Assembly: GCA_003693705.1 (NCBI GenBank)
Contig: RBZT01000478.1
Span: 1 to 48,632 of the forward strand
Direction: 5' to 3'
DNA: 48,632 nucleotides
Source of the DNA: Polymyxa betae A26-41
Taxonomy: Eukaryota > Protista > Endomyxa: Phytomyxea
Shown here: positions 1 to 48,632 of the stretch, piece by piece
Layout of the letters: every line of letters begins with the position of its first letter
How positions within the stretch are numbered: the stretch's first letter is position 1
Notes under the pieces: generated by a model
Seen by the model: only the letters and a program-made list of their open reading frames with translations
What the model was told of the DNA's origin: nothing
Database searches by the model: none
Made by a program: the position numbers and the translations under genes

Positions 1-169
1 GAAATAGAAAAGGGGAAGGACTGAATATAAGGCAACGACAAATGTATTAGAAAGGAGGAAGAGGAGGAGAAGGTAGGTGAGAGGCAAACTTAGATGATAC
101 GGAATGCTCGACGAGACGTCAGGAGGAGGAAGTCGATCGAGATCGGGTATACAACTACAGTAGCTAGAT

Positions 170-1549
170 TCACGGGACGAAACACTGTGACGGGATGTAG
201 GAACTGCAGGACAGGGTCATGACAGTTTGCGATTGAGCGACCCAGTTCTTCGGTTGGTACTGCATGGCAACAGAGTCAGGGACGACAGCCGGGGCGCCTA
301 AAGGGGTGCCCGGCTCAAGTTCGGAGGCAATAGTACGAGCCTGCTCCGAGGCAGCACGATCCAAAACAATCGGCCAATCTGCAACCGCTTCTCGCAACAC
401 ACGAGAAACCAGTTGACGCTTGGCATCGAGAGTCGGCTGACACCGAATACACTCACAGACAGGGCGAACCAAACCCGGAGCAAACGCGCCACGACCACGT
501 CGACACTCGCCATACAGATCGATATACTGAAACCTTTCTTTAATAGGTTCCTGTTCTTGGATTTCTTCAAAAACTTGCTCGATCGACCAGTTCGACGTAA
601 CGATAAAATATTGCGGACGAATCTTCATGTAACCACGCTTGGGCTGCACAAGAACAGGATAGAAATCAGCCCACTCCTTCAGATCCGTCGCGTTAAAATG
701 CTCAGTAATGTTACGTTTCGCCACCTCGGCCATATAGACGATCGGCTCGTCACGATAACCATCCCACCACTTGTTGGCGCCTTTACGATAAACTTGATCT
801 TTTGGGAAAAAAACATCAACAAAATAACTTTTTCCCACATTAGAAGGACCATGAATACACAGATTACGGCGCGCGGCAAGGTTGGGAAGCGAACGTGACG
901 CCAGATACTCGTTCCGATCGGTGATCAGCGCATTCGGATGACGCATCCGCATAGAAGGGCAGACATCATCCCACTTAAACGAGCGATTTAAATCGAACGC
1001 CGCCTTCGCGATCTCCTTGAAAGCCTGCTTATGAGCAGGGCGAAGCGGACGAACACCACGCTCTTCACAGTCCCATGTAGGGTTGGGACCTTCCTTGTTA
1101 GGAAGTTCGGTACCTTTCGTACAATAACAAAAACAATTCCAACGCGAATGCGCGTAGGTCGTCTTCTGGCCATCAGGCAACACGTTGGTGACATTATCAA
1201 GATGCGCGTCTTCAATCCCGAGTTCGGTCTTGAGAGTACGACCACGCATCCCATATCCGACTTCGACATAGCATTGAAGATGGGGGCCTTGCCGCTGAGT
1301 TAACTCGCGCCCGAAAACCAAATACCGACACCAATCCTTTTCGATTAGCGATACAAACGCCGCCACACGCTCTTCATGCGTCTCGTCGGTGTAGTGAATC
1401 GTAACCAGCCAATACTTCGCCTGCTTGTTGAGAGTGGGATCGGCGTTAGGGTTACGCCGCGGAGCACCCGCACCACGACGGCGGCCTCCGTGATTGTTGC
1501 GAGGCCGCGCGGGGGCATCCTCAGCCTCAATATCTAAAAAATTGACCAT
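170..1549 (-). CDS. rep: CRESS-DNA virus-type replication initiator Rep (HUH endonuclease + SF3 helicase), intronless, about 459 aa from ATG 1549 (ORF open to 1606)
   Basis: RCR motif I WLVTIHY, motif II PHLQCY, motif III YCTK. Walker A GPSNVGKS, KWWDGY, Walker B-like IVYMAE, LKEWADFYP, motif C IVTSN, Arg-finger-like KERF. Order and spacing match circo-like Reps. Confidence 0.93.
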   Translation of the reverse strand: MVNFLDIEAEDAPARPRNNHGGRRRGAGAPRRNPNADPTLNKQAKYWLVTIHYTDETHEERVAAFVSLIEKDWCRYLVFGRELTQRQGPHLQCYVEVGYGMRGRTLKTELGIEDAHLDNVTNVLPDGQKTTYAHSRWNCFCYCTKGTELPNKEGPNPTWDCEERGVRPLRPAHKQAFKEIAKAAFDLNRSFKWDDVCPSMRMRHPNALITDRNEYLASRSLPNLAARRNLCIHGPSNVGKSYFVDVFFPKDQVYRKGANKWWDGYRDEPIVYMAEVAKRNITEHFNATDLKEWADFYPVLVQPKRGYMKIRPQYFIVTSNWSIEQVFEEIQEQEPIKERFQYIDLYGECRRGRGAFAPGLVRPVCECIRCQPTLDAKRQLVSRVLREAVADWPIVLDRAASEQARTIASELEPGTPLGAPAVVPDSVAMQYQPKNWVAQSQTVMTLSCSSYIPSQCFVP

Positions 1550-1707
1550 TATGAGAGTGAAGTTGAAACCTGGGACCATACTTGATAACTGTGCCGGCGC
1601 CGGCACACAGGTTTCAAAAGTCCGCGACTGGCGAAGAGGGGTCCCGCGAGGATTTCCACCAACCAGATCCTCGGGTTCGCGCTAAACTTGAAACTTGTTA
1701 TCTGTTA

Positions 1708-1786
1708 ATCACCCGTCATATATAATACACCCGCGGAGGGCTGCGCACCGCCCGCGGGCCCCGCTAGCGCGGGGATGACGGGTGAT
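1708..1786. promoter_or_regulatory. Putative Rep origin/promoter: branched stem-loop
   Basis: Perfect 12-bp inverted repeat ATCACCCGTCAT (1708-1719) / ATGACGGGTGAT (1775-1786). It encloses hairpins CCCGCGG/CCGCGGG (1730-1736/1752-1758) and CCCCGC/GCGGGG (1759-1764/1769-1774), plus an unpaired ATATAATACA (minus strand TGTATTATAT; TATA-like and nonanucleotide-like). Confidence 0.55.
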
Positions 1787-2018
1787 CTCGCCGGCCCGCA
1801 AGCGGGCACCCCGGCTCGGGGTCAGGTCTCTTGGCAGCCGCGATCGTTAGGACAGATTAATTTACAGGCCGAGGCGCTGACGCGCCGGGCCTGAACCCAA
1901 TAAAATTGGTGAATGGGGGGGCGTTGGCTTCGCCTTGGCCGTCGGGTCCGCTGCCCGCAGGCAAAAAGCGCCTGCGCACGCGACCCTCCTCATCTATTCG
2001 CAGCTTGGGCTCGCTTAA

Positions 2019-2142
2019 TCCACTGGAGGTATCCAGTGGAGTTGTTCTCCAGTGGAGGAGTTAGCTACAGTGGAGTTGTTCTCCAGTGGAGGAGTTAGCT
2101 ACAGTGGAGATCATCTAACCTTAAATTTAATATCCAGTGGAG
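2019..2142. repeat. Iteron-like array: CAGTGGAG x6, including two tandem copies of a 34-bp unit
   Basis: CAGTGGAG at 2034, 2050, 2068, 2084, 2102 and 2135. 2034-2067 is identical to 2068-2101. Core TCCANTGGA is palindromic (also TCCACTGGA at 2019). Confidence 0.85.
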
Positions 2143-2212
2143 ATCATTTTCATTAAATGAATAAAGAATTTATATTAGAAGAAAGGGAATATAGGAAACA
2201 CGTCACGAACAT

Positions 2213-2482
2213 TCAAGCCTGTATAGACTTTAAATATTCTTCTGCTTCTTGATATGTCTTAAAGGATTTATCTATTCTTAAATCTTTACGTTTCACTTGA
2301 ATTCTATATGTATTCCTATCTGTGATATGAATTGTTATTTTCTTATAATTAGGGTTCTGTTCGTTCTTCTTTTGGTAATATCCATTAAAGTATTCCTTTC
2401 GTTTTTGATAGTCGCATTTGTGGCATATGTTCTTATTATTCTTTAATTTATTTTCCGCTGAATTACAGATTTTACAGACCAT
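2213..2482 (-). CDS. Small basic protein, 89 aa: N-terminal CxxC...CxxC Zn-binding motif and C-terminal AP2/integrase-arm-like DNA-binding segment
   Basis: CKIC...CHKC and YRIQVKRKDLRIDKSFKTYQEAEEYL. Very AT-rich and intronless. A homologous decayed copy lies at 23.8-24.1 kb. Confidence 0.7.
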   Translation of the reverse strand: MVCKICNSAENKLKNNKNICHKCDYQKRKEYFNGYYQKKNEQNPNYKKITIHITDRNTYRIQVKRKDLRIDKSFKTYQEAEEYLKSIQA

Positions 2483-2618
2483 TAATTTTATTACACCTTA
2501 TTTTTTAAAATTAATTTTGAGTTTAAAAGAAAAATATATTTGGGCGGAAAATTTTTTTAGATTTGATATTTTTAGAAATTGGGAATTGGTAAATGACAAT
2601 CTGGGTATTTTTTTGAAA

Positions 2619-2641
2619 TTAGGGTTTAGGGTTTAGGGTTT
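2619..2641 (+). repeat. Interstitial telomeric tract (T)TTAGGG x3
   Basis: ttagggtttagggtttagggttt. Confidence 0.85.
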
Positions 2642-2813
2642 ATTACGTTATTGGGTGTTATAACGTGATATTATTGAAAATGGAAATTGAAAAATGGCAA
2701 ATTGAAAAATTAACAAAAGCGGTTTTTGAGATGGGCGAAAGGTCGGTTTTTGTATGGGAAAATGAACTTGTGGGAGGAATTCATACAGGCTCGCATTTTT
2801 GAAATCTATTTAG

Positions 2814-3141
2814 GCGTTTGAAAGTAGAGTCCCGTTGCCTGCCACCATGCCGCTCAAGGTAGTTGCGGGATTCGCTCCGCAGCCTCCAATTCCTCTCATG
2901 GCGCCTCGTGGGGCTGCAGGAATACCTGAAGCGGTTGCGGCTGTATTCGCAGCCCCTCCCCCTGCGCCGGGGTTGGTGTGGTTCCTCCACCTGCGATTGC
3001 GCTGTGGCGCAACACCAACGATGTCATTCGGCTCAGATAGGGTATCTGTGCCGCTGGTACAATACTACGGCTGGGATCGTGCCTGGCGACCACTTTCAGG
3101 AACAGCGCAGGAAGTTCCAAAACTTTCTGCGAGGATTGTAA
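2814..3141 (+). pseudogene. Frameshifted copy of exon 2 of the Ala/Pro-rich gene at 6.2-7.0 kb
   Basis: Near-identical DNA to 6635-6970 with small deletions that split the frame. Exon 1 is missing. Confidence 0.75.
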
Positions 3142-3719
3142 GAAATAAAATAAATGTTGTTTTTTCATCTCTCATTTACTTTCAACAAATCGGATAGATT
3201 GTAGCAATTGGAAAGTTATCACTACTGAATAAACACTTCTTGCAATCTGTTCAGTGGATCGTCTTTTCATCAATGTGTTCAGATTCAATACTGGCGTTGT
3301 CTTCCACTTATTGAAATAAAACAAGAAACCTTTTCTATATAATGATGTCATCAATGAAACAAATACTGTATTTTAAATAAAACCTCATAAGACCCAATAA
3401 GGTGTCGTCTTTGAAATCGATTCTCAAAAATGACGAATTATAAGACCCTATTATTCTATGGGTTCCTAGTAGGAAGGCACGACCTGATTTCGGATCTGGG
3501 GGTATCCGCATTCGGCAAGTCGATCACAGCCAGCCTTTGTTCACGTAGGAGACAAACGACACAGACATCCTAAAGCTGTTGAATAAAATTACTTTACCAC
3601 TGAAGCTAATCACTGGACAGTTTTGTTTGTTGGCTTCCTAGGGCTTTACAAATAAAATAGAGCATATTTTATAGAATGACGACTTAAAGTTTCTTGTGCC
3701 CTATTATTTGCAGCAATTT

Positions 3720-4200
3720 ACTCACTACTGAAGACATTATCGATAAAAAAACGCTTCGGAGGTGGAAAACGGCAAGGAATTACGTCTTTCCATTGGATGG
3801 TTACAAAAATTCAAGAAACGCCATCATCTGCAAAGTTTCGTTTGCATGGAGAGGCGTCAGAGGCTGACTTCAAAAGCGCTTATGATGCTGTCCTAGACAT
3901 CCCCGCAATTGTCGTGCTCTTTAATCCAGATGATATTTCATGTTTGACGAATCTGCTCTTTACTTTTCTGGAAAGCACATTCAAAGAAATAAAGATAACC
4001 TGTCTCTCGAACATTCAGATTCTGGCTTCAATGGTCATGCCATTATAAGGAGGAATGACTGGAGCAAATTACCAGTTTGAATCCCTTTCGTTCTCGATTT
4101 TTCAGTCGTTTACCCTGTCAAATTCGGCGTCTCCCGGAAACGGTGATAGCGACACGTCTGGATCTGACCATCCCAACAGATGCAAATGAATATTGGATTA
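3720..4200 (+). mobile_element. pogo/Tc5 (CENP-B HTH, DDE_1) transposase relic, copy 1
   Basis: GKELRLSIGWLQKFKKRH..(frameshift)..FRLHGEASEAD resembles the pogo/Tigger HTH-CENPB consensus (SxGWLxxFKxRH...LHGEAxxAD). Confidence 0.65.
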
Positions 4201-4919
4201 CAAGAATTGATGTCAACGATGAACTCATGTGATGCCGCCGAACTTTGTATGCATCGACAGCATCGACACCCAAATGACCAGCATCAGGATTACACACATT
4301 ACGGAGACGTTATGCCTGGAGATAAGCACAGTGCCCGGTTCTCACTTCCAGGCGCGCTGAGGCCCCGCCACACAGTTTGAGTTCGGCGCCAAAAGAGGCG
4401 CACGTTTTCGAATTTCGAGGGTTCTCTACAGATTTCTCTCACTCTCTGCACATAACCTAACTGCGACATGGATCCACACATGTAACATGAAAATGTAACA
4501 TGTTACACATGTTTGCAGATCTGAGTACAACAATCTCTATTTTGCCCAAATACAGAATTGTCCTTCCAAGTCAAATCCTGTCCAATATATTCCACATGTC
4601 GAGGATGTTTTGGACTCCTCTAATCTTTCATAGTCCTTTGGGTAGTTGCTGTCTATCGATGGCGCCGGCGCCATGTCGAATCCAAATCCGGACATTGCCC
4701 GCTCTGCTGTTAGCATTCGAAGCATCGTAGGGAGCGACGTCGAGCGCGATGTAAGAAGCTTTAGCATTCATTTGCATCGTTTGACATTTTGCTGAAAAAT
4801 GCTGCTGGCGAAGCGTTGTGCCGAATTTGAAAAAATGTTATCGGAGAGCAACGAACAAATGCTAGAACAGTTCGAGAAGCTGCACGTTCTCGATGAGCAA
4901 GGGAAGTTGTGACTTCCTG

Positions 4920-5660
4920 AAACTATTATACGATCCCAGCCTTGTGGAGGCACAAAGTCTGAGTTCCTATACCAGCGATAAAAAGGCTGAAGAAGGCTAC
5001 AAATAGGCTGACATTGAAGCTGGATTATGCCAGCGGCTTCGTCGGACGCCTTGGGGGCAAGGCTGGCAATCAAGCTAGCCACCATCATCGACTTGGGATC
5101 AGACCCAGACGAAGCAATTTCAACTCCTCATGATCATATCTGAATTGACAGCTGGCGCCGCTTCGCAGTGCAACTGTACAAACTATGGAAAATGCTTGCA
5201 GGCTGTGAACGAAGCGAGAGACCCCTTATTGCCCCATAAGGCTTATCTAAGATCTGGGTGATTTAACAGAGGGAGTCTTCGCCGCCCTGCAATGTCACTG
5301 TGTAAGCCTCATGTTACGACAATATGACGCGTTTGTAGTAGTACAGTCCTCCTCTATAACGACACTCTTTATAAAGACAGCCCCATAGAAGCCAGATAAT
5401 GTTACTTCGTACAAAATGGCCAACCTCCTCGCTTTGAAAACTTTGGGTTTTATAGAGGTTGGAAAATCAGGCTGCGTGATGCGATGGAGGATGTATCTGA
5501 TCTCATCGAGATGTTTATCTATATCCAAATTCCACTTGATTTGCTTTTTTTGTGCTCGGTTAGAGCGGAACAATGTTGTCTGGATGAGATTGGGATTGGA
5601 TTGCACTAATTGTTCGCACCTTTCGGTAGAGTGGGCGGCACAGTCGCCCTAATGCGGTAT
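4920..5660 (-). mobile_element. Possible highly decayed Ty3/Gypsy RT/RNaseH fragments
   Basis: GVEIASSGSDPKSMMVASLIASLAPKASDE resembles the RT primer-grip/thumb (GhvIsxxGixPdxxkVxaixxxxxPk). KQIKWNLDIDKHLDEIRYIL...PDF...GFYGAVF resembles connection/RNaseH. The fragment order is not canonical. Confidence 0.3.
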
Positions 5661-6158
5661 CGTAGCAGATCTTCCTCATGTCTGACACAAAGTCAAGGAT
5701 CTCGTGATAGAGATGAGTCATGAGCAGAACTTGTTAGGTCGTTCGACAACACCTATCAGACAAACTCTATATGAATGGCTAGAATTCTCCGAGCCTACCG
5801 ATGCAAAGCGATAAGTCATACTGTACTTCAATGAGGATTTCGGTTAAATTTGTTAAGAAAATCGGCCTGAGAAAATATCACCGTTTAGTCAGTTGAAAGT
5901 TAACAAGATAATATGGTAAATATACAAATATCCGGAATTGAATTGTTGTATGCCTCATCTCATGATTCATCTCCATGACTCATCGCGATTTCTCGACAAC
6001 CTTGCGGGTTGCAAGGATGATCCAGCGGATCTAAAAGAGCCCCTGCAGCGATCTGCTGCCGCACTTCCGAGCCATCCCAAACTTGAATCTCTACTACCAA
6101 TGATGTGATGAAACGGCCACTTGTTAAATAGAGAAACACTTCGAACGCATTCGAAATT

Positions 6159-6970
6159 TTGACTTTTGAGCACCTGCACTGCGCAACCCATTCATTTCCA
6201 CTTGCAGCATTCCTATTAACGGCTGGCCTGCCTCCATCCCCGAATTTCGTGAATGCTGCCGCCAACAACCCAAACCTGGCCATCAACACACCTGCAGTTC
6301 CGGCAGGTGGAGTCACGGCCGCCGTCGTCGGTCGGCAATCCAGACGAAGGCGCAGGATCCGCGAGATCCATGCACTTTCTCCCGCCTACATCACCGATCA
6401 GGAGTTAGGCCTCGCTGAGATTCGAACCAGCGCGGCTGTAGCACAAGCTGCAGGCCCTGCGGTAGCGCCTCTGTGGTTTGCTCCGGCGTTTGCCCAGGCG
6501 TTTGCCCTGGCAATGCCGGCGGCGTTGGCACCGATAGAAGGCCGGATCGAAAACATTTCCCGTTTTCAAGCCAACTATCAGGTAAGCATTTGTAATTCGA
6601 ATCATATTAACAATTGGTTGAGAAATCTATTTAGGCGTTTGAAAGTAGAGTCCCGTTGCCTGTCACGATGCCGTTCAAGGTAGTTGCGGGATTCGCTCCG
6701 CAGCCGCCAATTCCTCTCATGGCGCCTCGTGGGGCTGCGGGAATACCTGCTGCGGTTGCGGCTGTATTCGCAGCCCCTCCCCCAGCGCCGGGGGTTGGTG
6801 TGGTTCCTCCACCAGCGATTTCGGTGTGGCGCAACACCAACGATGCCATGACGTCGGCTCAGATAGGGTACCTGTGCCGCTGGTACAACAACACTGCAAG
6901 GATCGTGGCTGGCGACCACGTTCAGGAACAGCGCAGGAAGTTCCAAAACTTTCTGCGAGGATTGGATTAA
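6159..6970 (+). CDS. Ala/Pro-rich hypothetical protein with a weakly Mug135/DUF1773-like C-terminus; start uncertain; intron 6582-6634
   Basis: A phase-0 GT(AAGC)...TTTAG intron joins ...RFQANYQ to AFESRVPLPVTMPFKVV...IGYLCRWYNNTARIVAGDHVQEQRRKFQNFLRGLD. Confidence 0.5.
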
Positions 6971-7559
6971 TTAAATAAATTCTACCGAGATAACACACAT
7001 ATTCTTGTTTTTTCATCTCATTTACTTGGCAACAATTTTGATAGATTGTAGCAATTGGAAAGTTACCACTGATTAAACATTTTTTGCAATCTGTTCATTG
7101 GAACGTCTTTTCACTTCAATAATATCTCCAGATTCAATACTGGCGTTGTCTTCCATACTGATCGAAGGAAAACCAGAAACCTTTACCATATAATGATGTC
7201 ATTAATGAACACATATTAGAAAATGGCACCCCATAAGACCGAATAAGGTGTCGTTTTTGAAATCGATCTTTAAAACGACAAAATTATAAGACCGAGTATT
7301 ATACAATGGGTTTCTTGTAAGAAGGCATGCCGGCCCAACAATCTCAAAGCCCGATTTCGGATTCTGGGGATAATCGCATTCGGCAGGTCGATTATTGCCA
7401 AGTTTTTAGTAGGACAGCCTAAAGTTGTTTGATAAAATTATTTTACCACTGAAGCTAATCACTGGACATTTTGTTTGTTGGCTTCCTAGGCCTAACAGCT
7501 ACTATAATTACAAACTAAATAGTGCACATTTTGTAGTGACAACCTGAAGTGGGCGAAAT

Positions 7560-8100
7560 CCCCACCTCTGCAACTTCATTTCTTTAGATTCTTGTGCCCA
7601 CCTAATGCAACAATTTACTCATTACAGAGGACAAAATAGTTCAAAGCTTCGGAGGTGAAAAACGGCAAGGAATTACGTCTTTCCAATGGACGGCTACAAA
7701 AATTCAAGAAACGACATAAGCTGAAAAGATTTATTTTGCATGGAGAGGCGTCAGAGGCTGATTTCAAAAGTGCTTATGATGCTGTCCGCTACGTTCCCGC
7801 AATTATCGTGCTCTTCAATCCAGATAATGTTTCAAGCTTGACGAAAATTTTAACAGCTCTTTTCTGGAAATAAAGCTAACCAATTTCTCAAACGTTCAGA
7901 TGCTGGCTTCAAAGGACATGTGATTATAAGGAAGGATGACTGGAGCACATTACCAGTTTGAATCCCTTTCGTTCTCGATCTTTCAGTTGTCTATCCTGTC
8001 AAGTTAGGCGTCTGCCGGAAACGGTGTTAGCGACACGTCTGGATCTGGCCATCCCAACAGATGCGTATGAATATTGGAGTTACAAGAATCGATGTCAACG
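7560..8100 (+). mobile_element. pogo/Tc5 transposase relic, copy 2
   Basis: KELRLSNGRLQKFKKRHKLKRFILHGEASEAD...NPDNV...ALFWK matches the HTH-CENPB region and the degenerate NxDETxLFWK region. Confidence 0.7.
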
Positions 8101-8505
8101 ATGAACTCATGTGACGCCGCCGAACTTTGTATGCATCGACACCCGAGTGACCAAATGAAGGATTAAAAGAGATGTTATGACAAAAGCACAGCAGTGCCAG
8201 GCTCTCAGTTCCAGCCGCGCCGAGGCTCCGCCACACAGTTGGAGTTCGTCGCGCCTACAGAGGCGCACGTTTTCGAATTTCGAGGGTTCTCTACTTCTCT
8301 GCGACTGTGCGACTTGTATCCACACATGTATAACATGTTACACATGTTCGCAACATGTTCGCAGTAATACTGAATACATACAGCAATCTCTATTTTGCCC
8401 AGCTACAGAGTTGTGGCCTCCTTCCAAGTCAATATTTTCCACATGTCGAGGATGTTTTGGACTCCTCTAATCTTACATATCTTATTGTGTAGTGGCTGTC
8501 TATCG

Positions 8506-9436
8506 ATGGCGCCGCCATGTCACCGCCCGTTCTTGACAGCACTTTTCCGCCAGCATCTGACGACGACCAGCGTCGGGCGCTACGTCCACCACTTCGAGAA
8601 GACGACCTCGACCATGGACGAGGCTCGCACTCTGATGCAGACCGCCGCCCATGGAACAATGGTCTTTGTCGCTTTCACCTTTGGTTTCGTATTCCCAAAT
8701 TTTAGCTGTTTAGATTATTGCTGATTATCAATCGAACGGCGTTGGGAGAGGCGATGGGCGTGTCTGGTCCAGTCCAGCTTACGAGAACATCTATGTGACG
8801 TTCATTCTGCATCCGAATTCATTCACCGATGCGGTTCGAATCAATTTAGGCGTCGGCGTTGCTGTGACGAACGCGATCCGAGCGTTTGGCGTAGCCAATG
8901 CTGGCGTCAAATGGCCGAACGACGTCTGGGCGGACGGGAAGAAGCTGGCCGGCGTTTTGGCGAATACCATGGTGACGTCGGGGAAGTTAGTGTTGATGGT
9001 TGGTATTGGCATCAATGTTAACGAGACGATATCGTCGAATCCGAATTCGGACGTTGCCCGCTCTGCTGTCAGCATTCGAAGCATCGTAGGATGCGACGTC
9101 GAGCGCGAAGTAAGAAGCTGTAGCATTCATTTGCGGCGTCTGACATTTTGCTGAAAGATGCTGCTGGCGAAGCTTTGTGCCGAAATTGAAAAAATGTTAT
9201 CGAAGAGCAACGAACAGATGCTAGAAGAGTTCAAGAAGCTGCACGTCCTCGATGGGCAGAAAATTGTCGTCATGCCGAGAAAACTCGAACATCGCGACGA
9301 TCATTACGAAGCGGTTTGTATTGGCGTCGCCCCGACCGGGGAGCTTCGTGTTCGTGTCAATGGTGTTGAGAAGCTTTTGTCGTCCGAGGAGGTCAGCATT
9401 CGCCCGCGTGTCGATGCTTCCCTTTCAGGACAATAA
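8506..9436 (+). CDS. Biotin-protein ligase (BirA/BPL catalytic + C-terminal domain); introns 8662-8713 and 9110-9157
   Basis: STMDEA, ADYQSNGVGRGDGRVWSSP, KWPNDVWADGKKLAGVL, VGIGINVN, and C-terminal GVAPTGELRV...SEEVSIRP. Both introns keep the frame. Confidence 0.88.
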
Positions 9437-9731
9437 TAAGCGGTGGTCATGAGCTCAAATGAGAGACCAACAGATGCTTTCAATCTTTGTTCATATCTCA
9501 AGTAAGGTATAGTCTTTCGATTCGGCAATCTTTTTCGGTAAATTCTGATAATTCTTTAGTTTCGTCATACAGTCAATTTACCCAGTAAAATGTCAAGACA
9601 GCAATAATTATAATCTATTAGGTCGCGTAGTTTATTTACGATTTCGCCAAAGAGAGAGCTTCTCGGAATTATTGGCCTCAGATTGGATCAGAGCGTGAAG
9701 TTGTTTTTCAGTGTGATAATCCTGTTAGGGT

Positions 9732-11096
9732 TTAGTCGCGAACAATAAGCGTCAGAGGTGATGCTGAACCGACCTCGAGCATAGCCAGAGCACGCCGACC
9801 GCTCGATTCAAAATGCATGTTGCCGCTCTTACTATCGGTTTTGATCAGAAACGCCATGAACTCCAGCGGGAGCAGGACGCTGTACAGGCAGACGGCGAAA
9901 CATTCGTCGACGACCTCTTTAGAAGTATGGGCCAAACCGATCTCGTCCAGATACAGACGAAGCCATCGATCCATGTGTTCGCGTCGCAACTGGACATGGC
10001 ATCAACGAAGGCGAAACCCTAAACCCTGGCATCTTCCTCCACCTGTATTGGTACGCTGGTCCCGATGAAATAGCAGAGATCGAAGAAGATCGGGCGGACA
10101 CACGACGCCTGCCAATCGACCAGGCGGAACCGGCCGTCATCGGCCACGATAATGTTGCCGCAGTGCAGATCGCCATGGGCCATCACGGTCGGGAACCTGT
10201 GCAAGACCTGGGTTTGGATCTCGGGTAGTTCGGCGAGGCCGTATTCGATGAGGGGGCGCTGGGCTTCGACTTCGGCCGGATTGTATTGGCGGCTGGTCTG
10301 CTGCCAGATTTGTCCGATCACGAATTTCTGCAGCAATGACACAACGGGGCCAGCTGAACCATCCAATGCCAGCTGCCTCCATTCCGGGTCGTCCAGACCT
10401 GCCAGCAGCCTTCGTCAGCAAAACGAGCAACGACGGGGCGACGTCTTTCACCGATATGCAACGAATCACGATGGAATCGGGCCAGTTCGACGATGAACGC
10501 GTCGATCTGTTGAACGGAGTTGATACCGCTGGAAACGGACGGCCTCGTTCCATGAATGAACTCCATCAGCAGCAGATAGTGGCCCGTCCAGTGCACGCCG
10601 GTGTAGACAAGTTCCGGGCAGAGACGACCACGGCGAAGTCCGGCGATCTCATTCAGGTGTAAACCGTATACGATGGAGATGAAGGTCTCAGCGACGCCGC
10701 CAGGTGACGATTTGCAGATGAGATAACGTGTCTGGACCCGGTTAAGCCGGGGGACGCCTTCCGCACTATGAACAATATCAGCAGAGCCGAAAACCATCAG
10801 AGGCGGTTGCACTCGATGAATGAAATCTTGCGGATCGTCGACATCTTTCCGTCGCCCAAAGGCTCCTGACCGACGATGACAACGGCGCGTTTCAGGATCA
10901 TAGACAGCGATTGAGAAGTGATTTCGTCTATATGCAGGACGGGTGGTGCCAGCCAAGGCGGCAACAGATGCCGCCGACGTGCGACGCGGCAAACGGCCAC
11001 CACTGGACTGCTGAATCGAACATATCGAACGAACGAATGCAGTAAACAGATGATAACAAGGCGAGCGGCTGATATCACCGCCCCAATTGAGACCAT
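9732..11096 (-). CDS. APH/choline-kinase-like phosphotransferase, multi-exon
   Basis: HGDLHCGNII...RLVDWQ (Brenner motif), YLLLMEFI, LARFH and DLCYF across spliced ORFs. Confidence 0.78.
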
Positions 11097-11208
11097 TCTA
11101 GGCGTTGTCTAAGGAAGGCACGCGACAACCAATCTCTGAAGACACGCGCCAACCAATCCATTCCAGAACATCAATTTACAAACATTAAAGTTTTATACCG
11201 AACTGCAA

Positions 11209-13242
11209 TTAATCTTCGCCGTCCGAAACGACGGTCATAGTCACGCCGGGTGTTCGCGAGACGCTGGGAGCTTCGTTGGGGTCGGCCATGTCGTCATGCT
11301 CGAATTCGGCATTAGTTGGAATCTTTTCAACCATTTGTAGGACGCGCAGATTGAGCTCGTCGTTGACGTTGGCGTTGTTGTTCTGCACGGCTTGCTCGTC
11401 CTCGAACGTCGGGCGAACAAACCACGGCAGACGCCCGCGTTGCCAGTCGTGTAATACGGTTCGGGCGACGTTGTTGAAATCAGGTTCGCCGCCTTTGATG
11501 ATCTTACCTGTGACCACAATCAAAATCTCAAACAGCCATGGAAAGCGGCGAACCTCGGAGCCGAGCGAGTTTGTCGAGGAAATCGAAACCGTTCTGCCAA
11601 CTCGAGACCCCGTACGTTTTCTGAATGTACTCGGGTTTGCAACGACTCAGAACCTCATCGACGTACAGCGTTGGGTCCATCAAACTCTCAATACGAACGA
11701 TACCCTGAAGCGAGAACTTTCTTACAAAAATCGAGGACAGAAATGATCAAATTACCTTTAACACGATGTCCGTTTCCGAATCGGAACTCGGTGGAACCAC
11801 ACCAGGACAGTCGATTAAGAAAACTCGCTTAAATAACGTGATGTACTGCCAGACCTAAAAATGACAAAAAATCAGACGATTCTAATTCAATGACAAAGAA
11901 ACAGATAGTTAATAAACGATCAAAAATAATCCAAATGAAACCTCCAATGCAGCATTACCTTCGTCTCTCCAGGAATCGGCGCCACTTTGCACACATCCTT
12001 TGATTTCAGAGTATTGATGACCGAGCTCTTACCGACGTTCGGGTATCCGATAAACCCGACACTGATCTGACCGCAGAAAAAGCCTTCAGCATCGGACAAG
12101 ATTCGAGCAGAGAAAACTCAGACCTGTTTCTTATCTTTATGCAGGGTGGCAAACTGTCTCAGCAAAGAGATCAGCGCACCCTTCCCGAACGAATTCGTGA
12201 TCGATGAATGGAACGCCAAGGTCGGGTACGACGCCGACAGGATCTTGACCCATCGTTTGGTGGCCCAGGTCGGGATCAGGTCGCATTTGTTCAGGATGAA
12301 GACCAGATGCTTATGGGCGGCGTTCTTCCTCAGATGCGCCTCGACCTGCGGCGAACGAGTCCCTGAAACACGCCCCGCATCAATAACGCCAAACGTAACC
12401 GAAGCGAACGTTACCAATGGGATCACGAGCGTCCAGGACCTGAATGACGACATCACTGGAATCGAGAACCTTGTAGAGCTCGCCCCAGATCCGCTTCGAT
12501 TGGCCTTTATCGAACATCTTGTGCCGGACGGCATCACGGAACTCGAGTTCGGCTATCCAGATTCAGCAGGGAATGCTAGCCCCCAAATGCGGTTATGTTA
12601 CCATGTGGGTCGTAGATCTGGGTATCGTTACTCTGTGTCTCCAGGTACTTCTTCTCGCTCTCGGCGGCCTTCTCGGCTAACGCCGCCATATCGAAGTGCC
12701 CCAGTTTGACGCGTTTCCGGGTCCGTTTCCCGCCGAACGTCGACTCGAACGATTCGGTTGCCAGAAGATCGACTTTGGCATTGCCGAATCGATCTTGGAG
12801 AAGGCCCATCGGCAGCTTTTTCTGATGCAGAATGACGGTGTAAGGGTCGTGGGCTTTATCAGCCATATCTTGACGAAAGGCTGCCAGCTGGTCCTGGCCG
12901 ACGACACGAGTGTTCCCGAACCATCGACGATTTGGGGCGATTCGAGCGACCGACGCTTCCTAGGACGATCTTCAGCAATTTCATACGGCGAAAGCCTCAA
13001 TCATCAAACCTTGCTCATGTATTTGCCACCAATCACCTTCCCGTCTTTGTTACGAATTGCTTTTTCATCATACATGGCTAATCTGATGAGATCGTTAGAG
13101 CCGCTGATAGCATCACAGCTAAGATAAGGGACCTTCGAATCGTCTCGTTTGAGCGAAGACCTGCAGGACCTCGGCCCGTCTTCCGAGCATCTGGCGCCTG
13201 CCGGTAAGCATTGGCGATGTGCTCGCGACGAGTGCTTCCCAT
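11209..13242 (-). CDS. NOG2: Nucleolar GTPase NOG2/GNL2, multi-exon
   Basis: [104 protein letters not shown]. Confidence 0.95.
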
Positions 13243-13446
13243 CCCGGGCAATTCTTACAGAAAAATCCAGCAAAAGCAAGCGGGTCTCTAATCAACGACA
13301 GACTCCGTAGCGGACTTGACTTTTTTTGAGAAATTCCTTGGATTTTGCGAAAAATCATCACCGAACTGCTAAGTAGATCGTATAGAGTCCAATTAATCGG
13401 AGAGCATGAGGAAATGTAAAAAAGTGAAATATCTTAATAGATTAAG

Positions 13447-16400
13447 TCAGCGGCATCCTGGCCTTGATGATTTCGCAGTCTGTTTATACACGCCGTCGAC
13501 GCATTCCAGTTTTCCCTCACGGATCAGCTGCTCGAGGAAATCGTGTAGTTCGCCCTCCGAGCGATTGTAATACGAGGACCCAGAAACCAACGCAGACCGC
13601 AATATCGCATCGATACGCTGTAATGTGAGCCTATTGAGAAAGAGTTTTATAGCATGAAACTGAATGCAGAACAATAAACCCACCCTCCAAACGAGCTGGG
13701 AAGAATCCCCAATATGTAAGACTCAAGAAGCTTAGCCGATTCTCGTTGTTGCTAAAAGAATTTCAGAACCGTTAATAAACTGCGGTTAAATGCAGCACCG
13801 TTTCAGAAGAGAAAGCTTTTTCACCCTCTTCATCAGAATCGTGATAGCAAACGACATTAGACGGGCCCGAAGAAGACTGATTCGCAAATTCTGCCACCGA
13901 ATAATTTCCTGAGTCAGTGACGAACACGACTCCTTTAGAGATCCAGAATTCAAGTTTCCGTCGAACCAATGGAGCAGGGATTCGTGTTTGATCGCTGATT
14001 TCCTGTAACGATAACTCTCTATTCGGATCGAGGTCGGCAAATGCAAATAAAATTGCTGCATGGATTGGTGATACATCAGTCATTGTAAGCCGGCGCCCGT
14101 CTTGGAATGTCAAAGTCAGATCGGCGCCGCCGATATTTGTCTATCAAACATTCCGCTGAAGACTCGATATAAAGGTGACGCAGGAATACCTTGAAATTCA
14201 GCTCACGCGGGGCTTTCAGAACCTCATAATGCCGATTGTATTCTTCCAAGCAAGACCGAATTGCGTTCGGTAAGACCACATTCACATCGCCATCGACGTC
14301 GTTGAATGGAGGCCAAACCTCTTTCGATACGATCGTACAAGAAAGCGGAAACTTAACAAAACGTTAAATGCAGCAAATTATGACGCACGACTGCAAACCT
14401 TTTTTCGATTGATCGTTTTGCGAATATTCACATCGATTCGCTTGGACATGGCGATATCGGCGACCATGACATCCGCTTGACGAAACTTCGTATCACCGAA
14501 TCGTTGCTTAAGCAATTCTGGGAAAACCAAAGCTGTTACAAAACTGCATAGAGCGAAACTGAATGAGATACCGAGATGATGAACTTCTTTATCAGTGATG
14601 TAATCGGTGCAGCGCATTAATCGGGCAGCCAGAACGTGCCGATATTCATCCATCAGCTGGTCCGTATTACCGAATATGTGCACGAGTTGAGTCAGTACGT
14701 TTCCTGATCGACGTAGCCACCATGACGAGCCTGGTCGTGCTGCCTCAACTCTTTCACTACACCCGTAACCCGTCAGCATAACGATTTGCAGAATCATAAA
14801 AAAAGGTACCCGTATGCGACTGTCGGTTCTGGGCGCCAGTCTTCACCTTCGACCTCTTCATCTTCGTAATTGCTGGGACCGAAATCCGCATACAATAGGG
14901 GCTCATTGGCAGCCATGGGCCGCTCTAGTTCTGCTAGCAAACCATACGGCTCGGAATCGTCAATGAGAGCATTAATGACCACCTTGACAGCATCCGATCG
15001 CGTTCTAAAGGGATGTCAATCAACCAAACTTAGAAATAAAGAACACGAAAAGAGAGTTAACGACTGAGATAGGCGCAAATCGGATCGACGACATTATGCA
15101 CAAAGAAACCCAGAAGGTTTAATCAACCAAACTTAGAGATATAGGACACGAAAAAAGAGTTAACAAGCCGTATGGCCAGGATCCACCTGAGATAGGCACA
15201 AATCGGATCGACGACATTATGCACAAGTAACCCAGAAGGGTCCAAGATTCGCATGACACGAAAACAGGCGATATACTGGATCACGATATCCCTGGTCATC
15301 GCCCCAGCATGCAACAAGCGCTTCTCAAAGGCGCTGATGAGCGACCTGAAGGCATTCATCAGCAAGCTTTGTATGGCAGCCTGAGGGTTACAAACTTGAT
15401 CAACAGCGATTGCTGATCTGTTCGCGTTAAGCATTCAGCTAAATCGGTGACCGCTCCGATCGACTCAGGGTAATCCACAATGATATCGAACATTTCCCGA
15501 ATTCGAATTTCTCCTACACTTCAAAACATGAGCTCTGATACAAAAGGGAATCGAAGCTGAAACGAAAGTTTGCATCCGCAAAAAAAATCTCAATATGCTG
15601 ATTATCCCAAAACAAGTGAAGTTCAAAGAGAGATTCTGAACAGAAAGGAGAAACGAACACTCTTGACTTTGGCGTACCTTTCATAGAGGAAGTACTTCAG
15701 ACGCGACAGATACTGCGAAAAATCGTCGGAAGCAAACAATGACGCAATCCAAGACTGTATTGACGTCTCGAACCATTCCAACAACGATGGTAATGCTGAA
15801 AATAAATTAGCGATTCCAAAACGAACACAACGCCATAGATTGCCTGCAGATCCGTAACGACCAGAGCAAGCGTCTTTGACGTTTTGCTGAATCTGATTCA
15901 ATAGCGCAGTGGTATATCCGAATTCGAATACGGGCAACCAACCGAGAGCACGAAGCTGAGAGCAACCATCGTCAATTCAGAATCACGACGAGGATAAGCT
16001 GCGATACTTCTGGAGAGATTTGCGAAAGAAAGTGTTCAAGATGATGGGATCCCGGGGCGCTGATGGTATCTTGGCTTCGAGAATGATCCCAGATACGGAA
16101 CTGTAATGTGAAAAAGTTGACGACTATTTCATGAAACCTGTAATTTATAAAATCAGAAAACAGGATTGAAGGATTTACGAGATACCAGTCTGGTTTCGAA
16201 GAGAAGTAAATAGCTTGAGACATTTGTTGAAATTCGACAGAATCACGACTGGAATCGATGGCAGCTGATTTCGAGAAAAGCTAAACGTATCGATGAGGAC
16301 GACGTTTTTTTTTATGAAAAATGCAAAGTCAACTTCATGGTATTGGCAGAGACTTTGGCGAAGCGCCATCAGCTTCCGATACGATTCGTGAATGGCGAAG

Positions 16401-16853
16401 TAAAAGACGTCACAGATGTGATTGGCGTCGGAACATGAGGTTAGCGACTCCAGTGGTTCCCAGAAGCATCGTCGTGCGACGACAACAATTTGCTCACGAC
16501 ATTTTTCTGCAAAAAAGATGAATAAATATCCATCAAGAACTCGCATTAAGAGCATTAGAAGCTTTTGTAGATGAAAGATGTGGAAATTGAAGTGAGTTCA
16601 GAAACGTACAGTACAACAAGACATAGAAAGTGATGAAAGCTAGGCTGAAGAATCTCCATAATGATAAGAAACTTCAGTGAACAAAACATTTCTAAAGTCG
16701 CTACGAACCGAGATGCCAGGAGAGAAAAACTCGAGCCTGGCCATGGTCGGCCAAGATTCGGGCATAGAGCAGTGCATGATCCGATTGAACGCCTAATTCG
16801 GCCAGCTCAACGAACGCCGCCGAGACCTGCTCCACGGCGACCGCCGCCGACAT
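13447..16853 (-). CDS. APC2: Anaphase-promoting complex subunit 2 (cullin-like), multi-exon; start approximate
   Basis: RLLHAGAMTRDIVIQYIACFRVMRILDPSG, WRPEP, EYRHVLAARL, ELLKQRFG...VMVADI..SKRI, and a C-terminal winged helix (EGKLECVDGVYK). Confidence 0.9.
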
Positions 16854-17901
16854 CGTCGACCGCTTCCTATTGCTATTAGTGCAATGAACTCGAACAGAGG
16901 GACCGAGCAGTAGCAATTTTCAGCAACTTTCCAGTTCGTCGACCCCTTTGGATAATGTTACAGTTGCGACTGGCTTGAACGAAAATCTGCGATTTTGAAA
17001 TTTTGCCGTTTGCTTACTTTTTACGACAGTAACAACAGGAATGTCCACTTGGTATCGTTACGGATATATTGCTGGATGCTCAATTTTTTCGATTTGGTTT
17101 TTTGCGAGCAATTTATCGATTCTTTTTTTGAATTTGTACAGTTTAATAACACGATCGATCAAATGTTTCTCATTAGAGCAGATCTCGAACCTAGTGACGA
17201 GAAAGGCGCTAAAACTACTCGCTCTCAGCGCGTATCTGACACGCTACGTTAGTGGTTATTTGTCTGCGTTTGTCTGCGATAACAATAAGACGTCGTATCC
17301 TGAGTTTCAGTAGAGATTTCCAAAGAGCGTGGCGAAAATGATATTGATCCATTCATGGAGATTTTGAATCTGGGCACTATCAGCCCGGAAATGTTGCTTC
17401 TCTCGAAACCTTGGATGACGCGAGGTCGTTTCTGGAAGCGCCTAAGATGTCTGGGAAGGGATCTGAATTGTATCTACCTATTTTAGCTGATTAACAATCT
17501 GATATTCGAAAAGCGAGACAAATTAAATTAGACGGTAAGTATCAATATTGATAGGGGCATTTCTCAGCAAATATTTCGCCCTGCATCATTATCACCCGTA
17601 TTAAAAATGCCTTGTGTCGTGCAAAAACAATTTGTTTCAGAAATCTCAATGATTAACCTGATACAGTATGGAATGGGATCGCCAAGAAAGTAGAGCACGG
17701 TTACACGGCCGCATAGTGACTTCAGCATCTGACGTTCCTGGCAAGTTCCAAAACTATCGCAAATACATCCGTATTTTCTACGACCGCTGCGCTGACATTG
17801 TCGTCGTCGCGAGCTCGGGGATGCTATTAGGGCAATGAGCTCGACGAGAGAGACAGAACGAGTCGCAACTTTCAACACTATGACACTTATCACTGTATTT
17901 C

Positions 17902-18075
17902 AAACCCTAACCCTAACTCAAACCCACAATTCACAGCACCAATTTCTCCATTAAATTCAATCTTGTAAGAAATTTGGACTATGCTCAAGCTTACACCATC
18001 AAACTTGTAAGAGGTCTGGACCTATATGCTCAGGATTACACGATTGTGATGATCATGTAGTTGGGGTTAGGGTTT
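17902..18075. repeat. 174-bp MITE-like segment with 17-bp telomeric inverted termini
   Basis: AAACCCTAACCCTAACT (17902-17918) vs AGTTGGGGTTAGGGTTT (18059-18075), 16/17 match. Internal imperfect direct repeat (cttgtaaga..tggac..tatgctca..ttacac). No TSD seen. Confidence 0.5.
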
Positions 18076-18123
18076 AGATCCTTAGAGACAGCTGATAAGT
18101 CCGAGCCGTCTTGCCATTGACAA

Positions 18124-19833
18124 ATGGGTTATCGGGAGGACGGCGAGATTCGCGACGCACGCCGCCGCCGTCCGGATCGTCACCGTAGCCGCAGTCGCAG
18201 CCGGTCCCGGCGCCGGCGCCGCACACGAAGCCCCCGCCGCCCCCGCTACGACGACGCCCGACGCCGCGAGCGCCGACGGTCGCCGGACCCGCCCCGAAAG
18301 GTCGAAGAGGTGAAGCTGGTGGCACCCCACGACCCCAAACCACCCCAGCCCCCTCTCACCACCGTCGTCGAAGTCGCTGTCGACAATGACGACCGCAGCG
18401 AAGAACTCGACGAGCAGACCTACGCCGAGCGCGTCGAGCAGCAGCTGCAGAACATTCTCGGCGCCGACCAGGACGCCAACCTCGAAGCCGAGCTGCAACG
18501 CCGCCGAGACCGCCGCCGCGCTATGCTCGAGGCGATGACAACGACGACGAATAATGACGTTCACGAAACGAACGGCGTCGTCGAAGAGACGAACGTCGTC
18601 ATCGAAGAGACGAACGTCGTCATCGAAGAGACGAACGTCGTCATCGAAGAGACGAACGTCGTCGAAACGGAACCAGCTGTCGACGAAGACGTCAAGTCGC
18701 CGCCCTCCGACGACGACGTCGACATTTTCGGCGATTCGCCGATCGCCGCCGTCGCCCTCACCGATCGCGTCGCCGTCAGCGCCGCCGTCGACAACAAACA
18801 CCTCACCGACAACTGGGACGACGCCGAAGGCTACTACAGCTTTCGTCTGGGCGACGCCCTGAACGAGGGCCGGTACGAGGTGTTCGCGTTCCAAGGCCGC
18901 GGTGTGTTCAGCACGGTCTTACGGGTCCGAGATCGTCAGGCCGGGAATCGCGAGCTCGTCGTGAAGGTGATTCGGCAGAACGACGTCATGTACAAGGCCG
19001 GGCTGAAGGAGGTTCAGCTGCTGAAGGTGCTGGGCGCCTCCGACCCCGATAATCATCGCCATTGCGTCCGCCTCTACAGCCATTTCGAGCATCGCGGCCA
19101 TCTCTGCCTCGTGTTCGAGCCGCTCCATCTCAACCTGCGCGAAGTCCTCAAGAAGTACGGCGGCGTCGGCATCAACATCGACGGCGTCCGCAGCTACGCC
19201 CGCCAGCTGTTCGTCGCCCTGCGTCTGCTGAACAAATGCGAGATCGTTCACGCCGATATCAAGCCCGACAACATTCTCGTGAACGCCGCCAAGAACGTCC
19301 TGAAGCTGTGCGATTTCGGGTCGGCCGGCATGATCACCGATTGCGACATCACGCCGTACCTGGTCAGCCGATTCTATCGGGCGCCGGAGATCATCCTCGG
19401 GCTGCCGTACGGGCCCCCGATCGATGTCTGGTCGGTCGGCTGCGTCCTGTTCGAGCTGTATACGGGACAGATTTTGTTCAAGGGCGCCGATAACAACGAG
19501 ATGCTGCTGAGGATGATGGAGCTGCGCGGGCGGTTCCCGCCGCGCTTGCTGCGGAAGGCGACGTTCGCCGCGCAGCATTTCGACGAGGAGTTCCTGTTCG
19601 AGCGGCGCCGGGCCGATAAGGTGAGCGGCGGCGAGCTGAAGACGAAGATGCGCATTGAGCGGCCGATTCGCGACCTGCAGACGCTGCTGAGGCAATCGGC
19701 CGGGCGTCTGACCGATGCCGAGATGAAGTCGTTATCGCAGCTGAGAGATCTGTTAGAGAAATGTCTGATACTGGATCCGGCAAAGAGAATCACGCCGGAG
19801 CTGGCGCGATCGCATCCGTTCTTGCAGCAATGA
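18124..19833 (+). CDS. PRP4K: Serine/threonine kinase PRP4 (PRPF4B), intronless
   Basis: RS-rich N-terminus, LTDNWDDAEGYY, GRGVFSTV, HADIKPDNILV, KLCDFGSA, ITPYLVSRFYRAPEIILG. Confidence 0.96.
   Translation: MGYREDGEIRDARRRRPDRHRSRSRSRSRRRRRTRSPRRPRYDDARRRERRRSPDPPRKVEEVKLVAPHDPKPPQPPLTTVVEVAVDNDDRSEELDEQTYAERVEQQLQNILGADQDANLEAELQRRRDRRRAMLEAMTTTTNNDVHETNGVVEETNVVIEETNVVIEETNVVIEETNVVETEPAVDEDVKSPPSDDDVDIFGDSPIAAVALTDRVAVSAAVDNKHLTDNWDDAEGYYSFRLGDALNEGRYEVFAFQGRGVFSTVLRVRDRQAGNRELVVKVIRQNDVMYKAGLKEVQLLKVLGASDPDNHRHCVRLYSHFEHRGHLCLVFEPLHLNLREVLKKYGGVGINIDGVRSYARQLFVALRLLNKCEIVHADIKPDNILVNAAKNVLKLCDFGSAGMITDCDITPYLVSRFYRAPEIILGLPYGPPIDVWSVGCVLFELYTGQILFKGADNNEMLLRMMELRGRFPPRLLRKATFAAQHFDEEFLFERRRADKVSGGELKTKMRIERPIRDLQTLLRQSAGRLTDAEMKSLSQLRDLLEKCLILDPAKRITPELARSHPFLQQ
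18583..18663 (+). repeat. 21-bp coding tandem repeat (EETNVVI) x about 3.9 in PRP4K
   Basis: gaagagacgaacgtcgtcatc repeated. Confidence 0.9.
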
Positions 19834-19859
19834 TGTACTTATATTATTATCTACAAACC

Positions 19860-22197
19860 CTAAAACCCTAGGTCGGGCAGATCGATCCGAATTCGCACCG
19901 TTCGTTTGTTGTTGACGACAGGTTCTGGCTGGTCGAGGCAATCGGCGAGGTTTCGAACGCCGAACATCGACGTCGTCTTCGAGATGGTCAGAAGCTGATT
20001 CAGATCGGGCGACGTTCGCTTCAGGAACGGCTCGCTGGCGCTCGGACGCAACGCCGGCGGGCGGCGGCGGCGTTGCCCTTCCGGACATTCCAATTTCGTG
20101 CATTTTATGGCGTTGGGGAGATCGATCGGCGGCAGCTCGACGCCGGGCGGCGTCGAGCGGAACGACGGCGCGATCGCCAGGCGTAATCGCGTCCTGGGCT
20201 TGGCGACGATCGGCGCCCACAGGCGCCACGACGCCGCTCCCGCGCTTGATAACGCCCCGAGAAACGCGCCTTCGGTCGAATAGAACTCGATCACATGCCG
20301 CGAGAGCGCCGCGACCACCACCTGGTCGTGCTGGACCACGGCCGTCAGTTGACGGACGGGCGCCGTGCGCAGTGCGATTCGGCCAAGGCGACGATAGGGC
20401 GGCGCCAGCTGGACTGCGTCGATCGTGCCGGTGACGGCGACGAATGCGGTCGCGATCGTCGCCGAATACGCGATAGCTGCCGCCTTCACGAGCTTGCCGT
20501 TCGAGAGCGACTCGGTCGCGAACCTTGGCGGCGCCGTCTGGCCGCCGAGCGACCAGACGCCGACCACGCCGATGGCGTCGACGCTGACGAGGACGTCGAG
20601 ATCCGCGACGATCTCGGCGGCGACGATCGCGTGGCCTTGAGGCAGGGCAAAGTCCGCCCGGCGCTCGGCGCCGTCCAGGACGGCGCCGTGGCCGCCGGCC
20701 GACACCATCACGGCCCGCATCCGGTCGGCGACGATGGCGGCGGAGAATGCCGCGATCGGCATCGACAGCGCAAAGCGCTGCCTGCGGACGCCGTCACGGC
20801 CGAGCGCGTGCTCCAGGACGCACAGCGACAGACGCCCCAGCGACATCGAATACAGCAGGTCGCGATCCAGTACGACGCGCAGGGCGCGGACCGCGGCGTG
20901 GTGATGCTGGCCCGGGAGCCGATGCAGGAGACGGCCGTGATCGATATCGATCAGGTAGACGAAGCCGAGGTCGTCGCCGACGAAGGCGCTGGATGGGGTC
21001 AGGAGCGCGGCGGCTGTGATGTTGCTGGCGCAGAGATCCGGAGAGCGTGATACGAGCTGCCCCTGCAGGACGCTCCAGACGACGAGGCGTCGACCAAGGC
21101 CCAGCACGATCCGATCCGATTCCACGCAGAAGAGGGCGGCGCCGATCGGCGGCGACGGAAGCGTGCTGGGGCGCCAGTCGCGATCACTGTCGCACGACGG
21201 CGTGTAGACCGGCGCCGTCGTACTGGCCCCGATGGCGATCAGGCGATCGCCGAGGCTGGCGATCTTCCCGTCCGAGACCGGCGTCAGCATCGACTGGACG
21301 ACGGCGAACCTGCGGCAGTCCCAGATCTTGAGAATCCTGTCGCCGGCGGCAGGTGAGCAAAACCCTAGGAACCCTAGAACCCTAAAACCCTTACCCCTCT
21401 CGATCCAGGCTGGCCAGATAATAAGGGGGCGTCCGCCCCGGGAATCGGCACGAGACGATCGGGGCGGCGTGCGCCGCATCGATCGCCTTCACTGCGGCGC
21501 TGCCATCCGACGTCCACAACGACAGGCGCCCATCGTCGTCGCCGCACGCCACGATCCTCGATCGGGGCCAGTACGCCACGCTTCGGGCCGCTTTCGTGAT
21601 CATCGCCGTCTGCGCGAACCGCTCCACGTCCCAGATGCGAACGGTGCCGTCGGACGCCGCGCTCGCCACCGCCGCCGTCGTCGTACCCGCCCCGCCGCCC
21701 AGGGCAATCAGTTCGTGCAGGCGACGGCCTCCGTGCCCATCGTACTGGCCCAGGCGTGGCTGTTTCTGCTGGAGGGCGTAGACGGCGATCCGACCCGAGG
21801 CCGAGCCGGCGATCAAACGCGTCCGGATCGTGCAGAGGCAGGTCGTGAGCGACGGCGTCCGAATGTGGCGGACCTGTCGCAGCGGACCAGTACAGCGGCT
21901 GTCGAAGGCGTCGCGCCAGGTCTGGATGCCGGCCGCGGAGGCGGTTACCAGGTCGCCCAGGTCGTCGAGGTCGGTGGTCGCGAGCGCCGTGATTTGTTTC
22001 GCGCTGATCGCGGACGCCTTCGTCATTATGGAGCGCGCGTTGTAAAGGCGCACGACGGATGGTTTGCTGTCGTAGACGAGGAGGGCGTCGGCGGCGGCGT
22101 TCGTCAGCGCCAGCTTAGTCGATGGAGCGCTGCCCAGAGAGCCGACCTGTAACGACGTCGTGGAACGATACGGCTGCTCGAGGGTGCCATTCGCCAT
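19860..22197 (-). CDS. WD40-repeat protein; intron 21337-21394
   Basis: SAASDGTVRIWD, CGDDDGRLSLW and ASLDREG|ILKIWD joined by an in-frame GT-AG intron. Confidence 0.8.
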
Positions 22198-22493
22198 GAT
22201 CGCATTCAGTGCGATGCTCGGCTGATCGGTTCAGCGACCTCTCACGAGGTTCATGATCATCTCGGCGAGTTTCCGGGATATTTTCCGGTATTCACTGGAT
22301 GATGAGATAGATTCCCGAGAAGATATTTCTGATCTGAATCTGGAACAGCCGAACCACGAAAGTTTTCAATAAAAAAAAGTTTCTTGTCCTTGAAATCCGT
22401 CATTATCGTATTCAATAGAACATGGTTTCAAGGGCGCCTGCAATTCTCGGAGAACTTTTTGTCGATATTTTGAATGGCTCTATTGATCGTAAA

Positions 22494-23493
22494 CTAATCG
22501 TGAATGCCGCATTTCGTATTCGCAGGAACTGACGTCTCAGTCTTGCCCGGTTTCGGGAGATTCAGCTCGGCCATGATCTTGACGAACTCGTCGCGCGTCT
22601 TGGTCAGGCGCCGATTGTGCCGTTTCTCCTCGCCGATCGACGACGCCGTCAACCCTTTGTAATCGTGCGCCGGATACACCAACGTCTCGTCCGGCAGCGT
22701 GAACAGCTTCGCGTGAACGTTTTCATACAGCTTGACGCTATCGCCATCTGATCAAACCCTAAGCTGAACACTCGTCGAAACCCGTCGCTCCAGCAACCTT
22801 GAAAATCGGTACGACCGCATCCGCGAATCAGGAGAGTGTCTCCCGTAAACACCATCTTGGGCGTACTGGGATCCGCTCCTCGCAGCACGAAGCTCAAATC
22901 GCCGTTCGTATGGCCCGGCGTCTCGAAACATTCCAGATAGAATCTGTCGCGAGAATCAGCAGGACGATTTTCGATCGAGCAGAGCGACCGACTTGCCGAA
23001 TTCGATGCGATCGCGCTCGTTCAGCAAGACGTCGGCTTGAGCGCCGGCTTTCGACGAGATCATGCTCTTGACATTCGGCAGCCTTCGCTTGATCAATCCA
23101 GTTCCTGTAATATGATCTAACAAAATAATTAATCAATGAAAATAAATGTAAAAGAAAATTTAATCTTTATTCGTTTAAACTATATTTAAAAAAAAAACAA
23201 AAGCAACTGTTAAGTTTGTTATTGAAGGATTAATTAATTCCTGTAATATTTATAAATAAAGTAAAAAAATATTATTAATGATGATAAATGTTCAATAATC
23301 TCTTACCTGCATGCATATGGGTGTTAACGCCATAGATCAGATTTAGGCCCAATTCGTCGATCAGGCCCAGATCGCGATCGACGCAGACATCGACGGGATC
23401 GATCAGGATGGCGTGGCGCGTGTCGCGATCGGCCAGCAGGTAGGTGTAGGTCGACGTCTCCTTCTCGAACAGCTGCCGGAACAGGACGGCCAT
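22494..23493 (-). CDS. ETHE1: Persulfide dioxygenase (metallo-beta-lactamase fold), multi-exon; possible upstream ATG at 23544
   Basis: [25 protein letters not shown]|[35 protein letters not shown]. Confidence 0.95.
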
Positions 23494-23598
23494 CGCACCC
23501 TTTGTTGTGGATGAATTCCATCTGAGCGCTCGAACAGGCGTCATATAGCGTCGGATCGGTCACACGACTGCAACAAATTTCATTCGATGAGAACGCTC

Positions 23599-24257
23599 AG
23601 ATTCGCAGCGATGTTGTTCAGAGCAGGTTGGAGAATAGTAACCCTAACTGGAATTTCTGTATTCCGGCGACAGCGACGCTTCAGAGAACGAAATATGCGG
23701 GACAGTTGGGCTCGGTCTTTCATCATCAGAGAAGCAATCGCAAACGAAGTGAAACCTCACCGCCCTAATCCCCGGGTTGGTGCGTGAGAGTGTTTAATTG
23801 GATTATTGTTAAATATTCCTCTGCTTCATTTTATATGATTTAAATGACTTATCAATTTTTAAGTCGTTGCGTTTTATTTGAATTCTAGGTTGAAAATGAA
23901 TTTCGATTTTTTTATAATTAGGGTTTTGCTCGTTCTTCTGTTGCCATTCTTTTTTATATTGTCTGCGCTTCACTCTCTGGGTTTCGTTATAGAATTTCTT
24001 CTGCTCTTATCTTGGTCGTGAAGTTTTCTGTGTTTGTTAAGGCTGTCTCGTCTCATTTCTTTATTACAGACTTCACAATTGATTCTTTCGGATTGGTATT
24101 TGCTCTGTCTGCTTTATTGGCGTACAAAATTATTTATTTGACACCTTATTGGTTAGGGTTAGGGTTATGGAAAATGACGGATTGGGATTTTTTACTCGGG
24201 AAAATAATCTACACCTCCATCTTTTTAGCTTAGATTCGCAGCGATGTTGTTCAGAGC
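23599..24257. mobile_element. About 600-bp insertion flanked by 26-bp direct repeats, carrying a decayed Zn-finger/AP2-like gene
   Basis: AGATTCGCAGCGATGTTGTTCAGAGC at 23599-23624 and 24232-24257. Inward-facing telomeric motifs at 23639-23648 and 24152-24167. Confidence 0.7.
23790..24127 (-). pseudogene. Frameshifted homolog of the 89-aa ORF (2213-2482) with a C2H2-type finger
   Basis: Minus-strand pieces RINCEVCNKEMRRDSLNKHRKLH / KKEWQQKNEQNPNYKKIEIHFQPRIQIKRNDLKIDKSFKSY / EAEEYLTIIQ, compared with YQKKNEQNPNYKKITIHITDRNTYRIQVKRKDLRIDKSFKTYQEAEEYLKSIQ. Confidence 0.85.
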
Positions 24258-24732
24258 GATGAATTTTCCAACAATCAGCTGATTTCAGGGGTTCTTTTTG
24301 ATTCGCTTTGAGAATTTAGCTTAAGGTGAAACTTTCCGATGACGGATTGAAGCCGCATTCTAAGAAGAACGTCTTAGAGCGATAGCTCTACCGGTAATCT
24401 GACATCGTGAAGCTTTTACCTTCATTATCCAAAACAGCAGCAGAAGAGAACCCAAACTAGATCCGGAAAAAATTCTGTTCGAATAGAAACCGTCACTGTC
24501 TTTTCCTGCCGTCTTTCAGTTTGGACAAAAACCTGTCTGACTTCATCGTTGGCAATCAATCATACTTACAACACAGAATAGGAAAATAATCGGAAAAAAT
24601 GAAAGTTTATCGGAAATAAAATATAATATTTAAAGTTTATTTGGAATTAAAAAAATATTAACAAAGTTTTTTGATGGCGGAGTCCGTGGCTGACCTGAAG
24701 AAAACCGACTGCTTGAAAGTTGGGATTTTGAA

Positions 24733-25426
24733 ATGATGGAACCGAATTCTGTCGAGGAATTTGTGAAGCAGTATGCGTCTGAAGTCATACTGACCGAGAA
24801 CGCCAAGGTGAAGTTCACGATCACTGGCCATGAAGTCGCTTCGAACATCGAGGCTCTGCAAGCGTATCGTCAGAGCCGATCCTACACCAGAGCTCTGGCG
24901 AAGAAATTCAAAGGCTCGACCGATTTCGATTTTGGCGAATTCGCGCCCCATATTCGCCCTGTACGTTTGTCATCTTCTCATCGTATTTGCATAGACTGAA
25001 TTCTTCCAGGATAAGGAGGATCCGAATAAGGTTTTTTGCAAACTTACGAAGATCACGTTGAACAAAGATGTTGGAGAAGTTCGGAAGCATGTGAAGGGGC
25101 GACGATTCCAGCACCGTCTGCACGACTATAAGCTTCGAAAGGCGTCGAAGGGCACCTCTGACGAGTTCGATTATGCGTCGATGGAGGACGAGAGCGGCGA
25201 CGACAACGATCATGGCGGCAGCAGCCAACCTGATATGGAAGAGGGAGATGCCTTCGAAATCGTTCCAGTTCAGATGTCATCCGCTGAAGAGTCCGAAGCC
25301 GAGGGTGATGCGACTGGCGTCGATGAAGCCGAGGAAGTCGCCGCTCCTCCTACCAAGGCCAAACGCCCATCTCCAATGCCAACGGAGAAGTCCAAGTCGA
25401 AGCGAAGAAAGACGAGGGCGAACTAA
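24733..25426 (+). CDS. SURF2: Surfeit locus protein 2-like; intron about 24961-25009
   Basis: KVKFTITGHEV, FGEFAPHI, VFCKLTKITLNK..EVRKHVKGRRFQ, followed by an acidic then basic tail. Confidence 0.8.
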
Positions 25427-25485
25427 TCGCTGATTCTGTGATCATAATATAGAATAATTTATCGGGTTCGGGTATAAATAGGTTT

Positions 25486-26223
25486 TCAGACATTGCCAAA
25501 GAGCGAATTCGTGATTTTCGGCTCGATTTTGTGACTAGTGAATATCGAAGCACAGGCATCCGAAATCGGGAGCATTTCCGTTGCTTTTTTAACGCCATTG
25601 GTGGTCTTGTCGGAATGGCTCTTGTGCTCCCTCTTTTTCTTCTTCGACGGTTTGCCATTCGGTACGGGAAGCTTCGCTCGAAGCTTCTCTTGTTCTTCCG
25701 GGCTGGGGTTCACAATAACGAAATTGTCTTCGATGGCTTGCTCTGAATCAATCGAAGCGCGAAGCTGAGCATGACAAGAAAGACAAGTCGCTGACGGGAT
25801 TTCTTTCAAAGCTCTTTCAGATAACACGCAACCGCATTCGGTCGAAATGAAAAACCTGTACTTGCCATTACCCGGAAGCATCGTGATAGGGCAGCAGAAG
25901 ACGAGCTTATCAGCTGTTTTCTCGGATGGATTGTCATCAGGAGCAGGCGTGAATTTCAAATCTTGAACGTCTTTCAGCGATTTGATATGTAAGAACTTGT
26001 CAACATGATTCTTGCTGATCAGATATTGTATCAAGGCGTCCTTGTTGTAGAGCATACCGAGACGGCAGGCGACGATCGGGGCCTGCAGGCGATTCTGACT
26101 AATGGCGCAGATAAACCAACGCGCTGCAGACGTCTCGGCAACGACATTGTCATCGGCCTTGGTAGATTTGCGCTTCTTAACGAGATCGCGGCGGCCGGGA
26201 ATCGAGCCTCCATCACAACCCAT
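25486..26223 (-). CDS. RTF2: Replication termination factor 2
   Basis: MGCDGGSIP, CAISQNRLQAPIVACRLGMLYNKDALI, HIKSLKDV, CPITMLPGNGKYRF, CGCVLSERALKE. Confidence 0.95.
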   Translation of the reverse strand: MGCDGGSIPGRRDLVKKRKSTKADDNVVAETSAARWFICAISQNRLQAPIVACRLGMLYNKDALIQYLISKNHVDKFLHIKSLKDVQDLKFTPAPDDNPSEKTADKLVFCCPITMLPGNGKYRFFISTECGCVLSERALKEIPSATCLSCHAQLRASIDSEQAIEDNFVIVNPSPEEQEKLRAKLPVPNGKPSKKKKREHKSHSDKTTNGVKKATEMLPISDACASIFTSHKIEPKITNSLFGNV

Positions 26224-26838
26224 GATGTAAAGTTCGAGACAGTGATAAGAACTGTGGATTTAGACCAGCGCATATTTTGATGAACTTTTTTACGGACTTA
26301 TATATTTGATTTTGCCTTTAGTCAGTCCCGCCATCAGCCGATCTCATTTTATCGGGTGCGTCTGTGATTAGATACGTTTGTGATTAGATACTCTCAATTG
26401 CTGCAAGCTTATCGCCAGTATACGGCTTCGACGAATTGCAAAGGAATGTCGGATTCTGAGCAGCTCGCGATGGACTGGTCGACAGTACTCGTGCCTCAAC
26501 GTAGAGCGAGCCGCATTGCTACTAGTCTAAATAAGCAGGGGGTAGAAAGCTTCTCTCGACGGCCTCGTAGCTCGGCTGGCAAACGCGCTGATCCTGGTCA
26601 AACTAAAAAAGCGGTTAAATCTAAAACAGGTAAAAATTCTATCATTTCGCTTAATTTAGAGTCTAACAGCGAGCTACAGTCGTGAAACAAGAAATCCAGC
26701 CGATCCAGTCTGGTGGCATTCCTGAATCAGACGGAATTATATTTGATGAACCTAGCGTTGATACTGTCACCATTTTCTCTTTTTCTGAATTTGCTGGCCG
26801 AATTGGAGCTCCTTTTCTTCGGTAGCTTTGATCTTTGC

Positions 26839-28535
26839 TTATTTCGGGACGGCACTTGCTGTAGCACTGGAAAGCTTGGTAAGGTATAGATAAGCGTCTA
26901 GGCCATAACCGTCCATTGGTATTAAAACCTGCGTTCTCAGTATGCCATTTTCAATGAGTATGATCCACCAGATTACTTACTAGATCTATATGCAAAGTTA
27001 CATTTTGCGGTGGAATAAAGACTCAAGAATGTACCTCCTTTAAATGCTCTTGCATGCAGCCTTGAAATTGGAAGCCCATATCCTTTACTGGAGTGTAAGC
27101 GTTAATACAAAACATTGTTAACGAGCATACCGAATCCTGCCATTGGAGCGCCGACTGGTAAAACATAAGGTGGATCAAAAACGGTTCTGCGATTTCTTAC
27201 TTAATCCACCAATTGATGCATTTTTATCCGAATCGATTGGATTTTTGGGTGTTGGAGCGGTTGTATATGAGTATGTCCATACTAGATCAATGTCTTTTCA
27301 TTTTCAATGAGTTTCTTCGATTCAAAGATTTCACAAAATTAACCTTTTCGACGAATGCCACCGCCACAATCTGTTACTGTTAAAATGTTACAATACTGTC
27401 ATTTGAACAATGCAAATTCGAACCTTTCATGACGATATCGTCTTCTCCGTCTGCAATAACTAAAACAGCTTTTAATATCACTCTCGATAAGATTTCATCT
27501 TTACCGATTTCAATAGGAGGCAGCTCGCCGTTCGATTTGCCATGTTTTTCAACGACAGCTCGCATAGAGTTCTTCAGCAGCCTTTACGAACTTTTAAGCC
27601 AAATATATCAGCCATATATGGTTGCATTACTCAAAGAGAATGTAATGAATATGGTCAGGAATATATGGAAAGGCGAGCTTCACATGGCCCTTGACCTCAA
27701 CTAATTTAGCCAAATCATTCATCTTGGTGAGAAGTAGCAGAAATGCTTAATTGGTCACCTTCTGGGACCATTCCTAGAGTTCTTTCACAAAGCTCTGATG
27801 AATCGGATATTGCATCTTTCCACAAAAAATCAGTCGAAAATTTCCGCCAACAAATGTTCGCTACCTGCAAGCACTTTGGCAGGGGAACACTCCTCTTGGA
27901 TGACGCCAACCCAGCCAGGTTTGCTCTCATGCAAAGCAATATGATGTGCTGAAAATCCAAGCGTCAACCAACTACAGGCGTTATGTATTGCTCTTACCAA
28001 TAAGGATTCGGATACCAATTCGTGAGAAGTAGAATCGATCTAGGAAATCCTGAAGAAATGGACACTCATCGATGAACGTATAGCCTGAAGCTTGATTGAA
28101 AGATAATGCTTTGAGTTCTTTAATGCCCATTGCCATTAAAGGGACAACGTCTCTGTGGCGTTGAAGCATGCCATGAATAACCTCCTTAAATTCTAGCTCT
28201 CCCTGCGCCGTATTTGGTTTCGGCGAATTGTTTAGCAGTTTGAAAGAATCGACATATAGGTTATGAACTTTCTTTACACTTGGCATCGCCGACAGCCCGT
28301 ATGGGAGATTTTCAAGCTCGAGAACTCGCTTGGCTAGCCGAATCGGTAACTCCTCACGAAGAAAAAGGGCGCTCTGGATCAAAGCAGCAGACGATGATTT
28401 AACACGCCCGATATCAAACATGGTACGAAGAGTGACGTCAGTCTGATTCTTCATGGAGACGTCTCGAATCTCTTTCACAGTAAACAGCGACATGAACCGT
28501 CGCTGGGCGCAACGACAAGCGACTGACATGACCAT
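26839..28535 (-). CDS. PDK: Mitochondrial pyruvate dehydrogenase kinase, multi-exon
   Basis: FLREELPIRLAKRV, FLDRFYFSRIGIRILIG|QHIALH, ILFE|LLKNSMRAVVE, DCGGGI, PMAGFG|YGLPISRL, DGYGLDAYLYL. Confidence 0.93.
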
Positions 28536-28749
28536 GGCAGAAATAGACTAGAAACGTTCACGACTCTATGACTGTGATGGGAACGTCTAGAACTCGGGTC
28601 ACTTTCCGGAACCGCCCAATAAACCTTTCAAGCAGAAGTTTGCTGTATTGCCTGTCACCGTTGCAAATCTATGGCATGGTTTTGGTGGAGAGCAGCCTTC
28701 AGATGGGTAACGACGACTATGATCTAAATGCCCTTGTAGTAGCTACGTA

Positions 28750-30684
28750 GAAACATTCAAAGAAAGAGGCCCCTCTGATCTTCACTTCAATATAAAAACA
28801 TTGACAACAACATGTGAGGTTTAGCCAGACCGGGTGATCCTTTCGTAGTCTTTGCTGGCCATCTATTCGCAATGATTAGCCAGGAAGTGAGGCGAATGTC
28901 AGAAGATTACGTGAGTGAAGGTCACCAGAACATGACGGACGCATCGAGTCGATTGCTTTCGCGCTACCTCATCGCATTCGGAACGCTCGCGTTCGCTCAT
29001 CTTTTCGTATGCGAACAGATCGCATAGATGATTCACCAGACCCGCTGGAGTTATTTCTACGCTTTCGCCGTAATCTCTTAACCATCTATTGATTTCTGTT
29101 AGTACAGTCTGCTGCATAAAAAAGTAAATCATTGCTTTAAAACAATCCGCAAACAGTTATTAACAAAATACCTCTTACACTGCGGCAAATGCTTGACAGA
29201 ATAATTGAAGTTGCAGCTAAGGCAGAATTCAGAATATTGCTTTTTTTACCAAAGACTTACGCGGTTGGCTGCGAAACTCATAATCTGTTCAAATTCTTCA
29301 AATGCCAGGTCTGTGGCATCACCAAACGCAGTTTTTAAAGTTTGATATGAGTTCAAATCGGCGACAATCGGGCTGTCATCGCCGGGGTTGTCAAGAGGAT
29401 AGAACATAGAAAATGGATCGGGATTCTCCATTAGAAAGTTACGTGTTAGAAGTGCAAAATTTGTGCTGAACATGAGGATGTTGCTATGGCAATTCAGAGT
29501 CGAATCGGCGTTTCGAAATCAAATCCGCTTACAACATGGTTTGGTCAAACTGGTTCAATATTCGTCCAATCAACTACAGAACCTTCGATCAGAAAAACGA
29601 GTGTAAGGATCGAAACTTGATTTAACCGTAAACAACTTTTAGAAGACAGAAAGCCAAAGAAAATGAATTTATAAAGTGTCAAAGGGTGAACTAACAGCAA
29701 GATGCGGTGGTAGGCGCTCAAGAGGGTATCGCTCCAGAATCGAGACGCTGCCTGTGTGGACTTTTGACAGCAGCCTTGGCATCGCCTGGACGACCTCTTG
29801 CTCGGGCGACGGCGTCGTCATTTCCGCTGAATGATCGAAATCGCAGTTAATTTGCGCCGCCTTGACCACGAAATCAGCCTGGCGACTTCGAACAAGATCT
29901 ATGATTTGAGAATATATTCCAATTACTGTAAAGTTCGTATTGTTTTCAGAGCGATATGTTGTAGCTGCATCGCTTCGTTGCTGTACTGCTCAACAACTTG
30001 CTCAGAAGATTGCATGATCTCCTGAGATTTAACAGTTCCATCAAGGGCATTAGCTTGCTAAAACTTGCTCCAAACAGCTACTCGACATTATTACGAACTG
30101 GGCTTGCACCAACATGTGCTTTGACAGCAATCTCGCAGGTTCGGTCGTCAACCGTCGCAATGACGCGTTTTGATATGAATCCATATATAAAGCTATTCCA
30201 ACAAGCATTATAAACTATTATCACCAATCCCCAAGCTGATTGTACCCTTTGTCAATCCCAATTTATTTCCAGAAGGTCTACCTTGCAACGAAAACGTTAG
30301 TAAAAATAACCACAACAAGCGCTCATCGACTTAATATCATCAGTAAGCAATGCGAAAGGGCAATCAAGGAATACGGATCAATGGAACCGTTAAAAAAAAA
30401 GAGACATAACGGAGCCTTCAGCTGCTGATAGACAAACGATGATGCTGCGTCGTCGAGTAATCCTAAACAGTCATCGTTTGTATATGATCAGCTGAAAGCA
30501 TCACATCAACATAAACCGATGGCCGATTCATTCAAGATACCTCTCCGGGAGACCGTAACTTCGAGATTGCCGAACGAAGCATTCGGAGCGCGTAGGGCCC
30601 TACACTGAACAATCGACTCGAGCTTCATTGAGAGCACTCTCTTGAGCTTTCAGCGCCAGATAGGTAGATAGTGGTATGGACCAT
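28750..30684 (-). CDS. Hypothetical multi-exon protein; boundaries approximate
   Basis: Several protein-like minus-strand ORF segments (29669-29869, 29246-29473, 28899-29132) separated by short intron-like gaps. No family recognised. Confidence 0.4.
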
Positions 30685-30707
30685 AGGTTTATGTTTCGGA
30701 CATTTAT

Positions 30708-32837
30708 TTAACAATCGATCTCACCGTCGAGCTCATACTGGGTAGCTGAATCCACCATGGTGGCTGTCGTATTCACCAGCCGTGCTTGAAGACGGCAAAT
30801 GTCTTGATAGGTCTTCTGGTAGCTACTGGCGGCCTCGTCGTGCTCGCGAAGGGCGTCCTGGATCTCGGATTCGATCCGGTTGGATTCAGCGGCTGTAGTT
30901 CGGACGGCGTCGAGCTGACGGCGCGTTTGCTGCAGAAGCATTTGCATGATATTGGCCTGCGATTCTAGTTGACGAGCGCTGCTCTCCATATAATTGAACT
31001 GCGATGTGAGTTCATTTATTTGAATCTGCTCACGAAGCTCTGCGAGCTCGCGTTCGGCACGGACGTTCTTCTCCTTCTCAGACGCAAGCTCGGATTGTGT
31101 ATGAGCCAGTACGCCTTTCAAAGTGCTTATTTGGTCCGTGCTCTGTTGTAGCTTTCGAATATCTTGTCGGATGCTTTCGAAGTTTTGGAAGAATACATCG
31201 CCCTGGTCTTGAAACTGCTCCATCTCGATCATCAGATTATTCGATTCTTGCTCTACCTTGCAGAGAAGATTTTGGTTTTTGGTTCCGTTCTCCAACAACG
31301 TCGATATTGTGTCTTGCGCTTCCCTCAATTTGCTTGAAAACTCGGCTCCTCGTCCTTTCGCGTTCAGCAGTTCTTCTTCCAATAGCGCCAAACGGCTTGA
31401 TAGACTTTCATGATCAGGGAGCTTATGTTCAGCACCAGCACCAGACAATGACGATCTTTCAGCAGGTCTCTCCACTTGAGCCTGGGCTTCTTTTGATTCT
31501 AGTATTGACTCGCTGTCCTGCTGGTCAACAAACACGTCGGATCCGCTGTCTTCTTGACTAGAAGGTTCTTCGCGAGGTTCCTGTTGCTCGACTTGGTCTG
31601 ATTCGGAGAACCCTTCGGTTGAAGTCGCTTTGGGAGAAGTCTCGGCGATCTGAGACGATGTTCTCAATGCCAAAGTTGACTCTGGACTAAGGCGAGGTTC
31701 GACAACGCCCGTTATCTGTTGACTTTGGTCAGGCATCTCATCATCGTCAAAATTCAGCGTTCGTCGAGCCAAAGGTACGGGTTTCTCACAAACAACAAAC
31801 GACCTTCCTGAAGATGGCGTCCGAAATTCTGACTGAATCATACTGGTTCTGGCCTTGACAGCCGGAGTGCCAATCGAAGGCGAGCGACTTCGCTCACGTT
31901 GAGGATTTTTCTGGGAAGGCGACGTAGGTTTAAGTTTTGGAGATGAGTTCGGTTCCTCAGCGGTAGCGAACTCGTCGCGCAGCGATTCGGCTCGTTCGGC
32001 TGATTTCCTGGCACCTCCGCTTTGTCGAGGTTGCGGCCATGGCGGTAAAGATTCAGAATCAGCAGTTAGCTGCGATATTGATCGACGCTGTTTTGCAGAT
32101 ACAGAGGGAAGAATGGAGGAAGACTGGTTCAAGGTTGGCCGGCGCAGAGCCTCTTCTTCATCTCTGTCCGAATCGTGCGAGCATCTACGAGAGGATTGTT
32201 CATCATCATCATCGCTGTCAGCAGGAATGAACCAGGATAAACCAGATGGTGTTCGTGGAGATGAAATTGTTGTACGCGACGACAGAGGTGAAGACGCTAT
32301 TCGAGTGGGTGTCACAGGCTTTCGCGGAGATGGCGACACCGATGTTATCCTGAATGATGTCGTCGCTGAAGGTTTTGTTCCGGTGGAGACGCCGAAGAAA
32401 CCGGTTCGTTGAGCAACGCTAGTGAGTTCTTGCTGCAAGCTCAACGCTTTCCAGGACACGTCGGGAGCGTTCCCTTGAATGATATCGAACAAAAGGCTGA
32501 GAGTTGCTAAGAACGACCCTTCATAATACTCACGAACTGCTCGTCGAGTATCTCGTGGAAATAAACCCGATACCGGACTACAAGCTGAATCGACAACAGT
32601 GCAGACAAAACCTTCCAGTTTCGCCCACGAGTTCGTATTCTTCGCTGTCAATTTTTTCTCGATTTCGCGATAAAGTAGATCGCGGGCTTTGTTGACCTCA
32701 GGCATTGTCGATTCGATTGCTAAAATAAGCATCCTTAAATGATCTATCTGCCGCATTACGACGGCGGCGACTTCATCTAAAGAGTTGGCGCCCAGGCGGC
32801 TCCTAAGGAGCGCCGTTATAGCCGCCGAGGTCGCCAT
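30708..32837 (-). CDS. Hypothetical protein with Ser/Pro-rich middle and coiled-coil C-terminus (about 710 aa)
   Basis: Long uninterrupted ORF with a heptad-rich C-terminal third. Confidence 0.75.
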   Translation of the reverse strand: MATSAAITALLRSRLGANSLDEVAAVVMRQIDHLRMLILAIESTMPEVNKARDLLYREIEKKLTAKNTNSWAKLEGFVCTVVDSACSPVSGLFPRDTRRAVREYYEGSFLATLSLLFDIIQGNAPDVSWKALSLQQELTSVAQRTGFFGVSTGTKPSATTSFRITSVSPSPRKPVTPTRIASSPLSSRTTISSPRTPSGLSWFIPADSDDDDEQSSRRCSHDSDRDEEEALRRPTLNQSSSILPSVSAKQRRSISQLTADSESLPPWPQPRQSGGARKSAERAESLRDEFATAEEPNSSPKLKPTSPSQKNPQRERSRSPSIGTPAVKARTSMIQSEFRTPSSGRSFVVCEKPVPLARRTLNFDDDEMPDQSQQITGVVEPRLSPESTLALRTSSQIAETSPKATSTEGFSESDQVEQQEPREEPSSQEDSGSDVFVDQQDSESILESKEAQAQVERPAERSSLSGAGAEHKLPDHESLSSRLALLEEELLNAKGRGAEFSSKLREAQDTISTLLENGTKNQNLLCKVEQESNNLMIEMEQFQDQGDVFFQNFESIRQDIRKLQQSTDQISTLKGVLAHTQSELASEKEKNVRAERELAELREQIQINELTSQFNYMESSARQLESQANIMQMLLQQTRRQLDAVRTTAAESNRIESEIQDALREHDEAASSYQKTYQDICRLQARLVNTTATMVDSATQYELDGEIDC

Positions 32838-33860
32838 ACAGAAACTAATGAATATCTCTTTCACCGTGGATGGCTCTGTCCATGATCGGATCGTGATTCA
32901 CCATCGTCCTGCCGACAATTCACGTTGACGCGAATCTTTGCTACAGGATAGACAGAGAAGCTGACTATGGTGACTCATTCACTGTCTCATTAAAAAGATT
33001 CGTTACGCTAGAAGGGTGTCGCTCATTGTCGACTGAAGTTAGGGTTCTAGGGTTTGTTTGACTTGCGCCTGTGCCAGCTGTATGGGGTGATGGGGTCGAT
33101 GAAGTCGTCAAGGCAAAATGGTGGTGGCCTTGGAGCCGCCAGCATTTGATGTCTGCAATTTGTGCAATCGGGACTGCGCCTGATCGCATGTCCATCGACT
33201 CCGCCGACTGTTGCTGCAGGTCATCCCCGGCGTGTGGCAATGTATTTTGCCAACTGGAGTAATTAGGAGCCAGCAAGAACGTCAATCAAATATCTTGTTG
33301 TGATATTCCTTTCGACCCTATGATTCGGGTTAGCTGCCAATCTGGAGGTAAGGCAGATGACACCGCGGAATCTTGCAACATTCAACGACCCGTTGCCTCT
33401 AGAATCTCGACACATTTCGAACGACGTCTCTATATAGGTCGCGACGGCATCATTCCCATAACAATGTCCCTTCCACATTTTGTCGCATATTGTCGTAGAA
33501 TGGAATTTCTAATCGCAGATTTCCTGGCCGTGACATCCTTCCGGAGAGATGACCTGTATGAACGAACGGACGATAAATGTTCGTGGTCTCCTTTCCTTCA
33601 TGGTTGGAACCACGTCGACATTAAACCTGCAAGGCCACGCCCATTGATGTACTTCTTTTGAAGTCGAAAACGATGCATTGATTTAAGGACAGCACGCCAG
33701 ATTAGTTAGGGTTCTAGGGTTTATTGCGTGCTTGTCAATCAGCTTTAACCATGGGGGACCACATGGGGCAATGGGGTGGTGGGGTCGTAGAGGGGATGGG
33801 TTCGAGTCCTAAAGACGATCTCTTTATTATCCGTTTATGTGAACGAATCGCATAATTGAT

Positions 33861-35041
33861 ATGTCGTCTGTCTTGCCGTGGCCGATCTCGGAGTCGCTTC
33901 CTCAGCACCGGCCCAGCGACGACTCCCTGGCCCAGGACGTCTTTCAGACGTTCGTCTTCGTCGGCGTTGGGGTCCTTTCAAGGATATGGCTGTATGGGCT
34001 GAACGACCTGAAAGTGTCAGGTGCCGGCTATCTCCAGGAATTGCTGCATACCAGATCGGTGAGGAAAGCGCCTGTGATTACGGTCACGAACCATAACTCG
34101 ACAATCGACGATCCGGCTCTGCTTAGCTTGCTGGTGCCATTTCGAGTACTGATGCATCCAGATCGATGCTGTTGGTCATGGTATGGCCAGGGATTTGCTT
34201 TCTGGATATCGTAAAACAATAGCGTCGGCGATACATAGGTGTGCTAAAGAAATCTGCTTTGCCAACCCTATTTACTCTGCTTTCTTTCACAATGTCAAAA
34301 CGATTCCGATTATTAGAGGCAATGGCGTTCGTCAACCGGTAAAAATGACTTTTTTCAATCAACTTTTATACTTGAATGTTGTTTGATAATCTGCAACCGC
34401 TTTCTACATGCGAATTTGATATTTTGTTTACGAGCTTTCATTCTACAGGCTGTCGGAAGGATGATTTCGTATGGTTTGAATGGATCATGGATCCACGTTT
34501 TTCCAGAAGGGAAAGTGATTCAGGCCGCTGCGGGTGAGCGTCTCCAGATCCGGCCATTACGATGGGGCGTCGGACGTCTGATCACCGAAATCTCCCGCAT
34601 TCGTGAGCCCGATTTCGATCTGCAAAACTGCCCGGTCGTGATCCCGTTCGTTCATCGCGGCATGCAGGACGTGCTGCCTCTTAAGACGCACGTCCCTCGC
34701 ATCAACAATAAGGTCTGTTCAACCAAGCCGAATCAAGAGATCTGACCCAAAACTACTCAGGTGCGAGTTCTATTCGGGGATCCGATCCAGTACGACGACC
34801 TAATTACCGAGCACATCAAAGTCAATTCGCATCGGTATTTCGTTCTGATCGATTATGACAGACCCGGATAGTTGATAGTGGGTTTCAAAGGTTGGATTGG
34901 AACGATCCGATGAGGACCGTGGATGAGGAGCTCTATGCAAAGATTACGAAACGGATCGAGAACGAACTTCGTCGTTTAATGAAGCAATTGAACGAAATGG
35001 TGGAAGAAGAGGAGCAAATCCAGTCAATATCCAATGTATAA
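33861..35041 (+). CDS. TAZ: Tafazzin (phospholipid transacylase), multi-exon
   Basis: ITVTNHNSTIDDP, CAKEICF, IPIIRGNGVRQP, WIHVFPEGKV, LRWGVGRLI, PFVHRGMQDVLP. Confidence 0.93.
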
Positions 35042-35099
35042 TATATCGTTGTCGATTGCCTACACCTTTAAGGTGCCTTGTTAGCGAATCTCATCATTA

Positions 35100-35760
35100 C
35101 TAAACCACCTTAGATAAGGGCCCTTGTAAATGTGCCTTCAGAGCCAGGACTCGCCTCTTGTTCCAGGCTAATTGTGCATCCTGGTCGATAACCGCCGTCA
35201 GCAGGAATGATGATACAGAGCAGGTGATCAGGGCGCCTTTCGAGAATGTAATCTGTTGCAGTTCGAGCGTTGAAGAGCCGAGCGCTTCACGACCATCCAG
35301 ATCGAAGGTCATCCAGATCTGGGCTAGGAGCCCGCTCATTACTTGTGAGAACGCCTTGTTGCCAGCGAATAGAATTAGTGATCCATCTGCTTTAATTAAC
35401 CTATAAAAATCTCCGATTTGTATAACATTGCTCGCCAAAAGCAAAAGCGAAAGAAGCTTAAAAGTTTAATACGTCGAGGAGCTTTTGCTCTGTCATAAAA
35501 TGTACAAAATGATTGCAGCAAGCTTGAAAAAGAGAGAGAAATTGAAAAACGTTTTCTTACATGAAGGAACGAATACCTTCAGAACAGAATCGTTCGAGCC
35601 GATCCTGTAATAAGGTCCATTTCACAAACGGTTGAGATGTGATCGGTGGGATGATGCTGGGAACGGTTTCCTCAGACAGGCCCCGAGACGGCTTGCCGAG
35701 CCCAGACCACTGGACGTCGTCATTGTTGGCAGACTCGGAGAGCGAAAGCCGATCTGACAT
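35100..35760 (-). CDS. LAMTOR2: Ragulator subunit LAMTOR2 (roadblock fold) with N-terminal extension; intron about 35402-35560
   Basis: ..FCSEGIRSFM|LIKADGSLILFAG...LLAQIWMTFDLDGREAL...LALKAHLQGPLSKV aligns with the LAMTOR2 pattern LLNNEGSLLAYSG...NIWAAYDRNG...LEEPLTQV. Confidence 0.75.
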
Positions 35761-36271
35761 TGGGGCTTCGCAGCCGTCAATGAACCTTTCTCGGTGTCCG
35801 CTATCAAAATCTGTTCAAGAACAATAGTGGTTTAGCTCATGATTGAGATCTGGGATTCGGTTTTACAGGAGATAAATGTTACCATCCAACGTTTCGGAGC
35901 GATTATTTCAGGAATTGATGCTGAGTCGTTCGCCGTATGTAAAGCTTTTCATGCTTCATCAAAATTTATTTCCCTTTCCCAGCAGTGCAGGTTGCCATCC
36001 AAGCATCGCCTGGATTCAAAAATCGGTCTCAAGTTTACTACAATGGGAATCGTTGCCTTTTTAGATGATTAAATTGAGGACTTTTGATGGTCGCTGTTGT
36101 TGAAGGTTGTCACAAAATCAGTTGTTTTGTTCAAGCAGGGTTCGAGCCTGTGTAGCGAGTTACGATTAGGAAAACATTCAGAAATATTTAACTAATTTAT
36201 TTGTTGCTTAAAGTTGACAATTGATATGAAGCCTGTTAGACGGCAACAAGCGTCCGAGCTCATTCGCAATC

Positions 36272-38345
36272 CTAACATCGTTCATCATCGATAAAGCCAG
36301 CGACAGCCTGGGACCGATCCCAGACCACAAACGAGTCTTGGCACGGGTTCGTCAGGCATCCCGTCGCCTGAAACCCATCTAACCGAAAACCATGAGCGAG
36401 CGCTGCGCCCCGAAAAAACCCAGACGACCAAACCAACCTGCTGGAATCGTGACGCAAGCAGCGCCGCCGGGCGTCCACGTGAACAGCCGCGACGAATCCG
36501 TGACGATCAGCAGCTGCGTTCGCGTCCGGCTCCAGGTGATCGCCCGAACCGGTGCCAGATGGACCAGTACGCACGCCAGCGACAACGTCTTCGTCATCCA
36601 GACGTACACGCAGGTCGGTTGATTATCTAACGCAGATCAGCGGCGGCGTCGACGACCGACGATCGAACCGTTTCTCGTCGCGAGATAGTCGCTGTTCGGA
36701 CACCATTCCATCAGGCCGACGCCGAACTTCGCCGACGCGTCGCGATCCGGATCGGCGACGACCTCGGGCACCGAGAACGGCACCTTGCCCAGGACGTACT
36801 GCGACGAATCCGTCGCCCCCGATCGCGACTCGATATAGACGGCGACCGTGGGCGTGTTGACCGCGCCCGCCAGATGGCTCAGCTCGCAAACGACCTTCCA
36901 CCTAACGAACACCGTTCATCGCATCGAACGCGCCGTCGCGCAAACCGACGTCAAATAGTTCACGATGCGGACGCGCTGATCGTAGCTGCCGATCGCCAGC
37001 AGCATCGAGTTCGGCGTCCCTGTACAACAGACCATTCAGAACCGGGCCCAGGGGCCAGTACGGTCCCTTTCATACATTGGACGGATTTGATGGCAAGCGC
37101 GTCTTCATAGGCGGAATAGGCCATGAGGCGTTCGCCTTTCGGGACGGCGTAGACGCAGACGTTGTAGTAGAGCGGGCCGTCCCAGGCGCAGAGGAAGGCG
37201 CCGTTCGGGGCGAACGCCAACCCGACCAGGTTGGTCGTACCGGCCTCCCAGGTCTGCCGGGCGGTGAATTGGATGATGGGGAGGGCGTTGGGTGAGAGGT
37301 GGCCATACAGCGATCTGGGTCCAGTTTTCGGTCGCATACAGATGGATGTAATCTTTGAATGTGCGGCGATGGGAGACGGCCAGCAGCTTCCCTGCATCGG
37401 GGGGAAGGTTTTAGTGGCAGTCGTGATGAGAAGAGACAGGATCGAGACCTTCAGCATCGAAATCGAGCGCCTTCTCGGGATTCTTTGGGTTCTCCTGAAG
37501 CCAACAGATTACACGCCGGGACTAAACTTCAAGAGAAAAAATACTTGGTGGATTTTGCCAAAAAAAAACGGAAGCCAGCAAAGTATTTCAGTAAATGAAA
37601 AGAGCCCTTATTAAAGACTACACTTGATGGATTTGTAGGAGGAAATAAAGCTAAGAACGAAGTGAACAGCCTTCAAAACCAACAAAGATGTAAAGTTTTC
37701 AAAAACGTATTTTTGTTGAGATGAGAAGAAAGCAGTAGCAAAATGATTCGTAAAAAAGTGCCAATTTTACAAAAATAAAAAAAAAGAATGAAGCAGCGTA
37801 CAATATAGCGATGATGACGAGAGGCGAGATCCCAGATCGTCAGACGAATATTGAACTGGGAGCAGGTCAGGACATGGGCGCCATCAGGGGCGAACCGAGC
37901 CCAGGACAGGCCGCAGACGCCCTCGTCGATCTTGGCGACCGGCGCTGCGTGGGTGTCAGGCGTCCATCGATCGCACACGACCCATCCAGCCCACCTTGGA
38001 CGAGATCGGAGCTGGCGTCCGCCGAGATCGAGAACACCCAGACCCGAGCTCGAAGCAGCTGGGCGCAAAGCAAATGCTTCGAATCGCCCGACCATTCTGA
38101 GCACTTTTATTCAGGATTTTTTGAATAAAATTTTCTTGAAATTTTTTTTTTTTAAATAAAAAAGTAAAAAATTGAAGCATACCGATATGCTGGACGAGAT
38201 CGCAGCATTCACAGACGCGAACGACTCGTAGTGTCTCTGCCTGGCGAACGGCGACCCGCATGCCGTCGACGATAGCAGCGACCAGGACGCCATCGGGCGA
38301 GTAGGCGACGGGGCCGGCGACCTGGAACGGCTCTGAGAACTCCAT
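36272..38345 (-). CDS. WRAP73: WD repeat protein WRAP73/WDR8 (centriole/basal body), multi-exon
   Basis: MEFSEPF...AYSPDG, HI|EWSGDS, AKIDEGVCGLSWARFAPDG..VLTCSQFNIRLTIWDL, AWDGPLYY, AYEDALAIKSVQ. Confidence 0.88.
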
Positions 38346-38407
38346 CGTCAAAGAGCGCTCTCCTTTGCTGTTAAAGGTGCTGGGGGTGGCCGCGCGCACC
38401 TCGTGCG

Positions 38408-38431
38408 TTAGGGTTTAGGGTTTTAGGGTTT
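38408..38431 (+). repeat. Telomeric/telo-box tract in the divergent WRAP73-PDCD2 promoter
   Basis: ttagggtttagggttttagggttt. Confidence 0.8.
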
Positions 38432-38480
38432 ACGCAACTCCGTGACGCTTCCTCATTGTTGTCATCCCATCAATCAGCAA

Positions 38481-39846
38481 ATGGTGGCGCCGGCGATCGT
38501 CGATCGCGACTCCGATGCCGAGGAAGGCGACGCCGACCCGGTCCTGCTCGGATTCGTTCAGCGCCAGGCGACACGCTTCGCCCTGGTCCGCGATCGCTTC
38601 CCCAGCAAGGTCGGCGGGTTCCCGGCCTGGCTGGACCCGGAGCATGTCCCGGACGCCGCCCGCCTCTCCTGCAAGCGATGCGGACGCATCATGCGATTTC
38701 TGGCGCAGATCTACGCCCCGGTCGATGACGTCCCGGATGCCTTCCATCGAACGCTGTTCGTATTCTGCTGTTTAGACCCGGGCTGTGCTAGCTCGCCTTC
38801 AAGGTTCGGCTGCTTTTGCTGTTACAATTCATTCTTGTCCTTTCAGATTTTTTTTTTTTTTAATTTTGCTGAAGTTAGAATTTGTTTTGGCTGCCTTCAA
38901 TGTGATTAACGGATTCATTTCAGCGTTCGCGTGCTGAGATCGCAGCTGCCTCGTGCGAATCCGTACTATCCTAGTGATCCGCCTCTCGTGACCTCGGACG
39001 ACGCTCCCAACGGGGACGATTTCGCTTCAGATCCGGCTTTTGAAGACGGTTTGTCGACGGCGGTCAGTTTCTGTTGAAATTTTGACGATTTTATGCAGTC
39101 AAGTTGTGCAATGTTTGCGGGCTGTTAGCGCCGAAGTCGTGCGCCGGCTGCCGTCGCCGGTTCTACTGCAGCCGCGACCATCAGGTCATTGACTGGCGCT
39201 CCGGCCATTCGGGGTGCTGCTCAACGGAGCTGTCGTCGGAGCCGGCTTGCCTACAAGGCGTGTTTCCGCAGTTCGAAATCTGCATCGAAGACGAGGACGA
39301 TATCGATGAAGCAGAACTTACACCGAAAGAGAAAGGTACAACTTCGTTCAAAACGTTCAACTTTTTTGCAACGTTTTTCTGATTTTTTTTTTCCTCACTC
39401 CATTGGTAATTGTTTCCATTGCAGCCATGCTGAAGCATTACGAGAGCGAGGTCAGCAAGCTCGAAGGCGACGATGTTACCGATCACGAGAAGCTTTCGTT
39501 CGATAGCGCCGCCGTCGACGACGTCTTTGTCGAATTTCAGCAGCGAATGCAGCGGGCACCATCGCAATGCTTCCGATATAGGCGATGTTCGCCCCGGCCG
39601 CTTTGGACGCATTCCAAAGGGCGTCTTTCCGATTCTGAAGCGGAGCGATGGCGCTGCCGATCGTGTGCTGGACCGGTGGCGTTCGAGTTTCAGATCCTGC
39701 CGCAGCTGTTATCGTTCCTAGATACCGACCCAGGCTTTGATTTCGGCACGATTGCTGTGTATACTTGCAGGGCAAGCTGCAATGTCGGCCAAGAGGCTTA
39801 TCGTGAGGAACATGTATGGAGGCAGGGACCAGCTGCCCCTATGTAA
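38481..39846 (+). CDS. PDCD2: Programmed cell death protein 2 (MYND finger + PDCD2_C; uS5 chaperone family), multi-exon
   Basis: VLLGF, SKVGGFPAWLD, FLAQIYAP, FHRTLFVFCC, LRSQLPRANPYY, MYND CNVCG..C..C...YCSRDHQVIDW, FEFQILPQLL, DFGTIAVYTC. Confidence 0.95.
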
Positions 39847-39859
39847 TGAAAGCCAGTTT

Positions 39860-40694
39860 ACTTAATTAAACAGATCTTGTATTTATATCTCACCAGTTCG
39901 GGATGACTGTCGAAGGCTCCTATCGAGCTCTCATCATCGCTGCCATTTGCATTTTTTCGCTTTCTGTTCAATTGTTTAAATGTTGTCTCATCTTCTCAAA
40001 GTGGACGATCACCAGTAAAGCGCTTTTGCAATTATTGTGAGGCTCTCTGAATCCTTGGCTCAACCATCCAATTTTGGATTTGGAATTTGCACTTTGACGG
40101 TTTGATGCGTTTGCTGAAAGCCAATCTTGCAATGCTCTCAGGGGGAAGGTGCTCAAATTCCATGGCGAAAGTATTCTACCTTGTCTTTAATGATACTTGC
40201 TTTTCGTAGGTTATCTGGGAGCACATCAACGCCAAATCCGGCAACGATCAGAGATTCTTCAATGTCCCTTTCATACGATTCCGGAGTGAGGAAGAAGTCT
40301 CACGTTCAAAGCGCCACATCGCCCAAATGACAGTGTTCGAGCATCCTGCCCGTCGTAAGTTCACATTCGCCGAAACGAAATTCACCCTTTCTGATCTCCA
40401 TTCAAAGAACGAAGGCTTCATTGTTCCTCCTGCGAAGACCCGTTCGCCATTCCAATCGATTGCAAAGGCGAACTTCACTATTGGGTTCCAAAAATTGAAT
40501 AAGCTTAACACAAAGGCGCTAAGGTTATTGTGCCGCCGCCGGACGTTTGGCGATTCGAAAAATTCGTTGGTTGCTACTCCACTGATATGTCTTGATTGTG
40601 TTTTAGCGTGCGAGAGGTTCAAGCAGGCTCTCGGCCGCAGGCCTTTTTATTGTACTCATTCGTTGTCGGATTCTCCAGACATCTTCTTCGCCAT
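39860..40694 (-). CDS. Possible hypothetical multi-exon gene
   Basis: Protein-like fragments (e.g. DFFLTPESYERDIEESLIVAGFGVDVLPDNLRKASIIKDK) between plausible splice sites. No family recognised. Confidence 0.3.
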
Positions 40695-41234
40695 TCGTCT
40701 TACGTAACTGCAATACAAGAGTCAATATTTCCCGATCTCGCTATTACTGTTGTTGAGAGATTGTGAATTGTGAATACTAGAATGAATTTATACCAACAGA
40801 AGTGACTGTCAAATAATACCTTGACATGCAATGGTGAACTAATTTTGTACAATAGATTTTAGACTTCATTAAACAGGAAAATGCGAAAGCGACAAACGGT
40901 CGAAAAGGTTCACAAAATAACCATACTCGACATATTGGCACTTCTCATAGGCATGCCGTTCATCAGAACATTTCCATGGTAGCCAATACGAATTCTGCCG
41001 ACATTGGTTCAGGGGCAAAAGTAGATGAGCGCATCGGTCACGGTAGTGGTAAGGAATCTGGGCAGCATCGAGCTGCTCCTGGGTCGGCCCTGCTCATCCG
41101 ACATCAATACTGGACGGGCCTGTTTCATACAGATTGTTTACGGTTCGGCTTCGATTCTGTCATCAGTGTTGTAGAGCGATTGAGGAATAAACTTCTATCG
41201 CAGCCAACAAAATCACAAACTGTAAGTAACGTCG

Positions 41235-41411
41235 GAAATTTGAAAAGTTGCGCGTTTTTGCAGACTTTCTGTGATCATATTCGTTACATTTCGAGATGAT
41301 CCTACGTTGTAAATTCGCTTTCTTCTTGTTTATAACGTGAGAATTTTGAAAATTGCGCGTTTTTGCATCTTTTTCTGTGATCAAATTCGTTACATTTCGA
41401 GTTATGATCCT
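41235..41411 (+). repeat. Imperfect ~70-bp direct repeat (41235-41303 / 41341-41411)
   Basis: tttgaaaa(g)ttgcgcgtttttgca...ttctgtgatca.attcgttacatttcgag..atgatcct occurs twice. Confidence 0.85.
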
Positions 41412-41507
41412 TGATGAAATCGAAATCAATACTGATGGACGAATAATGGCAAGCCGTTTTTTCATGGTTTAGATAAAGGTTTATTATTAGCGTACAGAAT
41501 GCGAAAG

Positions 41508-43833
41508 CTAGCGCCGGGACTTTTTCCCAAAACGCGACGATTTCGGTTTGAGGGGATCTTTACGATTCCGAAGCACTTTCAACCGGATCCGTTCACGTTT
41601 GTTCCCGCGCTTGTGAGACATGAACTTTTTCGTGGACGGCTCTGGTGCCTCCGGATCTGGCACGGCACCAGCTGGCAGTAGATACTTAGGGACGGCAGCC
41701 AAATGAGCTTTGGCCAAACTCGGGCGCAAAGTCCGGTCGTGAAGCAGCGCCAATTCACGTGGGTTGTCCTCGAAGTGGCTTTGTAGCTTATCGCTATTTA
41801 CAATCTCCTGCTTGAGCTGATCAAGCCGTGCCTCCTTAACAGTCCTCACGGTGATCTGACTCAGGATATCGTCAACTCGGTATTTGAAGGCGCGTACAGC
41901 TTCCACATCCATGATCAACTCCTTAATATCGCAATGAACCGGGACGTCTTCAAGATCAACATCAACTTGCTCCGTGTAGTGCTGCTTAATCTAAAAAACA
42001 TTTTAGCAAATGATTAATTTTTGGAAAAAAAGCCTCAAAAGGTAAATGGTCAATTAAGCGCACTGGGACTAGGAATGAGAAAACCTGAAAACGCCGATTT
42101 GCACCTTCTCCCAGACTTCAGTCGATGTAGGGTCGGCCGTCACGATGGTGTAAGCGTTGCCTGCATGACCGGCTCGGGCAACACGACCAACACGATGTAC
42201 GTAGCTGGAGACATTGTTCGGCATGTCGAAATTAACAACGTTGGCAACGTCTTCAAAGTCGATACCGCGGGCCACGTTAAAGTTGCTATTCTGTTTCTGG
42301 CCACGGGAAGCCTTCTTCTTCTCAACGGAAAAGTTCACAGACGCATCTGTGGCGATGAGCGTTGTGACAAGGCCACGGTTGAAAGCGCGAATCATTTCTG
42401 TTCGGGAGTTGATCGGTAGATCGGCGTTTAGAACAGCGGCCTTAACGGAAAATGCCTCAAGGAAGAGCTTCAAACGAAAGGCAGTGGGGACGTCGGCCAC
42501 GAAGAACAGCGTTTTACCTCGAATAACTCCTAGAAAACAGTAAATCGTCAGCAATTTGAGACTAGGAGACAGAGGCGTTGGAAACAGAAGAAGGAAAGCT
42601 ACAAGCATGATGAATGATTTCAAGATGCAGCGAAATGCAAAGCGAACCGCACTAAGCCGAAATAAACAATCTACTGCAATAAAGAGAGGAAAATCGGTGA
42701 TAACTAAACATGAGAAGTCGTTTAAACGAAAAAACAATTTTGAGTGATCAACTCGCGAAATAGCAAAAAATGAAATGTCGCCGGTTCAGTCGTACCGAGC
42801 TTAACGAGGGCGAAAATGGTCAGATGTTTGTCATCAAACGACGACCGGATGTAGTATTGGCTCAAGAGGTTATCAGCTTGTTCGGCATCGTTAAGTCGAA
42901 TGACGACAGGTTTGCGCAAGACCAAAGCCTTAAAAGCGTCGAGATCCGGATTCAACGTGGCGCTCACGAGCATCGTCTGCAAGCTTCTGGTTGGTAACGC
43001 TGCGAAGAGCTCTCGCAGATCTTCATCGTATCCGTACGATAGAACCAGGTCGGCCTCATCGACGACCAAGAAGCGCAGATCGAGGCCGGGCCTAATAAGG
43101 CATTATCAGTGACACATAGCGATAGTATGGAAAACCGGCTACGTTTGGCGAAGAAACTCGACAGCATTAGCCGGAGTCCCGACAAGAACGTGATGAAGAA
43201 TGGCGTTAACCGCCACAGAGCCTGGGGCGGCGTCATCCAGGCCGACGACCGCGACCTTGTCGAAGCAGAAATACAGCAGCGACTCGAGAACGCGAGTCAT
43301 CTGGCGGCACAGATCACGAGTCGGGACCAGGATCATAGCCGATGTCATCGACGACGCCTTCCACAAACGTCATCAGCATCACAACCATATGATATTGTGA
43401 AACGCGAAACGAAGAAAACAAGATGGCAACTCAATGACAGATAAAAGGCCACGCTCAGACAGAACCAAAAAAACAAAAAAAAAACTAAACAGAAAACGAA
43501 GTAACGTAAACCAGAGCCGACCTTGTCGACTGATTCTGAGGGCACGCTATGAAGGAGACTATGAAGGATTGGCAGTACGAAGGCGACGGTCTTCCCGCTC
43601 CCGGTTTTAGCACGCAGCAGCGCATCCGAGCCTAAACGAGAGCTCAGCAAAACGATAAGGCTGGTGATTGCAATGGACCGACCGCCCAGGAGAATGGGGA
43701 TGGCGTGCGATTGGATCAAGGTCGGGCGCACGAACCCCATTTTGGCCACGGCTTTCCAGAGGCGCGCATCTAGGCCAAATTCGGAGAACGTCGTCACCGC
43801 AGCGGTAGCTGTCTTCTTCGTTGTCGTGGGCAT
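41508..43833 (-). CDS. DBP9: DEAD-box RNA helicase DDX56/DBP9, multi-exon
   Basis: PTLIQSHAIP, AKTGSGKT, VVDEADLVLSYGY, SATL, VARGIDF, YVHRVGRVARAG, FKYRVDD...VKEARL...LQSHFEDNP. Confidence 0.95.
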
Positions 43834-44338
43834 TGCTTTAGACCGATAGCCCCTTCGGTCCTGGAAAAAATTTCAGGAATCGCCCTGCTGAGAATCTCGG
43901 TCACGGAGTCCGAAAGGTCACGGAGACCTCGACCAAAAAAATTTTTTTTTTTGAAATATTTCTCAGTTTGTGAAGCAATTCTCTGCAATATTTCTGGGAT
44001 GAATTCTCGTCCTGTTTGTACTGCCTATAGACATCACGACTCTGTTTTCAAGTCTGATTGGCAAATCTTGACGAATATGTTGGTTTTACAATGCTTTGTA
44101 GAGACTAATTCATTTCAGTTTTATGCATCTTTAATGCGAAATAAAATCTGAAGGCTGCCAGGGCGATTCTAAAACTATCGATATCTTGACGGGATTGTAT
44201 TGCTTGATCGCCTGATTTCACGTCCTCGTTAGTCATCAAGGTGAACTGATCAATCTGAATCAGCACCTGGTCACGATCCGATAGCTTTTCCTTTGACAAT
44301 CGGAATTGTTGTAAGAAAAAACCACTGCATGCAAGATG

Positions 44339-44459
44339 ACGGTCTTTGTCACAGAGCCCAAACTGTAGTCGGAAACCACCTGATGCAGATCCAGGGTAAT
44401 CGCGTTGTCCACAGTGTAGAAATCTCGCCTCTTTGCATCACAAAAAGGCACGTCTGAGC
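44339..44459 (-). repeat. Second copy of the MULE-like fragment (matches 47903-48002)
   Basis: cggtctttgtcacaga...cctgatgcagatccaggg...tccacagtgtagaaatc...aaggcacgtctgagc occurs in both places. Confidence 0.8.
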
Positions 44460-45220
44460 GATCATCGTCGAGCTGGCCCGATTTCATCGCGGTTCGCTAC
44501 ATATCGGTGAAAGACGTCGCCCCGTCGTTGCTCGTTTTGCTGACGAAGGCTGCTGGCAGGTCTGGACGACCCGGAATGGAGGCAGCTGGCATTGGATGGT
44601 TCAGCTGCCCCGTTGTGTCATTGCTGCAGAAATTCGTGATCGGACAAATCTGGCAGCAGACCAGCCGCCAATACAATCCGGCCGAAGTCGAAGCCCAGCG
44701 CCCCCTCATCGAATACGGCCTCGCCGAACTACCCGAGATCCAAACCCAGGTCTTGCACAGGTTCCCGACCGTGATGGCCCATGGCGATCTGCACTGCGGC
44801 AACATTATCGTGGCCGATGACGGCCGGTTCCGCCTGGTTGATAGGCAGGCGTCGTGTGTCCTCCCGATCTTCTACGATATCTGTTATTTCATCGGGACCA
44901 GCGTACCTATTCAGGTGAAAGATGCCAGGATTTAGGGTTTTGCCTTCGTTGATGACATGTCCAGTTGCGACGCCAGCAAATGGATCGATGGCTTCGTCTG
45001 TATCTGGACGAGGTCGGCTTGGCCCATGCTTTTAAAGAGGCCGTCGACGTATGTTTCGAAGTCTGCCTGTACAGCGTCCTGCTCCCGCTGGCGTTCATGG
45101 CGTTTCTGATCAAAACGACAGTAAAAACGGCATCATGAAATTTGAGGCGAGCGGTCGGCGTGCTCTGGCCATGCTCGATGTCGGTTCAGCATCACCTCTG
45201 ACGCTTGTTGTTCGTGACTA
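44458..45220 (+). pseudogene. 5'-truncated copy of the APH-like kinase
   Basis: Begins mid-gene (IVELARFH). HGDLHCGN is retained, DWQ has become DRQ, and there are small indels relative to the 9.7-11.1 kb copy. Confidence 0.8.
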
Positions 45221-45508
45221 AACCCTAACAGGATCATCACACTGAAAAACAACTTCATGCTCTGATCGAATCTGAGGCTATTAATTACAAGAAGCTCTCT
45301 CTTTGGCGAAATTGTCAGTAAACTACACGACCTAATAGATTACAATGATTGCTGTCTTGACATTTTACTGAGTAAATCGGCTGATAACGAAACTAAAGAA
45401 ATTATCCGAAGTTACCGAAAAAAATTGCCCAATCGAAAGACTATACCTTGGGATATGAATAAAGATTGAGTGTTTTGTTCGTCTCTCATTTGAGCTCATG
45501 AGCATCGC

Positions 45509-46430
45509 TTATTGATGCTTTGAAAGGGAAGCATCGACATGCGGGCGAATGCTGACCTCATCGGGCGACAAAAGCTTCTCAACGCCATGGACACGAACAC
45601 GAAGCTCCCCGGTCGGGGCGACGCCGACGCAAACCGCTTCGTAATGATCGTCGCGATGTTCGAGTTTTCTCGGCATGACGACAATTTTCTGCCCATCGAG
45701 GACGTGCAGCTTCTTGAACTCTTCTAGCATCTGTTCGTTGCTCTTCGATAACATTTTTTCAATTTCGGCAAAAAAGCTTCGCCAGCAGCATCTTTCAGCA
45801 AAATGTCAGACGCCGCAAATGAATGCTACAGCTTCTTACTTCGCGCTCGACGTCGCATCCTACGATGCTTCGAATGCTGACAGCAGAGCGGGCAACGTCC
45901 GGATTCGGATTCAACGACATCGTCTCGTTAACATTGATGCCAATACCGACGATCATCACGAACTTCCTCGATGTCATTTCGGTAATCGTCAAAACGCCGG
46001 CCAGCTTCTTACCGTCCGTCCAGACGTCGTTCGGCCATTTAACGCCAGCATTGGCTACGCCAAATGCTCGGATCGCGTTCGTCACAGCGACGCCGACGCC
46101 TAGGCCTAGCTTGATTCGAAACCATTCGGTGAATGAATTCGGATGCAGAATGAACGTCACATAGATGTTCTCGTAAGCTGGACTGGACCAGACACGCCCA
46201 ACGCCTCTCCCAACGCCGTTTGATTGATAATCAGCAATGATCTAAACAAGTTAATTTTAAGAATACGAAATCTCATGAAAGCGATAAAGACCATTGTTCC
46301 ATGGGCGGCGGACTGCATCAGGTTGCGAGCCTCGTCCATCGTCGAGGTCGTCTTGTCGAAGTGGTGGACGTAGCGCCCGACGCTGGTGGTTGTCAGATGC
46401 TGCTGGAAACGTGTGGTCAAGAACGGACGG
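45509..46430 (-). pseudogene. Frameshifted biotin-protein ligase copy
   Basis: Exon 3 reads aagcttttttgcc vs aagctttgtgcc in the intact copy (+1 nt, premature TGA). The 5' end is fused to the duplicated fragment. Confidence 0.75.
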
Positions 46431-47049
46431 TGATAGTCGCCTTTCTCAACGCCGTTCGATTGATATTTAGCAAATATCTAAACAGCAAAATTTAGGAATA
46501 CGACATCGAAAGGTGAAAGCGATAAAGACCATTGTTCCATGGGTGGCGGTCGGCATCAGGGTGCGAGCCTCGCTCATTGCCGAGGTCGTCTTGTCGAAGT
46601 GGTGGACGAGGCGCCCCAAGCTGGTCGTCGTCAGGTGCTGCCGGAAAAGTGCTGTCAAGGACGGGCGGTGAAACGGGGACGCCATCGATAGACAGCAACT
46701 ACCCAACAGGATATGAAAGATTAGAGGAGTCCAAAACATCCTCGACATGTGGATTATATTGGACAGGATGGGACTTGGAAGGAGGCCAAAACTCTGTAGT
46801 TGAGCAGAATAGAGATGGTTGTTTTCAGAACTGCGAACATGTGTAACATGTGTGCTCCATGTCGCAGTTAGAGAGAACCCTTGAAAATGTGCGTCTGTGT
46901 AAACGCGCCAACTCAGACTGCGTGGCGGGGCCTCGACGCACCTGGGAGTGGTCACTGTCTTCTCTCCAGTCAATGCAGCGCTTCCATCAGAGTAGCCTCA
47001 GTTCGCTACTGTAGCTGGCGAAATCAGCCTGCTGATTATATTCATCTTG

Positions 47050-48010
47050 CATCCTGTCTTGGACGTAACCGCTCCATTGCTTCTTGTTTTCTGTCTTCAC
47101 AATTTTTTTGAGGCTTGTTCTTCTTGGAAGTTATGGCCTCTAAATGAAGCGCAAGCCGGTAGAAGTTCATTTTCCACCTCTTTTTTCTTCTCTCCGCGAT
47201 CATTTACTATTGGATTGATCCCTTCAGCCCGCTGTGTTGAGACAGCCCTAGCAGAAAAAGTCTGTCGGCGAGCGCGGAACAATTTTTCTATTTATTCCTA
47301 TAGCCAAGCGTTTGAGAATATTTGCTGCATGGTTATAAGATGAGTAAAGCTCCTTGCAATTTCGAGGTGCTTGAGCAGAAGCAATAAAACAATGGTGAAA
47401 TATTGCCTTAGTGATCTCTCGCAAGAAAGCAGATCTTGTGTCTCCAGTTAAACCGGTTTGAACTTTTATAGTTTCACCTTAAAAGTGATGCACAAAGCAG
47501 CTGCTTCATTTCATGTCTTATTGGCTCCCTCTCAGTCAAGCTTTCAAGGTTTTATGTTCGTGATCCGCACTACTTTGAATCGAAGATTCCACCTTATTCA
47601 AGATACTCATTTCCTAAACGTAAACTCGAGATGCTATCAGGATCATCCCAAATTCGGCTTCACAACCCTTTTCGAGAAGTTGGGAAATGAGAGGAAAGCT
47701 ACAATCACGAGTTGGGAATTGGAACTTCATCATCTGACGAGTTTTTTCTGTAGTAACGCTGCTAGATCCAATGTCCATCGCAAACTGTATTTATTCGGCA
47801 AAAAATCTGGCTTTGAAGCATAATAAAGCATCCGGGAGTGAGGTCGCTCATCATTCATCTTAAGAGGATGACAATGTTCTTAGACAAGTTTTTGAAATCA
47901 TAACGGTCTTTGTCACAGAACCCAGAAACGGCCTGATGCAGATCCAGGGTCCACAGTGTAGAAATCCTCGTCTTTTTACATCACCAAAAGGCACGTCTGA
48001 GCCATAAATT
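47050..48010 (-). mobile_element. Mutator-like (MULE/FAR1-type) transposase relic
   Basis: Fragments DEDFYTVD..FW, PDALL../NKYSL, KQLLC, YNHAANILKRL and TFSARAVSTQRAEGIN (cf. MULE FxAGxxSTQRxExxN) appear in canonical order with many stops. Confidence 0.5.
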
Positions 48011-48632
48011 GGCTCTCAGAGAAAGTCTTGCAATCTAACGAGAAACTCAACATCTGGATCATTGCCTTCTCGGTCTTCCTTGTACATGATAATATCAGCA
48101 ATCTGGCAATTAACAGAAATTGTTTACTAGCGGCGTGGATGATACAGCCGAATCGACAGCAGCAAACACATCGTGAGACCGAGAAGGCGATCAACGCCGA
48201 GAGCAAGAACAAGAAGGAGGTGAATGCCGAGAACGAGAGCAACAAAGCGATAAACGAAGAAAACGAGAAGGCGACGAACGACGAAAGCTTTAAGTAGATA
48301 GGATCGATTTCTATCACTAGAGCGGCGCTGTTCAGAACGTGATCGCGAGTGACTTTGAGAACCTGCCATAATTCCATGACGAAACTCAAAGATTCGACTA
48401 CAAACGGGGACAATATAGGCGGGTCTTGTGATGATATTACAGCTGCTGTACGAAAGCGAACATTTTGTATTGATTTCATGCATAAATCACAAGGAATTCC
48501 GTAATTAGTCGGCCGCAAAATCGAATCCAGACGAGAATATTTCATGGGCCAAACTGGCGGAAGCGCAGCCTGATTCAAAATTAAATAAAATAATGATAAA
48601 TGAAAGAAATGCAAAAGGTTAGATCACCATGC

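Follow-up and report, generated by a model that had tools for sequence, protein, structure and literature searches.

The left edge of contig RBZT01000478.1 of Polymyxa betae carries a rolling-circle replication gene (rep) of the CRESS-virus type, with no capsid gene in view. A preliminary description proposed a capsidless mobile element or plasmid-like replicon, or a recent endogenous virus with its capsid gene left of position 1. Which of these is it, and does it belong to the host chromosome? The window below is the whole stretch analysed, 48,632 nucleotides. On balance, we lean towards an integrated, capsid-lacking CRESS-virus replicon of an unclassified lineage, present in single copy in an intron of the plasmodiophorid host and probably decaying.

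Architecture and lineage of Rep

Three features define the rep gene.

225..1549, minus strand: Rep gene; HUQ-type Y1 endonuclease, oligomerisation domain, SF3 helicase, and C-terminal Cys domain
725..739, minus strand: Walker B (VYMAE); first acidic position Ala, second acid retained
374..517, minus strand: lineage-specific C-terminal domain; C...CxCxxC followed by a helix

The frame is uninterrupted from 170 to 1606 on the minus strand. Rep most likely starts at the ATG at 1549, where the N-termini of the relatives P0226 and P0228 align. HUH (RCR) motifs I (WLVTI, 1411-1397), II (PHLQ, 1285-1274), and III (YCTK, 1126-1115, with a single Tyr, Y1) are fused to an SF3 helicase with Walker A (850-827), motif C (601-590), and an Arg finger (541-530), which is the make-up of a CRESS Rep. 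The motifs named in the preliminary description are thus all in place, except for the first Walker B acid. Pfam identifies RNA_helicase (E 1e-8) and, weaker than its cut-off, Viral_Rep (E 6e-4). The AF2 model of Rep (pLDDT 84.9) retrieves Vientovirus Rep (E 1e-13) and PCV2 Rep (3e-9) in Foldseek, and the structural matches are circovirus and redondovirus Reps. Both the fold and the top matches argue for a viral relic.

The first Walker B acid position (728-730) is Ala; D or E occupies it in 135 of 139 homologues and Ala in none, and the canonical two-acid motif is absent. No difference is listed here for the allele in run X2. D216 of PCV2 Rep is probably the second Walker B acid, whose counterpart is retained in our Rep. 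P0103, from the wider lineage, has Ser at the first position. The PCV2 D216A protein is a null mutant (PMC8406172, section 8). The change to Ala may be tolerated.

In the C-terminal domain, C349, C365, C367, and W392 are invariant in all five aligned proteins, and residues 361-400 are modelled with pLDDT 76-93. The tail profile matches 5 of 416 fetched proteins, three of which are its own seeds. The domain likely binds Zn.

Relatives of Rep are 34-46% identical to it. In trees that contain mostly unnamed proteins, Rep groups with P0226, P0228, and P0074 (clade support 100/99). The nearest Atlas clusters are Cressdnaviricota, and the best named sequence match is Crucivirus-520 (30%). No match is found among 72,556 plasmid records. 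By sequence, Rep falls in a lineage that is unclassified and carries a Cys domain at its C-terminus. Single-protein scans reveal no relatives in IMG/VR or JGI metagenomes, and alignment scans return distant viruses alone (22-43% identity, partial segments). The contigs of P0226, P0074, and the more distant P0103 reach 4133, 4274, and 4138 bp and come from unrelated collections; these relatives are known here from Rep proteins and contig sizes alone. Their sizes fall in the crucivirus genome range (PMC7468197, section 6), in line with a viral source.

Chromosomal setting and truncation

The limits of the insert are set by two features.

1..224, minus strand: end of a separate, LTR-like repeat, recognised by depth and by other contexts in runs X3 and X4
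2800..2801: right junction, from paralogue alignment and an X4 contig

On the right, the insert ends abruptly at 2800|2801 within a host intron, in a duplicated host segment. An uninterrupted paralogue of this segment continues across 6621|6622, and 2801-2900 is 96% identical to 6622-6721. The X4 contig covers 2714-2830 with zero differences, 30 letters beyond the joint on the host side. Host-type DNA thus begins at 2801, as previously suggested, and the element reaches 2800 instead of ending at 2641.

Read depth was compared with that of the flanking genes, as the preliminary description had advised. In assembled contigs of public runs, in which summed contig depth does not equal copy number, rep has a depth of 195-274 in X1 and 11-14 in X2, and the host flanks have 156-195 and 11-13, respectively. 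In each run rep thus has the depth of a single-copy gene, so that in neither is it an episome or a product of recent amplification. The X1 and X2 alleles lie at the same locus and show 3 differences per 918 bases, all non-synonymous, which is expected by chance 46% of the time. Runs X3, X4, X5, and X12 leave rep uncovered at low and patchy depth and hence give no evidence for absence.

In X2, a 12.9 kb contig with Rep at its end holds 225-1142 and then different DNA. The repeat 1-224 is missing from this site, and 641 bases separate 225 from host-type DNA. The same contig bears a paralogue of the window's host DNA. A viral-type gene thus sits in a host chromosomal setting in independent samples (X1 and X2, with the right junction in X4), with an uninterrupted paralogue; the locus is chromosomal and is no assembly chimera. 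A chimera, which the preliminary description had placed at the 2.6-2.9 kb junction, or a contaminating virus contig would fit a window that begins in a repeat and that none of the listed contigs spans whole. However, the independent 12.9 kb contig, the host-like depth in two runs, and the X4 contig across the right joint speak against it, and we give this explanation next to no weight.

The repeat 1-224 has a depth of 10x (X1) and 23x (X2) single-copy, and 1-224 or 1-216 is found in other contexts in X3 and X4. It starts with TG on the minus strand at 224, which we interpret as an LTR-like end. The final 17-18 codons of the rep frame and its stop codon come from this repeat. Because the repeat cuts the Rep tail at 224|225, the ORF is not intact, contrary to the preliminary description, and Walker B is changed as well. 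The description also took the region left of position 1 for upstream DNA; position 1 is downstream of rep.

The capsid question

None of 104 non-Rep ORFs from 30 CRESS contigs matches the window, and the 17 other frames of 1-2900 contain no Pfam family. Capsid-like ORFs of the 30 contigs, one of them crucivirus-like (L001; type judged by eye), give no match to a tombusvirus-like capsid. No jelly-roll capsid gene is therefore found on this molecule within the window, and none between rep and 2801, as had been reported. Since only 641 bases separate 225 from host-type DNA in X2, an adjacent capsid gene is unlikely, although these unread bases could still fit a 180-aa capsid (PMC7493932). The absence of an adjacent capsid gene, the chromosomal locus, and the small family with its link to a high-copy repeat (see below) disfavour a capsid gene left of position 1 and leave the mobile-element idea standing. 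The lineage's C-terminal domain occurs in 0 of 110 fetched loci, so no capsid-bearing genome of the lineage was found, which counts against a viral relic.

Candidate origin and repeats upstream of rep

The GC-rich DNA upstream of rep contains the following features.

1708..1786, minus strand: Y-shaped hairpin; 12-bp stem, two arms, unpaired 10-nt strand 1720-1729
1864..1918: GC-rich block common to about two other loci
2019..2142: 9-bp hairpin and six CAGTGGAG repeats, ~250 bases from the Y-shaped hairpin

The hairpin-rich region of the preliminary description is real (1690-2030, z -4.6). The Y-shaped hairpin within it has z -4.7/-5.0, and values below -3 occur in 1 of 50 control windows. It overlaps a TATA-like motif, and only in the X2 allele does its unpaired strand match the pattern of the NANTANTAN nonamer. 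The hairpin is a candidate rolling-circle origin. It is internal to the element, not terminal.

The iteron-like repeats are also present: CAGTGGAG occurs six times in 2034-2142 and seven times in the whole window (1.0 expected), in a 34-bp unit repeated 2.2 times. These repeats are putative protein-binding sites. The CAGTGGAG unit has no match in viral contigs, and an Rfam scan of 1-3200 yields no match. Sigma-70 promoter matches are near chance and irrelevant here. The 31-base node of the GC-rich block (1864-1894) is at 2.5-2.9 single-copy units, about three copies, and another contig is collinear with the element over 1864-1918, 2016-2057, and from 2160.

The small gene and its AT-rich repeat

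Beyond the repeats, composition breaks sharply from 52-61% GC over 225-2030 to 28% over 2213-2800.

2213..2482, minus strand: small ORF, 89 codons, 28% GC, two CxxC pairs, co-oriented with rep
2483..2800: AT-rich upstream segment; host-type AACCCTA x3 (2620-2640), high-copy repeat, right end of the insert
23809..24227, minus strand: second small-gene and AACCCTA unit, frameshifted, without Rep, between two host genes

The co-oriented small Zn-type gene is as first described, and its AP2-like nature is not confirmed: no Pfam AP2 domain is found, Foldseek gives no match at E 0.001, and the best VIA score is Z 5.5. Other VIA rows (Z 4-5.5, including dsRBD- and HPF-like folds) are too weak for use. 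The predicted protein consists of a long helix, three strands, and a helix (pLDDT 68), and it likely binds nucleic acid. It has no homologue outside the genome (Atlas matches <0.9, Foldseek none) and is present in 0 of 110 fetched loci.

The "telomeric" tract at 2619-2642 is a real AACCCTA triplet and is host-typical rather than a telomeric mark. AACCCTA occurs 31 times in the window (2.5 expected), clustered at host loci. We rejected a telomere or subtelomere role, as these clusters are interior; the P. brassicae telomere is TTTTAGGG (PMC11191646). Summed depth over 2401-2800 is 118-209x (X1) and 18-49x (X2) single-copy, to which subtelomeric copies may contribute. After normalisation, the depth of this end in X1 exceeds that in X2 by a factor of 4.3-6.6, and three control repeats agree within 0.8-1.1. 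Other copies of the repeat diverge after 2763, and a 20-mer from this end has two matches, both chance. The Rep element is thus physically linked to an AT-rich repeat that recurs without Rep. In the second unit, ~21 kb from the Rep locus, 23809-23943 is a 73% DNA copy of the small gene, and a 30-bp direct repeat flanks the copy. Its alignment with 1620-2229 scores 24, a value that 103 of 300 shuffles also reach, so no match is detected there.

The genome contains two or three further, diverged Rep loci, making three to four per run. They match in patches of 39-66 bases at at least 80% and are therefore not recent copies. The proposed check of copies and termini shows a multi-copy family with a between-run depth difference; shared termini and insertion polymorphism are not seen from contigs.

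The same family could instead reflect a transposon, in which a few HUH+SF3 master copies mobilise short, AT-rich, non-autonomous copies, tens to about a hundred, sharing the 2400-2800 end, as in Replitron-1 and Replitron-N1. The several Rep loci, the threefold 1864-1894 block, and a contig that preserves the order of hairpin block, CAGTGGAG repeats, and 3' flank of the small gene are consistent with this, as are the Rep-less copy 21 kb away, the 4-7-fold between-run end depth with agreeing control repeats, the sharp junction, and the host-type motif upstream of the small gene. Autonomous Replitrons are likewise low-copy (PMC10288648). However, the Rep copies are diverged singletons, not near-identical, and this copy is damaged and lies at the same locus in two samples, with its origin-like hairpin internal. 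In addition, the Rep-less copy lacks a match to the region upstream of rep, and with divergence after 2763 no common right terminus is seen, the left end being out of sight. We regard this explanation as possible but rather doubtful. The same tentative standing applies to its wider form, a third group of eukaryotic rolling-circle transposons, derived from CRESS viruses by capsid loss and carrying a Zn-type tail, and, again tentatively, to a Rep that would mobilise a large, isolate-variable family of short AT-rich elements with a small DNA-binding gene.

Alternatively, a viral rep and origin may have been captured by, or landed in, an AT-rich repeat moved by another enzyme. The composition break, an imperfect 17-bp inverted repeat bounding 2208-2799, the direct repeat around the Rep-less copy, and the absence of the small protein from the 110 fetched loci fit such a passenger. 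Yet at another, diverged locus the GC-rich block is again joined to the flank of the small gene, which places any capture before the family diverged, and the inverted repeat, being one of 86 such pairs in 3.3 kb, could have arisen by chance. We consider this unlikely. More improbable still is that one component of a multipartite virus, or a satellite encoding Rep alone, integrated here, with free circles accounting for the excess X1 depth. Several sequences do have short non-coding blocks in common despite divergent coding parts, the AT-rich end is over-deep in X1, and multipartite or subgenomic CRESS molecules are known (PMC7468197, section 6), but Rep has no excess depth in either run and the shared deep segment is not the origin-like hairpin.

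For an integrated viral replicon, further support comes from single-copy depth at one locus in X1 and X2, from the signs of decay (the LTR-like truncation and the Walker B Ala), from the internal position of the origin-like hairpin, and from the divergence of the other Rep loci; a rep element of P. betae has already been reported, of 168 bp, at RBZT01000513.1:41484-41651 (PMC10193959, Table S4). Against it, the 28%-GC small gene recurs without Rep, a dead fossil leaves the X1 depth excess unexplained, and the frame runs for 441 codons without a stop and keeps every other motif.

Proposed origin and significance

In the source replicon, Rep would have bound near the Y-shaped hairpin, its motif III Tyr would have nicked the nonamer-like strand at 1722-1730, and Rep would have unwound the circle as an SF3 hexamer. 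The linearised circle may then have joined the chromosome by Rep-assisted or illegitimate joining, which would explain the internal origin and the arbitrary ends. The capsid gene would have been lost during insertion or later. The CAGTGGAG repeats, like the small gene, would be part of the replicon or early acquisitions, as another locus has the block in collinear order, and the Rep-less AT-rich copies would be pieces or partners of the same family.

Even as a relic, the locus connects a plasmodiophorid host with a CRESS Rep lineage that is unclassified and otherwise represented by unnamed metagenome proteins, and it is a host lead for the 4.1-4.3 kb environmental elements. If Rep drives the AT-rich repeat, the element would be a eukaryotic HUH+SF3 transposon through which the genome of a root parasite could vary. 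Standing between CRESS viruses and Replitrons, it would then show, in a living system, a virus turning into a transposon without giving up its helicase, and this much-discussed route (PMC3198968; PMC10288648) would become directly testable. Our literature searches, with subscription journals mostly outside their scope, found no description of this Rep element or of HUH+SF3 as an autonomous transposon.

Comparison with known systems

The preliminary description held that HUH plus SF3 without a capsid fits nothing known, which is wrong. Alphasatellites have an HUH+SF3 Rep without a capsid. The pCRESS and Pyropia (P. pulchra) plasmids have the same make-up (PMC6668415), and Rep-only endogenous elements, including multi-copy ones, share it (PMC3198968). 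The geminivirus-like Rep transposon of Tuber melanosporum has separate transposase ORFs and 37-bp TIRs (PMC3198968), whereas Rep is the sole enzyme in our unit.

Helitrons also combine an HUH protein with a helicase in eukaryotes, and, as with them, there is no target duplication at the right end here. Their termini are 5'-TC and CTRR-3', and the right end of our element fits neither. Helitron RepHel is Y2 plus SF1B (PMC10288648), whereas our Rep is Y1 plus SF3. Replitrons have a Y1 HUQ Rep related to CRESS Reps, with few autonomous and more non-autonomous copies (PMC10288648), but they lack a helicase and have short direct terminal repeats; no such termini are seen here, where the 1-224 repeat hides the left end.

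Cruciviruses and other Arfiviricetes-type CRESS viruses share with our Rep the HUQ motif II, YCxK, a KWWDGY-type helicase block, the NANTANTAN-type nonamer (in one allele here), and relatives on contigs of 4.1-4.3 kb. In contrast, our element has no capsid gene, its hairpin is Y-shaped instead of a simple stem-loop, and no capsid-bearing locus falls inside the Rep lineage.

Endogenous CRESS reps are known from the protists Entamoeba, Giardia, and Blastocystis, usually at <10 copies per genome (PMC3198968). Such reps, including a draupnirvirus-like rep of P. betae and that of Chromera, are likewise chromosomal, viral-type HUH+SF3 genes in several copies. Our locus differs from them in its near-full-length Rep, its origin-like hairpin, its unclassified lineage with a Cys domain, and the small gene and AT-rich, high-copy repeat joined to it.

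The Rep gene and its lineage

The left end of the window contains the following features.

1–224: repeat, starting with TG at 224 on the minus strand, 10–23 times single-copy depth
170–1606, minus strand: open frame of Rep
1708–1786: Y-shaped hairpin
2019–2142: six CAGTGGAG repeats and a 9-bp hairpin, ~250 bases from the Y hairpin
2213–2482, minus strand: small gene
2801: right edge, against host DNA

The frame at 170–1606 encodes a CRESS-type Rep, with Pfam matches to RNA_helicase (E 1e-8) and, under the family cut-off, to Viral_Rep (E 6e-4). The AlphaFold model (alignment of 140 sequences) has a mean pLDDT of 84.9, and its closest structural matches are the Reps of Vientovirus (E 1e-13) and PCV2 (E 3e-9). 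The alignment of two relatives begins at their own residue 1, which makes the ATG at 1549 the most likely true start. In accordance with the preliminary description, RCR motifs I, II (HLQ), and III (YCTK) agree with the homologue consensus, as do Walker A, motif C, and the Arg finger of the SF3 helicase. However, the first acidic position of Walker B (728–730) is Ala, and the homologues have D or E (135 of 139), Q (2), or S (2), never A. The change is not proof of death, because the related protein P0103 has Ser at this position, and PCV2 D216 probably corresponds to the Walker B residue retained in the window Rep. PMC8406172 describes PCV2 Rep D216A as a null mutant.

A search of 1.84 billion representatives placed P0074 first as a match to Rep (E 3e-52). 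A C-terminal tail profile, built from three proteins, picked two further proteins out of 416 fetched, and their clusters led to full-length P0226 and P0228 (46% and 40% identical in alignment). In a 38-row tree, whose rows were chosen from the neighbourhood and whose bootstraps are not fully settled, the window Rep, P0074, P0226, and P0228 form one clade (support 100/99); P0103 is placed weakly near it (63/19). C...CxC and a downstream Trp are common to all these proteins, and no member of the lineage occurs among 110 fetched loci. The longest contigs of the relatives are 4133, 4274, 4138 (P0103), and 2540 bases, and the three near 4.2 kb suggest putative unit-length circles. Among the fetched CRESS-type loci, L033 has two alike but distinct capsid-like frames (2–1210 and 3148–4770) beside one Rep, and L022 and L008 have two Rep frames each; the paired frames may be duplications or assembly joins.

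Integration and copy number

Assembled contigs of six public runs (19 listed) were compared, X1–X4 and then X1, X2, X5, and X12; the window may itself derive from sample X1. With one depth figure per contig, a rough guide to copy number only, rep (195–274 in X1, 11–14 in X2) is like its host flanks (156–195 and 11–13). The locus is chromosomal and single-copy.

An X2 contig of 12,895 bases has 225–1142 at one end (three differences) and is without 1–224; 641 bases further left it carries a piece ~90% like window 4952–5145. The 1–224 repeat, read as an LTR end, is missing from this contig and has an LTR-like TG end; therefore, the final 17–18 codons of the frame were inserted later. The Rep described as intact is thus open but damaged, both here and at Walker B.

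At the right edge, likeness to a duplicated host segment begins abruptly at 2801, and the paralogue is continuous across 6621|6622, within a GT-AG intron (read by eye). An X4 contig matches 2714–2830 throughout; 30 of its letters lie beyond the edge in host DNA, one under the bridging rule. We consider it extremely improbable that the locus is an artefact.

The tandem-type duplication itself (2801–4677 and 6622–8521; 78% overall, 96% at the start) contains by eye pogo/Tigger transposase-like remains at 3694–4050 and 7655–7870, with no such Pfam match. A 2-kb inverted duplication (8520–10500 and 44458–46433, 92%) carries biotin-ligase-like and APH/EcKL-kinase-like frames, and fragments of it recur at 4675–4899. 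Short MITE-like repeats with sharp loose ends (5352–5642 and about 3532–3565) have high depth in X1 and X2, in bins ~10 and 40–50 times single-copy. The host gene at 25489–26223 is 55% identical to Rtf2 of Spongospora subterranea and 52% to that of Plasmodiophora brassicae, which points to a plasmodiophorid other than these two, probably Polymyxa; PMC11191646 gives Spongospora, Plasmodiophora, and Polymyxa as the plasmodiophorids sequenced. An island of host genes at 18000–22000 has 57–71% GC (background 40–55%) and a third-codon GC of 0.82 versus 0.48–0.56 in two other genes.

Screening contigs of X1 and X2 at 80% likeness gave other Rep-like contigs of single-copy depth in both runs. One matches 913–952 and 1391–1431 (depth 204/14.5). 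Another locus, also in X5, appears to share ~39 exact bases around motif III (1113–1151) with differing flanks, hinting at recombination or DNA-level constraint; unitig arithmetic there gives 3.7–4.1 units, and one extra locus predicts 4. A contig matching 1106–1171 occurs in X1 only, and two loose contig ends continue in frame as Rep-like residues (read by eye). Therefore, X2 has three Rep loci and X1 four, the window's own included, all diverged. A node at 1864–1894 is common to ~3 sequences, and one contig is collinear with 1864–1918, with 2016–2057, and from 2160, in the 3' flank of the small gene.

The region upstream of rep

The hairpin-rich region noted earlier contains the Y-shaped hairpin (z −4.7/−5.0; 1 of 50 control windows fell below z −3). 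Its loop in the window allele fits none of four nonamer patterns taken from PMC7468197. In X2, a one-base change at 1729 in the unpaired strand yields an allele that fits NANTANTAN. Judged from sequence, the hairpin is a candidate origin, internal in position. The CAGTGGAG repeats had been called iteron-like; all six are present, but their distance from the hairpin exceeds that of typical iterons.

The AT-rich module (2213–2800) has 28% GC versus 52–61% for 225–2030. The 89-codon small gene encodes a protein with no detectable homologue or fold match; a frameshifted relative of the gene lies at 23809–24125 (73% DNA over 147 bases, 67% protein over 42 residues), followed by AACCCTA and no rep. 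Divergent host genes, ETHE1-like and SURF2-like as judged by eye, stand on either side of this Rep-less copy, whose N-terminal frame shows a C2H2-like finger in place of two CxxC pairs. The flanking 30-bp direct repeat (23595–23624 and 24228–24257) could be a long target duplication.

The AACCCTA tract had been taken for telomeric. We reject this reading and regard the motif as a host-type element, because it occurs 31 times in the window versus 2.5 expected (12-fold enrichment), in groups of two or three at host loci. In this it resembles a telo-box promoter motif.

Summed depth over 2401–2800, inflated by short overlapping contigs, is 118–209 times single-copy in X1 and 18–49 times in X2; the between-run ratio is within 0.8–1.1 for three other repeats and opposite, 0.44, for repeat 1–200. 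The difference between runs suggests that the AT-rich family is variable and perhaps active.

Search for a capsid gene

No capsid-like frame is detected within the window; the first description had noted none between rep and host-type DNA. At E 0.01, 104 non-Rep frames from 30 CRESS contigs have no match in it; 18 of them are capsid-like as judged by an R/K-rich start (242–550 aa, some cut by contig ends). Pfam assigns no family to 17 other frames of 1–2900. The suggestion of a capsid left of position 1 fares poorly, as the unread gap in X2 is 641 bases and must also hold the rep end and host flank. The case against an adjacent capsid is strong, not absolute, because capsids of ~180 aa exist (PMC7493932). 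That the element was a satellite or genome segment seems quite improbable.

Origin of the element

HUH plus SF3 with a DNA-binding accessory gene had been said to fit none of Helitrons, Replitrons, and CRESS viruses; PMC6668415 reports capsidless CRESS-type plasmids. Endogenous CRESS reps in protists usually number under 10 copies, with self-propagation proposed as a possibility (PMC3198968), and a 168-bp draupnirvirus-like rep is recorded for P. betae in PMC10193959. In the literature covered, largely outside subscription journals, we found neither this element nor any autonomous eukaryotic transposon with HUH+SF3 described; genome-wide surveys of EVEs may list the locus in their supplements.

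Our best reading, which we favour modestly, is an integrated circular replicon without a capsid. A source circle would have been nicked at the Y hairpin and linearised into the host intron, its capsid lost or never brought in; the LTR-like insertion and the Walker B change would have been acquired afterwards. Passenger capture of a viral rep by the AT-rich repeat is unlikely. The main competitor to an integrated replicon is a transposon family that Rep would drive and whose AT-rich partners would be non-autonomous, possible with a clearly lower probability: termini, masters close to identity, and fresh insertions did not come to light, but the pattern matches that of Replitrons. The AT-rich family can be likened to the Replitron family as described in PMC10288648, in which a few autonomous masters accompany more numerous partners.
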